Assembly: GCA_020057555.1 (NCBI GenBank)
Contig: JAGVFR010000028.1
Coordinates: 12,444 to 76,443, forward strand
Reading direction: 5' to 3'
Source of the DNA: a bacterium
GTDB taxonomy: Bacteria > Patescibacteriota > Patescibacteriia > UBA9934 > GWF2-40-263
DNA: 64,000 nucleotides
This document shows, one piece after another, positions 1 through 64,000 of the stretch. The notes beneath the pieces are model-generated. The model did not search any database. It saw only the letters and a program-made list of their open reading frames with translations, and was not told the DNA's origin. The translations under genes were made by a program, and so were the position numbers. Positions within the stretch are counted from its first letter, which is position 1, and the number at the start of each line of letters is the position of its first letter.

Positions 1-622
1 CCACTGGAACGATGATCTCCTTGTGAACTTCATGACGAAGATCCTCGGTAGAAACATCGTCTGTATGCTGGGTTGCGATCGTGACGTGGACGACCTTTCC
101 GTCCTTCATCACGACCTGACTCTTGTTGTCTGGCCGAAGGAACGAGAGAGTGCCGGCTTTTCGAACATGGTCAAGGCGCATGACGAGCTGACGAGCCACG
201 TGGTAAGCGATCGGCATATAACCGTGATCGGGTGTGTCAACCGCGTATCCGACCATTGTGCCCTGATCGCCAGCGCCTCTGCGCTGAACGTTCGTGCCAA
301 GCGCGATGTCAGGCGACTGCTGAACCACGTCGACATGGACACCGCTGACCTCGTCGTCGTTGTAGCCGATCTCGCGGTGAACCCGCATTGCGAGCTCTGG
401 CAAATCGATCACACTTGCGGTCGTCATCTCACCGATGAGTGTGATGAACGTTTTGCCACCGGTCTCGATTGCGACACGGCTGTTCGGATCTCCTGCGAGC
501 GCGGCATCAAGCACAGCGTCGCTGATCTGGTCGCAGACTTTGTCCGGGTGTCCCGGCCCAACGGTCTCAACCGTGATGTTGCCCCCTCTTTGGGGGCAAA
601 TCATACACATGTCCGTTCCCAT
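1..622 (-). CDS. metK: S-adenosylmethionine synthetase, N-terminal ~207 codons. The gene runs off the window start. The supplied +strand ORF 23..868 is its antisense.
   Basis: The reverse-complement translation from an ATG at 622 reads MGTDMCMICPQRGGNITVETVGPGHPDKVCDQISDAVLDA...GAGDQGTMVGYA...LRPDNKSQV, which are canonical MetK motifs. A GGAGG ribosome-binding site lies 7 nt upstream. The segment is about 58% GC, well above the local average. Confidence 0.85.
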   Translation of the reverse strand, partial: MGTDMCMICPQRGGNITVETVGPGHPDKVCDQISDAVLDAALAGDPNSRVAIETGGKTFITLIGEMTTASVIDLPELAMRVHREIGYNDDEVSGVHVDVVQQSPDIALGTNVQRRGAGDQGTMVGYAVDTPDHGYMPIAYHVARQLVMRLDHVRKAGTLSFLRPDNKSQVVMKDGKVVHVTIATQHTDDVSTEDLRHEVHKEIIVPV

Positions 623-689
623 TCGTGCCTCCAAATTCGTGAACATTCTCACGACTTTGTCAGCTTATGGAATACACTGAAAAACGTCA

Positions 690-706
690 AGGGTTGTGCT
701 ATAATC
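690..706 (+). promoter_or_regulatory. Extended -10 promoter element (TGcTATAAT) upstream of hsp20
   Basis: ttgtgctataat sits immediately upstream of the hsp20 start. Confidence 0.4.
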
Positions 707-711
707 AGACT

Positions 712-1104
712 ATGGAATCAAAACAACAAACAAACTCTTTTCTTGATTCTCAATGGCTTTCAATTCCAGAAGGCCAACTTTCTGTTGATGTACATGAAAC
801 TCCGTCAGAGATTATCGTTCGTTCCGCTATTGCCGGAGTTCTATCAAAGGACCTTGAAATCGTTGTAAGTAATGACACACTTACAATTCGAGGAACACGG
901 CACAATGAATCAAAAACAAAAAAAGGCTCGCGCACTCATATTCAAGAATGTCATTGGGGTGCGTTTTCACGATCAATCATTCTTCCATCACATGTTGATC
1001 CAAATAAAACAAAAGCCACTCTTCAACGCGGTGTTTTAACGGTTGTTATGAAAAAAATTGAAATGGACAAACATGTTCCAGTGCTTGATCTCGAAGATGT
1101 ATGA
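712..1104 (+). CDS. Hsp20 / alpha-crystallin family small heat-shock protein
   Basis: Part of the 667..1104 ORF. The alpha-crystallin-like core reads SVDVHETPSEIIVRSAIAGV...TLTIRGTRH...GAFSRSIILPSHVDPNKTKATLQRGVLTVVMKK. The start at M(ESKQQ) was chosen because it follows the promoter. Confidence 0.7.
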   Translation: MESKQQTNSFLDSQWLSIPEGQLSVDVHETPSEIIVRSAIAGVLSKDLEIVVSNDTLTIRGTRHNESKTKKGSRTHIQECHWGAFSRSIILPSHVDPNKTKATLQRGVLTVVMKKIEMDKHVPVLDLEDV

Positions 1105-2918
1105 AAAAGACAATCTTGTTTGTTGGTCTGGGGTTGGCAGTCATGATTATTTTTGTGACTGCACTTTTTTTTGTTTGGTCGCTCCCATATAAAAATCATA
1201 TATCACCAAATGTTTGGATCGGCCCGATTGATGTTGGTGGACTTGATCCTGAAACAGCACGCGAAACAATTCAAACACAAATTGATTCACTTGTTGCAAA
1301 TGGAATTCCAGTACAGATCAATGGAATTAGCAAACCACTTGCTCTTGCCACACTTGTTTCATCTGATTTGAATGAGGAAGTAACTTTTGATTTGGATCGT
1401 GCAATGCAGAAAGCTCAAGCCGTTCCGCTTGTTTCATTGAGATTGTGGAATAAAAAAATAATTCCGCTTACAGTTTCTATTGCAAAAGAAAATTTGAAAA
1501 AAAATATTTCTGAATTATTTCCAAACGCAGAAATACCGGTTCAAGACGCGCGATTTTTAATTGTCCCAACTGCAGTGAATAATGAATGGTCAGTTCAAGT
1601 GATTGAAGATAGAGCAGGAAATGAACTGAACTGGAATCCATTCTTTCAAACACTCGAAACTCAACTCATGAATCTTGATGATGCAGAGATCATTCTAAAA
1701 GTTTTTGACAAAGCACCTTTTGTAACAAAACAAATAGCAGAGCAACAAATAGATCAAGTGAACGAGATCCTAAAAAATGACCGGATTCAAATCTCGTATT
1801 CTGACGTATGGAAACAACCGCGAATACTTGAGCTTACAAAGTGGAAACTTTCAAAAATGCTTGTTCCAACTCAAAGTGAAAAAGTTGGAATCGATGAAAC
1901 TCAACTAAATCTTTTCCTTGATGATTTTGCTAAAACATTTGAACGGCCAGCTCAAAACGCAAGATTTGTTTTTGAAAACGGACGTGTTATTGAATTTACT
2001 GAAAGCAAATCAGGAGTAAAAATTGATCGAGTTGTAATGTTCAATCTTCTTTCACAAGCAATTCAAGAACCAATCAATGATCCAATTCAACTTGCTGTTA
2101 TTGTTGAAGAACCACTTGTAAAAACAGGAGATGTGAATGATCTTGGTATTCAAGAAATTCTTGGTTTTGGAACTTCAAGTTATCGTGGCAGTCCAATGAA
2201 TCGCCGTAAGAACATTCAAAATGGAGTTCGGCTATTGAACGGACTTCTTATTGCGCCAGGACAAACTTTCTCTTTATTGGAAGCATTAAAACCATTTGAT
2301 ACAGAGAACGGATATCTCCCAGAGCTAGTAATCAAAGGAGACAAGATCACACCAGAACTCGGAGGAGGACTTTGCCAAATCGGAACAACAACATTTCGTG
2401 CGACAATGAACTCTGGTCTTGCGATTGTTGAACGTCAAAATCATTCACTTGTTGTTTCATATTACAATGATCCTGCAAATGGAAACCCTGGAACTGATGC
2501 AACTATCTATGAACCTGCTCCTGACTTCAAATTTTTGAATGACACTGGTAATTACATTCTTTTCCAAGCAGAAAATTTAACAGACACACAAGAATTACGT
2601 TTCACTTTTTGGGGTACTCCGGACGGACGCAAAGGTTCATACTCTGCGCCAAAAATTTTGCGATGGATTCCAGTTGCAGAACCTCAAAAAATTAAAACAA
2701 CAGATTTAAAACCTGGAGAAGAAAAATGTCAGGAATCGCATATCGGTGCTGATGCGTCGTTTGTTTACAAAATTGAAAATCCAGATGGAACAGTTGTCGA
2801 AATAACATTCACTTCTCACTATCGTCCTTTACCAAAAATATGTTTGATAGGAGTTGAGGAAAAAGAAACTGTAGCGGAAGGCTTTGGCCTTCCAGAAGCT
2901 GAAAGTATAACTCCATAA
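1101..2918 (+). CDS. VanW-family protein with an N-terminal transmembrane anchor
   Basis: 605 aa. It has an N-terminal hydrophobic helix and a VanW-like block GGGLCQIGTTTFRATMNSGLAIVERQNHS...YYNDP. Its start overlaps the hsp20 stop (ATGA). Confidence 0.6.
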   Translation: MKKTILFVGLGLAVMIIFVTALFFVWSLPYKNHISPNVWIGPIDVGGLDPETARETIQTQIDSLVANGIPVQINGISKPLALATLVSSDLNEEVTFDLDRAMQKAQAVPLVSLRLWNKKIIPLTVSIAKENLKKNISELFPNAEIPVQDARFLIVPTAVNNEWSVQVIEDRAGNELNWNPFFQTLETQLMNLDDAEIILKVFDKAPFVTKQIAEQQIDQVNEILKNDRIQISYSDVWKQPRILELTKWKLSKMLVPTQSEKVGIDETQLNLFLDDFAKTFERPAQNARFVFENGRVIEFTESKSGVKIDRVVMFNLLSQAIQEPINDPIQLAVIVEEPLVKTGDVNDLGIQEILGFGTSSYRGSPMNRRKNIQNGVRLLNGLLIAPGQTFSLLEALKPFDTENGYLPELVIKGDKITPELGGGLCQIGTTTFRATMNSGLAIVERQNHSLVVSYYNDPANGNPGTDATIYEPAPDFKFLNDTGNYILFQAENLTDTQELRFTFWGTPDGRKGSYSAPKILRWIPVAEPQKIKTTDLKPGEEKCQESHIGADASFVYKIENPDGTVVEITFTSHYRPLPKICLIGVEEKETVAEGFGLPEAESITP

Positions 2919-2984
2919 CTTTCAAATCTATCCACAGTGAACTCTTGCTTATGTTTTCTGAATGGACGTAAGATCGAGACAGGA

Positions 2985-3125
2985 AATAAAAAAACAGACA
3001 TCGATCTGCAGGCAAGAAATTTCATTTATGGGAAGGTCAAGTCCGGAGACCAGAACTTCCATAAATTGAAATCCCATGCTTGTCGTGCCTGCAGATCACT
3101 GCCTGTTTTGAAACTCCTTGAATTG
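2985..3125. repeat. ~130-nt imperfect palindrome with nested stems, in an intergenic region
   Basis: atctgcaggca at ~2998 and tgcctgcagat at ~3101 form a perfect 11-bp inverted repeat. Inside it, tttatgggaag and cttccataaa pair, and the arms align further with bulges. Confidence 0.6.
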
Positions 3126-3217
3126 AAGTCAACACCCTAGTCTATCAGGTCGCAAAAAAATTGTCAATGGCTGACACCAAATGAATGTTACACTGATTTG
3201 ACGGCCTTTGCAAGCAA

Positions 3218-3258
3218 AAAGACTTTTCCAAGAAAAGTCCTTTTATTTTTGTCAAAAC
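3218..3258. terminator. Bidirectional intrinsic terminator (GACTTTTC / GAAAAGTC stem flanked by A and T runs) downstream of clpP
   Basis: aaaaagacttttccaagaaaagtccttttattttt. Confidence 0.6.
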
Positions 3259-3292
3259 CGACAAAAATTACCTATTTATCCAGAGGTTGTCC

Positions 3293-3889
3293 CTAGCTTA
3301 TCACCTTATCAATCAAACCGTACTTAACCGCATCTTCTGGATCTAGGAAGTAATCGCGCTCTGTATCAGCCGCGACCTTCGTGATTTTCTGCCTTGTATG
3401 TTTTGAAAGAATTTGATTAATGCGATCCTTAATCTTCAAAATCCGTTCAGCATGAATCTTAATATCAGTTGCCTGACCTTGAACTCCACCAAGAACTTGG
3501 TGAATCATCACTTCAGAGTTTGGAAGCGCAAAGCGCTTCCCTTTTTCTCCTGCGGCAAGCAACACAGCCGCCATTGAAGCGGCTAGCCCAACACAAATAG
3601 TTGAAACATTTGGTTTGACATATTGCATCGCATCGTAGATTGCAAGCCCGGCAGTAACAGAACCACCAGGTGAATTTACATACAGTTTGATGTCTTTTGT
3701 TTTATCTTGGCTTTCTAAAAAAAGCATTTGCGCAATCACAAGGTTTGCAACCGTGTCGTCGATTTCTGTTCCAAGAAAAATTATTCTATCTTTGAGCAAA
3801 CGAGAATAGATATCATAAGCCCGCTCACCCATGTGGGTTTTTTCTATGACAGTTGGAATAAGAATTTGGTTTGTTGGGGAGAGTGACAT
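3293..3889 (-). CDS. clpP: ATP-dependent Clp protease proteolytic subunit
   Basis: 198 aa. Motifs seen: [40 protein letters not shown] and the catalytic region [31 protein letters not shown]. Confidence 0.9.
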
Positions 3890-3953
3890 AGTGAAAAAGT
3901 GAATGAGTGATTGATTTTATATTATTTTTTCCCTTTTCTACTTTGCTACTCTA

Positions 3954-4949
3954 CTACTTTCCTACTATCTTTTCAACCCTCCAACATCCATTCTCGCCAC
4001 ATAGCAACATCGCATTTTTTATTGTGTACCCAGCAGCCCTTTCATGACCGCCTCCACCCTTTTCTCTTGCAATCGCACTTACATCGCGTGTTGAAGAACG
4101 CATACTAACCTTAACACCTTGTTCTGAAGTTTCTCGCAAAACATAAATTGTTTCTGTGTCTGTCACAAGACTTAAAAAATTCGACAATCCTTCAATCTCT
4201 TCTTCACTGACTTGATTTTCCTTAATGTCTTTTCGAGTAAGACACGTGATTACAGAATCAAAGTCTGGGTGAAAATGAAGACGCTCAAGCGCCAGACCCC
4301 AAACACGCAATGCCGCAACAGAGCGATTCTTAAATAACATACGAATAGCGTCTTGAATTCGTGCACCTGATAAAATAAGTTTGGAAGCAATATCGAGCGC
4401 GCGATTATTTGTCGCGGAGTTTGTAAACGCTGTAGTGTCAAAACAAAGTCCTGCAAACAAACAAGTCGCGGCGTCTTTGCTAATTGGTAAATGATGACTT
4501 TCAAAAAATCCGTAAACAACTTCGGCAGTTGCTGAAGCATCAACAATCACTTGATTGATGTCACCGTATAAAGAATTTGTTTTGTGATGATCGATATTGA
4601 TAATTCTCGGGTTCCCAGGAATAAGTGCGACAAGACGTTTAATAAACTCCGAATCAGAACAGTCAAACGAAACAACAAGATCAATAGTTGGATCAGAAAA
4701 AATCTCGATATTTTGAGTACAACGATTTATAAATGGAAGTGAGCTATAAACTTCAGGAACTGTGGTTGCAACATACACAAACGGTTGCTGTTTCCCATGA
4801 GTTTGCATAAAATCAACCATTGCAAGAGATGATCCTAGGCTGTCGCCATCAACACGTTCATCAGAAATAAACACAGGATTGTGTGCGTGCATCAAAGCCT
4901 CGTGGATTTGTTTATGTTTATAAGATTCCATAAGTGGGATAGTGTACAA
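3954..4949 (-). CDS. nrnA: DHH-family phosphoesterase (NrnA-like oligoribonuclease / pAp phosphatase)
   Basis: Motifs DERVDGDSLGS, IDHHKTN and a C-terminal DHHA1 GGGGHERAAG. Confidence 0.7.
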   Translation of the reverse strand: MYTIPLMESYKHKQIHEALMHAHNPVFISDERVDGDSLGSSLAMVDFMQTHGKQQPFVYVATTVPEVYSSLPFINRCTQNIEIFSDPTIDLVVSFDCSDSEFIKRLVALIPGNPRIINIDHHKTNSLYGDINQVIVDASATAEVVYGFFESHHLPISKDAATCLFAGLCFDTTAFTNSATNNRALDIASKLILSGARIQDAIRMLFKNRSVAALRVWGLALERLHFHPDFDSVITCLTRKDIKENQVSEEEIEGLSNFLSLVTDTETIYVLRETSEQGVKVSMRSSTRDVSAIAREKGGGGHERAAGYTIKNAMLLCGENGCWRVEKIVGK

Positions 4950-4995
4950 AACAAAGCAAAAATGGTCAATCGTGATATACTATCGTCTAGTTTCT

Positions 4996-7233
4996 ATGCA
5001 TCTCGAACGTCTTGAAATTCAAGGATTCAAAACCTTTGCCAAGAAGACAATTTTAACATTTCTTCCTCCAAAAGAAGGCCATTTTCCTGTTACAGCAATT
5101 GTTGGTCCAAATGGTTCAGGAAAATCAAACAGCGCTGACGCGATTCGTTGGGTTTTGGGAGAACAAAGTTTGAAACTTTTGCGCGGTAAACAATCAGACG
5201 ATGTAATTTTTTCTGGCGCAGAGGGAAAAGCTCGTGCTGGTTTTGCAGAGGTCACACTTCAACTCAACAATGAGGACAAATCAATGCCGATTGAATATGA
5301 AAATGTTGTAATCACACGTCGCCTATATCGCGATGGAACTTCAGAATATCTTCTCAACGAAAGTCATGCAAGACTTATTGATATTCAACTTCTTCTTGCG
5401 CAAGCAAATGTCGGTCAACGATCCTATTCAGTTATCGGGCAAGGAATGGTGGATCATATTTTGGTTTCAACACCGGAAGAACGTAAACAATTTTTTGATG
5501 ACGCAACTGGTGTAAAACAATTTCAGATCAAACGTCATGAAGCAATGTTGAAACTCAAGCACACTCTTGAAAATCTTACTGACGCTGAAATGGTTCTTCA
5601 AGAAATTGAACCACGTTTGCGTTCACTAAAGCGCCAAGCATCTCGTCTTGAAAAACGGGAAGAAGTCGAGACCCAACTTCACGCGCTTGAACAAACTTAC
5701 TATGGAAATCTTTGGTGGCAGATTGTGGATGATATGAACGAGCGCAAGCTCACATTTTCTGAAGTCAATAAAAAAATCAAAACAATAGAAAAAGAATTGG
5801 ACGATCTTGAGAAAAAAATGGTCGTTATTGAAAGATCTGAAACAACAGATGAGGGGCTTCGTGAGCTTCAAAAAAAATACCGCGAAATACAACATAAACG
5901 GGAACAGGCTCGTCACACACAATTTGAAACTGAAAAAGAAATTGAACTTGCAAAAATAAAAGTGCAGTCAAATTGGGCACCACTTCCGCTCATAAAAATC
6001 ATCGAAGGAATCGAGGAAATTAAAAAGAAGCTCACTCTCATGTCATCCCGAGCAAAGTCGAGGGATCTCAATAATTTTGATGAAGTTTTCAAAATTGCTG
6101 ATGAGGCTTTTATATTTTCAAACAAACTGGTTTCACAATTGCAAAGACCAAATGCAACTGACATGAAACCAGATCCAAAGCTTGTTGCAAAACTATCACT
6201 TCTAAAACAAGAAGAGGAGAAATTGAATAAAGAGCTTGTTCGAATTGAAAAAGAAATCGATTCACATGCACAAAAAGAAAAAGAAGCACGAACAGAACTT
6301 ATTGAAACACAACGATCTTTGCGCGCAAAACAACAAGATCTACATCTGCTTGAACAGGAGCGAAACCAATCTGAAATTGAACTCGCTCGTTTGGAAGAAC
6401 GACAGCAAGGTTTGATTCGCGAGATGGACGAGTTTATGAAAGAGAGAGCAGTGAATCTAAGAACAAATCTCCCCCCTACCAGAGGGGGGATAAAGGGGGG
6501 AGGGAGCGAGGAAACTTACCCTGAAATTCAGCGACTTCGTTATAAACTCGAATTGATCGGTGGAATCGATCCTGAAGTCATGAAAGAATATACAGAGATT
6601 CAGGAACGCTTTGATTTTCTAAATACGCACGTGACTGATCTTCGACAAGCAATGCGTTCAACAGAAAAAATCATCAAAGAACTGGACGAAAAAATCGAAC
6701 AACAATCCAAAAAATTATTTGGAGAGATTAACAAAAAATTCCAGCACTATTTCAAAATACTTTTTGGCGGAGGATCATGCGCACTTGTGAAAGTCAGCCA
6801 ATCTGTCATCCCAGAAGTGGAATTATCCAATGAGCCTGTCGAAGGGGTAATGAGTCAGATAAACCAGTCCGAAGGTGTTGATATTCAAGCAACTCCGCCT
6901 GGAAAACGTTTGAAGGCATTGAATCTCTTGTCTGGTGGAGAACGTGCACTTACTTCGATCGCGCTTCTTTCCGCAATCATGGATGTAAACCCTTCCCCGT
7001 TTGTTGTTTTGGATGAAGTTGATGCCGCGCTTGATGAAGCAAACACAATTCGATTTGCCGCAATCTTGGATGAGCTTTCACAAAAAAGTCAGTTCATAAT
7101 CATCACACATAATCGCGCGACAATGGAAAAAGCTGATGTACTGTATGGAGTAACAATGGGCGATGACGGAATTTCAAATTTGCTAAGTGTTCATTTGGAA
7201 GATATTGCAAAAAATGGTTCTGCGAGGAGATGA
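4996..7233 (+). CDS. smc: Chromosome segregation protein SMC, short form (~745 aa from the M at 4996; the ORF begins at 4942)
   Basis: N-terminal Walker A LERLEIQGFKTF...IVGPNGSGKSN. C-terminal signature LSGGERALTSIALLSAIMDVNPSPFVVLDEVDAALDE...IIITHN. The middle is coiled-coil-like with many E/K/R residues. Confidence 0.85.
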   Translation: MHLERLEIQGFKTFAKKTILTFLPPKEGHFPVTAIVGPNGSGKSNSADAIRWVLGEQSLKLLRGKQSDDVIFSGAEGKARAGFAEVTLQLNNEDKSMPIEYENVVITRRLYRDGTSEYLLNESHARLIDIQLLLAQANVGQRSYSVIGQGMVDHILVSTPEERKQFFDDATGVKQFQIKRHEAMLKLKHTLENLTDAEMVLQEIEPRLRSLKRQASRLEKREEVETQLHALEQTYYGNLWWQIVDDMNERKLTFSEVNKKIKTIEKELDDLEKKMVVIERSETTDEGLRELQKKYREIQHKREQARHTQFETEKEIELAKIKVQSNWAPLPLIKIIEGIEEIKKKLTLMSSRAKSRDLNNFDEVFKIADEAFIFSNKLVSQLQRPNATDMKPDPKLVAKLSLLKQEEEKLNKELVRIEKEIDSHAQKEKEARTELIETQRSLRAKQQDLHLLEQERNQSEIELARLEERQQGLIREMDEFMKERAVNLRTNLPPTRGGIKGGGSEETYPEIQRLRYKLELIGGIDPEVMKEYTEIQERFDFLNTHVTDLRQAMRSTEKIIKELDEKIEQQSKKLFGEINKKFQHYFKILFGGGSCALVKVSQSVIPEVELSNEPVEGVMSQINQSEGVDIQATPPGKRLKALNLLSGGERALTSIALLSAIMDVNPSPFVVLDEVDAALDEANTIRFAAILDELSQKSQFIIITHNRATMEKADVLYGVTMGDDGISNLLSVHLEDIAKNGSARR

Positions 7234-7257
7234 ATAATTACAACTCTTCAACTGCAG

Positions 7258-7307
7258 TAAATTATTGCCTGAACCTGTCGAAGGCCATAATTTACTTCTG
7301 TTCAGGT
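7258..7307 (+). repeat. Family-1 intergenic hairpin element (AATTATTGCCTGARCCTGTCGAAGGCC...YTCAGG)
   Basis: aattattgcctgaacctgtcgaaggccataatttacttctgttcagg. The stem CCTGAAC/GTTCAGG covaries with CCTGAGC/GCTCAGG in the copy at 44598. Confidence 0.6.
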
Positions 7308-7938
7308 ATAAACAAAACAACCGTTCTCGATGAGACGGTTGTTTGGTTTCCTGAATATTCAAACTGTGGTTTGACTATTCGGGGTACGGGGCGAGGACAG
7401 ATAATCCTCGCCCAAGAGCTTTGTGGTCGTTCACCTCCACGACCTTTAGGAGAGTTCTTTGTTTCGCAGATTTCTCTGCGCGGACGAAACTCACAACGCC
7501 CGTGACTTCTTTGGAACGCCTTCACTCCTTAAGTAGATAACAAAAGGCGTTTCCTTTCAGGCTTCAGAAGTCTTTTGCCTGCCATGCTTTGGTTGCGAGC
7601 CTGACGACGTCCTGGCCAGAAGCCAGGGAGCTGTTTCGAATGGGATCGCTACTTAGTAGGTTTGCACCTACTTCTGACTCCCCATCAAAACAACCACGCA
7701 TAGTACGCCGACCATTCTGTCTTGTATCCACGCACGGGCGAATGATTTGCCAACGGCCCCGTACGCTTCCCCTATCTCATCAGCCTGTTCCTTTCTCGAC
7801 GCATTTCGTTGTTTCCAACATTTTCCGTTGCTGGATCCAACAACCATGCTCCCCCAGCACATACTGGAGAAGCCCCCAGACACCAGATAGCACCAAAGCT
7901 TCAGAGAACCACCAGATGCGACTTCATCGCACCTTCGT
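7305..7938 (-). ncRNA. Candidate large structured ncRNA (unclassified), about 630 nt. It is GC-rich and has no ORF.
   Basis: A minus-strand promoter has TTGACA at 7974-7969, a 17-nt spacer and TAATCT at 7951-7946. An intrinsic terminator hairpin AACAACCGU...ACGGUUGUU at 7343-7316 is followed by a U-tract. Between them is ~50% GC sequence in a ~39% GC genome with many perfect local hairpins. Only short ORFs rich in Trp/Cys/Arg occur, on both strands, so they look spurious. I found no match to conserved cores of RNase P RNA, tmRNA or SRP RNA. Confidence 0.45.
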
Positions 7939-7994
7939 GGGAAGTAGATTATCATATTTTGACGTTTTTGTCAAGAGCCTACCATGAATACTTG

Positions 7995-8013
7995 GCTCAA
8001 TTTAGCTAAAAAC
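7995..8013 (+). repeat. 18-nt motif GCTCAAWTTAGCTAAAAA, copy 1, upstream of the rpsP promoter. Copy 2 is at 41969 upstream of rpoB.
   Basis: ggctcaatttagctaaaaa here versus tgctcaaattagctaaaaa at 41969, a 17/18 match. A third TTAGCTAAAAA lies at 42079. Confidence 0.5.
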
Positions 8014-8026
8014 AAAAAAGGGTTGT

Positions 8027-8056
8027 CACTTGACAGAAGAAATCAAATCACATACA
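8027..8056 (+). promoter_or_regulatory. Putative sigma70 promoter for rpsP (TTGACA, 17-nt spacer, TACACT)
   Basis: cttgacagaagaaatcaaatcacatacact. An 8-bp hairpin CCACGGCT/AGCCGTGG lies just before the start codon. Confidence 0.35.
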
Positions 8057-8120
8057 CTCTCCTCACATTCACTTTTCAAATACTATACAACCACGGCTAA
8101 AGCCGTGGGCTACAAACACT

Positions 8121-8519
8121 ATGATCTCAATCCGTCTCACACGCGTTGGTAAAACACGAGCGCCAATATATCGCATAGTTGTTCAACCAAAACATCGCGA
8201 TCCATGGTCTCCTGCAATTGAAATTCTCGGCCACTACAATCCACGAAAAGAACCAAAAGAAGTCGTGATCAAAAACGATCGCGTTAAATACTGGCTCTCA
8301 CAAGGAGCGGAAGCAACAGACACTGTTTGGAACATGCTTGTTGATGAGAAAATTGTTGAAGGAAAAAAACGATCAACAACACACATCAGTAATACCCATG
8401 CTGAAAGACTTGAAACAAAAGCAAGCGAAGCTAAAGCCGAATCTGAAAAACAAGAGGCTACAAAAAAAGAAGTTGAAACACCAAAAGAAGAGCCTCCAAA
8501 AGAAGAACCCGCGAACTAA
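8121..8519 (+). CDS. rpsP: 30S ribosomal protein S16 with a charged C-terminal extension
   Basis: MISIRLTRVGKTRAPIYRIVVQ...ILGHYNP. Confidence 0.85.
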   Translation: MISIRLTRVGKTRAPIYRIVVQPKHRDPWSPAIEILGHYNPRKEPKEVVIKNDRVKYWLSQGAEATDTVWNMLVDEKIVEGKKRSTTHISNTHAERLETKASEAKAESEKQEATKKEVETPKEEPPKEEPAN

Positions 8520-9196
8520 CGCGGGTTTTTCTTTTTCCACTCTTCAATTTTTTTGTGATCGCCAGAGAGAAGCACACTTGGCACTTTCCACTTTTTATAA
8601 ATTTCGGGTTTTGTATATTGAGGATATTCAAGCAAACCTTCCTCATCATGCGATTCACTTTCAAGAGATTCTTTTGAACCCAAAACTCCTGGCACCATAC
8701 GCGCGATTGCATCTATCATTATAAGTGCTGGAAGTTCTCCACCTGTCAAAACATAATTTCCAATCGAAAACGATTCATCAACAATGTGTTCTTCCACTCG
8801 ATTGTCGACACCTTCATACCGCCCGCACAAAAAAATCAACTGATCATATTTTGAGAGTCGCCGCGCGTCTTTTTGCGTAAATAAATTCCCGCTCGCCGAT
8901 GTTAATATCACTCGTGTCTTCATTCCTTTCAGACCTTTCCGACCTTTCAGACTTTTCACCGCCTTATCAAACGGCTCAACTTTCATCAGCATTCCAGCAC
9001 CACCACCGTACGGAGTGTCATCAACTTTGTGATGTTTGTCAGTCGTCCAATCGCGCAAATTGTGTGCAAAAATTTTTATCAAACCCTTCTTTTGCGCCCG
9101 ACCCAAAATCGAAGCATCCGAATACGGTACAATCATTTCTGGAAAAATCGTTATTATATCAAACTGACGCTTATGAAATTTTCGCATATTATTCAA
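8516..9196 (-). CDS. trmD: tRNA (guanine37-N1)-methyltransferase
   Basis: RFDIITIFPEM..., ...LFLCGRYEGVDNRVEEHIVDESFSIGNYVLTGGELPALIMIDAIARMVPGVLG. Confidence 0.85.
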   Translation of the reverse strand: MNNMRKFHKRQFDIITIFPEMIVPYSDASILGRAQKKGLIKIFAHNLRDWTTDKHHKVDDTPYGGGAGMLMKVEPFDKAVKSLKGRKGLKGMKTRVILTSASGNLFTQKDARRLSKYDQLIFLCGRYEGVDNRVEEHIVDESFSIGNYVLTGGELPALIMIDAIARMVPGVLGSKESLESESHDEEGLLEYPQYTKPEIYKKWKVPSVLLSGDHKKIEEWKKKNPR

Positions 9197-9243
9197 ATTA
9201 AAAACCGACCATGTACTAGCATAGCCGGTTTTTCTTTTTTTAT

Positions 9244-9615
9244 CTATATTCCTAGATCGTCTACTGACGAATCTCGATCACTGCCTGCGCTTGCGCCACC
9301 TACAAAACCGCCTGCGCTTGCGTTACCTGCAAAGTCGGTACGTGGTCGTGGACCACGAGAACCTTCTGGTTCAAAAATCTTCAAATTGACGCGCGCGTTT
9401 TCCTTTGCGCCAACGATCTTGAGCAGTGTGCGAACTGCGCGGGCTGTTTGTCCTTGCCGACCGATGACATAACCCATATCCTCCGCATGAATGTGAAGGG
9501 TGATGAGCACACCACGTTCGTCAACGATACGCTCTGTGCGGACGTCATCCGGATGGTTGACGATAGCGCGCACAATGTACTCAACGAACTCTTGATCGAA
9601 CAATTTATCTGCCAT
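9244..9615 (-). CDS. KH-domain RNA-binding protein (YlqC / UPF0109-like)
   Basis: The fold is KH-like, ...GVLITLHIHAEDMGYVIGRQGQTARAVRTLL..., with an RGG-like glycine-rich tail. It sits beside trmD, as in rpsP-KH-rimM-trmD operons. Confidence 0.6.
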   Translation of the reverse strand: MADKLFDQEFVEYIVRAIVNHPDDVRTERIVDERGVLITLHIHAEDMGYVIGRQGQTARAVRTLLKIVGAKENARVNLKIFEPEGSRGPRPRTDFAGNASAGGFVGGASAGSDRDSSVDDLGI

Positions 9616-9654
9616 ATCAGTTGCAACAAATGTTTCTTAGCCGTTTTCCTGCCA

Positions 9655-9707
9655 TCTGTTTGCCTGTCGACCGATCCCCCGAAGTTTCAGCGAAGGGGGA
9701 CAGACGG
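9655..9707 (+). repeat. Family-1 intergenic hairpin element, long variant
   Basis: ttgcctgtcgaccgatcccccgaagtttcagcgaagggggacagacgg. It shares TTGCCTG, TCGA and CCGAAGYTTCAGCG with the copy at 14661. Confidence 0.5.
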
Positions 9708-9790
9708 ACGGTTTGGAATGCTTAAAGCATATTGAATTTTGGGCAAATTGTCAATCCTCAAGATTTCCCCAATTTACAGTATCTTCGGCC

Positions 9791-9820
9791 TTGACAGGTT
9801 TCTGTCTCTTTTATAAAATG
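9791..9820 (+). promoter_or_regulatory. Putative rRNA promoter (TTGACA, 17-nt spacer, TAAAAT), about 225 nt upstream of the mature 16S 5' end
   Basis: cttgacaggtttctgtctcttttataaaatg. Confidence 0.45.
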
Positions 9821-11502
9821 CCACCGCTACTAGTTCAAGCACCCAAATCATCCAAACACTCTCCCGAGGGAGGCCTCGTGAGAGTTTTCATTACGCTTGA
9901 AGTTAGACGTCCATTACAATTGAATAACATCACATAATATGAACTTCTCTGTTGTGTGATTGTAATGTTTGTTCACGCAAAGAAGCCTTCTCAGTGGCCC
10001 TTTGCAATGACAGAATCCTTTGCTCCTTCTGGAGCATTGGATCTTTACTGAGAGTTTGATCCTGGCTCAGGACGAACGCTGGCGGCAGGTCTAAGGCATG
10101 CAAGTCGAACGGTTTGTTGTTGCCCGCAAGGGTGATGGCGAATAGTGGCAAACGGGAGCGTAACACATTGGTAACCTACCCCGAGCTCGTGAATAATTCA
10201 CCGAAAGGTGGACTAATACACGATATTGATGAGGGGACGCAAGTCATTCTCATTGAAAGCTTCGGCGGCACGGGAGGGGCCTATGCATTATCAGCTAGTT
10301 GGTGAGGTAATGGCTCACCAAGGCTATGACGATTACCGGGCGCGAGAGCGTGGCCCGGCTCACTGGGACTGAGACACGGCCCAGACACCTACGGGTGGCT
10401 GCAGTCAAGAATATTCCTCAATGCACGAAAGTGTGAAGGAGCTATGCCGCGTGCCAGACGAAGGCCTTCGGGTCGTAAATGGCTTTTATAAGGGACGAAC
10501 AAATGACGGTACCTTATGAATAAGGGGCTGCTAATCACGTGCCAGCAGCAGCGGTAATACGTGAGCCCCAAGCGTTGTCCGGATTTATTGGGCGTAAAGA
10601 GTCTGTAGGCTGTTCGATGTGTCATTCGTCAAATCTTCAGGCTCAACCTGGAGGCTGCGAGTGAGACTATCGGACTCGAGAACGGGAGAGGTGCATGGAA
10701 TTGCCGGTGTAGCGGTAAAATGCGTTAATATCGGCAAGAACACCAAAGGCGAAGGCAGTGCACTGGAACGTTTCTGACGCTGAGAGACGAAAGCGTGGGT
10801 AGCGAATGGGATTAGATACCCCAGTAGTCCACGCCGTAAACTATGAATGCTAGGTTTCGGGAGTATCGACCCTCTCGGAGCCGTTCAACCAAGTTAACAC
10901 GTTAAGCATTCCGCCTGGGAAGTACGATCGCAAGATTAAAACTCAAAGGAATAGACGGGGACCCGCACAAGCGGTGGAGCGTGCGGTTTAATTCGATGGT
11001 AAGCGAGGAACCTTACCTGGGCTTGAAAGACAGCTGCAATCCTGATGAAAGTCGGGACGCCTTCGAGGGTGCTGTCTAGGTGCTGCATGGTTGTCGTCAG
11101 CTCGTGGTGTGAACTGTTCCCTTAAGTGGGGTAACGAGCGCAACCCTTATCCCGCGTTATAAGTGTCACGGGAGACTGCCCTCGCAAGAGGGAGGAAGGT
11201 GAGGATGACGTCAAATCAGCATGGCCCTTATGTCCAGGGCGACACGCGCGCTACAATGGCCGGTACAATGGGCAGCCAAATCGTAAGATGGAGCTAATCC
11301 CACAAAGCCGGTCCCAGTTCAGATTGAGGTCTGCAACTCGACCTCATGAAGCCGGAATCGCTAGTAACGGCCGATCAGCCACGCGGCCGTGAATACGTTC
11401 TCGGGTCTTGTACTCACCGCCCGTCACGTCAAGAGAGTTGGCAACACCCGAACGTCGCCGTAGGGCGACGGAAGGTGGGGCTGATGATAAGGACGAAGTC
11501 GT

Positions 11503-12325
11503 AGAGTGAATCTCATTTGTTGCGACTCTCGACAGTAATGTCGATGTTAAAATCTGACTATATCGGTGAAGCCCTATTCCCTCTCTCGGGAAGGGTAATA
11601 CCGAGGGAAGCTTTTATACGATTATGGCAAACAGAAAAGAGTATCACCTAATGCGTCAGTCGGTGCATCTCACCGATTATCAACGTTCGATGCTTATCGG
11701 AACACTTCTTGGAGATGGAAGTCTCGTTGAGACAACATCAAAAAAGAACCTCCGATTAAAAATCGAGTATTGCGATGCTCAACGTGATTATGTCTTCTGG
11801 AAATATGAATGCCTTAAATCGTTTGTCTTAACTCCTCCGAAGTTCCAAATCAGGAACCGCTCGTGGATGTTCAAGACCATTAGTCATCCAGAATTCACGA
11901 TGCTCGGCGATCTCTTCTATGAGAAACGTCGAAAAATCGTACCAGTGGAAATTATGATCCTTCTCAAGGATCCGCTTTCCCTGGCAGTGTGGTTCATGGA
12001 CGATGGATCGAAAAATAGAAATGATGGGTTGATTCTAAATACGCAATGTTTCACTAATAATGAAACAAAGCGATTGAAGAACTGCCTTTCAACTAATTTT
12101 GGCATCGACCATGTTTCACTCCAAAAAGATAAATCTGGGTGGCGCTTGTATGTTCAATCGGCATCGTCCGGTCATATGACACAAGTCATGAAGCCTTACG
12201 TCCTGCCGTGTCTAACATACAAATTGATAAGCCCTGTAGAGACTACACGTCGGCCCCGTCGCCTAATTTCGTAGGCAGGCGGGTGAAGATATAGTCCATG
12301 CCCGGAGTAATCCGTGGAATCACAG
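11503..12325 (+). mobile_element. Group I-like intron at 16S position ~1506 carrying a LAGLIDADG homing endonuclease
   Basis: The 5' exon ends in U and the intron ends in G. A candidate internal guide sequence GCGAC at ~11522 pairs with the exon end GUCGU. An 823-nt insertion splits otherwise conserved 16S sequence, and the ORF fills most of it. Confidence 0.7.
11624..12274 (+). CDS. LAGLIDADG homing endonuclease (two motifs) within the 16S intron
   Basis: LIGTLLGDGSL and LAVWFMDDGSK. Confidence 0.85.
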   Translation: MANRKEYHLMRQSVHLTDYQRSMLIGTLLGDGSLVETTSKKNLRLKIEYCDAQRDYVFWKYECLKSFVLTPPKFQIRNRSWMFKTISHPEFTMLGDLFYEKRRKIVPVEIMILLKDPLSLAVWFMDDGSKNRNDGLILNTQCFTNNETKRLKNCLSTNFGIDHVSLQKDKSGWRLYVQSASSGHMTQVMKPYVLPCLTYKLISPVETTRRPRRLIS

Positions 12326-12526
12326 AACAAGGCACCCGTAGCGGAAGCTGTGGGTGGATCACCTCCTTTTTAGGGATATTTTCTTCTGAAGCTTTATGCG
12401 GATGAGGAACATGATCCCAGGTCGAGATCAATCTATCAGGTTGGTCGGACTCGGCCCTCGGGCCGAGAAAATATTCGGACAAACATTGCAATCATAGAGT
12501 AGAGAAGGATTGAAATTCATCCTGAA

Positions 12527-12566
12527 TTAAAAATACACCCTGAGCTAGTCGAAGGGTGTATTTGTT
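12527..12566. terminator. Bidirectional intrinsic terminator after 16S and after tRNA-Phe. No 23S follows.
   Basis: aaaaatacaccctgagctagtcgaagggtgtatttgtttt. The stem is ACACCCT/AGGGTGT with T runs on both strands. Confidence 0.6.
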
Positions 12567-12574
12567 TTATTATG

Positions 12575-12649
<75 letters not shown>

Positions 12650-12655
12650 AAATAT

Positions 12656-12684
12656 ATTGCCTGAGCCTGTCGAAGGCTGCAGGG
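12656..12684 (+). repeat. Family-1 intergenic element, short form
   Basis: attgcctgagcctgtcgaaggctgcaggg. Confidence 0.5.
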
Positions 12685-12706
12685 CTATTTCGATCTAAAA
12701 TTTTAG

Positions 12707-13150
12707 CTACCTCGGCGTTGTGTTCTCTTCTGAATCCTCAACGTGTACTGAACGCAGTAACACAAGCGCGATAAGACCAAGTACAGTCGCAACTGTTGCA
12801 AGCGCAAACATTCCCATTCCAACCGTAATCCCGATTCCAGCAACAAGCCACAAACTTGCAGCTGTTGTCAGACCTTGAACATGGCCGCGTGATTGAATGA
12901 TCATTCCAGCTCCGATAAATCCAATTCCTGGCAACACGCTCGAGATGATTCTTGAAATATCTGTCGCTGATGTCGCGCCTTCTTGTCGAACAATTTCTAA
13001 AGAGACGATCGTTATAAGCGCTGTTCCAAGCCCAACCAACATATTCGTCCTCATACCTGACGGTTTGTGGCGATACTCGCGTTCATATCCAATCGCGCCA
13101 GCTAGAATAATAGCGACAATAAGACGAACGATCATGTCTGAAAATGGCAT
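12707..13150 (-). CDS. MgtC/SapB family membrane protein
   Basis: MPFSDMIVRLIVAIILAGAIGYEREYRHKPSGMRTNMLVGLG... Confidence 0.75.
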   Translation of the reverse strand: MPFSDMIVRLIVAIILAGAIGYEREYRHKPSGMRTNMLVGLGTALITIVSLEIVRQEGATSATDISRIISSVLPGIGFIGAGMIIQSRGHVQGLTTAASLWLVAGIGITVGMGMFALATVATVLGLIALVLLRSVHVEDSEENTTPR

Positions 13151-13280
13151 AGTTTTGTGTAAATAAGGAGCGGAAAAAGTATACCAATGCCAGCAAAAAA
13201 TGAAAAGCCCTGAACCACGTTTGGTTCAGGGCGAAAATCTATGCGTGGAAACACGCAACAAAACTGTTGATTTGTAAGGA

Positions 13281-14525
13281 TTACGGCATAAATTCCTCTT
13301 GGGGGATCAAAATAATCAAATCACGTTTACGAATGGAAAAAAATATAAGCGCAATCACGCAAAGTCCAATCGAAACTAAAAAAACAAATTCAAGATTGAT
13401 TTTCGCGATCCATCCGGCAAAAAATAAAATAGGGATATCAAGTATGGCCTTAAAAACATTCAGATTTGAAAGAGTCGTCGCACGACTTCGAGAGTTGATG
13501 CGACTGTTCATCGTGCTAGCGAATACGGGTTCGCGAACAGTTTCCAAAACGATCGTTGTTAATATAAAAACAAAAAGGAGCCATGAGATATCTGTTAAAA
13601 AAACACCGACAAGACTCACGATCATTAAAGCGATACTCCAAAAAAGAGCGCGTGTTGTGCCAAGGATCTTTTCAATTCGGCCGATTTGTTGATGACCAAT
13701 AAAACAAATTCCATGCATTATAAAATAAAAAACACCAAGCCAAAAAATACTTACGCCGTGTTCATAAAGAAATGGCTGATAAGCTCGCCAAACAAGAAAG
13801 CTCGCAATGAATATCAAAAGCTTGTTCATCGAGGCACGAAAAAGAAATGGCTCGTGTAAGATCGTCTCAAAGCTTTCTCGAAAAATTCCTTTTTCATATT
13901 CCGTGACATTCTTAGTGTGCTTTGGTTCAGTTAAAAAGAAAAAGACAAGTAACCCAGCAATGACTGCAAAAATATTTACCCAAATGAGAATACTAAATTG
14001 AAACTCTGTAAGATCTTTGGCAATCCAAGCACCAAGAATTGGAACAATGATATTAAAAAAATGCTGTGCTGAATGAAGACGTCCGTTGTGCTTTGTCATT
14101 TCTTTGTCTTCCCCAAGCTCCTTTAGGGAATCATAAAGAAACGCTTCTTCTGTTCCAGAGAAACAAGAAAAAGAAGCTGACATGATAACAAAGACAATTA
14201 CGAAAGCTGGAAAGCTTGTCGCGAACAATGTTGCGACCCAAGAAAGCGCAAGTAAAAATGCTCCAAGAATCAGTGTTCGCTTTCTACCAAATCTATCCGC
14301 AAGATAGCCAGTTGGAACTTCAAAAAGAAGAGTGGAGAGCGACCAAACAATACTCAAATAAAAAATTTCATTGATCTCGACACCGCGGTGTAAATAAAAA
14401 AGAGTAACTATTGCATTAAGAATGTTTAATCTAACAAACGCTTTTCCCCAAAAAAGAAGATTCTGATTTCTTTTAAGATGTTCTGTTCGATACATATGTT
14501 CAATCATACTAATACGATCCGTCAA
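13281..14525 (-). CDS. Major facilitator superfamily (MFS) transporter
   Basis: 414 aa with 12 predicted TM helices. MFS motif A GYLADRFGRKRT. Confidence 0.75.
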   Translation of the reverse strand: MTDRISMIEHMYRTEHLKRNQNLLFWGKAFVRLNILNAIVTLFYLHRGVEINEIFYLSIVWSLSTLLFEVPTGYLADRFGRKRTLILGAFLLALSWVATLFATSFPAFVIVFVIMSASFSCFSGTEEAFLYDSLKELGEDKEMTKHNGRLHSAQHFFNIIVPILGAWIAKDLTEFQFSILIWVNIFAVIAGLLVFFFLTEPKHTKNVTEYEKGIFRESFETILHEPFLFRASMNKLLIFIASFLVWRAYQPFLYEHGVSIFWLGVFYFIMHGICFIGHQQIGRIEKILGTTRALFWSIALMIVSLVGVFLTDISWLLFVFILTTIVLETVREPVFASTMNSRINSRSRATTLSNLNVFKAILDIPILFFAGWIAKINLEFVFLVSIGLCVIALIFFSIRKRDLIILIPQEEFMP

Positions 14526-14552
14526 AAATAAAAAACCGCCTTATACGACGGT

Positions 14553-14629
14553 TGGTGGGCGTGGATGGACTCGAACCATCGACCTCAACATTATCAGTGT
14601 TGCGCTCTAACCACCTGAGCTACACGCCC
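14553..14629 (-). tRNA. tRNA-Ile (GAT), CCA encoded
   Basis: GGGCGTGTAGCTCAGGTGGTTAGAGCGCAACACTGATAATGTTGAGGTCGATGGTTCGAGTCCATCCACGCCCACCA. Confidence 0.9.
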
Positions 14630-14660
14630 GAATGAGTGAAATGGCCAAAATTTGACGAAT

Positions 14661-14721
14661 TACTGCCTTCGACCCGCCTGCGCTGAAGCTTCGGACGGGC
14701 AGGCTGGCTCAGGCAATAACG
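14661..14721 (-). repeat. Family-1 intergenic element, long variant with an internal hairpin
   Basis: The reverse complement is cgttattgcctgagccagcctgcccgtccgaagcttcagcgcaggcgggtcgaaggcagta. Confidence 0.5.
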
Positions 14722-14840
14722 AAGAATGCGACAGCAATATAACAAAACAATGAAAAACTGACAAGAGAGATTCTTCCGTGTGTGGAGATTCAAAAATTAT
14801 AAAACCGCCCTTGTCTAAGAGCGGTTTTTATATTGAAAGA

Positions 14841-15359
14841 TTATCGGCTAGCGATGATTTCATCTGTATCTTCGCTCTCGCACGCGCGAATGCGAATCAC
14901 TCCATTGGTTTCACGTTCAAGTGTGTATCCAGTTCCCTCTTCTCCATTCGCGCTCCCATCATCCCATGTCACACTTCCAGCCGGACCAACTGGAACATCT
15001 TCCAAATACTGATCCACCAATCCTGACAAATCAGCACAAGTTGTATCACCTGTCACTGCAGTATCGCAGGCCGCGTTATTATCATCACATCCAGCCGCCA
15101 TTGAACCGTCAACTATCATATACACACTTCCTGCTGTTGTGCCTGAAACAGCCGCAAGATGTGAACCATTATTATCAACTTGATATAACAATATCGAAGA
15201 TAGAATCTCCTGCACATCGTTTTGACGTACCGCATCGCGGGCTTGTTTGAAACGCGTTGCAGGATCAAGCGAGACGAATACGACAGCCACCAAGATGCCG
15301 ATGATCGCTATAACAACTAGCAATTCAATAAGAGTAAAACCTTTTTCATTATTTCTCAT
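14841..15359 (-). CDS. Type IV (major) pilin with a prepilin signal
   Basis: MRNNEKG|FTLIELLVVIAIIGILVAVV, a class III signal with Glu at +5. Confidence 0.85.
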   Translation of the reverse strand: MRNNEKGFTLIELLVVIAIIGILVAVVFVSLDPATRFKQARDAVRQNDVQEILSSILLYQVDNNGSHLAAVSGTTAGSVYMIVDGSMAAGCDDNNAACDTAVTGDTTCADLSGLVDQYLEDVPVGPAGSVTWDDGSANGEEGTGYTLERETNGVIRIRACESEDTDEIIASR

Positions 15360-15362
15360 ATC

Positions 15363-16373
15363 CTATTTTAGTTTTTTATTATTCAAAAAATTATGTTGAT
15401 AAGTATATTTCCACGGAACTGCTGATCTTAAAGCCGCTCCTATTGCCGGCCCAAATGTTTGTATTTTTTTATCATCAAGACCTTTTATTGAAAAAGCGTC
15501 TCCGAGTTTAAACACCGATGAATCTTTCCCAATGATCTTATTGATCTCACTAACAGCTTGTTTGTCCAGTAAATCTAAACCAGAGATATACACAGATGTG
15601 ATTGCCTGCTCATGATTGTTAAAGTATACCAGAATTTCCTTTATTGTTTCAATAATGCTTGTTTCAATTCCCTTTATTGGAAGTTTCCGATTAACAGTTT
15701 TGACTCCAAGTTGTTTGAATGAATTTGAACGCGAATACACATTTGAACCTTTCAATGTATAAACAGTTACAGAAATCCAAGTATGCCCAACATCAACAAG
15801 AGCAATTAGATCAGTAGGTTTTGTCGGTAAATGCTCCTTGGTACGATACTTGTTAATAAATCGCAAAATTGCCTTGCTATTTGTCTCTGTTGCAATAACT
15901 TTGAATGGTGTGACACTTACTATTTCTCGAAATCCATCTGCCACATCTGAATCAACCGCATATACTGTTGTTCTCACACCTTCTGCTTCTTGGGACCCTT
16001 GAGAAATTGCCGTTTCTGCGTGTGAAAATAAAATCGGAATCTCACGTTGCGCAATGCTTAACGACTTTTCTTTTAATTTTTCTCCTTTCAACTCCTTGCC
16101 AGCAATAAAGCTATGAAAAAAAACGCGTGATTCCGGCAACAAAATTGTTGCGCGAAGCGGAGCATCTTTAAGAGATGCTGAATTAAACTCCTTCTGAAAT
16201 AAACTTTGAACTTCTTTAAGTTTCTCGACTTTTTCATCAACAATAAGTCCGTCCGGTATTTCTATTTCAATAAGTTCTTTCACAACCCCAAATATCGATA
16301 CGCGTGCGAGACGTATATGATGTTCTGAAATATCTATTCCGACTCCTGTTATTAGTTTGCTAAAAAATCGCAT
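15363..16373 (-). CDS. pilM: Type IV pilus assembly protein PilM (actin-like ATPase fold)
   Basis: N-terminal GVGIDISEHHIRLARV. C-terminal FGPAIGAALRS. Confidence 0.65.
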   Translation of the reverse strand: MRFFSKLITGVGIDISEHHIRLARVSIFGVVKELIEIEIPDGLIVDEKVEKLKEVQSLFQKEFNSASLKDAPLRATILLPESRVFFHSFIAGKELKGEKLKEKSLSIAQREIPILFSHAETAISQGSQEAEGVRTTVYAVDSDVADGFREIVSVTPFKVIATETNSKAILRFINKYRTKEHLPTKPTDLIALVDVGHTWISVTVYTLKGSNVYSRSNSFKQLGVKTVNRKLPIKGIETSIIETIKEILVYFNNHEQAITSVYISGLDLLDKQAVSEINKIIGKDSSVFKLGDAFSIKGLDDKKIQTFGPAIGAALRSAVPWKYTYQHNFLNNKKLK

Positions 16374-16374
16374 A

Positions 16375-16803
16375 TCAATTTACTTCTGCCCAATCTGTTA
16401 TATCAATCGATGTCCCAGTAACAGTAACCCCAACCTGAACTGATCTTGTGTAATCATCGCGCACAGCTTCGACATCAATCACGCAATTTCCACATGGAAC
16501 ACCTGTAATAATAATTGAACATTGCGCTGATCCAATTGTTAAACTTCCGCCACTGTAATTTGAATCGCGACTTAAACGAACCAACGCCTCTTCCGCGCAA
16601 CTTTCGGCTGAAAGCAAAGCGTCATTGCTTGCTTGCGCAGAATATCCAATATCCAGATTATCAGTTCCTATCATCGCTGTCGTGCTTATTACAATCAAAG
16701 CCATCGCAAGTACAATAATCATAACTGTGATTGCGGCCGCGCCGCGCTTGTCATCAATCCAATGGAATTCTGATGGCTGTTTGAAAATTTTCAGCATAAT
16801 CAA
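16375..16803 (-). CDS. Single-TM membrane protein in the pilus operon (PilN/PilO-like or pseudopilin-like; unassigned)
   Basis: One N-terminal TM segment AAAITVMIIVLAMALIVISTTAM. Position in the operon. Confidence 0.4.
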   Translation of the reverse strand: MIMLKIFKQPSEFHWIDDKRGAAAITVMIIVLAMALIVISTTAMIGTDNLDIGYSAQASNDALLSAESCAEEALVRLSRDSNYSGGSLTIGSAQCSIIITGVPCGNCVIDVEAVRDDYTRSVQVGVTVTGTSIDITDWAEVN

Positions 16804-17272
16804 AAAGGTCTGAATCTGAAGGATTGATAGAAGTAACAGTAAACTTCACCTGTATAATACCAATGTCTTCAACTGTTGTCAGATTTGAAAAAACTAAATT
16901 TGTTATCTTCACATCGTTTGAGCTCACAAGTACATTTCCTCCGTCTGCTTCGTTAATCTGAAACTGTCCATCATCTGAAGTAAGAGAAAAGACCGTCGGA
17001 TCAACACCAACGTCCACCATATTCAATGAAAGAACGCCCGGGTCCACACCAAATGTCGAACCACCAACATTAATTCCTTCCGCATGTCTTGCCGCGTCAT
17101 TTAATCTGTCTTGTATTAACCGCGCGTTTGCGAGCACTTCTGAAACAGCGGAAATTTTTGATCTGCTCGTAATTAAATTCATCATAAACGAAACCATGGT
17201 GACCATAATGACACCGACGATGGTAATGTAAACCACAAGTTCAACTAATGTGACACCGCGTTGATCTTTCAT
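16754..17272 (-). CDS. Minor pilin / pseudopilin. The start is probably the internal MKDQRGVTLVELVV rather than the ORF start at 17359.
   Basis: Prepilin-like N-terminus GVTLVELVVYITIVGVIMV. Confidence 0.6.
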   Translation of the reverse strand: MKDQRGVTLVELVVYITIVGVIMVTMVSFMMNLITSRSKISAVSEVLANARLIQDRLNDAARHAEGINVGGSTFGVDPGVLSLNMVDVGVDPTVFSLTSDDGQFQINEADGGNVLVSSNDVKITNLVFSNLTTVEDIGIIQVKFTVTSINPSDSDLFDYAENFQTAIRIPLD

Positions 17273-17274
17273 GT

Positions 17275-20106
17275 TTATTGTGTGTATTGAAGCGTAACAT
17301 CTTCCAAAACAGGAGTTGATAAACCCGAACCTATTAAGTACGCTTTCCACTGAATCCACTGCGTGCCGCTTGCGCCAGGATCAACAGAGATTGGAAAATT
17401 CGAAGTTGAGTAAGTGGTGTTTGAAGTCCCATCTGATCCAACCCATTTTGCGGTGGCAAGATTCGCTTCAGAGTTTGCTGTGCGAATTCTAAAAAACACA
17501 TCTCCTGTTCCGGTTTCACTCCAGCTAATTATACTCCACATTGTACCAACAGCACCTGACTCAAAAGCCTGAGACGTCATTGTTCCTTCGCGAGAGTATT
17601 GCGATGGCGGAGACCCTTCTCCAATAATCTGTAACTCCATTGTGTCGTTATCTGTTGCCAAAAACGCGTTAGTACCATTGAAATAGACTCCGTTGGCATT
17701 GGCATTAAGATCAAAAACCACGTCCTCGATTGGACTTGACGGAGTAGAAATATCCCAACGTTGAAATTCATTATTAGCTTTACCGCTGGCCATGTAGACG
17801 TAATTTGAATTATCCATATAAACCCCAGAAACTGTTCCACCGACTTCTCCTTCGCCAAATAAGGATGGAGATATTGGTGTTGTGATATCCAATACCGCCA
17901 ATTCACCAGAAGAAGCGCTATTTGCGCGACCGATTGTCAATACAGAACCTGACAACGCAACAGTGTTGGCATTTGTATTTGTTGATAGATTATAATTTGC
18001 GGCCTCACTTGGTGTCGCTGGCGTTGCAACATCAAACACAACAAGCTCTTTGCTATTGTCGCTTGTCGCGCCATACACATAATTTCCTGAAACTGTTAAA
18101 TCGTTAACATCATCTGAAAACTGAAGCTCTCCAATTTTCACAGGAGAAGCCGGTGTTGAAATATCAATAATTGCGAACTCTTCTTTGGTTCCTTGTATAC
18201 GACCAATGTAAGCATAATTTCCGCTAATCGCTACTGTGGTAGCGTCTTGCGTTCCATTCAAACTTAAACTCCCTATACGCGCCGGAGAAGTTGGATTGCT
18301 AACGTCAACTACATCAAGCTCGCGCGAATTATTAGCTGTGGCAAGATAAGCGATTGATCCTGAAACAACTATGTCGTTTACATCAGAACCAACATCAAAT
18401 GAACCAAGATATGTCGGACTTGATGGAATTGTAACATCATAAATCCAAAGCTCGTTAAGCGATGCGTTGTTCTGCGTCACAAGATACGCGTAATTTCCGC
18501 TTACATATATCTCGTTCGCATTATGAGCCCCACTTTTATCAACAGACGCGATCAATGTTGGAGTCGTCCATCCTCCTGATTGAACCCGCACTATCATAAG
18601 GTCGTTTGAATTTGACGCACTGCCAACAAAAACCGAACCGCCATATACCGCAACTGATTCTGCAATATCGGTTCCGGTTATATTCATTACAATTTCCTTG
18701 CTGAAACTAGACAAATTTATCACCATGATTTCTTCAGAACCATTGTTGGTGGCTAGAAACGCGTATTCTTGGTTAGTATCTATGTCTATTCCAAATATTG
18801 ACGCACCCAATTCCAACGAATTAGTAACGGACATAGCAGTTGGGTCTGAAATATCAACCAGCGCAAAATCGTAACTTGTTCCATCGTCTCTGGCAACAAA
18901 TAGATTATCGTCAACCAAATATAATTCTCCTGCGTTATCTGTTCCGTCCATATCAAGCGTGCCGACCTGCGAACCATCTAAAATCAGAAAGGAGAAAACC
19001 TCTTGCGTATTATTGTCTGATGTTGCAAAAATATGTGTCGCGCTAGCCACCATGTCGTTAAACGACGCGCTCACATTTGTAGAAAGCAAAAAATTTGGAC
19101 TTGAAGGGATTGTTATGTCGTACATCACAAGTTCATCATTCAAAGAAGAATCTCTCCCTATAACCAATATGTCGCTGAAAATGGCAACAGTATTCGTGTT
19201 TGTAACCCCAGGCAGATCAATCGTTGACACTAAAGCCATTGTTGAAAGATTAATGATACTCACCTCTGCTGAACTGTCATTTGTCGCAATGTAAGCATAA
19301 CCATCTGACACAACGAAATCGTTCGCGTTTTGAATATCATATCCAGCGATGAATGTTGGAGTGTTCCCAGACACATCTGAAGTATCATACGCGACAAAAT
19401 CGTCCCCTGCTGTGTTGTTGGCGAGGAGATATAAGATGTCATTTATATCATCAAGATATGATGTTTCCCAATTTCCGCTTCCCGGCAAATCAATTGAATG
19501 CTGTACATATGTGTTATCCCAATCTCTGTCATGCGCGCGTAACTGTACTTCGCCATTGTCAGATGTTGTAATTGTTGTGCTGTTCTCAACACCTGAAGTA
19601 AAATTAGCTGTTAGTGTTTGTATCCAAGACAAATTATCCCAGTTTGTCACATAAAAAACATCGTCAATGTTTTGAATTTTGCCGGAAAGAGTTTCCCATG
19701 TGACATTCACGGTAATTTTTTTTGTGTTTGCGTCAAAAACTCCTAATGCAAAAATATCCCCAATAAGTGAACCTAAACGGGTCACATCTTCAACTGTTAT
19801 TGTGCGCGTATAAATAGAATCAATTGTCTCTGAAGTTCCGCTAAACGCATAATACCCTGACCCAGTGCTTAGCCCATGCGTTCCGTTTATTATCTCTGAC
19901 CAATCCTGATCGCGAATAGACCTCACTGCTTCAATACCTTCTTTAATATATCCTGACGCAACAACATATTCAGTTCCTTGTTTTGATGCGCGTAATGATG
20001 TTACAACTGATCCAATCAAACCTGTTCCAAGAACGCCAAATAAAAAAGTGACGATAAGCACTTCCAAAAGAAGAGTCCCTGATTTTGATTTCAATATGGA
20101 ACGCAT
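17275..20106 (-). CDS. Giant (943 aa) prepilin-like protein with LVIVD-type beta-propeller repeats. Candidate pilus tip adhesin.
   Basis: N-terminus SKSG|TLLLEVLIVTFLFGVLG is prepilin-like. Repeats occur more than 8 times: SGNYAYL/I..NN..EL.V.D.S.P..P. The C-terminal domain is different. Confidence 0.7.
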   Translation of the reverse strand: MRSILKSKSGTLLLEVLIVTFLFGVLGTGLIGSVVTSLRASKQGTEYVVASGYIKEGIEAVRSIRDQDWSEIINGTHGLSTGSGYYAFSGTSETIDSIYTRTITVEDVTRLGSLIGDIFALGVFDANTKKITVNVTWETLSGKIQNIDDVFYVTNWDNLSWIQTLTANFTSGVENSTTITTSDNGEVQLRAHDRDWDNTYVQHSIDLPGSGNWETSYLDDINDILYLLANNTAGDDFVAYDTSDVSGNTPTFIAGYDIQNANDFVVSDGYAYIATNDSSAEVSIINLSTMALVSTIDLPGVTNTNTVAIFSDILVIGRDSSLNDELVMYDITIPSSPNFLLSTNVSASFNDMVASATHIFATSDNNTQEVFSFLILDGSQVGTLDMDGTDNAGELYLVDDNLFVARDDGTSYDFALVDISDPTAMSVTNSLELGASIFGIDIDTNQEYAFLATNNGSEEIMVINLSSFSKEIVMNITGTDIAESVAVYGGSVFVGSASNSNDLMIVRVQSGGWTTPTLIASVDKSGAHNANEIYVSGNYAYLVTQNNASLNELWIYDVTIPSSPTYLGSFDVGSDVNDIVVSGSIAYLATANNSRELDVVDVSNPTSPARIGSLSLNGTQDATTVAISGNYAYIGRIQGTKEEFAIIDISTPASPVKIGELQFSDDVNDLTVSGNYVYGATSDNSKELVVFDVATPATPSEAANYNLSTNTNANTVALSGSVLTIGRANSASSGELAVLDITTPISPSLFGEGEVGGTVSGVYMDNSNYVYMASGKANNEFQRWDISTPSSPIEDVVFDLNANANGVYFNGTNAFLATDNDTMELQIIGEGSPPSQYSREGTMTSQAFESGAVGTMWSIISWSETGTGDVFFRIRTANSEANLATAKWVGSDGTSNTTYSTSNFPISVDPGASGTQWIQWKAYLIGSGLSTPVLEDVTLQYTQ

Positions 20107-20110
20107 ATTT

Positions 20111-20548
20111 TTACTGTTCCACTAAACCGACTGCATTCACTGACAACACTCGAGTTTGCCCTGTTGTGCTATGTGTGAGTGTGATCGTGCCTGTGTTGCT
20201 TGTCGCTCCTGTTCGAAATTGAAAGACAACATCGCTTAGTCCGCTCAAGACAACTGCTGAAGGAAGTTCATGAACCTCATCATACGAGATATCACGACTT
20301 GCGTAATCAGTCCCGGCAAAAAGAGTAGCTTGTGTTGATGTAAAATGCGCTCCCCATACACTGTTGGCATGTTGACTGACTGTTCGCGCTTGTGCCTTGC
20401 GAAGCATCATCTCAATAACATCTGCTTCAACTTTAATCTGGCTTGAAGGAAGCGCGCTTCGAGATAGTGTGCCAACAATCGCAAAGAGAATTACAAAAAT
20501 TGAAATAACTATAAGAAGTTCAATAATCGTAAAACCTTTCTGACTCAT
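20111..20548 (-). CDS. Minor pilin with a prepilin signal
   Basis: MSQKG|FTIIELLIVISIFVILFAIV. Confidence 0.8.
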   Translation of the reverse strand: MSQKGFTIIELLIVISIFVILFAIVGTLSRSALPSSQIKVEADVIEMMLRKAQARTVSQHANSVWGAHFTSTQATLFAGTDYASRDISYDEVHELPSAVVLSGLSDVVFQFRTGATSNTGTITLTHSTTGQTRVLSVNAVGLVEQ

Positions 20549-20550
20549 AA

Positions 20551-21630
20551 CTACAAATTAAGCCCTTCTGTGACAGAATAAATCGGAGTAAATATCGCCA
20601 AAGCGACAAACCCAACACAAAGTCCGATCAAAATAAGAAGTAGCGGTTCAATAACAGTAGATAAACTCTTGGCTTTGATAGCAACTTTTTGCTCATAAAA
20701 CCTTGATAAATAAGCAAGTGTCTCGCCAATACTTCCTGAACTCTCACCAATTGCAATCATACGCTGAACCATTTTTGGATATAGCTTTGGATACGAGGAA
20801 ATAATATCAGCAAAACTTTCTCCTGATTCGATCTTGTTTCGCATATCACGAACCGACATACGATAAACATAATTTGGAAGAACATTTCCGCCAATCTCAA
20901 GCGCTTCTTGAATCGGAACTCCGCTTTGAAGCATTGTTGAAAGCATGCGCGTAAAACGCGCTCGGTTAATATCGTGCACAAAGCTGTTGATAACCGGAAT
21001 CTTCAAAACCACGCGATGAACAATAGGATCCATAAATCTCTGTCTTACCAAAACAACAAACGCCAACGCTAAAATAAGAATCGCTGGCGATAGAATATAG
21101 CCATTCTTTTGAAATTTATCCGCAAGCCACATTACAACGCGTGTTGTAAGTGGCAACTCAACATCAAGAGAGCTAAAAATTCCCGCCATTTGCGGAAGCA
21201 CGAACGTTGCCATTGCAAGCCCAAGAATCAATGTCGCGCTTATAATTATTCCTGGATACAGCATTGCTCCTTGCACGTTTCTACGAACCTCCAAATCTTT
21301 TTCCATTTGTTCAGATAAATGCGTCAAATTTTCTGAAAGAGTTCCTGTGCTCTCACCTATTTTGACGGAACTTACAAAAATCGGACCAAAAACTCCAACT
21401 TCTTTTTCCATTGCGCTACCGAGCAACTCTCCTGATTGAACATCTTCATTCACACGACGCAAAATGCTTTTCACTCGTCCGCCGAATTGCTCAACCAGCG
21501 TATCTAGAGCTTCAGGAACAGTAACCCCGGCCTTAATCATGACAGCTAAATTCTGTGTCATTGTCACAATATCAACCGTTGAAACAGGCAAGATATTTAT
21601 TTCACGTTTGTACCAAGGTTTTTTTAACAT
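20551..21630 (-). CDS. pilC: Type IV pilus platform protein PilC (GspF family)
   Basis: 359 aa polytopic protein with two GspF-like repeats. Confidence 0.8.
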   Translation of the reverse strand: MLKKPWYKREINILPVSTVDIVTMTQNLAVMIKAGVTVPEALDTLVEQFGGRVKSILRRVNEDVQSGELLGSAMEKEVGVFGPIFVSSVKIGESTGTLSENLTHLSEQMEKDLEVRRNVQGAMLYPGIIISATLILGLAMATFVLPQMAGIFSSLDVELPLTTRVVMWLADKFQKNGYILSPAILILALAFVVLVRQRFMDPIVHRVVLKIPVINSFVHDINRARFTRMLSTMLQSGVPIQEALEIGGNVLPNYVYRMSVRDMRNKIESGESFADIISSYPKLYPKMVQRMIAIGESSGSIGETLAYLSRFYEQKVAIKAKSLSTVIEPLLLILIGLCVGFVALAIFTPIYSVTEGLNL

Positions 21631-21632
21631 AT

Positions 21633-23333
21633 CTATTCTTTTGTAACTCTTAGCACTTCTTCAAGAGTAGTCTGGCCAATAAGCACTTTCCGCAAACCAT
21701 CATAAAGCATTGATGTCATTCCATTTTCCAAAGCGATCGAGTGGATCTCATCAGCATTTTTCTTTTCCATTATCGCCTCTCGAATCTTGTCGTCCACAAC
21801 CAACACCTCAAATATCCCGATACGTCCGTAAAATCCAGTACCGTGGCATACGGCACACCCCTTGCCATGAAAAGTCAGAAGAGATTTTAAAGTTTTTTCT
21901 TTGCCAACAAGCTCATCAAAATACTGTTTAACATGAGGCACTCGTAAAATTAATTGTTCTTGAAGTTTATCCATCGCGCGCGATTGAATACAACTCATGC
22001 AAATTTTTCGAACAAGACGCTGGGCAATGACTATATTTATCGTTGAAGCAAGTAAGAAATCCTCAACACCCATATCAGTCAAACGCACAAAAGCCGTTGC
22101 AGAGTCATTAGTGTGAAGAGTTGAAAGCACTAAATGGCCTGTCATGGCCGCATTCACCGCGATGCTGGCTGTTTCTTTGTCTCTGATCTCTCCAACCATA
22201 ATAATATCCGGGTCTTGTCGAACGATGGACCGCAAACCTTTTGCAAACGTGAGGCCTGTTTTCTCATTCACCTGAATTTGATTTACTCCTTCGATATCAA
22301 ACTCAACAGGATCCTCAATGGTTGTAATGTTCACCTCGCGCTGATTTAGGATACGCAACACAGCATAGAGTGTTGTGGTTTTCCCAGACCCTGTTGGACC
22401 TGTAACCAAAATAGACCCCCATGGCTTGTGTATTACGTCTGATACTTTGTTATAATCCTGCGCGCTAAAACCCAAATCTGATATCGCGTACGCGTGAGAC
22501 TGATCTGACAACAATCGCATCACAGCTTTTTCAGCGTGCGTTGTAGGTAAAATAGATATACGAATCTCCACATCATCTCCCCAAGGGGTTTTATAGACGA
22601 TCTTGCCGTCTTGCGCCGTTCGATGCTCATCAATCGCAAGTCGAGCTAAAACTTTAAGACGTGTCATAATATTTTCATGCAGACTCACAGGCAACTCGGC
22701 AATATCATGCAAAATCCCATCTTGGCGATAGCGCACTATCGTATACTTATCTTCCGGCTCGATATGAATGTCCGAAGCTCCCCCTTGATATGCGTAATCA
22801 ATTATCTTGCTCACAAGCTCGATTGTGCGTGTGTCAGCTCCAATGTCTCCAGATGCCGAACGATCAACGATCATCTTGAAAGCTTCTTTTGGATCTGTTT
22901 GAAAAAGGTGCATGTGCGAACGCAAATCTTTTGGCGTTGCATAGGAAAACTTAACTTGTTTTCGCAAATACTTTTCAAGAGTTGTGCGTTCAAGCACGTC
23001 ATCAGGTGACGAAGTGGCGACAATAATGTCTTCTTCAGTTTGTTTTATCGGAAGAAGTTCGTGTGTACGGGCAAAAGATTCAGGAATAAGAAGCGCTGTT
23101 TTGAAATCAATATCTTTCTGACGGAGATTTACAAACGGAATATCGTACCAAGCCGCTATAAGTTGCCCGACTTCTTCGTCTCTTAGCACTCCACTTGCAA
23201 CCAATACTCCGTCAATTCCTATTTCGTTCGCTTCTTTTGTTTGCGCGGCTTTATTAAATAAATCTTCTTTCACACCACCTGAAGCCACAAGAGCTTTATA
23301 TAATTGATCTTGATTCATCGACATAGTATTCAT
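21633..23333 (-). CDS. pilB: Type IV pilus assembly ATPase PilB (GspE family)
   Basis: Walker A GPTGSGKTTTLYA. A tetracysteine motif CMSC...CAVCHGTG. Confidence 0.9.
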   Translation of the reverse strand: MNTMSMNQDQLYKALVASGGVKEDLFNKAAQTKEANEIGIDGVLVASGVLRDEEVGQLIAAWYDIPFVNLRQKDIDFKTALLIPESFARTHELLPIKQTEEDIIVATSSPDDVLERTTLEKYLRKQVKFSYATPKDLRSHMHLFQTDPKEAFKMIVDRSASGDIGADTRTIELVSKIIDYAYQGGASDIHIEPEDKYTIVRYRQDGILHDIAELPVSLHENIMTRLKVLARLAIDEHRTAQDGKIVYKTPWGDDVEIRISILPTTHAEKAVMRLLSDQSHAYAISDLGFSAQDYNKVSDVIHKPWGSILVTGPTGSGKTTTLYAVLRILNQREVNITTIEDPVEFDIEGVNQIQVNEKTGLTFAKGLRSIVRQDPDIIMVGEIRDKETASIAVNAAMTGHLVLSTLHTNDSATAFVRLTDMGVEDFLLASTINIVIAQRLVRKICMSCIQSRAMDKLQEQLILRVPHVKQYFDELVGKEKTLKSLLTFHGKGCAVCHGTGFYGRIGIFEVLVVDDKIREAIMEKKNADEIHSIALENGMTSMLYDGLRKVLIGQTTLEEVLRVTKE

Positions 23334-23376
23334 AGTATACCAAAAAACAGCCTATTGTGGACTGTTTTAATAATTT

Positions 23377-23751
23377 CTAGAACTGTGACTTAATTTTCTC
23401 AACAACAACCGATATTGGCGTGTCAGATTTGATTAAATATTCTTTGGCTCCAGACGCTTTAATTTTATTCACATCTTCTTGCTGGCCAAGGTTACTTAAC
23501 ACAATAACCGGAACCGCTATTTTCTTTTTTCCCATTTCTTCCAAAACATCAAAGCCACTCATTAGGGGCATGAGAAGATCAAGCAGTACCAAATCCACTT
23601 GGTGTTTTTTTAGCGCTTCCAAACCTTCGACTCCATTTGTTGTGGTTAATACCTTAAATCCGGATTCTTCAAGGTTTGTTTTGAGGATTTCCAACAAAGC
23701 CTTTTCGTCTTCCACAATAAGGATTGTTCTTTTTTGGTCTTGTGTCCCCAT
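23377..23751 (-). CDS. Stand-alone response-regulator receiver domain (CheY/PilH-like)
   Basis: ILIVEDE...DLVLLDLLMP... Confidence 0.8.
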   Translation of the reverse strand: MGTQDQKRTILIVEDEKALLEILKTNLEESGFKVLTTTNGVEGLEALKKHQVDLVLLDLLMPLMSGFDVLEEMGKKKIAVPVIVLSNLGQQEDVNKIKASGAKEYLIKSDTPISVVVEKIKSQF

Positions 23752-23762
23752 ATTTTATAAAT

Positions 23763-25289
23763 TTATGTGTTTTGTTTAAACATGCCATCAGTCCTCAAAG
23801 GTAATATAACATGAAAAGTGGTTCCTTTGCCAACTTGCGAAGTAAAACCTATTGTTCCGCCTATTTTTTGAACAATGGATTTTACGATATAAAGCCCCAA
23901 CCCTGTCCCCTGTGTGTCCATTCTCTGGGCATTGTCAGCCCTAAACAATTTGGTGAAAATCTTGTCTTTTTGATCTTCTGGAATGCCTAATCCTGTATCT
24001 GAAACTGAAATTCGAACACTGGCGTCTTCTTTTTTTATTAACAATTCAATGTTACCTCCGTCAGGTGTGTATTTAATGGCGTTTGATAATAAATTTTGAA
24101 AAATGATTCCTGTTAGTTTTTTGTCAAGATGCATTGGCGGGATTGTGTCATCACCTGAAAAAACAAAAGAATGTTTATTCTTTGAAAACTCCGGTTCAAA
24201 CTCTTTTATAACATCACGAGCGAGTTGCATGAGATCAATAACTTCTGGTTGAATTGTAAAAGTTCCCATTTCCAATCTCGAAACATTCAACAGGGATCCG
24301 ACAAGCTCGGACATACGTTTTGAGCTTTCGTAAATTCTCTCGACAAATTGTTTTTGTTGCGGACTAAACTCGGAAGCTCTTCTGTTTGATAGCAGTGTCT
24401 CCGTATACCAGTTGATTGCGGATAATGGAGTTCTAAGTTGATGTGAAGCTAAAGACACAAACTCCGTTTTTGCTTTATCAATCTCTTTTTCTTTTGTAAC
24501 ATCGCGCACAACAGCAATGGCTCCGGTCACTTCGTTTTGAAATATGATCGGTGAAACAGTTATTGATACAGGAAAAATGGACTTATCCTTTCGTTCGTAA
24601 TAACTGACAAAAGAAGATGTCGTTCCTTCGCTTAGTGTGTGAGCCAAAGGACGTTCAGCGGACGGAATTACAGCGCCATTATCGTCCACCATTTTAATTA
24701 CATCAACCAATTTCTTACCGATTACTTCTTCCGACCTCCAACCAAGCATATCCGCCAATACTTTATTGAAAAGAACAACATCCCCTTCTTTATCTGTCGC
24801 AAGAACCCCGTCTCCAATGCTGTTTAGCATTGCTTCGTCTTTTACTTGTTCGCGCTTCAATTCGTTTTCCCTATCTTGTATGTCCTGTTGTAAATTCACA
24901 TTGGACGCTTGAAGCTTCTTTGCAAAACGATCCACAACAGAGCCAAGACGACCAATCACACCGCTCAATGCCACGTTCGAACGCGCTGTAAAGTCTCCAT
25001 GTGAAAGACGTTCTAAAACGTACACTATTTTATTTATTGACTTACTCGAGATGCGTATGAAAAGAAAAAATAGAACTAACAATAAAAATAAAATCAACCA
25101 CTGAGTTTGTGTGAAAAAAACTACCCGTAATGTTCTCCATGTATCGTGAAAGAACCTTAAGATCGTGTCTGCGTCTGAAACAAAAACCATTGATACAATT
25201 AGCAAGCCGACCAGTAGAGCGATAGAAGGAAGTAACCAATTGGGTAACCGTTTCATAATTTTTTTAGAAAGGAGTTGCTGAAATAACAC
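23763..25289 (-). CDS. Sensor histidine kinase (TM region, HAMP, PAS, HisKA, HATPase)
   Basis: SHQLRTPLSAI with the H-box. GLGLYIV with the G2 box. Confidence 0.85.
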   Translation of the reverse strand: MLFQQLLSKKIMKRLPNWLLPSIALLVGLLIVSMVFVSDADTILRFFHDTWRTLRVVFFTQTQWLILFLLLVLFFLFIRISSKSINKIVYVLERLSHGDFTARSNVALSGVIGRLGSVVDRFAKKLQASNVNLQQDIQDRENELKREQVKDEAMLNSIGDGVLATDKEGDVVLFNKVLADMLGWRSEEVIGKKLVDVIKMVDDNGAVIPSAERPLAHTLSEGTTSSFVSYYERKDKSIFPVSITVSPIIFQNEVTGAIAVVRDVTKEKEIDKAKTEFVSLASHQLRTPLSAINWYTETLLSNRRASEFSPQQKQFVERIYESSKRMSELVGSLLNVSRLEMGTFTIQPEVIDLMQLARDVIKEFEPEFSKNKHSFVFSGDDTIPPMHLDKKLTGIIFQNLLSNAIKYTPDGGNIELLIKKEDASVRISVSDTGLGIPEDQKDKIFTKLFRADNAQRMDTQGTGLGLYIVKSIVQKIGGTIGFTSQVGKGTTFHVILPLRTDGMFKQNT

Positions 25290-26175
25290 TTGTTCCAGAG
25301 CAAAGTCCGCTTACAACATCCGGCATAACAATGTTCCAATATAGCGACTTTGAAAGTCCAACATCGTCGTCTGTGCCAACACTTAAACCTGTGTTTATCG
25401 GAGAAGATGTAAGCGCGTTTGATAACACGTCTCCAGCGCCAACATCAGACAGACTCCATTGAATATCTTCTAATGGAATACTTCCGTTAACACTGCACGT
25501 CATACTCGAGCCAGACACCTCAACGGACACTATGTCGTTTCCTTGCTGGAGAAGAGTAAATTCAACATTATTCTGCGGAGTTGTCGCTTGCGCTCTAGTC
25601 AGAGTTCCAAAATCTAATGTCTGTGGAATTAAAAGCGCGAGAATTGTATTGATCTCGGTTTCTTTTATTGTTGAATCAACACTTTGCGCGTCGTCTTTGG
25701 CAACAACCTCTGCATTCCAAACTTCTGATTCGTGCGTTCCGCCAGTCATTGTTGAGTCCGCAATATAACTCAACTCTATAAGACAAGAATAATTGAGCAC
25801 AGTGCCTGAATTTGGAGTTACACTGCAATAAACACGATAACAGTCATTTGGATCAGGTGTGCAATTCGCGCCAATATTAGAGCGGTAGAATTGTAATTCA
25901 ATGGTATTTATGTCCCCGTCTTCATAACTTGTCCCGACTCCATCCTCATCAAACACTCTTCCGTTTACATAAATGTTTTTTGTCGCGCCAACAGCAGGTG
26001 TAATAGGATTTGAGACAGAATAAAAATCTGAATAATTAAAAGCGTAATTATTTACAAAAACATCCTGCACAGCTGGCGGATGGTTTACTTGCGCGCGAAC
26101 AACAGCGAAAAAAAACATTACGGTAAAAATTACCGAAATCGCAACAAAAAATTGTTTAATAAAATGTTTGTTCAT
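25264..26175 (-). CDS. Secreted protein of unknown function, paralogue A (signal peptide, Cys-rich core). The start is likely the internal MNKHFIK.
   Basis: Paralogous to 26524..27501. Conserved blocks TSY.DGD.N.I...F.RS....NCT.D.NDCY...C..T...T...Y.C.L.L...ADST..GG and LIP.T...GTLTRAQ.TT..NN.E.T..Q.GND...VEVSG..M.C. Confidence 0.6.
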   Translation of the reverse strand: MNKHFIKQFFVAISVIFTVMFFFAVVRAQVNHPPAVQDVFVNNYAFNYSDFYSVSNPITPAVGATKNIYVNGRVFDEDGVGTSYEDGDINTIELQFYRSNIGANCTPDPNDCYRVYCSVTPNSGTVLNYSCLIELSYIADSTMTGGTHESEVWNAEVVAKDDAQSVDSTIKETEINTILALLIPQTLDFGTLTRAQATTPQNNVEFTLLQQGNDIVSVEVSGSSMTCSVNGSIPLEDIQWSLSDVGAGDVLSNALTSSPINTGLSVGTDDDVGLSKSLYWNIVMPDVVSGLCSGTSVISATPF

Positions 26176-26255
26176 GTAGATTGCTTTTATTTTACCACAC
26201 TCGCTGAAAATCAAAACCCACCGAGGAAATTTCGGTGGGTTTTAGTTTTTTCTAA

Positions 26256-26501
26256 TTACTCTTTTACTGTTACAGAAGTCTTAACATCTTGATTTGCGAC
26301 TGACACAGATGTTTTAACTCCTTTTGATTCTCCTGATTTCACCACATCCTGACCTGAGCCAGGGTTCACTTTTGCTGATGATGCTTGTTGGGTCGAAGCT
26401 CCTTCAGTAACCACTTTTGGCGCGTTAAGGATTGAAATGACCAGCAACGCGGCCAATAATGCCACGACGACCCCCAGAATTGGCAAAGATTTTGAATTCA
26501 T
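26256..26501 (-). CDS. Small N-terminally anchored or secreted protein
   Basis: 81 aa with a signal/anchor SLPILGVVVALLAALLVISIL. Confidence 0.4.
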   Translation of the reverse strand: MNSKSLPILGVVVALLAALLVISILNAPKVVTEGASTQQASSAKVNPGSGQDVVKSGESKGVKTSVSVANQDVKTSVTVKE

Positions 26502-26523
26502 ACAATTACGTAGGGGTAATTTA

Positions 26524-27501
26524 TTAACTTGCGATTGCTGTTATTGTGTTTGTGCCTGAACATGTTCCTGTTACTGCGGCTGGCATGCCGATATTCCAAT
26601 ATAGAATCTTTGTAAGTGGGGTAGCATCAATTGTTCTGTAACCGATAGCAAAATTCGTATCAACTGCTGATGCAGTTAAATCAGTTCCACTACTATACAC
26701 AACATCGGTCAACGACCACTCTTGAGAAGCAATAGGAACCGTACCAAGAACAGTACAAGGCATGGTTGTTCCTGAAACTTCAACATCAGCTACATCATTG
26801 CCATTTTGTGTGATTGTCATTTCTTGATTATTCGCAGTGGTAGTTTCTTGAGCTCGTGTAAGTGTTCCATAATTAATTGTCCCAGGAATGACAAGTGAAA
26901 GCAGTGTTCCAACTTCCGCTGTATTTACAGTCGCGTTAACATTATTTGCCGTTGAATCATCGATTGCTTGCACAGAAGCTACCCATGTTTTTGTAGAGTC
27001 CGGCCCGCCTGCTGAAGTGGAATCTGCGTATGCTGCAAGGTTGAGTGTACAGTCATAATAAATCTGTGTTGCTGTATTGCCGGTGAGTGTGCAAGCAGTT
27101 GCTTTATAACAATCATTATTATCTACTGTGCAGTTTCTGCCACCACTGACATCAGAGCGAAAGAATGTCACGTTTATATCGTTCAAATCTCCGTTCGCAT
27201 AACTCGTATCAACGCCGTTTTGGTCTGTAACGGCTCCGTTGATATGGATCTCTTTTGTTGCACCAGGAACAAGTGTAATCGCGGTCGTTCCATCATTGTA
27301 CTCTGCTGTGCGACCGTTTGCCGCATTAGTGATGTATACGGAGTCCACAACAGGTGTCACGTTTGTGACGCCTGCTGATGTTGAAACGCTATCTGCTTGC
27401 GACCTAACACTAACAAGAGCCACGAGAACAAAGAGTCCAATAAGGACTAAAGCTCCTCCAAGAATCCATTGAAGGGCTGCTGAATTTTTTGTTTCAGTCA
27501 T
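26524..27501 (-). CDS. Secreted protein of unknown function, paralogue B
   Basis: See the evidence for 25264..26175. Confidence 0.6.
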   Translation of the reverse strand: MTETKNSAALQWILGGALVLIGLFVLVALVSVRSQADSVSTSAGVTNVTPVVDSVYITNAANGRTAEYNDGTTAITLVPGATKEIHINGAVTDQNGVDTSYANGDLNDINVTFFRSDVSGGRNCTVDNNDCYKATACTLTGNTATQIYYDCTLNLAAYADSTSAGGPDSTKTWVASVQAIDDSTANNVNATVNTAEVGTLLSLVIPGTINYGTLTRAQETTTANNQEMTITQNGNDVADVEVSGTTMPCTVLGTVPIASQEWSLTDVVYSSGTDLTASAVDTNFAIGYRTIDATPLTKILYWNIGMPAAVTGTCSGTNTITAIAS

Positions 27502-27579
27502 ATTATTTTTATGAAGACATTAATTTGTCTTCATTTAAGAAAATTTCTTAAAAGAATTATAGCATTTTAAGCTCGCTTC

Positions 27580-28968
27580 TCAAAAAAGTTTATCCACAGT
27601 CCCAGAATCTACAGATGGAGTTTGAGGAGAAAGAGGAGGAAGTGGTTCGTGTGGCGGTTCAGGCGAAGGTGGTGGTGGTGGTGGTGGTGGTGGTGGTGGA
27701 AGAATTACTTTTTTCTTTCGCTTGTTTCTATATAGTATAACACCAGCAAATAGCAAAACTACTAGAATACCTAAACCGATAAACGAATTTGCGAACGATC
27801 CGGCTTTTCCAAAAATTGACCCACCGATTCCTGAACCGGAAACTTCAAATGAAACTTTTTGCGCATCAGTTCGTCTTTTCCCATATTCAATATACGCTTC
27901 AATAGTATACATTCCTTTGTTTGAGCCGGGATCATATATTTCAGAAAAGACCATCTCATCGCCTCTTCCTACCACATAGCTCTTGCCTCGTAATATATCA
28001 ACCACTTCATCCCCTCGATAAACAGAAGCTACAAATACCGCGTCAACATCAACTTCACCTGTATTTTGAAACACAACATCCACTTTTACCTTTTCACCGA
28101 GATTGTAACTTGGTTTATTTACGCTCACGCCTGAAATTTCCCCTTCTTGCGCAAGAGTACCTTCTGTATAAACAATGAGCGGACTTACTGCTTGCAGTGT
28201 TCCAACTTCTGCCCCGTTTGAATAAAAGACAGCTTGCACTTTATATGACCCTTCAATAAGCTTGGGTTCAAGCATGATAGGAAATTGTTGATACGGCTTT
28301 CCAGCTATAACTGGCTCAATCCCGGAACTTGGAACCTCAACACTTTCAATAAATTTTTCATCTTCGGTATTTATAAAATCAAAACGAATTTTTTCAATTC
28401 GCCAATCAACATTTCCAGTATTGCTGACTTGATATGTTGCTTGAACTACTCTTCCAACTTCTGTTTGATCAACGGAAAACGCTTCGAGTTTATAAGCGAG
28501 ATTTTCCACGCCTCCAACAGTAACCAAAATCTGCGCCGTAACTCCGGTAACGACCATGTTGCCTGTTTTAACATCTTCACCCAAAGCTTCTTCATTTATT
28601 TTCAAAAACCGCAAACGCACTTCATAATTTCCATTTGGTGCGTCCCCTGGATTTATATCAAATTCATACTGAACAGAATTCTGCCCGCTTAACATCACAA
28701 TATCTTCCTCACCGCTTATAATAAAAGCCGCGTTTTCTCCTGCTGGAACAACATGTATCTTGACGTTACCTATGTCTTCCGGCGCACGATAAAGTCCCAC
28801 TGTTCTTGATTGTGTTGTATTTCTCAAAATTGAAGGAATCTCAACGGTCGGAGGCGACAATCCAAGCGCCAAAGCCGGATGAACGAAAAAAAAGAATCCT
28901 CCAATTATCAACAATAACGAGAGGAAACCTCCGCGCAACATACTCAAAGATAAAATTGATGTTTGCAT
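27580..28968 (-). CDS. Cell-surface protein with three tandem ~120-aa Ig-like repeats, a C-terminal TM anchor and a cytoplasmic poly-Pro tail
   Basis: Signal peptide. Repeats begin with L/I-S-P-P. ...GILVVLLFAGVILY is followed by KKKVILPPPPPPPPPPPPSPEPP. Confidence 0.6.
   Translation of the reverse strand: MQTSILSLSMLRGGFLSLLLIIGGFFFFVHPALALGLSPPTVEIPSILRNTTQSRTVGLYRAPEDIGNVKIHVVPAGENAAFIISGEEDIVMLSGQNSVQYEFDINPGDAPNGNYEVRLRFLKINEEALGEDVKTGNMVVTGVTAQILVTVGGVENLAYKLEAFSVDQTEVGRVVQATYQVSNTGNVDWRIEKIRFDFINTEDEKFIESVEVPSSGIEPVIAGKPYQQFPIMLEPKLIEGSYKVQAVFYSNGAEVGTLQAVSPLIVYTEGTLAQEGEISGVSVNKPSYNLGEKVKVDVVFQNTGEVDVDAVFVASVYRGDEVVDILRGKSYVVGRGDEMVFSEIYDPGSNKGMYTIEAYIEYGKRRTDAQKVSFEVSGSGIGGSIFGKAGSFANSFIGLGILVVLLFAGVILYRNKRKKKVILPPPPPPPPPPPSPEPPHEPLPPLSPQTPSVDSGTVDKLF
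27653..27686. repeat. (GGT)11 / (CCA)11 trinucleotide microsatellite encoding poly-proline
   Basis: ggtggtggtggtggtggtggtggtggtggtgga. Confidence 0.9.
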
Positions 28969-28974
28969 AAATCT

Positions 28975-29319
28975 TTATCTGAATGAAACAAAAACTATGA
29001 GCAGTGTGATTATTAAAAACAAACCAGACACATATAACATTGTTTTAAGTTTATCAACATTTTTGGAATATGCAAAATAAGAATGTTGATATGACGAATT
29101 TGGATCTCGAGAATAAATCTTTTCAAAACTTTTTGCCTTGTCGCTAAATGCCATTAAAGGCACATGCTTTGCATCGTCCGATGTTATGAAAGCATGAAGA
29201 ATTGTTGAAGCTAAAAAACCGATTGAGAATCCCCAAAATAATTGATAAGCGGCAATCAAACGAAATAGATCAATAAGATCTGTCATGATTGCCTGAAGTC
29301 CAAAGAAAAAATTATCCAT
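28975..29319 (-). CDS. Small integral membrane protein (2-3 TM)
   Basis: Hydrophobic segments at both ends. No recognisable motifs. Confidence 0.4.
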   Translation of the reverse strand: MDNFFFGLQAIMTDLIDLFRLIAAYQLFWGFSIGFLASTILHAFITSDDAKHVPLMAFSDKAKSFEKIYSRDPNSSYQHSYFAYSKNVDKLKTMLYVSGLFLIITLLIVFVSFR

Positions 29320-29369
29320 ACCTCTATTTTATGTTATTATATCAGAAATCACAAAGCAATTGTATACAC

Positions 29370-29882
29370 ATGTTCCTATTCTACATTAAACAGACATTCA
29401 AGATCGTTATCGCGTTCGTGTTGATTTTATTATTTGTCAGAGCTTTTATTGCTGAACCAGGACGCGTTAACGGCCGTTCAATGGAACTCACTTTTCTTGA
29501 CGAAGATTTTTTTGTTGTAAATAAATTTACGCTTTTGTTTCGCGAACCGCGTAGAGGAGACGTAGTTCAATTCATTGATCAAAAAGAGAAAAAAGTCGTT
29601 ATCAAACGCGTGATCGGGCTTCCTGGAGACAAACTCTCCATTAAAGACGGGAGGGTATTTTTACTTCAACAAAATATAGGATGGGTCGAGCTTCAGGAAA
29701 GCTATCTAGCTCCTGGAATAAAAACTTATTCAGAAACACAACAAGACACAATTTATCTTCCAGTTCCTGAACATTCATATTTTCTAATGGGAGATAATAG
29801 ACCAATGAGCGGGGACTCGCGTGTTTACGGTTCTGTTCATAGATCCGCTATTTACGGGCTTGTTATTCGACCGAATTTTTGA
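29370..29882 (+). CDS. lepB: Type I signal peptidase (LepB family)
   Basis: The catalytic Ser is in NGRSME. The Lys is in VIKRVIGLPGD. C-terminal box GDNRPMSGDSRVYG. It is oriented opposite to the flanking secreted-protein genes. Confidence 0.8.
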   Translation: MFLFYIKQTFKIVIAFVLILLFVRAFIAEPGRVNGRSMELTFLDEDFFVVNKFTLLFREPRRGDVVQFIDQKEKKVVIKRVIGLPGDKLSIKDGRVFLLQQNIGWVELQESYLAPGIKTYSETQQDTIYLPVPEHSYFLMGDNRPMSGDSRVYGSVHRSAIYGLVIRPNF

Positions 29883-31513
29883 GGCCAGTAGAGTGTGTCG
29901 TCAGAGTTAAACTCCGCTAGGTCTGCGATCGATCCATTCCTAGCATCAACAAGGGAAATTTTTTCGCGATCATCAGACAGCACACGTCGCTGAATATATA
30001 TTCCATCTTCCAAAGGATAAAACAAAGAACCGAACTGAACAAAAAACCAGCTCTTCTCCAAACGCACAAAACCAAACTTACCGGAAAATGGTTTTGTATC
30101 AAACAGCGGTTTTATCTCGGTATATTCGCTTAAATTCAGCTCAACATCTTGCGTTTTGGAAAATTTTTTCGTCCACACATCAAACACATACGCGCTGTTT
30201 GTTGTATTTACCAAAAAGAGTTGGGTTCCGTTATCCATTGGCGACACTGAAATTATTTTTTCATTCAAAATCTTATCAATAAAAATGCAATCCAATTTTG
30301 GAAAAATCTCCACTTCGTTTACGCACCAAAACGTAGTATTGTCGCTATTTCGAGTCCCTGAAAATAGAGCGTATTTCCCATAAGTATTTGTCGTAATTGA
30401 TGTTATATTCCAATCCAATTCAGAAGCGTCATAACCCTGTATTGAATTCCAATCAAAACGGAATATGTTATTAGAGTATTCTTGCTTAGCTGTGTCATCT
30501 TTTGGTATTGCGTATAATAAATTTTTTTGCGGTAAGAAAAAGTCCCATTGACCAATAATTTCTTGTTCTTCAGATATTGCTGAATTTATTATAGTACTGG
30601 TTTTATTTTGATTTGTAACAATAAAAATTGGATCCTCAATCGATATTTTTTGCGTTGTATCAACACTTACAAGCTTTGATATTATTTTTGATCGAAATAT
30701 CTGTTTGATTTGGTTACCAAAAGAACTTATCCATCTAGCTCTAAAACTTTTTTCAAAGTTGTGTTCTCCAATAGTCGCTTTAACAGCGCTTATGGTCGCC
30801 ATATCAAGCGAACCTACATCAACAAAAGTGTCTTGAACCTGCTTAGGAGAAATGGGACCTTGAAAAACAGAAACCAGACTGCTTTTTTGCCCTGTTTTTT
30901 GTGTAATATCCACTTCAAATGGAATTGATTTGAGTAATGCTTCAGAGTCGTTACGAATTGCCAATATAATTTGGCGTTTATCTTGATCTAATGAAAGCCC
31001 TTCAATAAAAACGGAATCGCCGTATTCTTTATCTGTATATTCAGTAGACTGATCAATATCGGAAGAATCCAAAAGATGTAAAATAATTTTTACTTGAGCG
31101 CCGATAAGCACTTTATTACCTGACCCAAATGACGTGCTTGTCGTACTAGTAAAATCAATAGCAGTTTCAAATTTATCCTCTGTGTCCAGAACGTTTGAAT
31201 CAATCGTGAATTTGAAAACGACGTTTCCTTCCCCAAGAGGAAGACGAACGCGCGTTCCATCAACAAACGAAAAAGCTTTGGAATTTCCATCTTTCTTTTT
31301 GACAGTGATCCATTCATCTTGTTTTGGATTCGCGCGGAGTATATTTATCTCAATTTCCGCTTTCTCACCGCGAACGACTTCTTGCTCGATAACAGAAGGA
31401 GATACTCCAAAATAACTTGCATACGCCGCATTTGGTAATAGAAACGCGAACACAAAAATGCTTAAACCTAACGCTGACGTAAAATTACGCAAAGATATAA
31501 ATTTCGGGATCAT
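29852..31513 (-). CDS. Secreted protein of unknown function (553 aa)
   Basis: Signal peptide, then YFGVSPSVIEQEVVRGEKAEIEINILRAN, an N-terminal module shared with the neighbours. Confidence 0.55.
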   Translation of the reverse strand: MIPKFISLRNFTSALGLSIFVFAFLLPNAAYASYFGVSPSVIEQEVVRGEKAEIEINILRANPKQDEWITVKKKDGNSKAFSFVDGTRVRLPLGEGNVVFKFTIDSNVLDTEDKFETAIDFTSTTSTSFGSGNKVLIGAQVKIILHLLDSSDIDQSTEYTDKEYGDSVFIEGLSLDQDKRQIILAIRNDSEALLKSIPFEVDITQKTGQKSSLVSVFQGPISPKQVQDTFVDVGSLDMATISAVKATIGEHNFEKSFRARWISSFGNQIKQIFRSKIISKLVSVDTTQKISIEDPIFIVTNQNKTSTIINSAISEEQEIIGQWDFFLPQKNLLYAIPKDDTAKQEYSNNIFRFDWNSIQGYDASELDWNITSITTNTYGKYALFSGTRNSDNTTFWCVNEVEIFPKLDCIFIDKILNEKIISVSPMDNGTQLFLVNTTNSAYVFDVWTKKFSKTQDVELNLSEYTEIKPLFDTKPFSGKFGFVRLEKSWFFVQFGSLFYPLEDGIYIQRRVLSDDREKISLVDARNGSIADLAEFNSDDTLYWPQKFGRITSP

Positions 31514-32910
31514 AAACTGAAAATTTGTAAGAATTGTTTGATGAATTTTGGAAGAGGATATTTTGGCACAACGTGAACGACAATAGTTTTTTGAACTATA
31601 TTACCAGCAAGGTCAGTCGCGTCAACAAGAAAAGAAAAAGTTCCAAATTTCAAACTTGGAATCTCTATTTTTGATTTGTTAAGTTTTTGAGGTCCGGAAG
31701 TTACTGTGTATTCTCCAACTCCGGAAAGTTGATCAGACACGTCAATCAACAAATTATGATTGGAAAATGAAAACCAAGATTGTTTTTTTGTTTCAAGATT
31801 GGCTTGAATGTTCGGAGGTTTGGTGTCTATTACAAGGCGTTGCGTTATAATTTCTCCAATTCCTTCCGCGGTTTCTCGCGCGATATGTAAAAAGTATATC
31901 CCGTCATCAAGCGAAAATGTAGCTTGCGGAGAACGTGTTTCTAAAACAAGATCGTCAAGCGATGCGTCCTGTTTTGTGTTGAGAACATACTTATAAATAG
32001 AGGCAGACTTAAGGCCTGGTATTTCAAATGTAAGAACAATGTCAGACGAAGCAAAATAAGTATTATCTTTCAAAAGCATTGAAACAGGGCTGATTAAAGA
32101 ATCGAGGGTTTGTAAACCAGGATCTGTTGATGTTTCCGAAGGTTGTTCTATCTTGCCATGTTCTTTGGAGATTTCGTTTGTATCTTGAGTCTTATCGTTA
32201 ATCATTTTTTCATCTGATGTTGATTTTGTATTCAGCAAATCTTCATTATCGGTCGTTGTAGAGACAGGAGATTCTTCAGGTGTGCCAGAATCTGGTTGAG
32301 AAATTTCTTGTGTCGTTGTTTGCTGTTCTGAATTTTGCGAGTTATCTGTCGTTGTATCTTCTTGAGTCGTTGTTTCTTCTTGACTGGAATCATTGGATGT
32401 TCCTGAAGAGCCACCAGATGAAGATCCTCCTGAACTTACAGTACCAACAGATGAAATAACTCCGGTAGAAAACACAGTCACAGCCGTAGCTCCTGTGATG
32501 ACCGAATTGCCAATTGTTCCTGAATCACCAGAAGCTGGAATCAAAAAATCAACAAATATTTCAAACGGCCCTTCAGAAGCAAAATCCGGAACTACATTAA
32601 AACTGTACCAAACCTTATCAGTTCCACTCGTTATAATCAGTTGCGGCGAACCCTGAAAATAAGCTTGTCCGCTTTTGCGCGCCGAAACATTGATTGTCAG
32701 ATCTCCGGTATTATCGTTTGCGCTTCGTATAATCCAAAGTCCAACAGTTTGCATACTGCCAACAGGAATTGTCCCAAGATCAAATTGAGGCGGTGAAATG
32801 CCAATTGCACGCGTATCGTTGACGCGAAAGAAAAAAAATACTATTGCGGTAGCACAAAATAAAATTACAAAAAAAGACAGACGGAGTGAATTTTTAAGAC
32901 TATCTTCCAT
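31510..32910 (-). CDS. Secreted protein with a Ser/Thr-rich linker (466 aa)
   Basis: Signal peptide, then AIGISPPQFDLGTIPVGSMQTVGLWIIRSAN, then a low-complexity linker SSGGSSSGGSSGTSNDSSQEETTTQEDTTTDN. Confidence 0.55.
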   Translation of the reverse strand: MEDSLKNSLRLSFFVILFCATAIVFFFFRVNDTRAIGISPPQFDLGTIPVGSMQTVGLWIIRSANDNTGDLTINVSARKSGQAYFQGSPQLIITSGTDKVWYSFNVVPDFASEGPFEIFVDFLIPASGDSGTIGNSVITGATAVTVFSTGVISSVGTVSSGGSSSGGSSGTSNDSSQEETTTQEDTTTDNSQNSEQQTTTQEISQPDSGTPEESPVSTTTDNEDLLNTKSTSDEKMINDKTQDTNEISKEHGKIEQPSETSTDPGLQTLDSLISPVSMLLKDNTYFASSDIVLTFEIPGLKSASIYKYVLNTKQDASLDDLVLETRSPQATFSLDDGIYFLHIARETAEGIGEIITQRLVIDTKPPNIQANLETKKQSWFSFSNHNLLIDVSDQLSGVGEYTVTSGPQKLNKSKIEIPSLKFGTFSFLVDATDLAGNIVQKTIVVHVVPKYPLPKFIKQFLQIFSL

Positions 32911-33002
32911 ATCAGATTCTTATGATATTCTAACAAATTTTTCGGATATATTAAACTGACTCTTGTGCCGTTCCTGCTATTTTGTTATAGTCGTGCCGAT
33001 GT

Positions 33003-33078
33003 CGGGACGTAGCTCAGTAGGTAGAGCGCCTGGTTTGGGACCAGGAGGCCGCAGGTTCGAGCCCTGTCGTCCCGACCA
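33003..33078 (+). tRNA. tRNA-Pro (TGG), CCA encoded
   Basis: CGGGACGTAGCTCAGTAGGTAGAGCGCCTGGTTTGGGACCAGGAGGCCGCAGGTTCGAGCCCTGTCGTCCCGACCA. Confidence 0.85.
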
Positions 33079-33163
33079 ACTGCTGATAGATTCAGATGTG
33101 ACAGGACGGCTGCGTCGCTCGAGAGAGACAAACTTTGTTTATCTCTCCGCTCGCTATCCTCGC

Positions 33164-33189
33164 CGTTCGAGCCCTGTCGTCCCGACCAA
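33164..33189 (+). repeat. Perfect 25-nt direct repeat of the tRNA-Pro 3' end (T-arm plus acceptor), about 110 nt downstream of the gene. att-site-like duplication.
   Basis: gttcgagccctgtcgtcccgaccaa occurs at 33054-33078 and again at 33164-33188. The 85-nt spacer contains an imperfect palindrome gagagagacaaactttgtttatctctc. Confidence 0.8.
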
Positions 33190-33208
33190 TTCAACAAAAA
33201 ATGCAATC

Positions 33209-33282
33209 GCGGGTATCGTATAATGGTAATACTCCAGTTTTCCAAACTGGCACCAGGGGTTCGATTCCCCTTACCCGCTCCA
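33209..33282 (+). tRNA. tRNA-Gly (TCC), CCA encoded
   Basis: GCGGGTATCGTATAATGGTAATACTCCAGTTTTCCAAACTGGCACCAGGGGTTCGATTCCCCTTACCCGCTCCA. Confidence 0.85.
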
Positions 33283-33320
33283 ACACAAAAGCGGCAGTTC
33301 ATCTGCCGCTTTTGTGTTTG
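33283..33320 (+). terminator. Intrinsic terminator after tRNA-Gly
   Basis: aaaagcggcagttcatctgccgcttttgtgttt. Confidence 0.7.
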
Positions 33321-33428
33321 CAAACAATGACCTCCTACCAGCACTAAAATGCAGGGTTTCCTGAAAAATTAAAAAGGAGCGATTGAGTTTAATCGCTCCA
33401 AAGAAGAACGTGCAGTGTCTGCCCTGCT

Positions 33429-33803
33429 TCAGCAGTGCAACACTGTTCGCGGACCATGGATGAAGGCAAAAGCCCGAGGACCTCTTGGTAGTTGGTCAAC
33501 CTCGGTTCCTTCTTCAGTATGAATGAAGGCAAACGTCGCCTGTTTGAACAGTATGGAGATGTCCGAATCCAACACCGCTCCCGGCATCGGCTGTGTTGTC
33601 TCGTTCTCGCCCATGAAGAGCGCGATGTTGCTGAAGATCAGGCTGATGTCACAGTCAGCTGTATCCCGAACTTGTACGCCGATTTCACTTCCTTGCGCTT
33701 CCGCCAACGACTGAGGTCCGGTGGTGTCTGCCTTCTGCGGTCTAGCGATCGCCGTTCCGCAGACAAGCAACACTACCGCAAGGATCCCAAGAATCTTTTT
33801 CAT
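33429..33803 (-). CDS. Small secreted protein (~124 aa), GC-rich gene. The start is the internal MKKILGILAVVLLV of the 184-aa ORF.
   Basis: Signal peptide. AAGGA ribosome-binding site. Its own terminator GGAGCGATTaaactcAATCGCTCC plus a T run at ~33380-33410. About 52% GC. Confidence 0.5.
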   Translation of the reverse strand: MKKILGILAVVLLVCGTAIARPQKADTTGPQSLAEAQGSEIGVQVRDTADCDISLIFSNIALFMGENETTQPMPGAVLDSDISILFKQATFAFIHTEEGTEVDQLPRGPRAFAFIHGPRTVLHC

Positions 33804-33976
33804 GGTTTTTCCTTCGGTTGTTGTTGTACTTGTAACAAGAAAGCCCGCTCTCTTTTTGCCATCATCCAAAAACATCCAGTCTCCGCCTCCTTTCTGACTG
33901 TGTCTTTGGATAACAACCGAGACAGCTCTTGATCCCCGAACTTCAGAAACCAAGAGCTGGCACGGTGAATATAATC

Positions 33977-34459
33977 TTACCACTTTTTGTTTGCCATTGT
34001 TATAGCGGCCGCGAGCGCGTCTGCCGCGTCGTCTGGTTTTGGAGGTTTTGGTAAATGCAGAATTTCTTTTACCATTTTTTGCATTCCAGCTTTTGTCGCG
34101 GCACCGTTTCCTGTCATAGCTTTTTTAATTTGCGCTGGAGTAAATTCAAACACAGGAGTTCCTGATTGAGCGGCCATTAGCATTGCAACTCCGCGCGCTT
34201 CAGCAACACACATTGCAGTTGACGAACTTTTCCCAAAAAATAATTTCTCAATCGCAACAGCATGCGGTTTGTGATGCGCGAACAAGTCGCCCAAATCATT
34301 CGCCAAACTTAACAAACGATTTTCAAACGCGTCACCGCTTGTTGTAACCATAACTCCATAATCAACAAGTTCGACTGCTCCTGCATTTACGAAAATAACT
34401 CCAAATCCCATTCGGCCGTATCCCGGATCAAGACCCATCAAAATGTAACCTTGTTCCAT
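33977..34459 (-). CDS. ruvC: Holliday junction resolvase RuvC
   Basis: ILMGLDPGYGRMGFGVI...AVAIEKLFF...DAADALAAAI. Confidence 0.85.
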   Translation of the reverse strand: MEQGYILMGLDPGYGRMGFGVIFVNAGAVELVDYGVMVTTSGDAFENRLLSLANDLGDLFAHHKPHAVAIEKLFFGKSSSTAMCVAEARGVAMLMAAQSGTPVFEFTPAQIKKAMTGNGAATKAGMQKMVKEILHLPKPPKPDDAADALAAAITMANKKW

Positions 34460-34515
34460 AGTAAAGAGATGTTATCAAAAAACCGTTGCCCTTTCAAGAC
34501 AACGGTTTTCTTTTT

Positions 34516-37500
34516 TTATTCTTCAACTAATTCTTTCTTCTCATCCTCTCCAATCACTTTGTTCTCTGAAAAAGCTTTTTCAATTTCTCCCACAATCTCC
34601 CTTGTTGGTATTGTAATTTCAAGCTCTTCAGGAAGATTAATTTCACCGATCATTTCTTTCTGCATTCCTTCATATCCTGTTCCTGCTGGAATAAGTCGTC
34701 CGATAATAACGTTTTCTTTCAAACCTTCCAAACGATCAACCTTTCCAGTTACAGCCGCACTAATAAGAACCTTTGCTGTTTCTTGGAAGGATGCCGAAGA
34801 CAACCACGAGTCAGTTGAAAGCGAGATTTTTGTGATTCCAAGAAACAATTCTTCTGAAGTTGCTTCTTTTCCTTTTCCAACATCGTCGTTTGCATCGAGG
34901 AATGTTGCTTTTTCAATTATCTCACCTGGAAGAAGATCCGTGTCTCCCGGATCAAGCACACGCACACGAGAAAACATTTGATGAATGATAATCTCAATGT
35001 GTTTGTTGTTTAATTTCTGACCTTGGCTCGCGTAAATGAACTGAATTTCTTTTGACAGATATTTTTGAACCGCGGCTTGTCCTTTGTGTTTGAACAAAAC
35101 TTGCAAGTCCAAATTTCCATCAGTCAATGGATCGCCTGACTGAACTTCATCGCCATCTTTAACATAAAGAGTGTATCCAGGTGGGATGATGTATTCGCGA
35201 ATTTTTTCAACTTCACTTATAACATTCACAACTCCTGCTTTTCCAATTTTCACAACCCCGTCAACTTTTGACTCAATAACTCCGGAAGATTTTTCTGCCA
35301 AAGATTGTCCTTTAATAACCGACTCTCCATCTTTAACCAAAATCTTTGATGCTTTTCCGACAATGTGTGGTTCTTCTTCAATTGAAGTGTATGCAACCTT
35401 AACTGCCTTTTGTCCCGGACGAATATCAACGATTTGCTTTCCGGTTCCAGCTTGAACAATTTCGCGCTGAGCAATTTCAACGCTAACTTTTCCTGAAACT
35501 TCAGACATGATCGCTTTTTGTTTTGGATTGCGAGCTTCAAACAATTCTTCAACGCGTGGCAAACCTTGCGTGATATCTTTTCCTGCAACACCTCCAGTGT
35601 GGAAAGTACGCATTGTAAGCTGTGTTCCAGGTTCTCCAATTGATTGTGCGGCCATGATTCCTACGGCAGTTCCCATGCGAACGAGTTTGTTGAAAGCAAG
35701 ATCATATCCATAACACTTTCTACAAACACCTCGACGCAAGCGACATGTTGTAACACTTCGAACATGAGCTTCGGTTAGATTTTCACCAGCGGCTTCAAGT
35801 TCACGAATGTGTTCTTCTGTAATTATCTCGCCAGCTTTGACTATAATTTTTCTACCACCAGGTTTTTTAACATCAGATAACGCAGAGCGTCCAAGAATGC
35901 GAACAATAAGTGGTTCTCCGATTTCATCTGATTCCTCTTTTGTAAGATGAACTCCTTGATCGTCTCCGCAATCTTCTTCTCGTACGATTACGTCTTGCGC
36001 AACATCAACCAAACGTCGAGTAAGATACCCAGCGTTTGCTGTACGCAAAGCTGTGTCTGTCAAACCTTTTCGAACACCGTGAGAAGAAATAAAGAATTCA
36101 AGAACATCGTATCCATCTTTGAAGGAAGATTTAACTGGGAGTTCAATAATTTCTCCGGCTGGGTTTGCAACAAGTCCTTTCATACCGACCATCTGCGTCA
36201 TCTGACCCCAAGTTCCACGAGCTCCGGATTCAATCATTGTGTAAGCTGAACTGTCTTTTGATAAAGATTTTTTCGATTCATCCGCGATGCGATCTTTAAT
36301 CTCACTCCAAATTTTGATGATAGATGAATGACGCTCGGAAGCAGTGAGAAGACCTTGCTCAAAAAATTCTTCAGTTTCTCGCAAACGGCTTTCTCCTTCC
36401 GCGATCAGTGCTGGCTTGTTTGCAATTGTTGGAAGAGCTGACATTCCCCATGAGTAACCAGATTGAGTTGAATACTCAAACCCGAGTTCTTTCAAACGAT
36501 CAAGAAATTGCGCTGTAAGTTCAGAACCATTAAGTTCAAGATAGTATTTAACGATATTTGAAAGCTCTTTTTTGCCAAGTGTCTGGTTCATGAATGGAAC
36601 TTCGTGTGGAAATTGTGAATTCACAATAACACGCCCAGGACTTGTAATAAGAGTCTCTCCGTTTTTCAATCGAACAACACACCAATCTCTCCATTTAAGA
36701 TGACCAATGCGAACAGCATAGAGCGCGTCAGTTTCATCTGAAAAAATTGGCAAGCCAGTTTTTTCTTTTGGCATTGGTGTTAATTCCATTGTGAGATAGA
36801 AAATTCCCCAAGCAATATCTTTTCCAGGAGTCACAACTGGCCCGCCGTGCGCTGGCTTAAGCAAGTTTTTGGATGAAAGCATGATCTCGCGAGCTTCGGC
36901 ACGCGCTTCTTGAGTGAGTGGAACATGAACAGCCATTTGGTCGCCGTCAAAGTCCGCGTTGTACGCGTCACAAACAAGTGGGTGAATTTGAATGGCTTTT
37001 CCTTCAATAAGCGTTGGACGAAATGCCTGAATACCAAGACGGTGAAGAGTTGGAGCGCGGTTCAAAAGAACAAATGCGTCTTTGATTATCTCTTCCAAAA
37101 TATCCCAAGTCTCTGGTCTGTCTGACTCGATAAAACGATTAGCGCTTCGAATGTTATGAACGTATTCACGCTCAATCAGTTTTGAAATAATAAACGGCTT
37201 GAAAAGTTCAAGCGCCATTTTCTTTGGAAGACCGCATTGATCAAGTTTAAGATGAGGGCCAACAACAATAACGCTTCGTCCAGAATAATCAATACGTTTT
37301 CCAAGAAGGTTCTGGCGGAAACGACCTTGCTTCCCTTTCAACTGGTCAGCAAGAGATTTTAGTTGGCGCTTTTTTCCTGTTGCCGCAATAACAGTTTTGC
37401 TGTGACGTGCGCTATTGTCGATAAGTGCATCAACAGCTTCTTGCAACATGCGTTTTTCATTTCGAGAAATAACTTCTGGCGCGTTCAATTCATACAAACG

Positions 37501-38541
37501 TTTGAGACGATTGTTGCGGTTGATAACACGGCGATAAAGATCGTTCAAATCAGAAGTTGCAAATCTGCCGCCATCAAGAGGAACCATTGGGCGAAGATCT
37601 GGTGGAATGATTGGAACAACTTCCAAAACCATCCATCCTGGTTTGATATTGTTTATGAAAAGCGATTTTAGTAATTTGAGACGTCTTAGCAAACGATCGC
37701 GTTTTGTTTTTGTCGCATCTTCAAGTTCCTCTTCGAGCTTTTTCATTGTTTCCTCAACATTCACGCGTCTTAACATTTCCTGAACAGCTCCAGCGCCAAT
37801 TCCTGCTTCAAAAATATGACCGTACTTGAGCGACCAATCATGATATGTTTGTTCAGAAATAATAGACAAAACTTTCATGTCTTCAAGATCATTCATCACT
37901 TGTTCATAATCCAAAGTCAGTTCCTCTGTTTTCTGATCGCGAATTTCTTCCAAACGATGCATTTCTTGTTTAATTTTCTTTTCATCAGTTCCAAACTTTT
38001 CTTCAAGACGTCCAACATCGCGCTTAAATTCACCTTCAATCATTTTCTCTTTGCTCTTTTTTTCTTGTTTAACTTGTTCAATAGTTTGTTCTTTTGCTTC
38101 TTCATTTATATTGGTGATAATGAAGCTTGCAAAGTAAATAACTTTTTCCAAATTCTGAATTGACATGTCAAGCACTGTTCCGATTTTGGAAGGTACTCCG
38201 CGCAAAAACCAAATATGCGTAATTGGACATGCGAGCTCGACATGACCCATACGTTCGCGTCGAACAATCGAGTGTGTTACTTCAACTCCACACTTATCAC
38301 AAACAATTCCTTTGTAACGGATTTTTTTATACTTACCGCAATAACACTCCCAATCTTTTGATGGTCCAAAAATCTCTTCAGCAAACAAACCGCTTTTTTC
38401 AGGTTTCTGTGTGCGGTAGTTGATTGTTTCCGGTTTTAATACTTCTCCGAATGACCAGGAACGCATAACTTCAGGTGAAGCCAAGCGTAGGCGAATGGAG
38501 TCAAAGTCTGTTGATTTGAGCGAGTCTTGTTTTTTGAACAT
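34516..38541 (-). CDS. rpoC: DNA-directed RNA polymerase subunit beta'
   Basis: 1341 aa. Zn finger [23 protein letters not shown]. Active site [14 protein letters not shown]. Confidence 0.95.
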
Positions 38542-38543
38542 AT

Positions 38544-41500
38544 TTATTTTGACTTCTTCTCTCCTGGCAGGTCGACCTTTTTGCCATCTTTCAAAAGCTC
38601 AACATCCAGACACAGACCCTTAAGCTCTCGAACAAGCACATTAAATGATTCTGGGATATTCACTTTTCTTATTTGCTCACCTTTGATAATTGCTTCGTAT
38701 GCTTTTGATCGGCCGGGAACATCATCTGATTTGATTGTAAGAATTTCTTGAAGAGTGTGCGCGGCGCCGTATGCTTCCAAAGCCCACACTTCCATTTCTC
38801 CGAAACGCTGTCCTCCGAATTGCGCTTTTCCACCGAGCGGTTGCTGTGTGATAAGCGAGTAAGGACCGATCGAGCGTTGATGCATTTTGTCTTCAACCAT
38901 GTGAGAAAGTTTGAGAATGTACATGTATCCGATTGTCACAGGGTTTTCGAATTTTTCACCATTTCTTCCGTCATAAAGATCAACCTGACCTGTTGTTGCC
39001 ATTCCGGCTTTTTCCAATTCTTCATGAATCTGCGCTTCTGTTACTCCATCTAGAACATGAGTTGTAACGTTGTATCCAAGCGCGTTTGCGGCAAGACCCA
39101 AATGGACCTCGAGAATTTGTCCGAGGTTCATACGTGAAACAACTCCAAGCGGAGTGAGGATAACATCAAGCGGAGTTCCGTCTGCTAAAAACGGCAAGTC
39201 AGCCATTGGAACAACTCTTGAAATAACACCTTTGTTTCCGTGACGTCCCGCGACCTTATCACCAACTTGAATTTTTCGAAGGTCAGCAATTGTAACTTGG
39301 ATTGATTTGATAACTCCTGGTGAAAGTTTGTCTCCAGCTTCTCGAGAGAAAATCGTTACATCAACAACTTTTCCGTGTTCACCATGTTCAAGATATAAAG
39401 AAGAATCACGAACATCGCGCGCTTTTTCTCCAAAGATCGCTCGAAGCAATTTTTCTTCTGCTGAAAGTTCTGTTTCACCTTTTGGAGTAATTTTTCCAAC
39501 CAAGATATCACCTGACTTTACTTCAGCTCCAATACGAATTATTCCTTCAGCATCAAGGTGTTTCAATTTTTCTTCTGAAACGTTTGGAATGTCAGACGTA
39601 ACAACTTCTGGACCAAGTTTTGTGTCGCGAACATCAATTGTGTAGTTTTCAATGTGGACTGAAGTAAATCTGTCATCATGAACAAGCCGTTCAGAAATAA
39701 TAACAGCGTCTTCAAAGTTATATCCGTCCCATGCCATAAATCCGACCAAACAATTTTGTCCAAGCGCGAGTTCTCCGTGATCAACCGCTGACGAGTCAGC
39801 AACAACGTCACCCTTTTTGATTTTCTGTCCTTTATCTACAACTGGTCGTTGATTGATTGCTGTTGAATTGTTAGAACGCAAAAACTTTTTCAACTCGTAA
39901 TCAAACACATTGTCGTGCTTGTCTGTAATTTGAATTCGACTTGAGTCAACTTGTGAAATTTCTCCTTCTTGTTCTGCGACAACAACGTGGCCTGAATCTT
40001 TTGCCGAACGTTTTTCAACACCGGTTCCAATAATTGGCGCATCAGGTTTAATAGTTGGAACAGCTTGACGTTGCATGTTTGTTCCCATGAGCGCGCGAGT
40101 CGCGTCATCGTGTTCCAAAAACGGAATAAGCGCGGTTCCAATTGAAACGATCTGCTTTGAAGAAACGTCCATGTAATCAATTTCTGATTGTGAGACGATT
40201 TTTGGTTCCCCATATTTTCTTCCGCCAATAAATTCATCAATAAAATATCCATTTTCATCAATTGGAATTGTTGCCGGAACTGTAACTGATCGTTCTTCTT
40301 TGAATGCATTGATAAATTCAACCTCGTCAGTCGCTCTGGCGATTTTTTTTCCATTTTTTTCTTCTTTTACAACTTTTCGATATGGAGTTTCAATAAACCC
40401 ATAATCGTTGATAATTGCATATGATGCGAGGTGGCCGATAAGTCCGATGTTAGGTCCTTCCGGAGTTGCGATTGGACAAATACGACCATAGTGAGTTGGG
40501 TGAACATCGCGAACTTCAAAGCCCGCGCGCTCACGCGAAAGACCACCAGGCCCCATAGCTGAAAGTCGACGTTTGTGTTCGAGCTCCGCAAGTGGGTTTG
40601 TTTGATCCATGAATTGTGAAAGCTGTGAACTCATGAAAAATTCTCGCACAGCTCCAATAACAGGGCGAGCATTGATGAGCTTTCCTGGAGTAAGAGCTCC
40701 GATATCTTGAGTTGACATTCGATCTTTAATAATGCGTTCCATTCGAGCAAGACCAACACGGAAACGACCCTGAATGAGTTCACCAACAGCTCGCACGCGA
40801 CGATTTCCCAAATGATCTACATCATCAGGATCACCTTGTGTGATATTTAAATTGATAATCTCTCGAACAATTTTTACTAAATCTTCTTTTCTGATAATTC
40901 GTTTCTTTTCATCTGCAACTTCTTCTGGCGAAACATCATCATTGAAGCGCAAATTAAATTTGTATCGTCCGACTTTTCCCAAATCGTATCGATCAAAATT
41001 GAAAAACATTGAGTGAATAAGACCTTTGGCATTATCAGCTGTTGCGCGATCTCCAGGTCGAATACGCTTGTACACTTCAATCAAACCATCATCTTCATTT
41101 TTTGAAATGTCTTTGTTCAGCGTTGCTTCAATGTAGTGATTGATTGGATGAGTATCAATGTCTTTAAAGAAAGACATAATCTCTTCGTCAGTTGAAATAC
41201 CAAACGCGCGCATAAGAGCTGTAACAGGGACTTTGCGCTTGCGATCGATTTTTACCCAGATCACGTTTTTTGGATCTGTTTCAAATTCAAGCCATGCTCC
41301 GCGGTTTGGAATAATCTTTGCTCCATAATATCTGCGTCCTCGATAAACTTCCGCGGTAAAAAATGCTCCAGCGCTTCGTACAAGTTGTGACACGACAACA
41401 CGCTCAACACCGTTAATCACAAATGTTCCGCGTGGAGTCATGATTGGAAGATCACCCAAATAAATTTCCTGTTCTTTGACGTCTTTTGTGCGCAAATTCA

Positions 41501-41810
41501 CAAGGCGAGTTTTAACTCGAAGTGGCGCTTCAAACGTCACGTTTTTCATGCGTGATGTTTTTTCATCAAACTTTGGCTCATCCAAATAATAATCATCAAA
41601 ATAAAGCTCGAGATCGCGACCAATAAAGTCGTGAATAGGTGTGACTTCAGAAAAAAGCTCTTTGATTCCCTCATCAAAAAACCAACGATAAGAACGACGT
41701 TGAACCTCAATCAAGTCAGGAAGCTCAAGAGCATCCGTGGCTGTATTGAAGACTTTTCGCTCTCGTGTTTTAACAGGGGTGCGGCGATATATAGGCATAA
41801 TAGAAAACAA
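38544..41810 (-). CDS. rpoB: DNA-directed RNA polymerase subunit beta
   Basis: 1088 aa. Conserved blocks such as [26 protein letters not shown] and [21 protein letters not shown]. Confidence 0.95.
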
Positions 41811-42337
41811 AAAGAAAACCTTTGATTTAGAGGTCTTCCTTATTTATTTTGTTTGTGGGTTGAGAAAGCCATCAAAGAGTGGGTGAGTTCTTTAGATGGA
41901 AACTACCTTCTGTGCACCTGGTTGACCGTTCAGCCACAAACGAGGTGAAATATTTTGTCAAACTTTGCTCAAATTAGCTAAAAATGACGAAATGCAACGA
42001 GATAGTAACATGCGCTGGTACGAACGTCAAGTGCCATATGTGAACTTTCAGTGGATTGTCAAGAGTTAGGATTTTTTAGCTAAAAAAAGCAAAAAGACCG
42101 TTGTCAGGTCCTTTGTAAACTTGGGTTTATCCACAGCCTCCTTTTCACAAGGCTGCGAAGTGAAGCCACGAAAGAGTTACCGAGTCAAAACATCTGAGCA
42201 TGAGGAGAGAGATTTTGCCGCATTCCGTTAGGAACACAGCGATGCTCGCGGTTTTCATTCGGAAATATCGTACCCCACATCGCAGCCTTGCAAAAACAAG
42301 GCGTAATAACACTTAATATTATAGTGTTAATTTGGAA

Positions 42338-42385
42338 AAAATCAAGTAAAAGGACCAAAAGGACGAAGAAGACCAAAATGACCAA
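42338..42385 (+). repeat. Five tandem imperfect purine-rich 9-mers in the long rpoB leader region
   Basis: aaaaggacc aaaaggacg aagaagacc aaaatgacc aagaaggaa. Confidence 0.5.
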
Positions 42386-42496
42386 GAAGGAAACCCCATT
42401 TTTACTCAATTTTCTATCTACAATCTTCGATATCACGAAATATGATTGTGGAGAGAAGAAAAAGTGGGTCCAAGTGAATGGGTGGACCCTGCCCAG

Positions 42497-43639
42497 TTAC
42501 TGCACTATTGCTTCGAAACCATGTGTAATCTCGACAAGCTCCCCTGCGACAAGATCATCGTCCCAAGGAACTTCGACTGCCTTTACGAGGCCGAGTTCGT
42601 TCAAGCCAATCAGTTGCGCTTGAATTTTCCCTTGAACTTCACAAATAAACGTAAAGAGAGGAGTTTTGATCGGAATGTAGTCGCATTTGAGTCTGCTTGG
42701 GTCTATGAAACCTCGCTCAAACGACCCGATGAGCGGAACTTCAGAACAGCGCTTGCGATCAACGGCGTATGGGTAGTAGACCCAACAGCCATCGACCTTT
42801 TTCATATAAGCAACTTGTCCAGCTCCCATGAGCTTTTCTGGCTTGCCATCGATCTCGCCTGTCGTAGCGTGGCGATCGTCTGGAAGTTCGAGTAATGGTC
42901 CGGCTCCGAATTGATCGCCGTCTCTGTAAACGATTCGCGCCTTTGGCGGATCGACCGGTTCTGACGAAGAGATTCGTCGAATAGGCTCCGGAAAAATCGT
43001 AGGTCTTTTTCCTTTGAGACGAACGACCTCGATCTTCCTGTCAGACCCAGTCAGTGAAATGTGCCCGCCGACTTCTCTCGGAGGTCCGTCCTTATGAAGA
43101 CGGTATCTGCACTGCGGGACAGTTACAGAACCGAGAAGTGGATCTGGAACGATCGTGACTGTCATGTAGACGGTCAACAGCAGACGATCGAGCTCGCTCC
43201 AATCTGATCCAATGAGCACGACAAGTTCTGATCGCGAACGACGCTTCGCATCGAGATTAACAGCTTCTCCCACGCACTCACAGATCTCATCGACAGCAAG
43301 TTCGACTGCAGTCGGTGATTTTTGCGCACGCGCTCGAATGAGTGCTTTCTTTGCGCGACCGATCGCACTAGCGAACCTCGCACGATCAGCACGTCTTTGT
43401 CGCGCCATTTCCGCGTTGAGCTCTGCGCCGACAGTATCACCGATCGTGCTGTGCGCTGTCTGCGGCGGTGGTCTCTCTCCTACCTCTTGCCTATTCCCTA
43501 TTCCCTCTTGCCTCTTGCCAACTTCCGGCCTTGTACCAGGAACGAAGTTTGAAGCACCAAGCGCCACAGAAATTTGCGTTGTTCGAACCTTGATCGGCGC
43601 CGCGACTTGCGGCTTTGGCGTTGTCCGAATCTTCTCCAT
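42497..43639 (-). CDS. Hypothetical protein (380 aa) on a GC-rich island. The N-terminus is Arg-rich and disordered; the C-terminal domain is globular.
   Basis: Long ORF at ~55% GC. Ribosome-binding site GAAGGGGGAG is followed by ATG. I could not recognise a family. Confidence 0.55.
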   Translation of the reverse strand: MEKIRTTPKPQVAAPIKVRTTQISVALGASNFVPGTRPEVGKRQEGIGNRQEVGERPPPQTAHSTIGDTVGAELNAEMARQRRADRARFASAIGRAKKALIRARAQKSPTAVELAVDEICECVGEAVNLDAKRRSRSELVVLIGSDWSELDRLLLTVYMTVTIVPDPLLGSVTVPQCRYRLHKDGPPREVGGHISLTGSDRKIEVVRLKGKRPTIFPEPIRRISSSEPVDPPKARIVYRDGDQFGAGPLLELPDDRHATTGEIDGKPEKLMGAGQVAYMKKVDGCWVYYPYAVDRKRCSEVPLIGSFERGFIDPSRLKCDYIPIKTPLFTFICEVQGKIQAQLIGLNELGLVKAVEVPWDDDLVAGELVEITHGFEAIVQ

Positions 43640-43884
43640 TTTTCTCCCCCTTCATCCTCGATTATCTCATCAAGGAATTTGTTACGCCAATGTTTACTCT
43701 TCTACAATAAAACCGCTCAGGGAGGTCGAGAATGTCACATAGTGATCTAGGCATGGCCGTAGATGTGTGTAACGTGACGAATCAACACGGTGCAAAAAAA
43801 GTTTTCACCTTGTCTGCATCGGAGATCGCGCCAGGGTGGGTTCTCGTCCTCCATAAGCGGTTTTAAAAGTTCACATTGAAAACA

Positions 43885-43935
43885 AAATCCCATGTTTGGA
43901 GAGATATAGCGAACATATCACCAAACACGGGATTT
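43885..43935. other. 14/15-bp stem-loop in the island intergenic region
   Basis: aaatcccatgtttgg...ccaaacacgggattt. Confidence 0.5.
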
Positions 43936-44037
43936 CCTTAATTTTTCGCGACTCTCTCCAGAAACGCGAAAACGTAAATTGTGATTTTTTTAGAGCCAGC
44001 CCCGACAGAGTGTCGGGGCTGCTCAGGTTGAGTGTTA

Positions 44038-44448
44038 CTATACCGGATTGCCAGGGCACGTCATGTCGAAACGGAACCAGTTTCCAGCCGGCGACTGCAC
44101 TCGCTGTCCTCCGCACGAACCAGCGAAGAAAGAGCTAGTAAACGAGGTGTGGGCGAAGTAGATCTGGTCGCCTACGACGTCGCCGTCCTTGTCGTGCTGG
44201 ATCTCTGCCAGAATCTCACCGGTCTGCGCATCGTAGAAACGCTCCAATCCGGCGACATAGTGCGCTCCATCGCGCTCGACGACACAAGTACCATCGACGG
44301 TCTGGTGACCGATCATGTAGTCGCCAAGGTTTCGAACCATGAGCTCCGTTCCATTGGGACACGGGTGATCCACATCCTCCGGGAGTTTGGCCGCGCACGC
44401 GGATACGAACAGCGATACGACGAGCACCATCACGAGTAAGTAACGCAT
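44038..44448 (-). CDS. Putative lipoprotein (~136 aa), GC-rich
   Basis: Start MRYLLVMVLVVSLFVSAC (lipobox-like SAC), with AAGGAGG 7 nt upstream. It contains six or more Cys residues. Confidence 0.6.
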   Translation of the reverse strand: MRYLLVMVLVVSLFVSACAAKLPEDVDHPCPNGTELMVRNLGDYMIGHQTVDGTCVVERDGAHYVAGLERFYDAQTGEILAEIQHDKDGDVVGDQIYFAHTSFTSSFFAGSCGGQRVQSPAGNWFRFDMTCPGNPV

Positions 44449-44597
44449 TGTCTCCTCCTTGGCTTTCACGCCTGATTGTAGATTTCTGCCCACACTTGCG
44501 GACAGTGTTCAATCCATATAAATGAACTGAACACTATCAGCATATTTATTGTGTCATTCTGAGGGAGTAATTCATTCGTGATCCTTCACGGAATTTA

Positions 44598-44665
44598 CCC
44601 TGAGCGGAGGCAATCATGGCCTTCGACAGGCTCAGGCAATAATTGCCGAAGTCGAAGGGTTCAGG
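44598..44665 (-). repeat. Family-1 intergenic element plus an adjacent partial GTCGAAGG hairpin
   Basis: The reverse complement is aattattgcctgagcctgtcgaaggccatgattgcctccgctcaggg. The stem is CCTGAGC/GCTCAGG. Confidence 0.6.
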
Positions 44666-44702
44666 ATGACAAGAAGGAAGAAAGTTGCTCTGGACGACAA
44701 CT

Positions 44703-44781
44703 GTTTGAACGGTTGTGCTGTGTCGAAGGGAACAGCGGCGATAGTCCGATGGCCCGGAGACATAGCACAACCGTTCAAACT
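44703..44781 (+). ncRNA. Family-2 structured RNA motif, copy A. A conserved 42-nt core lies inside a long hairpin with a covarying closing stem.
   Basis: gtttgaacggttgtgctgtGTCGAAGGGAACAGCGGCGATAGTCCGATGGCCCGGAGACATagcacaaccgttcaaac. Confidence 0.5.
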
Positions 44782-44823
44782 ATGATGAAATAATTTAACG
44801 AACAAAGATATCACAAAATGCCG

Positions 44824-44852
44824 ATTTTGTCAAGAACGCTTCTGTGCTAAAA
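44824..44852 (+). promoter_or_regulatory. Putative ftsK promoter (TTGTCA, spacer, TGcTAAAAT)
   Basis: ttgtcaagaacgcttctgtgctaaaatg. Confidence 0.4.
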
Positions 44853-44859
44853 TGTCTCC

Positions 44860-47184
44860 ATGTCACGCAGACGCAAACGTACGTATAAACGAGCCGAAGA
44901 AGAGAGCAAGGGCTCCATCCTGGGAATTGAGCTCAATCAAGAAACAAAACGCGGCATTATTGTCGTGTTGCTTTTTGCAGTTGCGGCGCTAATGTTCCTG
45001 TCGTTTTTCCAAATTGCAGGAAGTCTTGGAACAATTATAAATTCTGGTCTTTCTCAATTTTTTGGCTTTGACCGCTTTCTTGTCCCACTTGTTTTAATTA
45101 TGATAGGAGCAACACTTGCATATCCGGAGCGTGGAACTTTTTCAACTTGGAATTTACTTGGGTTGTTTTTCTTTTTCTTGTCATTCAATTCAATACTAAA
45201 TCTTTTACTTGTTAATAAGCCTGAACCGTTCACACAAAATCTTTCTTCTGCTGGTGGATATCTTGGTCAATTCTTGGGTTTACTTTTGCCAACTTTCGTT
45301 GGTTATTGGGGAGCGATCGTAATTGCGATTGCTCTACTTTTTATTTCAATAATGCTTGCCTTTAACACGTCGCTTCATAAGCTTGGCCCAGCGCAAACTC
45401 ATTTGTCAGGTTGGATTGGGAGAATGTTTAGTAGAAAAATCGGAGAGGTTGCAGAAGTTGAAGAGGCAGAATATGACGAAAAGGTTGGAGAAGTTGAAGA
45501 CGAAGAAGAAGTCGAAGAAGAAAATCACGAATTTCATGCAAAACCTGTTGAAGTAACAAAACAACTTGAAACTCTCCTTGCTACAAAACAACGACGTCAA
45601 ATTAACATTCCACTTACTTTGCTTGATCGTTCAACATCAAAAGCTCAATCAGGTGACATTGAACGCAACAAAGAAATTATTGAAAAGACATTTCATGAAT
45701 TTGGAATCGACGTCGAAATGGGAAACATTTCTGTTGGCCCAACAGTCACGCAATATACACTTCGTCCAGCGCAAGGAATCAAGCTCGCACGAATTGTGAG
45801 TTTGCAAAATGACCTTGCGCTTGCTCTTGCCGCGCACCCAATCCGTATGGAAGCTCCAATTCCTGGAAAATCCCTGGTTGGTATTGAAGTTCCAAATACA
45901 AAAGTTGCGACAGTTACGCTACGAGATGTTATTGAATCAAAACCATATCGTGAATGGAAAGGGGCTCTTGCAATTCCACTTGGAAAAGACGTGTCTGGCG
46001 GAACTTGCATGATCTCACTTGATAAAATGCCTCATCTCCTTGTTGCCGGAGCAACTGGTTCTGGAAAAAGTGTATGTCTAAATGCAATTATTTTATCACT
46101 CATTTATCAATACGGTCCTGATGATTTGAAATTCATCTTGGTTGATCCAAAACGTGTTGAACTAACAGCGTATGCTGGAATTCCACACTTACTTGTTCCT
46201 CCAATTGTTGGAGTTGATGACACAGTAAACGCGCTTAAATGGACTGTGAGAGAAATGGAACGACGTTTAGACATGCTATCAAAACATGGAGCGCGAAACA
46301 TTGATGATTACAATGCTAAGGTCGAAGAACGCATGCCAAAAATTGTAATTTTGATTGATGAACTCGCAGATCTTATGTCAGCAAGTGGGCGAGAAGTTGA
46401 AGCAACGATTGTCCGTATTGCTCAAATGGCGCGCGCTGTTGGAATTCATCTTGTACTTGCAACTCAACGTCCGAGTGTTGATGTTATAACGGGGCTTATT
46501 AAGGCCAACATCCCTGGACGTATTGCCTTCGCAGTTGCCTCTCAAACCGATTCACGCACAATTCTCGATCAATCTGGTGCAGAAAAACTTCTTGGTCGTG
46601 GTGACATGCTTTTCACATGCGCAGAAATATCAAAACCAAAACGAATTCAGGGCGCGTTTGTTTCTTCTGATGAAGTTGAGCGAATTGTTTCGTTCCTTCG
46701 TAAAAAAGGAGAACCTGATTACAATTTGGCAATCACTGAAATCACAAAAGCCGGAACAGTTTTTGATAATCCGGAAGATAGCGATCCAATGCTTGAGGAA
46801 TGTGTCCGAGTTGTTCTACAGTCCGGGAAAGCTTCGACGTCTTTACTGCAACGACGACTTCGCATTGGATATTCACGGGCCGCTAGAATAATGGATCTAC
46901 TTGAACAAGGCGGAGTTATTGGTCCACCTGATGGTTCAAGACCGCGCGAAGTGTTGATTGATGAATGGCCACCTGGAGGAAATATAAAAGAGGGAATGCC
47001 AATTGCGCAAGATGATTATGAAGAGGCTTGGGGAAAAGAAACTAGAGAAGCTGAAGAGGCAGAAGAAGTTGTAGCGGTAGGCTTTGGCATTCCAGAAGCT
47101 GAAGAAGCTGCAGAAGATCAAGAAGTGGAAAAAGATGAGAAGGAAAACTGGGAAGATAAGATCGATGACGAATGGATAAAATAA
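44860..47184 (+). CDS. ftsK: DNA translocase FtsK/SpoIIIE
   Basis: 774 aa. N-terminal TM helices, Walker A GATGSGKS, a C-terminal gamma-like domain and an acidic tail. Confidence 0.9.
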   Translation: MSRRRKRTYKRAEEESKGSILGIELNQETKRGIIVVLLFAVAALMFLSFFQIAGSLGTIINSGLSQFFGFDRFLVPLVLIMIGATLAYPERGTFSTWNLLGLFFFFLSFNSILNLLLVNKPEPFTQNLSSAGGYLGQFLGLLLPTFVGYWGAIVIAIALLFISIMLAFNTSLHKLGPAQTHLSGWIGRMFSRKIGEVAEVEEAEYDEKVGEVEDEEEVEEENHEFHAKPVEVTKQLETLLATKQRRQINIPLTLLDRSTSKAQSGDIERNKEIIEKTFHEFGIDVEMGNISVGPTVTQYTLRPAQGIKLARIVSLQNDLALALAAHPIRMEAPIPGKSLVGIEVPNTKVATVTLRDVIESKPYREWKGALAIPLGKDVSGGTCMISLDKMPHLLVAGATGSGKSVCLNAIILSLIYQYGPDDLKFILVDPKRVELTAYAGIPHLLVPPIVGVDDTVNALKWTVREMERRLDMLSKHGARNIDDYNAKVEERMPKIVILIDELADLMSASGREVEATIVRIAQMARAVGIHLVLATQRPSVDVITGLIKANIPGRIAFAVASQTDSRTILDQSGAEKLLGRGDMLFTCAEISKPKRIQGAFVSSDEVERIVSFLRKKGEPDYNLAITEITKAGTVFDNPEDSDPMLEECVRVVLQSGKASTSLLQRRLRIGYSRAARIMDLLEQGGVIGPPDGSRPREVLIDEWPPGGNIKEGMPIAQDDYEEAWGKETREAEEAEEVVAVGFGIPEAEEAAEDQEVEKDEKENWEDKIDDEWIK

Positions 47185-47191
47185 AATTACT

Positions 47192-47893
47192 GTGCCTTTC
47201 ACAATCCGACAATTCAACCACCAAGAACTTCTTTGCGATAAACTCAAAACACTTCGCAAAGAGGCAAATTTTACGCTTTCACAAATGGCGGAAAAAACAA
47301 AAATCCGAAAACAATTTTTGAAACGACTTGAAGCTGGTCAATATGATAAATTGCCAGATCCCATCTACACACGAAATTTCTTAAAAGTATATTTACGAAT
47401 TCTCAATACTGAAGATTCCTACTTCTTGGATTTGTTTGAACAGGAACGTGGAACATGCGACTTCATCAAGCAAGCATGTCTGCCACGTCAACGCGCACAC
47501 AGTCTTCGATTCTTAGTTGCAAGTCGGTTTATAAAGATCGGATTATTTAGTTTTGTAGCTTTAAGTGTTGTCTTTTATTTTGGAATCCAAATCCGCACAA
47601 TAATCATGCCGCCAGAACTTTCAATTTTTGAACCACAAGACGGAATAACAACTCAAGACGCAACAATTTCTGTTTCTGGTCAAGCAGAAGATGGTGCTGG
47701 AGTTAAAATAAACGGAAATGAAGTTCTTATGACAAAAGACGGAACGTTTGAATTTGAAATAGCTCTTGAACGCGGAATCAATATTATCAAGATCGAAAGT
47801 ATGAAGCGTTATTCAAAGCCAGCAGTTGAATATAGACGTGTAGTTCTAAACCAAGATCGGTCCGTGTCTCTTATTCCACTTGTGGATAAATAA
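47192..47893 (+). CDS. rodZ: RodZ-like protein (N-terminal HTH, one TM, C-terminal domain)
   Basis: HTH LRKEANFTLSQMAEKTKIRKQFLKRLEAGQYDKLPDPIYTRNFLKVY followed by a TM segment IGLFSFVALSVVFYFGI. Confidence 0.6.
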   Translation: MPFTIRQFNHQELLCDKLKTLRKEANFTLSQMAEKTKIRKQFLKRLEAGQYDKLPDPIYTRNFLKVYLRILNTEDSYFLDLFEQERGTCDFIKQACLPRQRAHSLRFLVASRFIKIGLFSFVALSVVFYFGIQIRTIIMPPELSIFEPQDGITTQDATISVSGQAEDGAGVKINGNEVLMTKDGTFEFEIALERGINIIKIESMKRYSKPAVEYRRVVLNQDRSVSLIPLVDK

Positions 47894-48016
47894 CAAAATC
47901 TTGAACAATGTCAAAAAAAGATAACACGAAACCTCCGCTCACTTGAGCGGTTGTTTTGTATTTGTGTTTAAAAAACCAAACAAAACCCTTGATTTTATTG
48001 GAGAAAGTAGTAAAGT

Positions 48017-48106
48017 AGCATAGTAGAAAAGTAGCAAAGGAATTCTAAAAATCTTCCATTTTACAACCATCTGCCACTCTGTTACTGTCTACTCTACTAC
48101 TACTTT
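48017..48106. promoter_or_regulatory. AAAGTAG / CTACT repeat motifs upstream of recA in both orientations. The same motif lies upstream of clpP (3936-3972) and efp (49768-49792).
   Basis: aaagtagtaaagtagcatagtagaaaagtagcaaagg ... ctgtctactctactactactttt. Confidence 0.5.
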
Positions 48107-48109
48107 TAT

Positions 48110-49135
48110 ATGGCCAAACAAATTTCAAAAGACGTTGAAACAGACGCTAAATCACGCGCGGCATTTGATGCAATCTCGCAAATCAAACAAAGATTTGGAG
48201 AAGGATCAATCATGCGCCTAGGTGAGGCAAAAACCATGCAAGTTGATGCTATAACAACAGGATGTTTATCGCTTGACCTTGCGCTTGGTGTTATGGGAGT
48301 TCCACGCGGACGAATTATCGAAATTTACGGACCTGAATCATCTGGAAAAACAACGCTAGCTCAACACATTGTCGCTGAAGTTCAAAAAACTGGCGGGCTT
48401 GCGGCGTATGTTGATGCAGAACATGCGCTTGACCCAGAGTACGCACAAAAAATTGGCGTGAACATTGACGAACTTTTTATATCCCAACCAGATAATGGAG
48501 AACAAGCTCTTGAGATTGTTGAAACACTTGTTCGTTCAAACGCAGTTGATGTGGTTGTAATTGACTCTGTCGCGGCGCTTACACCAAAAGCAGAAATCGA
48601 AGGTGAAATGGGCGACTCGCACATGGGACTTCAAGCACGCTTGATGAGCCAAGCGCTTCGTAAGCTTGCCGCAATTGTTAGTAAATCAAAAACAACTGTT
48701 ATTTTCATTAACCAAATCAGAATGAAGATTGGAGTCGTGTTTGGAAATCCAGAAACAACCCCCGGTGGAAACGCACTCAAATTTTATTCTTCTATACGAA
48801 TAGAGATTCGACGTAGCGCGCAAATAAAACAAGCGGAGGCAATTATCGGAAATAGAACAAAAGTTAAAATTGTAAAAAACAAGGTCGCTCCGCCTTTCCG
48901 CACATGCGAATTCGACATTATGTACAACGAAGGTATTTCAATTTCCGGCGACCTTATAGATGTTGGAACCCAAATGGAAGTTATCAAAAAAAGTGGAAAC
49001 AACTACTATTTCAATGAAGAAAAACTTGGTCTTGGCAGAGAAAACGCGAAACTTACTCTTCGACAAAGTCCTGAACTGATGAAAAATATCCGCGAAGAAA
49101 TTTTGAAAGTTCTTGCATTAGTACCGGAAGTGTGA
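48110..49135 (+). CDS. recA: Recombinase RecA
   Basis: [18 protein letters not shown] and the full conserved core. Confidence 0.95.
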
Positions 49136-49157
49136 AAAAGCCGTTAGCCTCTAGCCT

Positions 49158-49182
49158 TTAGCATTAAAAATGCTTTTTTCCT
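49158..49182 (+). terminator. recA intrinsic terminator
   Basis: agcattaaaaatgcttttttcc. Confidence 0.65.
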
Positions 49183-49201
49183 AACGGCTAACAGCTAATG
49201 G

Positions 49202-49765
49202 CTAGTTAACTCGTTCTGTATATTCTCCAGTATCTGTGTTTATCAATACATGATCGCCTTGTGTGATAAACGATGGAACTCTCACTTTCAAACCATTATC
49301 AAGTTCTGCTTCTTTCAGCACGTTTCCTGATGCTGTATCACCTTTTACAGCAGGTTCAGTATATACCACAAAATATTCAACTTTTTGTGGAAGAGTGACG
49401 CTAAGCGCTTGTCCTTCGTGCATAACTACATTGGCTTCTAAACCTTCTTTCAAATAAGGAATACTATCTTCCATATCTGCTTTTGCTATCGAAACTTGCT
49501 CGTACGTCGTGTTGTCCATGAATGTATATAAATTTCCATCATTATAGAGATACTGCATTTTTTTGTATTGAACATCCTCAAATGTAAGAGACTCGGCAGA
49601 TTTAAAGTTTGTCTCCTGAACCTTTCCGGTTTTAATGTTCTTCATTTTTGTTCTAACAAAAGAACTCCCCTTTCCTGGGCTCACTCTTTGAAAATATGTG
49701 ACCAACCATAGTTCACCATTTATATTAACAACTGTGCCTTTTTTGATATCGTTTGGGGAGGACAT
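49202..49765 (-). CDS. efp: Elongation factor P
   Basis: The VSPGKGSSFVRTKMKN loop carries the modifiable Lys. Confidence 0.9.
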   Translation of the reverse strand: MSSPNDIKKGTVVNINGELWLVTYFQRVSPGKGSSFVRTKMKNIKTGKVQETNFKSAESLTFEDVQYKKMQYLYNDGNLYTFMDNTTYEQVSIAKADMEDSIPYLKEGLEANVVMHEGQALSVTLPQKVEYFVVYTEPAVKGDTASGNVLKEAELDNGLKVRVPSFITQGDHVLINTDTGEYTERVN

Positions 49766-49795
49766 AAGTGAAAGTAGAAAAGTAGTAGAGGAAAT

Positions 49796-50770
49796 TTAGA
49801 ATAATGACGATGCAGGAAACAAGATAACGTCTTCTATTTTCGTTTGGCCGGTTAAAATCATGTGTAAACGATCAATGCCAAGCGCGTTTCCAAACGTCGG
49901 AGTTCGCACGGATGGTAGCAGAGACAATAATTCTTCGTCAATGGGATGAATTGTTTTGCCAGCTTGCTTCCTTTCTTGTGCTTCTTCTTCGAAACGTTTG
50001 CGTTGTTCATTTTCGTCTGTTAATTCTGTAAATCCGTTACACAATTCAAGACCATTCATATACAACTCAAAACGCTCGCCATATTTTCCGTCTGAAGTTA
50101 ACCGAGAAAGAGAGGCTTGATATTTTGGATAGTCGTATACGAAAACATTTCCAGAAAGATTCGGCTCAATTTTTGTCAAAAACAAACGATAGAATAAATC
50201 GCTTTCTGTATCATTTGATGTTGTGTGAATTCCGTGACTAGCACAAGCGTCAAAAAGCATTTTGCAATCAGCGTTGTCTAAATCAATTTTAATGTATTGT
50301 AAAAATAAATCTCTCATTCGTTTTTTTTCAAATTTTGTATTTCGGATTTCTTCGTATTTCGGATTTCTAATTTCGAATTTAACTAGCTCAATCAACTCTT
50401 CCGTCTCCTCCATACAAACCTGATAATCAGCTCCTTGTTGATACCATTCGAGCATACTAAATTCTGGATTGTGATTTCCACCAAACGTTTCATCATTTCG
50501 AAAAACTTTTGTAATAGTAAAAATTTTCTCCAAACCATGTCCTAAAAGTTTTTTCATTGAATACTCTGGGCTGGTGATAAGTGCTGCGCGATGTTCAATT
50601 CCATTTGATTCTCGAACGATTGTTTCAAATGGCGAAAGATTGGGTTCCATTCCAGGTGACTGTACAAGAATCGGTGTTTCAACTTCCAAATATCCTCGCG
50701 AATTAAAAAACGACCGAATGGAGTCATTCATCATTTGTCGTTCATGAATGATGTTTCCAATCGGCCGCAT
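49796..50770 (-). CDS. epmA: EF-P beta-lysine ligase EpmA (truncated class II LysRS paralogue)
   Basis: 324 aa. Class II aaRS core. Sits beside efp. Confidence 0.75.
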   Translation of the reverse strand: MRPIGNIIHERQMMNDSIRSFFNSRGYLEVETPILVQSPGMEPNLSPFETIVRESNGIEHRAALITSPEYSMKKLLGHGLEKIFTITKVFRNDETFGGNHNPEFSMLEWYQQGADYQVCMEETEELIELVKFEIRNPKYEEIRNTKFEKKRMRDLFLQYIKIDLDNADCKMLFDACASHGIHTTSNDTESDLFYRLFLTKIEPNLSGNVFVYDYPKYQASLSRLTSDGKYGERFELYMNGLELCNGFTELTDENEQRKRFEEEAQERKQAGKTIHPIDEELLSLLPSVRTPTFGNALGIDRLHMILTGQTKIEDVILFPASSLF

Positions 50771-50773
50771 TTT

Positions 50774-51013
50774 TTATCTTTGAGTGAATGGGATAAGCGC
50801 CATTACACGAGCGCGCTTGATCGCGTTTGAAAGCTCGCGTTGATGTTTCATGCACACGCCAGAACGCTTTCGCGCGACAATCTTTGCAAATGAAGAAAGA
50901 TATCTACGCAAATTTTTTACATCTTTGTAATCAATATGAACATTGTTATTTGCGCAAAAATAACACTGTTTTTTCTTTTTTTGTTGTTGTTGTGGTTTGT
51001 TGTTGTTCATCAT
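50774..51013 (-). CDS. rpsR: 30S ribosomal protein S18
   Basis: CYFCANNNVHIDYKDVKNLRRYLSSFAKIVARKRSGVCMKHQRELSNAIKRARVMALIPF. Confidence 0.9.
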   Translation of the reverse strand: MMNNNKPQQQQKKKKQCYFCANNNVHIDYKDVKNLRRYLSSFAKIVARKRSGVCMKHQRELSNAIKRARVMALIPFTQR

Positions 51014-51021
51014 AAAAATTT

Positions 51022-51489
51022 CTAAAAAGGAATATCTTCAACGCGAATCTCATCATCTCTATTTACTGGAGCATCATCTTGCACAGTTTTTGGTTCTGGT
51101 GGAACAAAAGCACTGCCTGATTTGCTCTGGAAAACAGGCGCGCCAGAAGCAGGAGCTCCTGCGCGATCAAGCATGATTATATTTTCTGCGACAATTTCCG
51201 TACGATATCGTTTAATACCATCCTGTCCTTCCCAATCTCTTGTTTGAAGTCTGCCTTCAACATAGACTTTTCTACCTTTTGCCAAATACTGTCCACAAAT
51301 TTCTGCTAAACGTGCCCAAGCAACAACGTTGTGAAATTCTGTTGCTTCTTGTTTATTTCCTGCGGCATCATTCCACTGGCGATTTGTTGCAACACCAAGT
51401 GTGCAAACTTTCTGACCTGATGGAGTTTGTTTAACTTCAGGATCACGAGTCAGATTACCAAGAAGAGTCGCGCGGTTAAGTGAAAACAT
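51022..51489 (-). CDS. ssb: Single-stranded DNA-binding protein
   Basis: NRATLLGNLTRDPE...GRLQTRDWEGQDG...DIPF. Confidence 0.9.
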   Translation of the reverse strand: MFSLNRATLLGNLTRDPEVKQTPSGQKVCTLGVATNRQWNDAAGNKQEATEFHNVVAWARLAEICGQYLAKGRKVYVEGRLQTRDWEGQDGIKRYRTEIVAENIIMLDRAGAPASGAPVFQSKSGSAFVPPEPKTVQDDAPVNRDDEIRVEDIPF

Positions 51490-51490
51490 A

Positions 51491-52027
51491 TTAAATATTT
51501 TCAGTTACGTCAGCTTTTAAAATTTCGTCCAACTTTTTGTCGAGTTCTTCCATACTCATTTTGGATTCAACCGAAGGAGCTTGAGATAAAACTGGTTGAG
51601 CGATCTCCGCGGCTTTTTCAATTCTTCGACGAACAGGACGTGCTCCAGTTGCCGCACCTTGTGGTGTGAAATGTTCTTTACGCGCCTCTTCTGAAAGAGG
51701 AGCAACGTAAGAGGACAACTCAAACTTGCTCGTCTCTGCATACGATGGTCGCATTGTTATTGAATGGCGCAAAATTTCATCCGTGAGAGTGAGCTTACGA
51801 ATGAGTTGCTCGATTGCTGAACTTTCAGCGTCGAAATAAACAAGGATGTACGTTCCGTGATTCTGTTTTTTGATCGTATACGCAAGATGTATCTTTCCGA
51901 GATTTTCGGTTTTCACGATCGTACCGCCAACAGTCTCAACTTCCGCAACAATCTGTGCCTGAATCTTTTCGATTTCAGCTTCAGTGTATTGGCTTGAGAC
52001 TATAAACAAAAGTTCGTATTTGTTCAT
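51491..52027 (-). CDS. rpsF: 30S ribosomal protein S6 with a C-terminal extension
   Basis: MNKYELLFIVSSQYTEAEIEKIQAQIVAEVETVGGTI... Confidence 0.85.
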   Translation of the reverse strand: MNKYELLFIVSSQYTEAEIEKIQAQIVAEVETVGGTIVKTENLGKIHLAYTIKKQNHGTYILVYFDAESSAIEQLIRKLTLTDEILRHSITMRPSYAETSKFELSSYVAPLSEEARKEHFTPQGAATGARPVRRRIEKAAEIAQPVLSQAPSVESKMSMEELDKKLDEILKADVTENI

Positions 52028-52137
52028 ATGATCTGGTTTGGGTTTTTTCCAAACAGTCCGAATTGGACTATGGGCAGAAAAGAATTAAGTGTCGTTATCC
52101 TAGAGAATTCTGGTAAAAAGGTCAAGGGCGGGGCATA

Positions 52138-53283
52138 ATGTGTGATATGACTTTTTTCATTCTCGGTTCACATCCAGATATATCTATCGCGGAAATCAAA
52201 GCAATCGTTGGAGAACGACCTGTGTTTGGTACATCCAAAAACGTTTTACTACTTGAGGATGTAGATGAAAACTTGGGTGAACTGCAAGAACGACTAGCTG
52301 GAACAATCAAAATCGGACGAATCATTGGCGAGATGGATATTTGGAACACAACCGAAGTGTCCGCACTCATCGCAAGTGTTGTTTCAGAAGCCGCTGGAAA
52401 AAACAAAATCGAATTTGGTTTGAGTGATTATGGAATTAAGCAAGATCTCTCGACAATCGGAAAAGAAATAAAGAAACAAGTGAAACAAACCGGCCGGCCT
52501 GTTCGATATGTTTCAAGTCGTGAACCACAGCTCTCTTCAGTAATCGTAAAAGAAAATCATTTGCTGGAATCTGGAGGTGAATTTGTGTTTTTGGTAAGCG
52601 CTGAAAAAATTCTCATCGGACAAACAGAAACTGTACAAGATTACAAAGCATGGTCAAAACGAGATTATGGTCGTCCAGAACGAGATGCAAAATCAGGAAT
52701 GCTCCCACCAAAACTAGCGCGCATGATGATAAATCTTTCCGGAATTGATCCAAAAAAAGTGACTTTGCTTGATCCGTTTGTTGGATCAGGGACGATTCTA
52801 ATGGAAGCGGCTCTACTTGGATGTAAAAAATTGATTGGCTCGGACATTTCAGAAAAAGCAATTCATGATTCAAAAAGAAACTGGAATTGGCTTGTTCAAA
52901 ATTTCGAACTGCCTGATACTTCAATTTCCTTACACATAAGTCCAGCGCAAAAAATAGATGAACTCGTAAAAGAAGAAGTAAATGTTGTAGTGACAGAAAC
53001 GTTTCTCGGCAAACCAAAAACAAAACCACTTTCAGAAACAGGATTCAATCAAACAAAAAAAGAACTAATGGAAATTTACGAACCATCTTTTTTAACGATC
53101 AAAAAACTTCTCAAAAAAGGTGGTGTGATGGTCATTGCAGTTCCAGCATTCAAAGTTGGAAACGAATATAAGCGACTCAATCTGGAATCTTTTTTCAAAA
53201 AAATCGGCTTCACTGTTTCTCAAACATTTCTCTATCACCGCGAAAACCAAATCGTAGCGCGAGAAATTTTTGTGCTCACTTAA
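52138..53283 (+). CDS. Putative THUMP-like RNA methyltransferase of the DPF-GSGT class. N2-guanine (Trm11/RlmL-like) is the likeliest specificity.
   Basis: Motif I LLDPFVGSGTILMEAALLG. An N-terminal THUMP-like region. Confidence 0.55.
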   Translation: MCDMTFFILGSHPDISIAEIKAIVGERPVFGTSKNVLLLEDVDENLGELQERLAGTIKIGRIIGEMDIWNTTEVSALIASVVSEAAGKNKIEFGLSDYGIKQDLSTIGKEIKKQVKQTGRPVRYVSSREPQLSSVIVKENHLLESGGEFVFLVSAEKILIGQTETVQDYKAWSKRDYGRPERDAKSGMLPPKLARMMINLSGIDPKKVTLLDPFVGSGTILMEAALLGCKKLIGSDISEKAIHDSKRNWNWLVQNFELPDTSISLHISPAQKIDELVKEEVNVVVTETFLGKPKTKPLSETGFNQTKKELMEIYEPSFLTIKKLLKKGGVMVIAVPAFKVGNEYKRLNLESFFKKIGFTVSQTFLYHRENQIVAREIFVLT

Positions 53284-54652
53284 AATCTTCGACTCTCCTG
53301 ATAAGTTCGTAAGCTTCGTTAATGTCTTGCATTTTTCTCTCCGATTCTGGTTTTTTATTTCTATCTGGATGATATTTTGCAACTAACTGACGATGTGCCT
53401 CTTTTATTTTTTCCTTTGACGCGCCTCTTTCAACTCCGATCAAATTCCATGCCCAATCAACTCTAGTTCTATCAACTTCAAAACGGTCGTCATCTTCTTC
53501 AACTGTTTCACCAGAGATAACTCGGTATATTTTTTTCAAAAGTTTTTCTAATTTTCCGATCATTTGACTGTAATCGATTCCAAGTTTTCTTTCTTTCATG
53601 TCTGACAATTGTCGACTAACTCGCTCAATTATTTCTACATCAATCTTTTCTCCATCTTTAACTCTTTGAAACAAATCTCTCAATTCCGCTTCAAACGCAA
53701 ACAACTCACGCGGTGCTTCGCTTTTTTCTTTTAGATATTCAACATATTCAAAAAGTGATTTTGCTCTTTCTTCACAGGATTTTCTAATTGATTCATTTAA
53801 CATCCTGCTGGCGATTTCTTTAAACGAATGTGCTTTTGCCAACATTAAATCAAACTTCAGGCGATTTCGTTTTTCTGAATTTTCATTTCCAAAAGTTCGT
53901 ACAGTTTCATTTGGTCTAGCAAAGCTATCATAATCTTCTCTGCTAAACATCTCTTTTTGTAACTCTTCCTCGATTCTTTCAAAAGTGAAAAGTGTTAGTT
54001 CACTCCGATAGCGTTCAAGTTTTTCATGAAGTCGGTCAAGTTCACTCAAAAAATCAATTTGCTCTTTTTCAGAAATCTTGAAATGCCCTAAAACCGAACG
54101 AGCTTGTACAAAATAAGAAATTACTTCGTCAGAATCCAGTTTTCGCCCATATGATTTTTCAAGCGGTGAATTTAAAAAACCAAAAAGATTTATTCTTGAT
54201 TCTATGAATGGAACGTATTGCTTGTAAACCTTTTGTTCGACTCTCAAAATTCTTGCGTCTAATTTTTTTCTTAACTCTGAATCTTTCACTGTCCTACGGA
54301 AATCTACTTGCAAATACGCAAGACGATTCCAAATATTTTCTGGATCAATTGCGTTAAATTTTCTTTCATCGCCGTCAAAATCAAAGATGCTTGGACCTGC
54401 AAGTTCAAGTTCAATTTCAGTAAGTTCATCAATCGCATGAGATTCCATGCTTTGCTCTTCCGCAAGATCTTTCTTTGTTGGAGAAAAATCCTCTGAATCA
54501 GGATCAAGATGTCTTTCTAATTCATACCTTGGGACTTTTGGCATATTGATTTGAAAATTTTCGATAATAACCATCGTTTTGTGCCGTAGAGACAGACGGG
54601 CCGACTTTTTCTTGGCCTTATACATAGAATAGAGGCAGAAAAAGCGTCCCAT
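53276..54652 (-). CDS. Protein with a C-terminal J domain preceded by a large helical region
   Basis: A C-terminal HPD J domain IKEAHRQLVAKYHPDRNKKPESERKMQDINEAYELI. The true start may be internal. Confidence 0.6.
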   Translation of the reverse strand: MGRFFCLYSMYKAKKKSARLSLRHKTMVIIENFQINMPKVPRYELERHLDPDSEDFSPTKKDLAEEQSMESHAIDELTEIELELAGPSIFDFDGDERKFNAIDPENIWNRLAYLQVDFRRTVKDSELRKKLDARILRVEQKVYKQYVPFIESRINLFGFLNSPLEKSYGRKLDSDEVISYFVQARSVLGHFKISEKEQIDFLSELDRLHEKLERYRSELTLFTFERIEEELQKEMFSREDYDSFARPNETVRTFGNENSEKRNRLKFDLMLAKAHSFKEIASRMLNESIRKSCEERAKSLFEYVEYLKEKSEAPRELFAFEAELRDLFQRVKDGEKIDVEIIERVSRQLSDMKERKLGIDYSQMIGKLEKLLKKIYRVISGETVEEDDDRFEVDRTRVDWAWNLIGVERGASKEKIKEAHRQLVAKYHPDRNKKPESERKMQDINEAYELIRRVEDFK

Positions 54653-54725
54653 AACTGTCTCTTGTGTATCTTATGTAGTTAACTGATTAGCTTGAGGCTG
54701 AAGAGGAAGGTTTTTAAGATTGTAA

Positions 54726-54800
54726 GGAGCAGTTTGCATCATGTCGCAGGGAACAACGGCGAGGAGTCCGTTGGCCCGGAGACATGGTGCAAACTGCTCC
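54726..54800 (+). ncRNA. Family-2 structured RNA motif, copy B
   Basis: ggagcagtttgcatcatGTCGCAGGGAACAACGGCGAGGAGTCCGTTGGCCCGGAGACATggtgcaaactgctcc. Confidence 0.5.
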
Positions 54801-54871
54801 GACACTTGTCTTCCTAAACGACTTCGGCGGCGGTCAAGAACAGAGGAACCGAACGATCTGTCAATTCATGT

Positions 54872-55927
54872 TCAAACTCCAACTCTGAAATGACATGTAT
54901 CTCCATCTTGCATCACATAATCTTTTCCTTCAACTCGTAACTTCCCTGCTTCACGCGCTCCAGCTTCGCCTAAATCAACAAAATCTTTCCAAAAAATTAC
55001 TTCAGCACGGATAAATGCTTTTTCAAAATCAGTGTGAATTGTTCCAGCGGCTTGCGGCGCTTTTGTACCGCGCGTAATTGTCCATGCTCGCGATTCTTTT
55101 TCGCCTGATGTAAAAAAAGTGATCAGATTCAAAAGCTCGTAACATTTTGTGATAAGACGATCAAGACCGGATTGCTCAAGTCCAAGTTCTTTTAAAAAAA
55201 CGGCTTGCTCATTTTCTGGCATTTCAACAATTTCGGATTCGAGTTTTATTGAGAGAGAAATGGAAGAAAGGGAGGCAATGGAAGAAAGGGTTGAATTTTC
55301 TGAAACATTCATCACGTACAAAATCGGTTTGAGAGTGAGCAAATTCAAAGACTTGGCAATTTTCAATTCATCCTCGTTTAAAACGACTGTGTTTGCCATT
55401 TTGCCTTGAGAAAGAACTTCAAAAATACGAGCGATAACGGATTCCTCCAGTTCAAGCTCTTTTGTTTTGCCAGATTTCATTTTTCCACGAACAGTATCTA
55501 GACGTTTTTCTGTTGCAGTCAAATCCGCCATTGCAAGTTCTGTTTCGATTGTCTCGATATCACGCTTAGGATCAACAGAACCTTCCACATGATGAACGTT
55601 AGAGTCTTCAAAAGCTCGAACAACGTGCACGATCATGTCCACTTCGCGGATGTTTGTTAAAAATTTATTGCCTAGTCCTTCTCCTTTATGAGCACCCTTT
55701 ACCAAACCTGCGATGTCAACAAATTCAATCGCGGTTGGAATTGTTTTTTGTGATATACTCACTCCTGTAAGTTCGTGAAGCCGAAAGTCAGGAACTTCAA
55801 CAACACCGATATTTGGTTCAATTGTGCAAAACGGAAAATTTGAACAATCGACTTGCTTTTTTGTGAGCGTCTTAAACAAAGTTGATTTCCCGACGTTTGG
55901 AAGTCCAACAATTCCTACTTGTAGCAT
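54872..55927 (-). CDS. ychF: Ribosome-binding ATPase YchF (Obg family)
   Basis: [14 protein letters not shown], a C-terminal TGS domain. Confidence 0.85.
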
Positions 55928-56119
55928 ACGAGCCGAGTATACCTAGTGAGTAGAATCTTGTGAAGAGAAAAACAATATGTTATCCTCGTGCCAGCATGTC
56001 GCTGACACGACACTCGACAAACCTCAAAAAGCATCCTGTAGGATAAATCTATCAGTTAAAAACTGGGACAAATCCCGCACAACAACGGCATATCGCCGTC
56101 AGGTGCGAAGGAGGTTTCA

Positions 56120-56266
56120 ATGTTCGAGCATGTCGTGTCCCACGAAGCTGGCCCTGGTGGAGCTCGCGCACCTGAATGGCCTGATCCGATCTTTCTCCCA
56201 GGGGTCTTCAATGTTTCCCGCAAACCCATTGGGCGCCGAAGGCGTAAGGTTCGGCTCTGGCACTAG
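56120..56266 (+). CDS. Small ORF (48 aa, Arg-rich C-terminus) with a strong ribosome-binding site and its own terminator. Hypothetical.
   Basis: AAGGAGG, 6 nt, then ATG. It encodes MFEHVVSHEAGPGGARAPEWPDPIFLPGVFNVSRKPIGRRRRKVRLWH. The terminator GACTCGAGAtcttCTCGAGTC plus T7 lies at 56307-56336. Confidence 0.35.
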   Translation: MFEHVVSHEAGPGGARAPEWPDPIFLPGVFNVSRKPIGRRRRKVRLWH

Positions 56267-56344
56267 ATGTCACTCCACAACTCAACACGATAAGCGTCAT
56301 GCCACTGACTCGAGATCTTCTCGAGTCACTTTTTTTACGATTGA

Positions 56345-56372
56345 AAACAAAAAAACACGGGGTGAACCGTGT
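56345..56372 (-). terminator. Intrinsic terminator for the minus-strand lipoprotein gene
   Basis: aaaaaaacacggggtgaaccgtgt on the plus strand; the U-run is on the minus strand. Confidence 0.55.
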
Positions 56373-56389
56373 CAGTTACTATGTGTGAC

Positions 56390-57394
56390 TTAGGATATTA
56401 CGCCTAGTGCTCCTCCTGTAAAGAGCGGAGTATCTTCATTCGAAGTTTTTTCCGTGGAATCCTTCGCCGGAACCGCCTTTGCAGGGGGTGAATGAACAGG
56501 AATCGGTATGATCGCCGGCGATGCTTCACCTCCACCTCCAGCTCCGCCAAAGTTGGAGATGATGATCGTGTTGTGGCCGTTTGTGTTGGCCGTTGACACG
56601 ATCTCTTGAAGAGCTTGCATGTTATAAACACGCCAGCGAGATCCGGACTGATCTTCATTCAAGAAATCCGTTAGAGTCCTGATCGCATCAACACGCTTGT
56701 CAGCGGCTTGCTTTGCTGAAAGCGCGTTAACGACAGTCTCATCTGGCTTCATGTTTGATACGACGGCGTTCACAAGCCGCAGTGGAACATTCTTCTGCGT
56801 AAGAATCTGCGACACGGCTCTCTCAACCTTTCGGATGAAACCGTCTTCGCTGGCATCGGCAAACGCTTTGAACGCTGAATCGAAATCTGTGTACTGTGTA
56901 CAAAGCTGTCGGATTAGTCCACGAACCTGCAATCGCGCTTGTTCGTCGTAGACTGAAGTCAAACTCACTCGAAGCACGCGTGGTTCGCCTTGCACCAGCT
57001 CTGGATTCCCGAGAAGAAACACTCGTTCTAGTTCAGCTTTGCCTGCTGGCTTTTCGTAGTCAGGAAGCGCGAGAAGCAGTCGCACGTCAAGCGTCATTGG
57101 CGCACCATTGGAAGTAAGACAGCGATGATCTTCCTTGTCTTCCATCCCAGTAGCGCCCAAAAACTGTTCCTTGACTTCGATACCGCTACGTTGGATGAGA
57201 ACGAGCCGACTGCCAAAACCAGTCATATTCTCGTCACCTATATCTACCATGCCCGGCGTGTAGATTTTCTTCTCGTATCCCGTTGGCGTGAGTATCATGC
57301 CAATGTCATTTGGAGGAACGTTCACGTACTTACGACACGAAGTCACGGAAAGAACAAAGATGAAAAGAACGAACACGAAGATGAACTTACGCAT
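56390..57394 (-). CDS. Lipoprotein, possibly SPFH/band-7-like. GC-rich gene with a Gly-rich C-terminal region.
   Basis: Signal plus Cys (FVLSVTSC). About 52% GC. The family assignment is tentative. Confidence 0.45.
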   Translation of the reverse strand: MRKFIFVFVLFIFVLSVTSCRKYVNVPPNDIGMILTPTGYEKKIYTPGMVDIGDENMTGFGSRLVLIQRSGIEVKEQFLGATGMEDKEDHRCLTSNGAPMTLDVRLLLALPDYEKPAGKAELERVFLLGNPELVQGEPRVLRVSLTSVYDEQARLQVRGLIRQLCTQYTDFDSAFKAFADASEDGFIRKVERAVSQILTQKNVPLRLVNAVVSNMKPDETVVNALSAKQAADKRVDAIRTLTDFLNEDQSGSRWRVYNMQALQEIVSTANTNGHNTIIISNFGGAGGGGEASPAIIPIPVHSPPAKAVPAKDSTEKTSNEDTPLFTGGALGVIS

Positions 57395-57397
57395 TGA

Positions 57398-57715
57398 TTA
57401 CTCCTTTATCGTTTCCATCTGTTCGTACACCCCTGACTTGTCAACGTCCGACCGTGGCATGCGATTAGACGATGCAAACATCGACATTTCGCAAACAAGA
57501 CCGACCAGAGAAAGAACAACGATGATGATCATGGTGATAGCAGACCACTTTCGCGCGGTCTCTTTCTCGGAATCGTTCAGAATATGTGTGACCTTGAGAA
57601 ATAGACGGAAGACGATCAAGACGAAGATAGAGATGATTATCAGGAATACGACTCCGGTAATCTCTCCTTGAAAGGCTCGAAAGAACCCTTCCCAATGGAA
57701 CCCCTGTTCTGACAT
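57398..57715 (-). CDS. Small membrane protein (2 TM), NfeD-like partner candidate. The start is likely the internal MSEQGFHWEG.
   Basis: The hydrophobic segments VVFLIIISIFVLIVF and ITMIIIVVLSLVGLV sit immediately upstream of the lipoprotein gene. Confidence 0.4.
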   Translation of the reverse strand: MSEQGFHWEGFFRAFQGEITGVVFLIIISIFVLIVFRLFLKVTHILNDSEKETARKWSAITMIIIVVLSLVGLVCEMSMFASSNRMPRSDVDKSGVYEQMETIKE

Positions 57716-57807
57716 GAAACTTTTCCTCCCATTTCCACATCGGCCGTCTATCAGCCGAGAAAGGATAATAAAACAAAAGACACTTCTTGTCAATATTAAA
57801 GTGTTTA

Positions 57808-58386
57808 TTATGCCGATATCTCAAGAATTGATTCTAAAGCGCTTGAAAGCTCAACGATTCCATTGCTTCCTGAAAAATGTCCTTTTGCCTGTTCGATGAT
57901 GATTTTTGATCCAAGCTTATTTATAAAATCCTCCTGATTATCAAGAGGAACGTAAGGATCATCATCAGAAAAAATCGCGACACTTTTTTTCAAATGGTTT
58001 TCAACTTTTTCAAGATCAAGTGGAGCGTTCAACCATTCATCAACAACACTTCGTGTAATTTCATCATTTTCGATATTTGTAAGTCTTTTGAAAAAACCAG
58101 CAACAAAAACCGCGCCACCTACTTTTACATCTTCAGATAGTAATTCAAGATACCGCGCGATTGTCTGACATCCCATACTGTGACCGACAAAATATGTTTG
58201 TTCATCTGCGATTCCAACGGCTTCTTTCAAGACTGGCACACAGTTATTAATTCTCGGTTCTTCTGATTTTGGAAGTTGTGGTACAGAAACAAAGAAACCT
58301 CGACTCTCTAATTCTTTTTTGAGCCAAGGAAACCATCCTCCTTCTGGATTTCCATCCCAACCGTGAACAATAAAAATTCTTTTCAT
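57808..58386 (-). CDS. Alpha/beta hydrolase (YdeN/RBBP9-like serine esterase)
   Basis: IFIVHGWDGNPEGGWFPWL...YFVGHSMGC. Confidence 0.7.
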   Translation of the reverse strand: MKRIFIVHGWDGNPEGGWFPWLKKELESRGFFVSVPQLPKSEEPRINNCVPVLKEAVGIADEQTYFVGHSMGCQTIARYLELLSEDVKVGGAVFVAGFFKRLTNIENDEITRSVVDEWLNAPLDLEKVENHLKKSVAIFSDDDPYVPLDNQEDFINKLGSKIIIEQAKGHFSGSNGIVELSSALESILEISA

Positions 58387-58401
58387 ATTTCAAATTCGGA
58401 A

Positions 58402-58477
58402 TGGTGGACCGTGTGGGGATCGAACCCGCGACCTCTTCCATGCCATGGAAGCGCTCTACCAGCTGAGCTAACGGCCC
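58402..58477 (-). tRNA. tRNA-Ala (GGC) with G3:U70. There is one A-C mismatch in the T stem.
   Basis: GGGCCGTTAGCTCAGCTGGTAGAGCGCTTCCATGGCATGGAAGAGGTCGCGGGTTCGATCCCCACACGGTCCACCA. Confidence 0.7.
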
Positions 58478-58485
58478 GTGTGCTT

Positions 58486-60762
58486 TTATTCAATCACTTC
58501 TGGCAGAGCTGATGATAGTTTTCCCTTGAGGAGTCTGTCAAGACGAGATTTCGCAATCACGTTGTCAGGATTCAATTCTATAACTTTTTGCACTTGTTCA
58601 ATTGCCGCATCCACATTCCCTTCTTTCTCAAAAATAGTAGCAAGAAACCATCGCGCATTGCTAAACGACGGAACAAGCGAAACAGCATAACTTAATGCGT
58701 TTTTTGCTCGCGCTAAATCACCTTCGCTATTTCTTCGCATGTACAACTGACCCAACTGAAACGCAACACCAACATCTTTCATGTTATATTTCGCAACGCT
58801 TTCCATTTTACCAATTGCGTCACTTAGTCTTCCCTGCTGTTCATACAATAGCGCAAGTTGGTAATGAGCCGGCGCGTAATTTGCTTTAAGTTCGATCACT
58901 TTTTGAAATGTTTTTTCAGCCAAAATACTAGGATCGTCAACACCTGTCACAACAGTTTTCTTTTTGACTATTGCTAAATAAGTAATTCCAAGTTCATTCA
59001 AAACCGCAGGATTTAAAGGTTCAAGCTTAATTGCTTTTTGATACGACTCAATAGAAAACTTTGCGGCATCTGGAACAAGATCAATGAGTTCTCTGTAAAC
59101 CAAACCGCGCTCAAGCCAATTTAATGTATTGCGTGGAGAAAGTTCTGTTGCGCGAACAGACGCGTTCACAGACGAAGCAATCAAAGACTGTAGATATTGG
59201 CGATCTTCAAGTGTAAGTTCTGTTTTTGAATCCATTGTCGTTAGCTTTTCATTCGCGCGTAAAAGAAGGGCTTGAGAAAGTGTCCGATAAAACCGATCAT
59301 CAAAACGATTAAGCGTAGCGGCTGTATCAAGAAAAGCAACAATCTGCGTAAGTTGCACATCTTTTCGATCAGAACGCACAGCTTTTGCAAATGCGATTTC
59401 TGCAATATAACGCTGGGTTGTAAAAAATATTCCAACCAAAAACGCGAGAGTTCCAATAGCAAGAATAATTAAAGATACTATTCTAACCCATGACTTGCCT
59501 TTACTCTCTATCATTGTTTTTGGAAAAATCCGAGATGCAATCAAACCGGAAAAAAGGAAAAGAAGCCAAACTAGTGTGAGGTTGAATGGGTACAAATCAG
59601 CAATGACGATCAAAGTCATCCATGGAATCAACACAACAAAAATTTGCATGCTCTCTTCTCGTGAATTACTTTTCATCCAGACAACAACACTCCAAACACC
59701 AAGCGCAAATAGGAAAATGAAAAACAAATTCAAACCAAGATAACCAATTGTTGGAAGAAGAGTTAGAAAATAAGACGATGCTCTATCAAAACGTGTATTG
59801 TAAAACTCTGTTTGATTTATTTCTGGACCATGAAATGTTGCAAAGTCAAAAGCATATGTTCCGGGTCCTGAACCAAAAAGTGGAGAAAAGTTATCGAATG
59901 TTTTTTGCGCAACGGCTGTACTGGTCGCAGAGTTTGGAGCAAGTTCAGCTGGAATTGAAATAGACAACGGCGACTGTAAAAAGAACCAAAATGGTAAAGC
60001 AAGAATAACTAGCACGATTGGTAAAATAGATCGAAAACTATTTGTAAGATCACGAATGCGAGGAAGAATAAAAATAAATAGAATAACGTGGCCAAGCACA
60101 ATCACAAACCACAGCAACCAGTAATCAACTAATAGAAGATAAACAAATGTGATGATCGGTAGACAAACTAGGGCGATGCGTTCAATAACACTGGCAAGTT
60201 TTCTGTGCATCCATTCTTTTGTGTGAAACAACCAAAACGCGCTTGCAAACACACTCATCACAATCAGATAGATTCCCGCAGAATTGATAGTGCCTATTGT
60301 ATTAAAAGAGTTGTTTTGTGTGAACAAACTAATTACAGAAAAAAGACCTGTAAGAACAGCGGATAACAAAAGTAAAAAGTGAATTGTGCGATGTTTGTCA
60401 GACAAAACGTTTATAACAAGATAAAACAAAACAACAAATCCAAATGTCGTGAGCACGCTGGTGTATTCTTGTGAGGAAGTCCCGACCAAGGAAAGAAATG
60501 GCGAGCTTGAATAAAATGCTGAAACAACAACCGCAATAAGATACAACAATGGCAAAACATTGATCCACCCACGACGAAAAGTAAAACGTTTTTGTGCCAT
60601 CATTCCAGCAATCCAAGTAAGCGCGGCCGCAAAAGTAATCACTAAAAAGAATGTTTGTTTGTTCAATTCAAGAAAATCAATCGTAAATGGAAGGAAAAAA
60701 AGCGGAACAAAAAAAATGTTTATATACAAAAGCCAACGGGTCACAGAAAAAAGTCGGTTCAT
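58486..60762 (-). CDS. Polytopic membrane protein (O-antigen ligase / Wzy-like) fused to C-terminal TPR repeats
   Basis: 758 aa. More than 10 TM helices, then TPR-like repeats (...AHYQLALLYEQQGRLSDAIGK...). Confidence 0.6.
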   Translation of the reverse strand: MNRLFSVTRWLLYINIFFVPLFFLPFTIDFLELNKQTFFLVITFAAALTWIAGMMAQKRFTFRRGWINVLPLLYLIAVVVSAFYSSSPFLSLVGTSSQEYTSVLTTFGFVVLFYLVINVLSDKHRTIHFLLLLSAVLTGLFSVISLFTQNNSFNTIGTINSAGIYLIVMSVFASAFWLFHTKEWMHRKLASVIERIALVCLPIITFVYLLLVDYWLLWFVIVLGHVILFIFILPRIRDLTNSFRSILPIVLVILALPFWFFLQSPLSISIPAELAPNSATSTAVAQKTFDNFSPLFGSGPGTYAFDFATFHGPEINQTEFYNTRFDRASSYFLTLLPTIGYLGLNLFFIFLFALGVWSVVVWMKSNSREESMQIFVVLIPWMTLIVIADLYPFNLTLVWLLFLFSGLIASRIFPKTMIESKGKSWVRIVSLIILAIGTLAFLVGIFFTTQRYIAEIAFAKAVRSDRKDVQLTQIVAFLDTAATLNRFDDRFYRTLSQALLLRANEKLTTMDSKTELTLEDRQYLQSLIASSVNASVRATELSPRNTLNWLERGLVYRELIDLVPDAAKFSIESYQKAIKLEPLNPAVLNELGITYLAIVKKKTVVTGVDDPSILAEKTFQKVIELKANYAPAHYQLALLYEQQGRLSDAIGKMESVAKYNMKDVGVAFQLGQLYMRRNSEGDLARAKNALSYAVSLVPSFSNARWFLATIFEKEGNVDAAIEQVQKVIELNPDNVIAKSRLDRLLKGKLSSALPEVIE

Positions 60763-60799
60763 AGCACAAAAATTATATCATTTTACTGCTAACGCAAAA

Positions 60800-60836
60800 A
60801 GGACGAGTGTGGGGTGCTCGTCCTTTTCGCTTTTCA
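60800..60836. terminator. Bidirectional intrinsic terminator
   Basis: aaaaggacgagtgtggggtgctcgtccttttcgctttt. Confidence 0.6.
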
Positions 60837-60896
60837 ATTGTAGGCGTTGTCGAAAGAACGTTTCGTCAACGCAGGGCGACGGCTTATGAACTAAAA

Positions 60897-63800
60897 CTAT
60901 TCGCTACCCTGTGTAGACGATGGATTTTCGATTAGCATCTCTGTTGGTACCTCGGCTTGTTCGCCGCCTTCAACTTCGACTGCTTGATCGATAATGGTTG
61001 TGTCCGGACTCACCGGAGATGCTGGTTCTGCGGATTCAACTGGTTCTTGAATCGAGTCATTGCGAGGAGCCGAGTCATCCGGCGACGAAGCAATCTCTTC
61101 GTCTGCGGAGTCTACTTCACCCTCGATTGCACTCGGGTTCGCAGTGACGGAAACAGGTTCATACCCTTTTCGATAAGCTGTCACCATCCAATCAAACTCA
61201 ATATCAGTCGCTTCGCCACCAAATTGCTTCACAACAAAGTGATTGTTGTCTTTTTCAGAAACATACAGTGAAACCGGACTGCTTGGTGTTACAAGAACAC
61301 GTATCGGTGCTTCAGCTGAAGTCACATCATTAAATTCAGATGAGATACTTTCAAATCGCACTTCAATAGTTCCGCCTGAAAGTTTTGATGTTCCAAAAAG
61401 TGTGATAACAGCTTCTGGTGAAGTGATCGCGATTGTTTCAACTTTTTCATCAGTGTATGAACGAATAACGGTTTTCAAAAGTGCTTCGGTTTTGATCGTT
61501 CCGTCTTGTAAAATCTCCCAAATATCACCAATGCCTGCTAAGCGACCAATACTTAAAATCTCATGACCTGCCATGAAAATATTTCCTGTCATTTCAAGCG
61601 AAGAAAAATTCATGTTTGTATTCATTGCGAATCCTGAAGCTTGATTGTTTATCCCTGGAGTACTTGATGTTTTATTTCCGTTCCAATATCCGACATTTAC
61701 ATAACTCAAGATCGAGCCTTCACCAGATACAAAAGGTTCAAGCGCGTAACCAACAACAACTCCAGATTCTGTTGCCTTCATCGCGTGTCCTGATTTTGAA
61801 GATGTTGTAAGTGGATCACCAACTTTGATCTCACCATTTTCTGTTGTTACAAAAGTTGGAACCCGACCAGAAAGAGCGATCGGATATGATCCTGCTAAAT
61901 TTTCTCCAGCTAAAAATCCCGGGCGCGTAGAAACAATTCCAACAATTCCTGGTTCTTCAATTTCAACTGAACGACGAACTTTTTCTCCTTCACCTGAAAA
62001 TACAACAACTTCTCCTGGCGCAAGAATTTCATTTGAAGGGAACATTTCAGCAAAGTCATACGAACCGGTTGACCAGCCTTTCGCGTTTGTTCGCATGAAA
62101 TCTCCGCCAGCGCCTTCAGAACCATCGTAGTAAATATATTTTTCAGTTTGCGCAACACCGCGATCAGATGGATACAATCGTCCACTTATCACCATGTCTC
62201 CAGCGATTTGCATTGTGCCTTTGTCAGTGATGTACGCTACTTCTGTGTCTGTTGTATTTCGAACTGACAAACGATAATTGTTTTGATCTGTAACGCTTGC
62301 TTTGAGCATCATTTCAACAGCTTGCGCTTCATTCCCATCCCATGCAGATCCGCGAAGTGCAAAGCCGTATGAATCAAATGTTGGTTGTGATTCGCTCGCG
62401 GTTCCAAGTGGCGCCATTACTGCTTTGTCAGTCACAACAGTTGAACTTCCATCGCTTCCGATAACGTTTCCTAAATACCATCCGTTATTCACTTGAACCA
62501 TCACTTGTCCGCTTTCGCCGTTAAAATCAGCAAGTGCCATTCCAATCACACGCCCAACTTCAGTTGCTTTCATTGCAAAACCAGCAGTTGATGAAGTCGT
62601 CAAATAATCGCCAACTTTAATCGAACCGTTTTCGTTTGTGACATTAACTGGAACACGACCAACAAGCGCGACTGGCATTGGATTGTCAGAATCACTAATG
62701 TTATATCCGGCAGAAGTAAAGTCTCCGTAGTTGTCTGAAACAATACCAGCAACTGGACCTTGATATGGAGTTGAAGATTTTACGAGCTGAACGATTGTCT
62801 GTCCGTCTTCTGTTACAACTGTTTGTAAGCCTGGCACAACAATATCGCCGTATGAAATTCCTGATGCAACAGGATATTGTTCCGCGTAGTCAGCGGCTGG
62901 AGCACCATTGCAATCTTGAAGCTCATACGCAGTTCCTGCAACAGGCGGAGTCGCTCCGACAAGTGATGAACAAACAGCTGTTGTACTTGCTGTAGTGCCA
63001 AGTCCTACTTTAACAAGAGTATCTACAATTAACCCATAGTCCCAATTTGAACCTTGCACATATATACCGTTTTGAGCTCCACCTAGATTACTATCTGCAT
63101 CATCAACATGAATACCGACTAGACCATTTGCACCATCAGGAGTAAGTCCTGTGAAATCAAGATCAACGCCCGTCATTCTTCCTAATTGAGTTGTAGCAGA
63201 ATCGAAATCGGCATTGATAAGATCACCGTTCACCCATTCTGTTTCAAGATCAAAGTCTAAATACGTGCCTATTGCTGCTGGATAAATTGTTAATTTACCT
63301 CCAGTTGACATTGTCCAATCATCTCCGCCATTCAAAGCTAATGTAGTTGCCGCGTTTGTATTTCCAATACTAATCGTATCTCCTGATGTTCCGTTTGTTG
63401 CAATACCAATCGCGTTAGCTAAATCAGTTGTAACACCACCAATATCAATTGTCAGAGAATTGCTTGCGGCGTCTAGAAAATCAAAAGTTGCGCTACTGGA
63501 AAGTAAACTTCCTCCATCAATCCGTAAATTGCCATCTGCTTCAAGATCAGATTCAACGTATAGATCCCCGGCTCCTGTTGCGAGTGTTGGTGTTGCCGGT
63601 GTTGAATCAGTCGCGACATGCACTTGTGAACCTGAAAAATATCCTGCGAAATTATTGGTCCCGCCGCTTGCTTCAGCATAAATTCCAAATCGGCTTGTTC
63701 CATCTGCTGTGTTTGCAAATCTTCCTCCATAACCATTTACAATATCTCCTGAACCACTTGTTATTGATCCATCAACACCAATTGCATTTGTGATGGTTCC

Positions 63801-64000
63801 TCCTGCTGTGTTGGATCCTGATCTTCCTAAAATTCCAGCGGAAGTTCCTATTGTAAGACCGCTTGAGGAATGATTTGCAACACCGCTTACACCATAAATC
63901 GCATTCGCGACCGAACCGGAACTACGAGTATATGTCGCAACTGCTTCAGCACCATATAATGTATGAGTAAACGCGCCAGGATTAGCATCAGAAGTCACTG
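60897..64000 (-). CDS. Giant Gly/Thr/Ser-rich surface protein (more than 1033 aa). The N-terminus lies beyond the window end. It has two internally duplicated ~250-aa domains and an acidic C-terminal tail.
   Basis: Duplicated blocks GDPLTTSSKSGHAMKATESGVVVGYALEPF and GDYLTTSSTAGFAMKATEVGRVIGMALADF. Long G/T/S/N-rich beta-like repeats. Confidence 0.6.
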   Translation of the reverse strand, partial: VTSDANPGAFTHTLYGAEAVATYTRSSGSVANAIYGVSGVANHSSSGLTIGTSAGILGRSGSNTAGGTITNAIGVDGSITSGSGDIVNGYGGRFANTADGTSRFGIYAEASGGTNNFAGYFSGSQVHVATDSTPATPTLATGAGDLYVESDLEADGNLRIDGGSLLSSSATFDFLDAASNSLTIDIGGVTTDLANAIGIATNGTSGDTISIGNTNAATTLALNGGDDWTMSTGGKLTIYPAAIGTYLDFDLETEWVNGDLINADFDSATTQLGRMTGVDLDFTGLTPDGANGLVGIHVDDADSNLGGAQNGIYVQGSNWDYGLIVDTLVKVGLGTTASTTAVCSSLVGATPPVAGTAYELQDCNGAPAADYAEQYPVASGISYGDIVVPGLQTVVTEDGQTIVQLVKSSTPYQGPVAGIVSDNYGDFTSAGYNISDSDNPMPVALVGRVPVNVTNENGSIKVGDYLTTSSTAGFAMKATEVGRVIGMALADFNGESGQVMVQVNNGWYLGNVIGSDGSSTVVTDKAVMAPLGTASESQPTFDSYGFALRGSAWDGNEAQAVEMMLKASVTDQNNYRLSVRNTTDTEVAYITDKGTMQIAGDMVISGRLYPSDRGVAQTEKYIYYDGSEGAGGDFMRTNAKGWSTGSYDFAEMFPSNEILAPGEVVVFSGEGEKVRRSVEIEEPGIVGIVSTRPGFLAGENLAGSYPIALSGRVPTFVTTENGEIKVGDPLTTSSKSGHAMKATESGVVVGYALEPFVSGEGSILSYVNVGYWNGNKTSSTPGINNQASGFAMNTNMNFSSLEMTGNIFMAGHEILSIGRLAGIGDIWEILQDGTIKTEALLKTVIRSYTDEKVETIAITSPEAVITLFGTSKLSGGTIEVRFESISSEFNDVTSAEAPIRVLVTPSSPVSLYVSEKDNNHFVVKQFGGEATDIEFDWMVTAYRKGYEPVSVTANPSAIEGEVDSADEEIASSPDDSAPRNDSIQEPVESAEPASPVSPDTTIIDQAVEVEGGEQAEVPTEMLIENPSSTQGSE

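Follow-up and report, generated by a model that had tools for sequence, protein, structure and literature searches.

The window, by which we mean the whole 64-kb stretch of DNA that was analyzed, carries between rpoB and ftsK two genes and a series of RNA structures. The longer gene, here called X, encodes a 380-aa protein of an uncharacterized family, and the shorter one encodes a predicted lipoprotein. Two structured RNAs lie on either side of X: RNA-U immediately upstream, and RNA-D between X and rpoB. The features of the interval are as follows.

41799-42030, minus strand: rpoB promoter-like site and conserved 5′ leader of ~200 nt with hairpins (scan; conservation)
42092-42114, minus strand: intrinsic terminator after RNA-D (scan; covarying stem in lineage L009)
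42126-42300, minus strand: RNA-D, a structured RNA of 175 nt forming a rod with 57 bp (RNAalifold, covariance model R1)
42318-42345, minus strand: RNA-D promoter-like site TTGATT-16-TATAAT (promoter scan)
42348-42391, no strand: 9-nt tandem repeat, 4.8 copies, within a variable insert of ~65 nt (TRF)
42451-42489, minus strand: intrinsic terminator of X, GGGUCCACCC...UUGGACCC then a U-run (conserved with compensatory changes in seven lineages)
42497-43639, minus strand: X, 380-aa protein (orthologues, AF2, synteny, GC3)
43483-43519, no strand: 7-nt tandem repeat, 5.3 copies, within the disordered, indel-prone part of X (TRF)
43661-43690, minus strand: promoter-like site TTGGCG-18-GATAAT with TG, just 5′ of the X SD and start codon (promoter scan)
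43705-43864, minus strand: RNA-U, a 160-nt structured RNA (RNAalifold consensus, covariance model R2)
43875-43977, minus strand: two conserved hairpins (inverted repeats; comparison of four close relatives)
~43995-44540, minus strand: lipoprotein cassette, GC3 0.69, ending in a perfect hairpin at 43997-44021 (comparison with relatives)
44038-44448, minus strand: lipoprotein coding sequence, 136 aa, start MRYLLVMVLVVSLFVSAC, ORFan (SD, lipobox)
44546-44792, no strand: two dispersed hairpin repeat (REP/MITE-like) elements (repeat copies, inverted repeats)
44805-44833, minus strand: promoter-like site TTGACA-17-TATCTT with TG (promoter scan, 10/12 match)

An earlier note on this DNA had described the stretch as a GC-rich island of ~55% GC. 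A compositional bump is indeed present, also at synonymous sites, but its mean is lower, at ~50-52%. The GC content of 42185-44520 is 50.3% versus 41.6% for the whole window, that of 42497-44493 is 51.9%, and peaks within the interval reach 58-59% in 200-nt windows (0.585-0.59). Only 1.5% of same-size windows match the interval in GC-richness, and the only others with a GC fraction of at least 0.49 start at ~8-10 kb, around the 16S rRNA gene. Codon usage of both genes deviates from that of the core genes. X has a GC3 of 0.486 and the lipoprotein gene one of 0.693, versus 0.27-0.32 for rpoB, rpoC, ftsK, and recA, and by RSCU distance among the 33 long ORFs of the window the lipoprotein gene is the most deviant and X ranks fourth. 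The offset is confined to coding sequence, with the intergenic blocks flanking X having a GC content of 40-46%.

The X ORF is real, as its start is preceded by the SD GGGGGAG, its orthologues align end to end, and dN/dS is below 0.3. In the AF2 model (pLDDT 77.5), residues 1-65 are disordered, residues 66-159 are helical, and residues 161-357 are beta-rich. The N-terminal segment formerly described as Arg-rich and disordered is thus disordered only over residues 1-65, since residues 66-105 are predicted with pLDDT > 90 to form one long helix, an Arg/Lys-rich element of 40 residues. The tandem-repeat-encoded segment in this protein was found where TRF places the 7-nt repeat, and the length differences among X orthologues fall in the same region. 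Neither a signal peptide nor a catalytic motif was found in X, and some family members (P0014, P0015, P0019, P0022, and the L018 copy) have a zinc-ribbon N terminus. Together, the Arg/Lys-rich helix, the zinc ribbon of some members, and the lack of a signal peptide and catalytic motif hint that X might be a cytoplasmic nucleic-acid-binding or regulatory protein, an assignment that we offer with considerable reserve. The promoter-like site 5′ of X is tentative because it is conserved in close relatives only.

Relatives of X are few. The search of 1.84 billion representative proteins returned 46 remote homologues, and at close range X was found in one of 185,579 species-representative genomes. 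All named members belong to Uhrbacteria or Patescibacteria, and judging from these sequence searches the family appears to be confined to Candidatus Uhrbacteria. No match was found in Pfam for 41 family members or in NCBIfam for six, and X has no match in PADLOC or PHROG and no relative in phage, plasmid, or viral (IMG/VR) collections. Comparison with PDB and BFVD by fold and by sequence likewise gave no match (Foldseek versus PDB, E < 0.1). A TnpB/IscB-type RNA-guided nuclease was considered because a protein of ~400 aa adjoins structured RNAs, and was rejected on finding no RuvC or HNH domain (Pfam, 41 members) and no PDB fold match.

All 11 lineages with sufficient flanking sequence have X or its homologue immediately 5′ of rpoBC and in the same orientation (the window, L001, L002/6/7, L003/4, L009, L010/11, L013/14, L016, L017, L018, and the P0022 contig), and ftsK lies upstream of X in most of these. 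Orthologues share 66-79% identity with X and remote homologues 21-37%. The order within the slot is ftsK, variable small ORFs, RNA-U, X, RNA-D, rpoB leader, and rpoBC, and the wider neighborhood is also syntenic (S6-SSB-S18-aaRS-EFP-recA-HTH-ftsK-X-rpoBC). Given the metagenome source and the sharp compositional change, one might suspect an assembly chimera or mis-binning, with a GC-rich fragment attached to a low-GC genome, but this reading is refuted to the point of a negligible probability, as more than 10 independent assemblies (NCBI, ENA, JGI, and Logan) show the same gene order, with both junctions conserved in sequence.

The GC-richness of X shows at all three codon positions and recurs throughout the family. 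In each of the 11 lineages measured, GC3 of X exceeds that of adjacent core genes by 0.11-0.34: 0.49 vs 0.27-0.32 in the window, 0.47 vs 0.31-0.35 in L001, 0.49 vs 0.26-0.33 in L002, 0.48 vs 0.31-0.32 in L003, 0.80 vs 0.48-0.57 in L009, 0.74 vs 0.44-0.52 in L010, 0.82 vs 0.49-0.57 in L012, 0.57 vs 0.39-0.46 in L013, 0.78 vs 0.38-0.48 in L016, 0.85 vs 0.51-0.52 in L017, and 0.69 vs 0.38-0.40 in L018. This finding indicates that the GC offset is an old property of the locus and not the result of a recent import. Moreover, at protein identities of 21-37% saturation of synonymous sites was reached long ago, so that any one-time ancient import would have ameliorated by now. We conclude that X is a lineage-specific Candidatus Uhrbacteria gene inherited in place, and that its GC-richness is a long-standing property of the slot rather than the scar of a recent transfer.

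X evolves under purifying selection, yet 5-20 times faster than its neighbors. Its dN/dS is 0.17-0.27, versus 0.01-0.03 for rpoB and 0.07-0.10 for ftsK, and comparison of the window with L007 or L003 gives X a dS of 1.09-1.27, versus 0.35 for rpoB and 0.53 for ftsK, so that synonymous divergence is about threefold that of rpoB. The trees of X and rpoB disagree, in that the nearest relative of the window is L001 by X and L002 and L003 by rpoB. Furthermore, L006 and L007 are 99.9% identical at the nucleotide level in ftsK and 99-100% identical in X except at codons 176-225, where identity falls to 65-71% and L006 fits the alleles of the window and L003 at 80-84%. The sequences thus point to a clear 150-nt recombination tract in X of one lineage. 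Alleles of X predate species splits and recombine between lineages.

The 690-nt leader upstream of rpoB, which had been noted as lacking ORFs, is far from empty, as it holds the X terminator, a promoter-like site, RNA-D with its own terminator, a second promoter-like site, and a structured rpoB leader. The second site (TTGACG-17-TACTAT, 42002-42030) precedes the leader, which is conserved with compensatory changes in seven lineages and ends in a terminator-like hairpin directly 5′ of the rpoB start at ATG 41798 (replacing TTG 41810). The arrangement of an own promoter-like site and terminator followed by another promoter suggests that RNA-D may be a small RNA in its own right and not just a 5′-UTR element. 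Equivalents of its promoter-like site are found in L010 (TTGATC-N17-TACAAT) and L009 (TTGCCA-N17-TACAAT), and the ~65-nt insert carrying the 9-nt repeat, which the window shares with L003, is missing from L001 and L002.

RNA-D was found in each of the 10 lineages for which the DNA between X and rpoB was available. Its covariance model gives one match per locus in 10 lineages, including three outside the seed (L016, L017, and L018), with scores of 72-202 bits on the forward strand versus 15-45 bits on the reverse. An unpaired stretch of 15 nt lies on only one of its strands, and this internal loop, AAAAUCUCUCUCCUC (42202-42216), is invariant in five of the six seed lineages. RNA-U is predicted to fold into a three-way junction closed by a long helix, with UUUU following. 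Its model matches once per X locus in 12 loci (11 full and one partial, in L017), always just 5′ of X, with forward-strand scores of 44-179 bits (31 in L017) versus 29-43 bits on the reverse strand. In alignments that were fitted to their models, 94.9% of cells are paired in RNA-U, with compensatory changes at 41 of 61 pairs (slid controls, 37-47% paired and 5-12 pairs), and 95% are paired in RNA-D, with compensatory changes at 25 of 57 pairs (slid controls, 42-44% paired and 3-10 pairs); none of 500 shuffles reaches the covariation observed for RNA-D. RNA-U and RNA-D are well-supported conserved structured RNAs that are absent from Rfam, with no family at E ≤ 10 for either RNA at the window, L009, or L016 loci.

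On the ftsK side, the locus has a different history. The small Cys-rich lipoprotein ORF is real, with its likely start shifted to ATG 44448, after the SD AAGGAGGAG; GTG 44493 is disfavored. Its N terminus, MRYLLVMVLVVSLFVSAC, reads directly as a signal peptide with the lipobox V-S-A-C (pattern [LVI][ASTVI][GAS]C), five further cysteines are present, and the lipobox signature predicts a bacterial lipoprotein. Among 5.8 billion proteins, it matches only itself and a frameshifted 92-aa copy. Searches of Pfam, PADLOC, PHROG, and NCBIfam gave nothing above threshold, phage, plasmid, and viral collections contained no relative, and no homologue pointing to a donor was found. The cassette occurs only in the window and the L003/L004 lineage and is missing from the close relatives L001 and L002. 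Its nucleotide identity between the window and L004 is 96.7%, higher than the identities of rpoB (93%) and X (69.4%), and the L004-lineage gene is frameshifted by a 2-nt indel in two independent assemblies. Neither an integrase or transposase nor a target-site duplication was identified for the cassette.

Next to the cassette lie the repeat elements, one of family 1 (~44546-44690) and one of family 2 (hairpin 44703-44780), with a hairpin of 22 nt that is 95% complementary and further copies in the window at 7260-7292 (94%), 20153-20187, and 54726-54800. These elements are likewise absent from L001 and L002. The promoter-like site at 44805-44833 is directed toward the lipoprotein gene, RNA-U, and X; in back-to-back arrangement, it overlaps the region upstream of ftsK. 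In L001 and L002 it is kept as TTGACA-N17-TAGATT and directly abuts the two conserved hairpins, whose stems are invariant and loops variable in four close relatives. One of these (43885-43935) is a terminator-like hairpin of 14 bp followed by a U-run, and the other (43947-43968) has the form CGCG-loop-CGCG, with GGAGAGAG in the loop. The long hairpins noted earlier between the two genes are thus present, at 43885-43905/43915-43935 and 43997-44007/44011-44021. The lipoprotein gene, its hairpin, and the REP-like elements constitute a recent insertion of ~0.8 kb just downstream of a promoter, one that lineages have recently exchanged and that shows decay in one lineage already.

We therefore favor, with a probability of about 0.6, the reading that the interval is composite, joining an old, conserved module to a young insertion. 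Horizontal acquisition, which the earlier note had proposed for both genes, fails for X, which is in place with the same GC3 excess in all lineages with visible flanks, and stands for the ~550-nt lipoprotein cassette plus repeat elements. Conservation of position with comparable GC among relatives, which that note had named as an argument against an island, is what was found for X. The hairpin repeat elements bound the stretch on the ftsK side as described, but a conserved RNA occupies the rpoB side.

How the GC excess of X persists within this composite is a separate matter. It might be maintained by GC-biased gene conversion (gBGC) during frequent allelic recombination in the slot, in which case the conserved RNA blocks on either side of X would act as homology arms. 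We consider this mechanism possible, with the odds leaning against it. A GC3 offset of 0.2-0.3 is large relative to that reported in bacteria, and third-position changes in X polarized within the window's own subclade number 84 S>W versus 57 W>S, which suggests net GC loss rather than equilibrium there. In addition, the unrelated small ORFs of the slot, including that of the young lipoprotein, are also GC-rich, which could equally mean repeated import from a GC-rich pool.

An unlikely alternative is that X is an arms-race gene, such as a target or decoy for factors of phage or host, or some other conflict protein. Its old alleles would be kept by diversifying or frequency-dependent selection and swapped between lineages, and its GC would derive from repeated import of alleles and small ORFs out of a GC-richer gene pool instead of biased conversion. 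The mosaic tract, the discordant tree, a dS two to three times that of the flanks, the indel-prone repeat-encoded N terminus, and the ever-changing GC-rich small ORFs of the neighboring slot, with the newly inserted lipoprotein among them, all fit such a history. Against it, dN/dS is below 0.45 in every segment of X tested, with no positive selection detected at this resolution; X lacks a signal peptide or defense-family signature; and in higher-GC genomes the GC content of X (61-66%) is far from that of the measured genome flanks (41-53%), with no donor found.

X may also act together with the flanking structured RNAs and terminators on its own expression or on that of rpoBC. A more elaborate version, which we regard as improbable, holds that RNA-U, X, and RNA-D form an undescribed Uhrbacteria RNA-protein module in which X binds one or both of the flanking RNAs and controls rpoBC read-through or sequesters RNA polymerase, with the hypervariability, recombination, and GC-richness of X reflecting conflict at a fixed slot. 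Phages targeting transcription are one example of such conflict. This proposal draws on the fact that the three parts strictly occur together at every locus, on the Arg-rich helix and the zinc ribbon, and on the absence of any known family. The adjacency of X to rpoB is itself weak evidence of shared function because the whole neighborhood is syntenic. A link to RNA polymerase is further opposed by the separate terminator of X, by the promoter and terminator of RNA-D, and by the fast evolution of X, which is unlike that of a core transcription factor, and no homology or fold match speaks for any function of X.

The chance is slimmer still that the GC excess is selected directly, through mRNA stability or structure, translation regulation, or an overlapping antisense product. 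The persistence of the offset over deep divergence, in coding sequence only, is consistent with this explanation, as are long ORFs antisense to X at 43212-43742 and 42446-42895, but GC-rich sequence is expected to contain such ORFs by chance, and the unrelated small ORFs of the slot share the bias. Furthermore, rpoB and ftsK share a low GC3 despite very different expected expression, indicating that expression and GC3 are not generally linked here.

It is highly improbable that horizontal transfer brought the entire 2.3-kb stretch in between rpoB and ftsK as a single cargo island with a defense or symbiosis factor. Synonymous composition is deviant, neither gene has a family assignment, repeat elements lie on one flank, and the lipoprotein part behaves as an insertion. 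However, X keeps its position and its GC excess in all relatives examined, even those at 21% identity, and the supposed border on the rpoB side is a conserved RNA rather than a repeat element. As the earlier note observed, no integrase or transposase is visible in the interval; nor were mobility domains found in the Pfam-scanned neighbors, a tRNA within 8 kb, or flanking direct repeats. The PADLOC search gave no family at E ≤ 1 for either protein, and nothing supports a defense or symbiosis function for X or the lipoprotein. Conserved synteny, the shared GC3 excess, and the lack of defense, phage, or plasmid matches indicate that X is not recently acquired cargo or a defense gene.

Under the composite reading, a sharp GC and codon anomaly of the kind usually read as recent transfer is a stable, ancient property of one slot. 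The X slot is therefore a caution for island predictors applied to CPR genomes, and a compact natural test case for what keeps one bacterial gene GC-rich over long times, be it biased conversion, recurrent replacement, or selection. Two structured RNAs outside Rfam and an uncharacterized protein family are thereby linked with the RNA-polymerase operon in a major lineage that is uncultured, and RNA-U, RNA-D, and X are concrete candidates for regulation of transcription genes in these reduced organisms.

Several known systems bear comparison with this locus. Recombination-associated GC enrichment by gBGC in bacteria is known as genome-wide trends (Lassalle et al. 2015, PMC4450053). In keeping with such trends, X is the most GC3-rich long gene at its locus and shows direct evidence of recombination between lineages, but the effect is limited to one slot, is far larger (+0.11 to +0.34 GC3), and comes with no W>S excess. 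Lineage-specific RNA motifs upstream of rpoB have been described as Lacto-rpoB and Rhodo-rpoB (Weinberg et al. 2010 and 2017, PMC5737381). RNA-D and the leader likewise constitute structured RNA consistently upstream of rpoB in a restricted lineage, but have no Rfam match at E ≤ 10 (window, L009, and L016), and RNA-D differs in being a rod of 57 bp that has a promoter-like site and a terminator to itself. The cassette resembles REP/MITE-associated ORFan islets in its deviant codons, patchy presence, high inter-lineage identity, adjoining hairpin repeats, and decay, and differs in lacking an integrase or transposase, an identified target-site duplication, and a donor homologue.

The N protein of phage lambda is an arginine-rich-motif RNA-binding regulator. 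X may be compared with such regulators in having a long Arg/Lys-rich helix and in being encoded amid hairpins and terminators that precede essential genes. X is far larger, however, has a beta-rich C-terminal domain, and shows neither sequence or fold similarity nor signs of antitermination. Finally, RNA-D is unlike 6S RNA in having no Rfam 6S match (E ≤ 10) and a one-sided loop rather than a two-sided central bubble. It is like 6S RNA in its size (~175 nt), its extended imperfect hairpin with a conserved unpaired region, and its organization as a unit with its own promoter and terminator beside RNA-polymerase genes, a resemblance that may serve as a lead rather than as a sign of membership.

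The gene slot directly upstream of rpoB in the window holds X, a 380-aa ORF with no family assigned. This slot is fixed, persistently GC-rich and hypervariable, is bracketed by two well-supported novel RNAs (RNA-U and RNA-D) and heads the RNA-polymerase operon of an uncultured lineage, and it is of more interest than an ordinary hypothetical gene. The closest relatives of the window are MAGs named Candidatus Uhrbacteria. The features of the region are as follows.

34516-38541, minus strand: rpoC
38544-41798, minus strand: rpoB
between rpoB and X: non-coding stretch of ~700 nt
42126-42300, minus strand: RNA-D, a structured RNA between X and rpoB
42497-43639, minus strand: X, the 380-aa ORF
between X and the small ORF: non-coding sequence of ~400 nt
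43705-43864, minus strand: RNA-U, a structured RNA just upstream of X
44038-44448, minus strand: small ORF (lipoprotein)
~44546-44792: two hairpin repeat elements, after the small ORF
44860-47184, plus strand: ftsK, divergent

An earlier note had read the interval between rpoB and ftsK as an acquired island of ~55% GC. The measured mean is nearer 50-52% (50.3% over the interval that it named and 51.9% over 42497-44493, with 200-nt peaks of 0.585-0.59), against ~41.6% for the whole window. Only 1.5% of same-size windows are equally GC-rich, and GC of at least 0.49 is found elsewhere in the window solely around the 16S rRNA gene. Because third codon positions have also moved (X has a GC3 of 0.486 and the small ORF one of 0.693, versus 0.27-0.32 in rpoB, rpoC, ftsK and recA), amino-acid composition is ruled out as the sole cause of the excess. 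The hairpins and short tandem repeat described in that note are present, as are the repeat elements taken for the borders of the island, which flank one side only.

Other sequence features were observed in this region. The stretch from the X terminator to the RNA-D promoter is a small indel hotspot, with a variable insert of ~65 nt at 42348-42415 in which a 9-nt repeat (AAAAGGACC x 4.8) occurs. Among related loci from other assemblies (numbered L001 to L018), L003 has an insert at this site, L009 has a longer and unrelated one, and L001 and L002 have none. At 44800-44862, a TAAAAT box precedes the start codon of ftsK by 6 nt, and the matching TTGTCA box overlaps, back to back, the TTGACA of an opposite-strand promoter. 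This arrangement suggests a divergent promoter pair with an ftsK mRNA that would be leaderless or nearly so.

A word-indexed search of 5.8 billion proteins recovered only four relatives of X at 66-79% identity, all located between ftsK and rpoB, on the rpoB strand and 630-710 nt before rpoB. When one genome per species was scanned (185,579 species), the only one with X was a Uhrbacteria MAG. The family gained 46 distant members (21-37% identity, 290-870 aa) from a profile search of 1.84 billion cluster representatives, and a third word-indexed search with the family alignment as the query gave no new members. Phage, plasmid and IMG/VR collections contained no relatives. Genomic context was checked for nine of the 46 distant members, seven of which have a flank on the rpoB side (L009, L010/11, L013/14, L016, L017, L018 and the contig of family member P0022), and all seven have rpoB-rpoC immediately downstream of the gene, in the same orientation. 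Elsewhere, L012 has ftsK fragments upstream and its contig stops right after the X gene, and the L015 contig, 1.5 kb long, lacks any coding flank. Overall, ftsK is upstream of X in most loci, and rpoB is directly downstream in 11 independent lineages, including the window and three close relatives.

The GC excess is equally persistent. X is GC-richer than its own neighbors in every lineage measured, independent of genome GC, and its first and second codon positions are elevated too.

GC3 of X and of the core genes adjacent to X in the same lineage
Locus; X; core genes
Window; 0.49; 0.27-0.32
L001; 0.47; 0.31-0.35
L002; 0.49; 0.26-0.33
L003; 0.48; 0.31-0.32
L009; 0.80; 0.48-0.57
L010; 0.74; 0.44-0.52
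L012; 0.82; 0.49-0.57
L013; 0.57; 0.39-0.46
L016; 0.78; 0.38-0.48
L017; 0.85; 0.51-0.52
L018; 0.69; 0.38-0.40

GC enrichment extends to the unannotated small ORFs that other lineages have between ftsK and X (GC3 of 0.61-0.88), and the non-coding blocks around X show no enrichment (GC of 0.40-0.46). The excess is therefore ancient and specific to the slot. At 21-37% protein identity, synonymous sites have been replaced many times, and thus a single ancient import would have ameliorated. Coding sequence in this slot is kept GC-rich, or repeatedly renewed, by something.

X also evolves fast and recombines. Its dN/dS of 0.17-0.27 (0.01-0.03 for rpoB and 0.07-0.10 for ftsK) indicates that the ORF is a real gene under constraint. 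When the window is compared with L002 and L003, RpoB is 99% identical and X only 72% and 68%, and dS against L003 and the L002 lineage reaches 1.09-1.27 for X versus 0.35 for rpoB and 0.53 for ftsK. The locus nearest to the window is L001 as judged by X, but L002 and L003 as judged by rpoB and ftsK. This discordance indicates that X alleles predate the species splits and are reassorted. Such exchange is seen directly within the L002 lineage: L006 and L007 are 99.9% identical at the nucleotide level in ftsK and 99-100% identical in X outside codons 176-225, whereas those codons are only 65-71% identical, and there L006 is 80-84% like the alleles of the window and L003. As a separate observation, L002 (~7990-8300), L006 and L007 have an additional ~240 nt inserted after RNA-U and before the start codon of X; the insertion includes a duplicate of SD-proximal sequence (TGATGAGATAAT.GAGGATGAAGGAGG).

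Among explanations for the GC excess we rank first, at a probability of roughly 0.3, recombination-linked GC-biased gene conversion, a process described in bacteria (PMC4450053), for which the conserved RNA blocks would serve as homology arms. Effect size weakens this explanation, as does the direction of recent change: polarized third-position changes in the window's subclade number 84 strong-to-weak versus 57 weak-to-strong in X (110 versus 161 in rpoB), by a crude four-taxon parsimony test near saturation. The X count departs from compositional equilibrium, so X may be slowly losing GC in this low-GC subclade. Recurrent import under conflict-driven diversification, which would renew the slot from outside, is ranked second and is unlikely. 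Direct selection on the mRNA or DNA comes third and is quite improbable. An assembly artefact is essentially excluded, as is the landing of the whole interval as one piece of defense or symbiosis cargo.

The island reading in the earlier note is thus mostly wrong. It had offered conservation of position with comparable GC in relatives as the observation that would count against it, and this is what was found for X, which is kept upstream of rpoB together with its GC excess. The idea survives on a small scale for the lipoprotein gene. In L001 and L002, a promoter-like site (TTGACA-N17-TAGATT; window counterpart at 44833-44805) is followed almost immediately by the conserved hairpins and RNA-U, whereas in the window and L003/L004 the repeat elements and a cassette of ~550 nt (hairpin, SD, lipoprotein CDS and a perfect 11-bp hairpin) intervene. 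Between the window and the L003/L004 lineage the cassette is 96.7% identical (CDS, 97.1%), which exceeds rpoB (93%) and far exceeds the adjacent X (69%). L003 and L004, which are independent assemblies, have in common a 2-nt indel that cuts the lipoprotein to 92 aa, and the codon usage of the gene is the most deviant among 33 long ORFs compared in the window. The absence from L001 and L002, the high identity, the truncation and the deviant codon usage together uphold the small-scale island: the insertion of lipoprotein and REP elements behind the promoter is young, and the gene is an ORFan of recent insertion and exchange that at least one lineage can do without.

Translation of this gene most likely starts at the ATG at 44448, behind AAGGAGGAG, giving 136 aa that begin MRYLLVMVLVVSLFVSAC, and the product is probably a Cys-containing lipoprotein, judging from this sequence. 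No other relative was found among 5.8 billion sequences, nor any among phages, plasmids and viral contigs. Searches of the lipoprotein and X against Pfam, PADLOC, PHROGs and NCBIfam gave nothing above threshold, and weak hits below the curated cut-offs were taken as chance, namely Peptidase_C16 on an over-long 151-aa version (E 5e-4), LvhB7 over 32 signal-peptide residues and an Rz-like spanin (E 0.26).

For X, none of 41 family members matches Pfam (one stray hit only), none of six matches NCBIfam, and X itself has no match in PADLOC or PHROGs. An AlphaFold2 model built from a 41-sequence alignment (mean pLDDT of 77.5) predicts a disordered segment (residues 1-65), four helices (66-159) and a beta-rich domain (161-357). 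One of the helices is a confident 40-residue Arg/Lys-rich helix, so the Arg-rich segment is not predicted to be disordered as had been proposed. Foldseek comparison of the model with PDB and BFVD gave nothing at E <= 1e-3 (best hits, TM < 0.2), and a sequence profile found no match in PDB. X has no signal peptide and no conserved catalytic-looking triad; its nearly invariant residues are R104, D130, G144, P165, I236 and W286. An N-terminal zinc ribbon (CxxC...CxxC) is found, together with Pro/Arg-rich repeats, in several of the distant members. This architecture would suit a protein that acts in the cytoplasm by binding, possibly to nucleic acid, or as a regulator. The role that we favor, doubtful as it is, is a nucleic-acid-binding or regulatory one connected with the flanking RNAs. 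Because the whole neighborhood is syntenic, the position of X beside rpoB says little about its function. A TnpB/IscB-like RNA-guided system was rejected, since the 41 family members scanned have no Pfam domain and the X model has no Foldseek match in PDB.

Small ORFs also occur near X in other lineages. In more distant lineages, the space from ftsK to RNA-U contains a gene for a conserved, very basic protein of ~65-85 aa with the C-terminus ...R(H)H.R..DV..GR.R.PKHKG(R/K) (L009 9089-9283, L010 7443-7679, L013 7316-7573 and L018 2826-3023); it is missing from the window's subclade, and three copies scanned had no Pfam match. A second small ORF is common to L009 (8654-9001) and L010 (7024-7326). 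Pfam searches of the small slot ORFs of other lineages gave no matches.

Elsewhere in the window, ORFs at 23-868, 33429-33983 and 55977-57793 have raised GC3 (0.50-0.63 versus typically ~0.31) and no Pfam match above the curated threshold, and a second putative lipoprotein (56390-57394) is among the raised-GC3 ORFs. GC-rich ORFans seem to recur across this genome, whereas foreign genes usually stand out by being AT-rich. At 33055-33079 and 33165-33189 there is a perfect direct repeat of 25 nt: the 3′ end of a tRNA gene (33003-33075) recurs 110 nt downstream, between two tRNA genes and adjoining the GC-rich, family-less ORF at 33429-33983. It resembles the scar of an att-type integration; L001 has a response-regulator gene at the corresponding position after ruvC. 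A LAGLIDADG homing-endonuclease ORF (11624-12274; Pfam E 7e-42) begins ~100 nt after the 16S rRNA gene (10044-11521), and at the gathering threshold Rfam identified no 23S rRNA in the window. Two 48-nt stretches (2856-2903 and 47056-47103), 88% identical, encode the same acidic C-terminal motif, E..VAxGFGxPEAE, in a 605-aa protein (1101-2918) and in FtsK.

Conservation is far higher in the non-coding blocks on either side of X than in X. RNA-U with its hairpins is 94% identical between the window and L004, and RNA-D 97.7%, compared with 69.4% for X and 93% for rpoB. In RNA-U, a long helix and a U-run close a three-way junction; one copy occurs just upstream of X in 12 loci (11 full, L017 partial). 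RNA-D folds as a 57-bp rod whose internal loop (AAAAUCUCUCUCCUC) does not vary among five of six seed lineages. Searches with its covariance model give a single copy at each locus, located in every case between X and rpoB, including in three lineages outside the seed. Pairing holds in 94.9% of cells in RNA-U, with compensatory changes at 41 of 61 pairs (slid controls, 37-47% and 5-12 pairs), and in RNA-D the values are 95% and 25 of 57 (slid controls, 42-44% and 3-10 pairs); these alignments were fitted to their own models, which biases them toward structure, but the margin over the slid controls is still large. The RNA-D values were reached by none of 500 shuffles, and for both RNAs forward-strand scores are far above reverse-strand scores.

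The sequence TTGATT-16-TATAAT precedes RNA-D and an intrinsic terminator follows it; past the terminator lie TTGACG-17-TACTAT and a conserved leader of ~200 nt that closes with a hairpin just before the rpoB ATG. RNA-U, X, RNA-D, the rpoB leader and rpoBC make up a conserved module. Small conserved ORFs within RNA-D (MLRCFDSV... and GTG-GAT-AAA...) were rejected because of an early stop in L009 and because substitutions are not concentrated at synonymous sites. The minus-strand sequence in the loop of a conserved CGCG hairpin upstream of RNA-U (43953-43960), GGAGAGAG, is the exact complement of CUCUCUCC, which lies in RNA-D's conserved internal loop (42202-42216), and the terminator hairpin at 43885-43935 likewise contains UCUCUCC. 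On the basis of this complementarity, the two ends of the module could pair over a long range or in trans.

RNA-U and RNA-D from three loci matched no family in Rfam 15 even at E <= 10, and Rfam searches at gathering and permissive thresholds gave only miRNA/lncRNA noise, on the REP hairpin and inside X. Literature searches on Uhrbacteria with rpoB, and on CPR with 6S RNA, found nothing. Lineage-specific RNA motifs upstream of rpoB, Lacto-rpoB and Rhodo-rpoB, have been described previously (PMC5737381). Although a member of neither family, RNA-D fits the same kind of element.

Follow-up and report, generated by a model that had tools for sequence, protein, structure and literature searches.

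A dispersed family of strand-constrained hairpins in Candidatus Uhrbacteria and Parcubacteria, probably small non-autonomous palindromic elements

Two hairpins beside ftsK and ychF

Two hairpins of one kind lie on the plus strand of the window, by which we mean the whole stretch of 64,000 nucleotides analysed here. Copy A spans 44703..44780 (78 nt; covariance-model match 87.9 bits) and is placed between divergent genes, upstream of ftsK; copy B spans 54726..54800 (75 nt; 91.4 bits), between ychF and a J-domain gene. Both were recognised from the sequence, the RNA fold and the covariance model, and the first-pass annotation had positioned the two hairpins on this strand, as a reading of the sequence bears out, and had called all three genes correctly. 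In copy A, the 5' arm of the outer stem P1 (44703..44724, a variable part followed by a conserved TGTC) pairs with the 3' arm (44759..44780), the 22-nt arms forming 21 Watson-Crick pairs and one G.U; the base at 44781 lies outside the stem. The arms enclose a conserved core at 44725..44758 (pattern match 44728-44761), which reads GAA (44725-27), GGG (44728-30), AA (44731-32), CAGCGG (44733-38), the apical loop CGATAGT (44739-45), CCGATG (44746-51), G (44752), CCC (44753-55) and GGA (44756-58). In copy B, the 20-nt arms of P1 (54726..54745 and 54781..54800) form 19 Watson-Crick pairs and one U.G around a core at 54746..54780 (pattern match 54749-54783) that reads GCA, GGG, AA, CAACGG, CGAGGAGT, CCGTTG, G, CCC and GGA.

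A core of about 41 nt is thus common to A and B and is carried on stems of 20-22 bp whose arms differ between the copies yet remain complementary within each. The shared core proposed in the first-pass annotation therefore stands, but the 42-nt consensus printed there is out of register for copy A, because the apical loop has 7 nt in copy A and 8 nt (CGAGGAGT) in copy B. Nor is the stem of copy B "perfectly self-complementary" in the Watson-Crick sense, or the arms "entirely different": by reading, the arms of A and B align at ~58%, all of the differences being transitions for which the opposite arm compensates. The predicted RNA folds are very stable (A, -51.0 kcal/mol, z = -9.5; B, -52.4 kcal/mol, z = -10.1), with 0/200 shuffles as stable as either copy. 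The core pattern had no match in 100 shuffles of the window, within which the covariance model found only A and B. Helices P2 and P3 of the copy A core are backed by compensatory variants elsewhere in the family.

Extending the alignment of A and B outward, a check proposed earlier, revealed nothing in common beyond a 28-nt stretch starting in the core, so the pair is not a segmental duplication. Copy B does have a larger context of its own. As judged by alignment with composites of ~230 nt, copy B is carried by a larger palindromic repeat. The adjoining plus-strand segment 54801..54859 is the right half of this repeat, with its outer arm GAACAGAGGAACCGAACGATCT at 54838-54859; the matching left arm is deleted here (..AAGAT|TGTAA.. 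at ~54716-54725). Complete composites occur in L040, L047, L090 and others, and in L064, L083, L071, L067 and L094 this carrier encloses another centre. The flank group of copy B is the largest, with 13 flank-matched copies besides B, in which orthologous and dispersed composite copies are mixed.

A large family with an invariant apex and a free stem

A and B are members of a family that counts at least 130 copies. Beyond these two, searches by pattern and by covariance model turned up about 140, spread over three Candidatus Uhrbacteria MAGs, one Parcubacteria MAG and metagenomes from groundwater. The pattern search gave 27 matches in 26 stretches from 5 MAGs (three of them Candidatus Uhrbacteria), the covariance model gave 34 full matches on the window plus those loci, and the metagenomes contributed 87 stretches with 98 + 9 matches. 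The viral contigs searched had no matches, and a phage origin was rejected on this ground. Copies are solitary and dispersed ~2-100 kb apart; TIGR-Tas arrays, CRISPR and attC were dismissed because the copies are not arrayed.

The statement that the core matches no known ribozyme or riboswitch family was confirmed by Rfam. Searched whole at gathering thresholds, the window returned only 16S rRNA and tRNAs; at E <= 10, the sole matches for positions 44600-44900 were unspecific long-hairpin miRNA models, which scored 22-26 bits where 79-88 would have been required; and the composite in L040 returned nothing at E <= 1. At the hairpins no family reached its Rfam 15 gathering threshold, including hammerhead, twister, twister-sister, pistol, hatchet, HDV-like and hairpin ribozymes and the riboswitches, and membership of a known RNA family was accordingly rejected at gathering and permissive thresholds alike.

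The unit of the family is the whole stem-loop, ~71-84 nt in length. Its outer stem has 18-23 bp, the sequence of which is free provided that pairing is kept, while its purine-rich apex is near-invariant: a 3x3 loop GNA/GGA is followed by the helix GGG/CCC, a bulge AA opposite G, the helix CARCGG/CCGYUG and the apical loop CGA(N)NAGU. Two of these parts resemble RNA motifs by reading, the 3x3 loop as a GNA/GNA loop with potential sheared G.A pairs and the apical loop as a GNRA-like GA(N)NA loop on a C-G pair. All three helices covary. Double-sided changes are seen in 24/29 pairs, as counted on a model-fitted alignment of 89 distinct sequences with related copies included, and 95.8% of cells are paired compared with 76.5% in shuffles and at most 50% when the partners are slid. 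P2 occurs as GGG/CCC (78), GUG/CAC (9) and AGG/CCU (7), the fourth pair of P3 has been seen as C-G, G-C, U-A and A-U, and column 14 occurs as C-G (50), U.G (22) and U-A (10). Pairing does not vary with the divergence of a stem from the consensus (rho -0.03). The earlier contention that structure is kept while sequence varies is thereby upheld, with the addition that the structure is kept on one specific strand.

This strand specificity is seen in the wobble pairs, which favour one strand 3.5-fold (G.U 152 vs A.C 43), and does so irrespective of gene context (G.U:A.C 30:7 in sense, 26:9 in antisense and 24:4 in convergent copies). By reasoning, a bias arising from transcription-linked deamination would flip its sign in antisense copies; the bias is equal in both contexts, and this origin was discarded. 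The core-sense strand is also predicted to be more stable than its complement in 103/108 copies with RNA parameters and in 108/108 with DNA parameters. Between orthologous copies, identity is 95.7% in the core, 81-90% in the arms and 88-90% in the flanks, such that the core evolves ~2.5 times slower than its surroundings. Whichever way the neighbouring genes run, pairing and core are kept on a single, defined strand of the element. Constraint of this kind in situ implies that the copies are not simply decaying junk; either they are still substrates of a putative factor or they are used by the host.

Gene context, turnover and copies inside genes

Orientation is independent of the neighbouring genes among the 66 cleanly placed copies (contexts -- 25, ++ 20, +- 17 and -+ 4; that is, 25 antisense and 20 sense). 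At least one gene 3' end adjoins 62 of these 66, convergent spacers are enriched over divergent ones (17 vs 4), and many copies fill their spacers, leaving <20 nt on both sides. The neighbours (FtsK, YchF, a DnaJ-domain protein, subtilases, aminoacyl-tRNA synthetase, MreB, ClpB, glycosyltransferases and others) are unrelated housekeeping genes among which no shared function was found, so the arrangement of a riboswitch or cis-regulatory leader, in the 5' UTR, sense and before genes of shared function, is not what is seen.

Signals of autonomous transcription were likewise not found. TANNNT hexamers show no enrichment at any offset, inward or outward, and a promoter of the element's own was rejected as upstream -10 sequences have no positional enrichment. 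Outward promoters using the conserved GAGACA/TCGACA as -35 and the arm as spacer were sought as a -10-like hexamer at 16-18-nt spacing; only 9 and 13 of 107 copies fit, which equals background. The promoter scan did suggest GAGACA-18-TATGAT from copy A towards ftsK and GCGACA-17-TACAAT on the minus strand of copy B. A T-run follows the hairpin in 13/108 copies (19/108 for the opposite strand), and a terminator scan of the two window regions found no terminator-like site at A or B; an intrinsic terminator was rejected. The fixed-distance promoter plus terminator of an independent sRNA gene was not found. Orientation relative to GC skew was 60:44 when pooled (p = 0.14), and a tally by MAG gave 17:4 for two MAGs and 2:7 for a third; being non-significant when pooled and contradictory between MAGs, a tie to the replication strand was rejected, and a strict lagging-strand ssDNA mechanism draws no support from the pooled data. 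Copies on long MAG contigs are often co-stranded (4/4 and 5/5, by tally).

Presence and orientation change between close relatives. Copy A is missing upstream of ftsK in L111, an 88% identical relative; conversely, the window spacer 49136-49201 is empty and both L111 and L112 have a copy there. In the clean pair of a filled and an empty site, L042:4058-4131 and L116/L117, 86 nt have been inserted seamlessly between ..GAATA and ACACAA.., directly at a stop codon, with a target duplication of <=1 nt in this single clean case, and at L004:6015-6089 the empty allele of L048 is without both arms. Each of the two resolved sites comes after ..AATA. The inserted unit, as the clean empty site of L116/L117 demonstrates, is the whole hairpin. 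A derivation of the stems from the target by inverted duplication, which the comparison of L042-tgt with L116 had suggested, is ruled out by the two clean empty sites without both arms, and that comparison is better explained by deletion between CATGTC direct repeats. At 4 of ~19 orthologous loci the core is inverted in place, a segment of ~35 nt having flipped between homologous arms; both orientations are seen between related genomes. Compared with an inverton, a promoter-bearing switch turned by a recombinase, the flipped segment is short, no promoter was detected in the element, and the sampled loci yielded no invertase. The element sits inside other small palindromes and has itself been invaded by such palindromes, and a 40-nt foreign hairpin in the internal loop of the core is tolerated and inherited. 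A ychF-adjacent copy is also present in L012, and a copy beside ychF is retained across genomes with only ~70% nucleotide identity.

A search of the surroundings of the copies turned up no transposase, recombinase or reverse transcriptase, and no recurrent partner family of such a type emerged among ~840 ORFs in 0.88 Mb of sampled loci (ORF clustering and Pfam scans of recurrent clusters). A tblastn search of the window and the 0.88 Mb of loci with an IS200 TnpA query, a weak test, returned nothing. Across the sampled loci, a recurrent neighbouring gene or partner protein of any kind was looked for and none was found.

Several copies lie in frame inside genes, namely in tgt, in queA (by reading, L018), in an O-antigen ligase gene (Wzy_C, L036) and in an HD-domain gene (L065), where they occupy permissive loops of housekeeping proteins. 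The Tgt protein P0002, which is without the insert, is 92% identical to P0001. In the same Tgt loop the element occurs in both orientations, with SPGHRTVAAVPSD-type peptides in 14 proteins and SEGTAATVRWPGD-type peptides in ~7. Translated by hand, the core has a stop codon in 0/6 frames. In five Tgt orthologues the stems are unrelated to one another yet remain paired over ~17-20 bp, and in these five copies there are 8 G.U vs 1 A.C on the strand antisense to the mRNA.

What kind of element this is

The first-pass annotation had favoured a dedicated sRNA, ribozyme or riboswitch-like gene. What the survey found instead is an interspersed repeat, with an orientation unrelated to genes, no fixed promoter or terminator, functionally unrelated neighbours, presence/absence polymorphism, whole-hairpin insertion, in-place inversion and in-frame copies. 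Gain, loss, flips and in-frame insertion together mean that the family behaves like a small mobile palindromic element and not like a dedicated regulatory RNA gene. We consider it probable (at roughly 0.6) that A and B are small, non-coding, non-autonomous interspersed palindromic elements of the Uhrbacteria/Parcubacteria (candidate phyla radiation, CPR), similar to Rickettsia palindromic elements (RPEs) and REPINs. Mechanistically, the conserved apex would be a recognition or processing site for a putative trans-acting enzyme, which would act on the element when the core-sense strand is folded, with the stem merely presenting the apex. The folded strand would most likely be single-stranded DNA, as in the "peel and paste" of IS200/IS605 and REP-RAYT, and a folded RNA may apply as an alternative form. 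In-place inversions would arise via recombination or template switching between the two arms.

The closest parallel in behaviour is offered by the RPEs, palindromic repeats that occur between genes and also in frame within housekeeping genes of unrelated kinds, whose protein products thereby gain a peptide (PMC10969869). The present family, too, is a short palindromic interspersed repeat of a reduced-genome lineage, and, like the RPEs, it combines many copies with positions both intergenic and in frame in unrelated ORFs, among them housekeeping genes. To our knowledge no transposase is known for RPEs, and none is known for the family described here. The likeness is one of behaviour only, as the host lineages differ: RPEs measure ~100-150 bp and are confined to Rickettsia, whereas the present element measures ~75 nt, belongs to CPR bacteria and has an invariant apex on a free stem, and in-place inversion and a one-strand wobble bias are documented for it.

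REP/REPIN sequences are hairpin repeats with compensatory changes, for which a single-strand intermediate related to IS200/IS605 has been proposed (PMC3116915). Shared features are the hairpin-forming extragenic repeat of ~70-110 nt, tens to hundreds of copies, vertical persistence, predicted folding in ssDNA or RNA, and compensatory changes that keep the hairpin. In REPINs, however, the ends (the REP sequences) are conserved and the paired spacer varies, whereas here the ends vary and the centre is conserved; the 5' GTAG-type motif of REPs is absent, and no RAYT gene was found in the window and 0.88 Mb of loci by ORF clustering with Pfam scans or by the tblastn search, a weak test. MITEs such as Correia, ERIC, BOX and RUP are equally non-coding, non-autonomous, dispersed within or between genes and sometimes nested, but they are built from conserved terminal inverted repeats with target-site duplications, neither of which was found in the present family: its arms are not conserved and its one clean insertion has a duplication of <=1 nt.

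Two further comparisons concern inversion and single-strand recognition. In plastid non-coding DNA, a short spacer between inverted repeats of ~20 bp flips recurrently between close relatives while the flanks stay put, and the same pattern is seen here at 4 orthologous loci and in the Tgt loop. The plastid inversions, however, are passive mutational events in unique hairpins, not in a repeat family with a conserved loop. The end hairpins of IS200/IS605 and attC sites are recognised as folded ssDNA, on one strand and by structure over stem sequence, as would be the case for the present element, and attC sites similarly adjoin ORF 3' ends. Yet attC sites have conserved boxes at the stem base, a variable apex and arrays beside intI, whereas here the stem base varies and the copies are dispersed singly, which sets the family apart from attC; and IS200/IS605 hairpins flank a tnpA/tnpB cargo that was not seen here.

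Several observations speak against the mobile-element reading. The loci sampled gave no mobility enzyme, the lack of a target duplication comes from one clean pair, and orientation has no pooled link to GC skew. An architecture with a conserved centre is the reverse of that of REP/REPIN and MITEs. A selfish repeat would be expected to decay in place, whereas even old copies that were inherited vertically still have their core and pairing, and this constraint fits a host function equally well. The most serious rival, which we nevertheless regard as unlikely, is a host-beneficial structured RNA module, transcribed in crossing transcripts or from weak local promoters and then cut out or bound by a protein via its apex on the ~20-bp duplex. 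It might serve as a signal for processing or stability, as a protein sponge or as the substrate of an RNA-modifying enzyme, having spread by duplication and being retained by selection at each locus. Consistent with it are the RNA-type covariation via G.U intermediates (column 14), the 3.5-fold excess of G.U over A.C, the RNA-like loops, the slow core, pairing that does not depend on stem divergence, and the retention of a copy beside ychF at ~70% nucleotide identity. However, about half of the copies are antisense to the sole expected transcripts and have the same strand bias, inside tgt the constraint falls on the strand antisense to the mRNA, neither promoter nor terminator signals were found, presence and orientation differ between close relatives without visible consequence, and the core puts up with a foreign hairpin of 40 nt that is passed on by inheritance.

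Alternatively, the hairpin could be the cis element of a new CPR system, in which a putative protein would read the apex on any ~20-bp stem and on one strand only. This could represent either a new apex-directed single-strand hairpin transposition or a widely deployed functional RNA/ssDNA module which each copy would have to retain, and we put it forward as a doubtful proposal. If it were true, core inversion could be an on/off toggle for whichever transcript crosses the element.

The remaining explanations fare worse. A host signal at the DNA level read as a folded single strand, whether for priming or replication restart or for recombination or segregation along the chromosome, would account for a strand-specific constraint that is independent of transcription direction, for the greater stability of the core-sense strand in 108/108 copies with DNA parameters, and for copies that are spread along contigs and often co-stranded (4/4, 5/5). 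It is very unlikely all the same, since the relation to GC skew is inconsistent overall with opposite trends between MAGs, a positional signal sits badly with in-place flips and with copies present in one relative and absent from another, and the copies in coding regions look like opportunistic insertions. Highly improbable, too, is an intrinsic terminator or 3'-end mRNA stabiliser acting after genes as many REP elements do: the prevalence of gene 3' ends (62/66), the excess of convergent over divergent spacers and hairpins that are very stable in either orientation would suit it, but T-runs are rare on both strands, the two window regions scanned are without a terminator, copy A lies between divergent genes, other copies lie inside ORFs, and the invariant 35-nt apex and the single-strand wobble bias in both gene contexts would be left unexplained. 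A self-cleaving ribozyme or riboswitch-like ligand sensor, the class preferred in the first-pass annotation and one that would be new given the lack of any Rfam match, is scarcely credible despite an internally looped, conserved core of ~35 nt with covarying helices, as the element is a simple unbranched hairpin for which no pseudoknot or junction is predicted, bears no relation to gene class or 5' UTRs, is randomly oriented relative to genes, tolerates a 40-nt insertion in its internal loop and matches none of the hammerhead, twister, pistol, hatchet, HDV and hairpin models even at E <= 10.

The genomes of CPR/Patescibacteria measure ~1 Mb and are usually treated as repeat-poor, but our data suggest otherwise: several families of nested mini-palindromes are present, of which the A/B family is a well-defined example. 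For those who work with such genomes, the element will be miscalled as a "novel structured RNA" in covariation screens, can lead to spurious extensions or fusions of ORFs in MAG annotation, and provides a handy marker of strain-level variation in groundwater Uhrbacteria. For the organisms themselves, the family reshapes intergenic spacers, adjoins stop codons and furnishes Tgt and QueA, core enzymes of queuosine tRNA modification, with extra peptides. It offers an unusually clean case in which apex and pairing are constrained over the long term on one strand while orientation and presence change fast, and this combination of long-term constraint with fast turnover points to a mode of recognition that is the reverse of the one in REP/REPIN and MITEs, and to a putative partner enzyme.

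Two hairpins and a dispersed family

Both hairpins were confirmed on the + strand where the first-pass annotation had placed them, copy A at 44703-44780 with 22-nt arms, upstream of ftsK, and copy B at 54726-54800 with 20-nt arms, between ychF and a J-domain gene. They have in common a module made up of a 3-nt G-N-A loop, GGG, AA, CA(R)CGG, the apical loop, CCG(Y)TG, G, CCC and GGA, with an apical loop that reads CGATAGT in copy A versus CGAGGAGT in copy B. The proposed single 42-nt core register needs correcting, given that these loops are one base apart in length, and so does perfect self-complementarity, as each stem contains one wobble pair. Nor are the arms entirely different; they align at about 58% and, by reading of the sequences, differ by transitions only, each compensated in the opposite arm. 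Since the flanks of A and B are unrelated, the copies are not one duplicated block. The RNA folding energies are -51.0 (A) and -52.4 (B) kcal/mol, the corresponding z-scores -9.5 and -10.1, and no shuffle was equally stable; no occurrence of the core pattern in the window is expected by chance, and A and B are the only covariance-model matches in its 64 kb.

The first-pass annotation could not match the core to hammerhead, twister, pistol, HDV-like or common riboswitch consensus sequences, and a search of Rfam 15 gave no match at gathering thresholds; at E <= 10 only generic long-hairpin miRNA models appeared, far under their cut-offs. The suggested covariance-model search beyond the two copies, in turn, recovered a large family. 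A pattern scan of species-representative genomes gave 27 matches in 26 stretches, hosted by three Candidatus Uhrbacteria MAGs, one Parcubacteria MAG and one contig carrying the label Gammaproteobacteria (label only); a model trained on the first 29 copies found 34 full-length copies in those loci and the window. Groundwater metagenomes, scanned with a looser pattern, added 87 stretches with 98 + 9 further covariance-model matches, and the element was absent from the viral contigs searched. Judging by its 87-91% identity to three of the compared stretches from other genomes and metagenomes (designated by L-numbers; here L111, L112 and L038), the window comes from an Uhrbacteria-like CPR bacterium.

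Pairing maintained on one strand

With 89 distinct sequences aligned, the paired cells amount to 95.8%, as against 76.5% in shuffles and at most 50% with slid partners, and double-sided changes are seen at 20/20 outer-stem pairs and 4/9 core pairs, in an alignment that was fitted to the covariance model and is biased toward structure. Independently of the model, GGG/CCC in the core helices is compensated to GUG/CAC or AGG/CCU and GUC/GAC to GUU/AAC or GCC/GGC, and the fourth pair of core helix P3 occurs as C-G, G-C, U-A and A-U. In one of two core subtypes the loop is the 7-nt CGACAGU and P3 contains a mismatch (G.A or A.A); in the second the loop is the 8-nt CGARGAGU and the same position forms a Watson-Crick pair. 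Wobbles in 108 distinct copies are strongly one-sided (152 G.U versus 43 A.C), the strand as given folds more stably than its complement in 103/108 copies with RNA parameters and in 108/108 with DNA parameters, and unpaired stem positions do not rise with stem divergence from the family consensus (rho = -0.03). The claim that structure is kept while sequence varies thus holds across the family, and on one strand. Because the wobble bias (G.U:A.C) is alike in sense (30:7), antisense (26:9) and convergent (24:4) contexts, the constrained strand is a property of the element and not of the local transcript.

Uniform decay should be expected of a dead selfish repeat. Orthologous copies share 95.7% identity in the core, 81-90% in the arms and 88-90% in the partly coding flanks. 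Furthermore, in five orthologues of the tRNA-guanine transglycosylase gene tgt the arms are completely different, yet pair over about 17-20 bp; read on the antisense strand, opposite the mRNA, they show 8 G.U wobbles and 1 A.C. It follows that the apex and the pairing are preserved in situ, and on a strand other than that of the local mRNA.

Neither of two mutational processes fits the wobble bias. Transcription-linked deamination would, by reasoning, predict the opposite sign for antisense copies, where the bias is the same; arm-to-arm template switching, though able to restore complementarity, would not yield a one-sided wobble excess. Pooled orientation bears no significant overall relation to GC skew (60:44). 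By our own tally, the core-sense strand is the C-rich one by 17:4 in the MAGs JACPHT and JACQXU, against a ratio of 2:7 in JACRJU, and copies along the same long contig are mostly found on a common strand (5/5 and 4/4; contigs such as JACPHT010000008.1 and JACRJU010000013.1).

Insertion, inversion and gene context

In two clean filled/empty pairs the inserted unit is the entire hairpin, arms included. Relative to L116/L117, L042:4058-4131 represents 86 nt seamlessly inserted at a stop codon, with ..GAATA on one side and ACACAA.. on the other, and L004:6015-6089 is missing from L048, whose empty allele bears no trace of either arm. The ftsK upstream region of L111 (88% identical) has neither copy A nor the adjoining 'family 1' repeat, and the spacer at window 49136-49201, an ordinary terminator-like sequence, is where L111 and L112 carry a hairpin copy. 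At four orthologous loci (L111/L112, L004/L048, L019/L031, L037/L106) the core is flipped, with flanks conserved and arms homologous. Imprecise deletions occur in L030 and L067 and an orphan core fragment in L023. The latter, 13 nt long (CTGGCCCGGAGAC; L023:2118-2130, - strand), lies 4 nt 5' of a complete copy and is followed by a 5' arm where a 3' arm is expected; it looks like a template-switch scar. Long 'coreless' hairpins with the same ..CTGTC/GACAG.. apex, at L018:604-654 (- strand) and L116:~2000-2040, are likely deletion derivatives; the arms of the second differ by transitions only, so that G.U pairs form on the antisense strand of tgt.

The genes flanking 66 cleanly placed copies are arranged -- 25, ++ 20, +- 17 and -+ 4 times, so that the hairpin is randomly oriented with respect to genes. 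Copies cluster where genes end and are scarce in divergent promoter regions, the distribution to be expected of insertions under purifying selection, and many occupy the whole spacer and touch the stop codon. There was no enrichment of -10-like hexamers at any offset into or out of the hairpin, only 13/108 copies are followed by a T-run, and copies A and B have no terminator-like sites. The adjoining genes are unrelated housekeeping genes, such as those for FtsK, YchF, a DnaJ-domain protein, subtilases and an epimerase, with class II aminoacyl-tRNA synthetase, MreB, ClpB, penicillin-binding protein and glycosyltransferases as further neighbours.

Other copies lie in frame within genes, and the core has, by hand translation, stop codons in no frame. 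In Tgt a copy occupies the same surface loop in five different genomes, antisense to the gene and translated as ..LSPGHRTVAAVPSD... Among the 120 best homologues (P0001-P0120) many have a ~10-aa loop and no insert, 14 carry the antisense-frame peptide and about seven the sense-frame one (..SEGTAATVRWPGD..), and others hold remnants of deletion or peptides characteristic of other repeat families. P0002 has no insert though it is 92% identical to P0001. Bounded by ..ERSLRWAKRC and LFGIVQGG and varying in length from about 9 to 73 aa, this loop is a hotspot for varied repeat-derived peptides in Patescibacteria, including LPLSKGELEGV, PELVEG..STSSG, IASSP..APRNDE and LRFALDDR. In-frame copies also occur in an O-antigen ligase (L036), an HD-domain protein (L065) and QueA (L018; assigned by sequence reading, not Pfam).

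About a third of copies, copy B included, are centred in a carrier repeat of about 190-230 nt whose own 22-bp outer arms (AGATCGTTCGGATCCTCTGTTC / GAACAGAGGATCCGAACGATCT) show covariation. Most carrier copies have a different centre, hence the hairpin was inserted into the carrier. Window 54801-54859 is a right half only, and further carrier-family sites are L040:400-664, L064:11337-11567, L083, L071, L067 and L094. In the reverse nesting, a GC-rich palindrome of 36-40 nt (GGCCGTCGCCGGCCGAAGCCGGCTATGGCCGGCGTAGGCC) sits between core CCC and GGA in several copies (L044:2196-2309, L103:12673-12786, L064:6734-6848, L033:6081-6215, L112:4418-4538) and is inherited; it turns the core internal loop into a three-way junction, with a possible CCGG duplication around it. 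A second GC-rich palindrome (GGGGTGCCCACACCCCGCGG..GCGGGGTCAAGGGACCCCGCC) occurs in both orientations in the conserved leader adjoining the J-domain gene in some relatives (L044:~2000-2060, L069:~6470-6525, L067, L027, L029).

Other repeats accompany these. The palindromic 'family 1' repeat (..TGTCATTCTGAGG..GCCTTCGACAGGCTCAGGCAATAATTGCCGAAGTCGAAGGGTTCAGGATGACA) directly 5' of copy A (44552-44680) recurs at 7250-7302, 12655-12677 and 6824-6846 and in the 5' flanks of L003 and L012, where its end ..CAGGATGACA is 30-55 nt 5' of hairpin copies (twice in L003). Additional families of palindromic elements may be represented by four long inverted repeats whose 23-27-nt arms enclose 65-118 nt (42136-42302; 2991-3109; 25964-26127; 43708-43865). 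The last of these has a homologue in the ftsK upstream region of L111. A 48-nt segment shared at 88% identity by 2856-2903 and 47056-47103, in the 3' part of ftsK and at another locus, contains a small palindrome (GAAGGCTTTGGCCTTC) in acidic-repeat coding sequence and may be another in-frame repeat. Finally, the 3' end of a tRNA (33003-33075) recurs as an exact 25-nt direct repeat (33055-33079 and 33165-33189), the second copy lying 110 nt further downstream and immediately ahead of another tRNA (33209-33279); it could be a relic of an integration event at a tRNA gene.

A probable non-autonomous palindromic element

The structural insight of the first-pass annotation, that structure is kept where sequence is not, stands; the functional class it offered (sRNA, ribozyme or riboswitch) is not supported, in view of random orientation, mobility, in-frame copies, unrelated neighbours and the lack of a fixed promoter or terminator. 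On balance the evidence points to a non-autonomous palindromic element of the interspersed kind, with a host-level function of the hairpin as a live rival. In behaviour the family is closest to Rickettsia palindromic elements (RPEs), which in-frame insertion within genes made notable (review PMC10969869), and in hairpin logic to REP/REPIN-RAYT, hairpin repeats and their transposase, for which predicted ssDNA or RNA folding, compensatory changes and persistence by vertical inheritance are described (PMC3116915). It is a member of neither: its architecture is inverted, with the apex invariant and the ends free, it lacks terminal repeats, the single resolved insertion shows no target duplication, and the 0.88 Mb of sequence sampled yielded no transposase. 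The apex of this palindromic element would be read on one folded strand by a trans-acting enzyme. That strand could conceivably be RNA; ssDNA is the more parsimonious guess, given a seamless insertion and a constraint indifferent to the direction of transcription.

Follow-up and report, generated by a model that had tools for sequence, protein, structure and literature searches.

A hairpin between ychF and a J-domain gene as a probable copy of a dispersed palindromic repeat family in Candidatus Uhrbacteria

What is the strongly folding hairpin that occupies the spacer between ychF and a J-domain gene in this genome, and does it belong to its neighbouring genes or to something else? A sequence-only reading of the locus had placed a structured motif here, regarded it as the second copy of its kind, and proposed that it acts either as a cis-regulatory 5' leader of the J-domain gene or as an independent small RNA on the plus strand. 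In the 64,000-nt stretch of DNA analysed here (the window), its position between ychF (54872-55927, minus strand) and the DnaJ-domain ORF (53276-54652, minus strand) was confirmed, and the motif was borne out at exactly 54726-54800, with 20-bp arms, a strong fold and a comparable arm pair in 0 of 100 shuffles. The host belongs to Uhrbacteria, ultra-small bacteria of groundwater: a catalogued protein matches its YchF in full, and among the named matches the best are to Uhrbacteria. Our preferred reading, to which we assign a probability of about 0.7, is that the hairpin belongs to a palindromic (fold-back) DNA repeat family dispersed in many copies through Candidatus Uhrbacteria and related Parcubacteria, in kind resembling the Rickettsia palindromic elements (RPEs), REP/BIME repeats and MITEs of other bacteria. 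The window copy lies in the middle of a composite insertion of ~286 nt, which takes up the ychF-dnaJ spacer (Table 1).

The window hairpin and a census of its family

Folding of a 131-nt stretch around the element gave -65.4 kcal/mol on the plus strand (z = -8.05) and -56.0 kcal/mol on the minus strand, and the single imperfect pair in its P1 stem reads as a U-G wobble on the plus strand and as A.C, a mismatch, on the minus strand. When the whole window was searched with filters off, a covariance model trained on 31 copies detected exactly two, which scored 92.6 and 82.3 bits on the plus strand compared to 35.6 and 29.7 on the minus strand. The expectation of a further family member in the window thus held: the sibling (window copy 1) has the same 44-nt apical part, TGTCGnAGGGAACAnCGGCGAn(n)AGTCCGnTGGCCCGGAGACAT, on a wholly different and fully paired stem.

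Comparison with known RNA families returned no assignment. A scan of the window at the Rfam gathering thresholds recovered rRNA and tRNAs only, and E-value scans of both hairpin loci gave generic hairpin matches alone, far under threshold (Lambda_thermo scored 14.4 bits where 50 is required, and miRNA precursors 22-26 bits where 79-88 are). Membership of a known family was rejected on this lack of an Rfam match, and the hammerhead and twister core motifs were missing by eye. Neither window copy is followed on either strand by the T-run of an intrinsic terminator, and a search for promoters and terminators at the window copy gave nothing above chance. Two promoter-like sequences at chance level were noted there, TTGAGG-17-TAAGAT at 54692-54720 on the plus strand (8/12 by eye), whose start would fall at the hairpin base, and GCGACA-17-TACAAT at 54747-54719 on the minus strand (9/12), directed to the J-domain gene.

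An exact-pattern scan of one genome per species yielded 26 stretches from seven MAGs, including three Candidatus Uhrbacteria, one Parcubacteria and two labelled Gammaproteobacteria; JACRJU01 contributed 13 copies or more and JACPHT01 seven or more. Metagenome scanning added at least 80 loci with the motif, groundwater metagenomes being among the sources. The covariance model matched 35 times within the genome loci and at least 103 times within the metagenome loci, and at least ~120 distinct copies were recognized in total from Candidatus Uhrbacteria/Parcubacteria genomes and groundwater metagenomes; in viral contigs the core pattern was not found. The presence of the family in Gammaproteobacteria was rejected. 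The MAGs titled 'uncultured Gammaproteobacteria' that carry the element (CAYHDY01 and CAYJVQ01; loci L013, L015, L018 and L024) are syntenic with Uhrbacteria loci at 70-77% nucleotide identity, which makes their label doubtful and, from the sequence comparison, probably wrong. A full-text literature search found no description linking MITE, REP or palindromic elements with CPR bacteria, and the hairpin family of Uhrbacteria is previously undescribed.

Table 1. Coordinates of the hairpin element, its parts, its surroundings and related features (window positions unless a locus is named)
Feature	Position	Strand	Details
ychF	54872..55927	-	Element lies 72 nt beyond the stop codon, antisense to ychF
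J-domain gene, probable true extent	53276..54544	-	Start by the closest relative's protein; ORF extends to 54652
Hairpin element (window copy)	54726..54800	+	Arm pairing, folding, covariance model
P1 arms	54726-54745 / 54781-54800		20 bp
3x3 internal loop	54746-54748 / 54778-54780		GCA / GGA
P2	54749-54751 / 54775-54777		GGG/CCC
Bulges	54752-54753; 54774		AA; G
P3	54754-54759 / 54768-54773		CAACGG/CCGTTG
Apical loop	54760-54767		8 nt, CGAGGAGT
Composite repeat unit	54573..54858	+	~286 nt, hairpin at centre; recurs elsewhere with the same internal junctions
Left module, second palindrome	54573..54720	+	AGAGACAG...CTGTCTCT
Right outer inverted repeat	54838..54858	+	GAACAGAGGAACCGAACGATC
Sibling copy (window copy 1)	44703..44780	+	22-bp stem, 7-nt-loop subtype; covariance model
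40-nt insert loci	L034, L037, L041, L049, L065, L066, L077, L093, L100, L101 (x3), L102, L110		e.g. L101:10426-10546

Strand asymmetry and genomic context of the copies

Across the family the element measures 75-80 nt, with a near-invariant apical core of ~35-45 nt, and has a GC content of 0.58 compared to 0.42 for the genome. The P1 stem comprises 18-22 bp of variable sequence, of which the innermost pairs are nearly always UGUC/GACA, and is followed inwards by a 3x3 internal loop (GNA/GRA), the P2 stem (GGG/CCC), the AA and G bulges, a 6-bp P3 stem with exchange between A-U and G-C at two positions, and an apical loop that reads CGAnnAGU or is a 7-nt variant. Among the 31 copies of the model, 95.4% of cells were paired, compared to 35-40% with slid partners, both sides had changed in 21 of 29 pairs, and the observed covariation was reached by no shuffle. 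The unpaired core bases were invariant in these 31 copies, although the search pattern itself demanded many of them.

Pairing at 18 inner stem positions of 99 ungapped copies (1598 Watson-Crick, 129 G.U, 25 A.C and 30 other) revealed a marked difference between the strands. Since transitions in a stem are equally likely to yield either type of mismatch, the excess of G.U indicates that it is the plus-strand fold that has been preserved, and the plus strand was the more stable in 92 of the 99 copies (mean 7.4 kcal/mol). On both counts, the constrained fold is that of the plus strand, on which the sequence-only reading had placed its possible small RNA. The asymmetry was present in every gene-orientation class, with G.U:A.C ratios on the core's plus strand of 30:8 in sense copies, 24:2 in antisense copies, and 12:0 and 9:2 in copies within ORFs; the constraint therefore follows the core and not host transcription. 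Only the strand reading GGGAAC...GGCCC is maintained as a good hairpin, and a function in host mRNAs is ruled out by this asymmetry as the selected property. This leaves either DNA in single-stranded form or a plus-strand RNA with transcription of its own.

The genes adjoining the copies encode aminoacyl-tRNA synthetases, ribosomal proteins, ATP synthase, ribonucleotide reductase and others, and are mutually unrelated; among 53 immediate neighbours, no transposase occurred in the 25 commonest of 70 Pfam families. Between co-directional genes, 27 copies lie in sense and 27 in antisense orientation, with 20 further copies between convergent and seven between divergent genes, and the median distance past the upstream stop codon is 53 nt. 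Flanks are unrelated outside sub-families and contain no conserved promoter or terminator at a fixed distance from the copies. A- and T-tracts flank some copies, and most are without a T-tract. These observations speak against the proposed leader of the J-domain gene, as at least ~120 copies lie by unrelated genes, in balanced orientation and in some cases inside coding sequence. The comparison of synteny in related genomes, which had been suggested as a check on that proposal, also went against it: the ychF-dnaJ spacer of the closest relative is 33 nt long and holds no element, and the copy at this position in a second relative (L043) is flipped. That the window copy regulates any particular gene is very unlikely.

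The J-domain ORF is itself altered by the repeat. The homologous protein of the closest relative begins MPKVPRYELER, and the matching ATG at window position 54544 is, judged by this alignment, most likely the true start, the extension at 54545-54652 (the first ~36 codons) being repeat sequence. The pseudo-peptide of this extension is also encoded beside copies in L005 and L023.

Several copies lie within genes. In tgt, antisense in-frame copies occupy the same loop at L046, L048, L072, L074 and L087, where the proteins share 68-75% amino-acid identity and the insertion encodes ..SPGHRTVAAVP.., and the covariance model identified sense copies at the same position in L113 and L114. We examined 120 Tgt homologues (P0121-P0240), 70 of which were scorable at the loop between RWAKR and FGIVQGG. 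This loop has 10-27 residues in 39 of the 70, typically 10-13; seven of the 70 fit a strict antisense-core pattern, three more are close variants by eye, and ..SEGTTATVRRPGD.., present in four, is the same core translated in the other orientation. Elsewhere in Uhrbacteria the loop carries unrelated long inserts (e.g. ..EAISADERKGIASSPAAPRND.. and ..GAPELRATLSSSLGPDKAGLSLR..), and the site looks permissive, a hot spot that other repeat families have apparently used too. An HD-domain gene in L067 contains a clean 96-nt in-frame insert that is missing from the 89%-identical L092, and a Wzy_C (O-antigen ligase) gene holds one copy in a third frame, in-gene copies thus being read in three reading frames. 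In the tgt copies the plus-strand hairpin is perfect (G.U 11, A.C 0, by reading) and the arms share no sequence. That these hairpins are intact despite unrelated arms hints at constraint in situ or at a homogenising mechanism, and is not predicted by simple decay of dead selfish DNA.

Turnover, mosaic structure and core inversion

In the closest genome, JACPHT (L027; YchF 90% identical, about 87% nucleotide identity), the ychF-dnaJ spacer measures 33 nt, compared to 327 nt in the window, and the length of the ~286-nt composite corresponds to this surplus DNA. The element is missing from the spacer in three further relatives too. In L043, a metagenome contig of 90% nucleotide identity, the spacer contains a different copy in the opposite orientation, with a different stem, the 7-nt-loop subtype and no left module. 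In JACRJU (L011), too, ychF is followed by an element, oriented relative to the gene as in the window, whose stem resembles JACRJU paralogues and not the window copy. Conserved synteny after ychF was rejected as an explanation, given four closer or equally close relatives without the element and the paralogue-like stem, and from its sequence the JACRJU element is read as an independent insertion.

Differences of the same kind were found at other sites. Window copy 1 is missing at the orthologous site of L109 and L033 (88% identical), and these relatives are filled where the window is empty, at site A (equivalent to window 49120-49203) and at site B (the rpsF-methyltransferase spacer). Genome alignments at this distance indicate that copies are gained and lost between genomes that are 87-90% identical. 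No clear target-site duplication was detected: no consistent direct repeat occurred at five filled/empty junctions or outside the 12 units with outer repeats described below. Where three relatives have the element, an ordinary hairpin with a T-run behind it (GCATTAAAAATGCTTTTTT within a longer palindrome) stands at 49134-49208 of the window.

The composite of which the window copy forms the centre recurs at L101 (~3340-3700), L049 and L041, with related forms in L005 and L023, in the order left module, junction AAGATTGTAA, hairpin, right spacer and GAACAGAGGAACCGAACGATC. Its left module is ~85-90% identical to L005:~1640-1790 and to L023, and starts with a degenerate outer inverted repeat, ATCGTTTTGTGCC. 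A ~195-nt unit bounded by 21-bp outer inverted repeats (GATCGTTCGGATCCTCTGTTC / GAACAGAGGATCCGAACGATC) encloses the hairpin in 12 of 120 copies, and the middle positions of these repeats covary too across the 12 units. The window copy has kept the right outer repeat and has a degenerate left one, and most copies of the family are without the outer pair. A further sequence, TTCAGGATGACAAGG, precedes the hairpin in the JACRJU copies and in window copy 1. With several module combinations around the hairpin, the repeats form BIME-like mosaics. An additional GC-rich palindromic insert of ~44 nt was noted in the left module of L101 and L049.

The apical core was found in both orientations between the same arms. 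At site A, L109 and L033 share arms and flanks with L110, and the core is reverse-complemented between them (L109:6215-6295 and L033:495-575 versus L110:4404-4525); the corresponding pairs in tgt are L113:2017-2096 and L114:2020-2099 versus L046:4667-4740. At the protein level, the Tgt peptides ..LSPGRRTGAVVPSD.. and ..LSEGTTAPVRRPGD.. lie within identical flanks, the core flip preserving the reading frame, and such flips were seen in the Tgt pairs P0145/P0152 and P0122/P0132. These alignments indicate that the ~45-nt apical core can invert between its arms.

Palindromes are also nested within the element. An identical 40-nt GC-rich palindrome, CCGTCGCCGGCCGAAGCCGGCTATGGCCGGCGTAGGCCGG, lies right after the core GGCCCGG in 14 copies with differing stems, all from one metagenome (Ga0265296). 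Its constant position points to site-specific insertion or to core-to-core gene conversion. In L036:6000-6260 (minus strand), two nested inserts were observed, the 40-nt palindrome and CTGCCTGCCGGCAGGCAGG after AGTCC. The idea that the core is a mini-element entering existing palindromes was rejected, one 'empty' TGTC..GACA palindrome having been found in 907 kb (L103:6467-6484). This 20-bp palindrome has a 10-nt loop instead of the core and a normal copy ~100 nt away, and perhaps arose by loss of the core.

Competing explanations and known repeats

If the hairpins are dispersed fold-back DNA repeats, their active form would be the folded plus strand, most likely as single-stranded DNA during replication or transposition, and the constant, irregular apical core would probably be the recognition site of a putative trans-acting enzyme. 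The arms would need only to pair, their complementarity being maintained through selection for hairpin or transposition competence and/or through template switching, a process established in E. coli that corrects quasi-palindromes. Core flips could arise by arm-to-arm switching or recombination. Any effects on ychF or the J-domain gene, such as an antisense-oriented hairpin in the intercistronic RNA or an outward promoter, would be by-products. The selfish aspect of this reading is weakened by the failure to find a mobilising enzyme beside the copies or a clear target-site duplication at the junctions examined, and by the perfect tgt hairpins with unrelated arms. IS200/IS605 TnpA was dropped as a candidate mobiliser after tblastn with approximate IS200/IS608 TnpA queries, a weak test, returned no TnpA-like ORF from 907 kb of loci.

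A functional RNA family read from the plus strand would account for the strand asymmetry just as well: each copy would produce its own ~80-nt hairpin RNA, and transposition would be secondary. The apical domain of such an RNA would bind a protein, and the ~20-bp stem would serve as a generic duplex handle, such as a substrate for an RNase III-type enzyme. A fold kept on the core's plus strand whatever the host transcription, a near-invariant unpaired core with covarying stems, model scores of 92.6 bits on the plus strand against 35.6 on the minus strand, intact hairpins at long-standing tgt sites, and a weak promoter-like sequence (54692-54720, 8/12) that would start transcription at the hairpin base are all consistent with it. 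However, the copies have unrelated flanks outside sub-families and no promoter or terminator conserved at a fixed distance, several lie in frame within genes and in three reading frames, fourteen persist with the core split by the 40-nt insert, the core flips relative to its flanks, and the stems match nothing else in the window, their matches in viral contigs being at chance level. Of the independent plus-strand RNA first suggested for this locus, the constraint on the plus-strand fold has stood, whereas the missing fixed-distance signals, the in-frame copies and the split cores tell against the rest, and from these sequence features we regard such an RNA family as unlikely. A role of the stems as phage guides was rejected: a stem 18-mer had two matches in viral contigs, about the number estimated by chance, neither of them a hairpin, and the core was missing there. 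A broader proposal, rather unlikely on the same kind of evidence, is that the plus-strand hairpin would be a functional single-stranded module, either an RNA or a single-stranded DNA site, with a dedicated partner protein on its invariant apical core, kept foldable in situ even within the tgt coding sequence and with an invertible core; if this were true, the family would be a nucleic-acid element of a new class, one restricted to CPR bacteria.

The remaining explanations fare worse. A terminator or mRNA-stabilising hairpin of benefit to the host, the function classically proposed for REP sequences, would fit the preference for gene 3' ends (20 convergent against seven divergent spacers, median 53 nt after the stop codon), the A- and T-tracts beside some copies, and the position of the site A element in the place of the window's ordinary hairpin and T-run. 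Yet most copies, both window copies included, have no T-tract, the maintained strand follows the core even in antisense copies (G.U:A.C 24:2), and some copies lie within coding sequences, which leaves this function rather improbable. Integron attC sites, or other folded single-strand recombinase sites, share with the element a conserved structure with variable sequence and a single-strand-specific fold, and an inverting core would suit such a recombination site. Copies are nevertheless single and scattered among housekeeping genes, without cassette arrays or a nearby integrase, and their conserved part is apical, unlike the R'/R'' core sites that attC conserves at the stem base; we consider a recombination site a very doubtful assignment. 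Hardly credible is a cis-regulatory role in the local operon, with the element working within the minus-strand mRNA as the J-domain 5' leader or in the ychF 3' UTR. Its location between two co-directional genes and the element downstream of ychF in JACRJU favour it, but the minus-strand mRNA would contain the weaker, antisense form, the spacers of the closest relative and of three others have no element, L043 has another copy in the other orientation, the JACRJU copy resembles its own paralogues and not the window copy, and across the family the neighbours are unrelated with a 27:27 orientation.

Among described repeats, the closest kinds are RPEs, REP/BIME repeats and MITEs, whose general features the dispersed hairpin family shares (small, palindromic, multi-copy, non-coding and able to insert in frame), without a clear case of those that define each named family (REP size and tag, a RAYT gene, target-site duplication, an autonomous IS). 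RPEs are small palindromic repeats that occupy spacers and lie in frame in unrelated genes, with no known transposase (PMC10969869). As in RPEs, tens of palindromic copies occur in a reduced genome, in spacers and as in-frame insertions that add a peptide to housekeeping proteins (here in tgt at seven loci and in the HD-domain and O-antigen ligase genes), and neither element has a known transposase. The host belongs to Patescibacteria/CPR and not to Rickettsia; with Uhrbacteria as the host, common descent, and with it a relation in sequence, is unlikely. The Uhrbacteria unit is also shorter (75-80 nt versus ~100-150 bp), conserves only its apical ~35-45 nt on arms that diverge fully yet remain complementary, and, set beside RPEs, shows core inversion and strand-asymmetric wobble pairs. 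REPs are 20-40 bp long with a GTAG or CGTC tag at one end (PMC3733652). REP/BIME repeats and the Uhrbacteria elements are alike extragenic palindromes that are concentrated at gene 3' ends and form mosaics with other modules, and in both the single-strand hairpin is the presumed recognised form. Unlike REPs, the Uhrbacteria element is 75-80 nt long with a variable stem base and no conserved terminal tag, and no RAYT (Y1 HUH) gene was found by the repeats in the loci examined (907 kb).

MITEs such as Correia, ERIC, BOX/RUP/SPRITE and QMITE elements are likewise under 500 bp, non-coding and multi-copy, with stable stem-loops, features shared by the hairpin of 75-80 nt, its composites of ~195-290 nt and the at least ~120 copies. 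At most in part, the likeness may extend to terminal inverted repeats: a 21-bp pair bounds 12 of 120 copies, and the hairpin arms are inverted repeats themselves. The family showed no clear target-site duplication and no related autonomous IS at the junctions and loci examined, and whereas MITEs are typically AT-rich, the element is GC-richer than its genome (0.58 versus 0.42). Pneumococcal repeats are reported to nest in one another (PMC10969869), as the Uhrbacteria elements also do. The GC clusters and double-hairpin elements of mitochondria in fungi and sponges, short palindromes rich in GC, enter genomes that are richer in AT, both in spacers and in coding regions, and nest. The Uhrbacteria 40-nt insert behaves similarly, by analogy only, these elements being organellar and unrelated in sequence. 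Repetitive hairpin-forming elements of sponge mitochondria are described in PMC2800124.

CPR/Patescibacteria genomes are small and usually called streamlined, yet those of Uhrbacteria hold tens of nested palindromic repeats, which turn over between 87-90% identical genomes, reshape spacers and add peptides to essential enzymes (Tgt). The window locus itself is an ordinary repeat copy, and the family is of moderate interest as a clean natural system for the recognition, copying, correction and inversion of hairpin DNA, with useful features in its constant core and free complementary arms, its one-strand fold, core flipping and the fixed entry point of a second palindrome. In practical terms, the repeats extend ORFs spuriously, as they do at the N-terminus of the window's J-domain ORF, can mislead searches for riboswitches and small RNAs in Uhrbacteria genomes, and are likely to break metagenome assemblies.

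Other features of the window were noted beside the hairpin family. A GC-rich region at ~56.0-57.3 kb (50-56% GC compared to 33-43% around it), with a lipoprotein-like ORF inside, had been raised as possibly connected to the hairpin; the motif model gave no match there and no relation was found. From ychF to the TPR gene (~55930-58400) the window spans ~2.5 kb, compared to a spacer of ~560 nt in JACPHT. The extra DNA contains the lipoprotein-like ORF (56390-57394, no Pfam family), a serine-hydrolase gene (57808-58386) and a tRNA (58405-58477), and looks like an insertion unrelated to the hairpin family. A different repeat, TATTGCCTGAGCCTGTCGAAGGC, has three or four copies in the window, at 7260-7292 (plus), 12655-12677 (plus), 44612-44644 (minus) and 6824-6846 (plus), one of them immediately upstream of the tRNA gene at 12578-12649 (minus strand) and another ~60 nt before window copy 1. 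It is probably the repeat that had earlier been called family 1. The 9-mer GTCGNAGGG, common to the hairpin core, occurs six times in the window against an expectation of 0.65.
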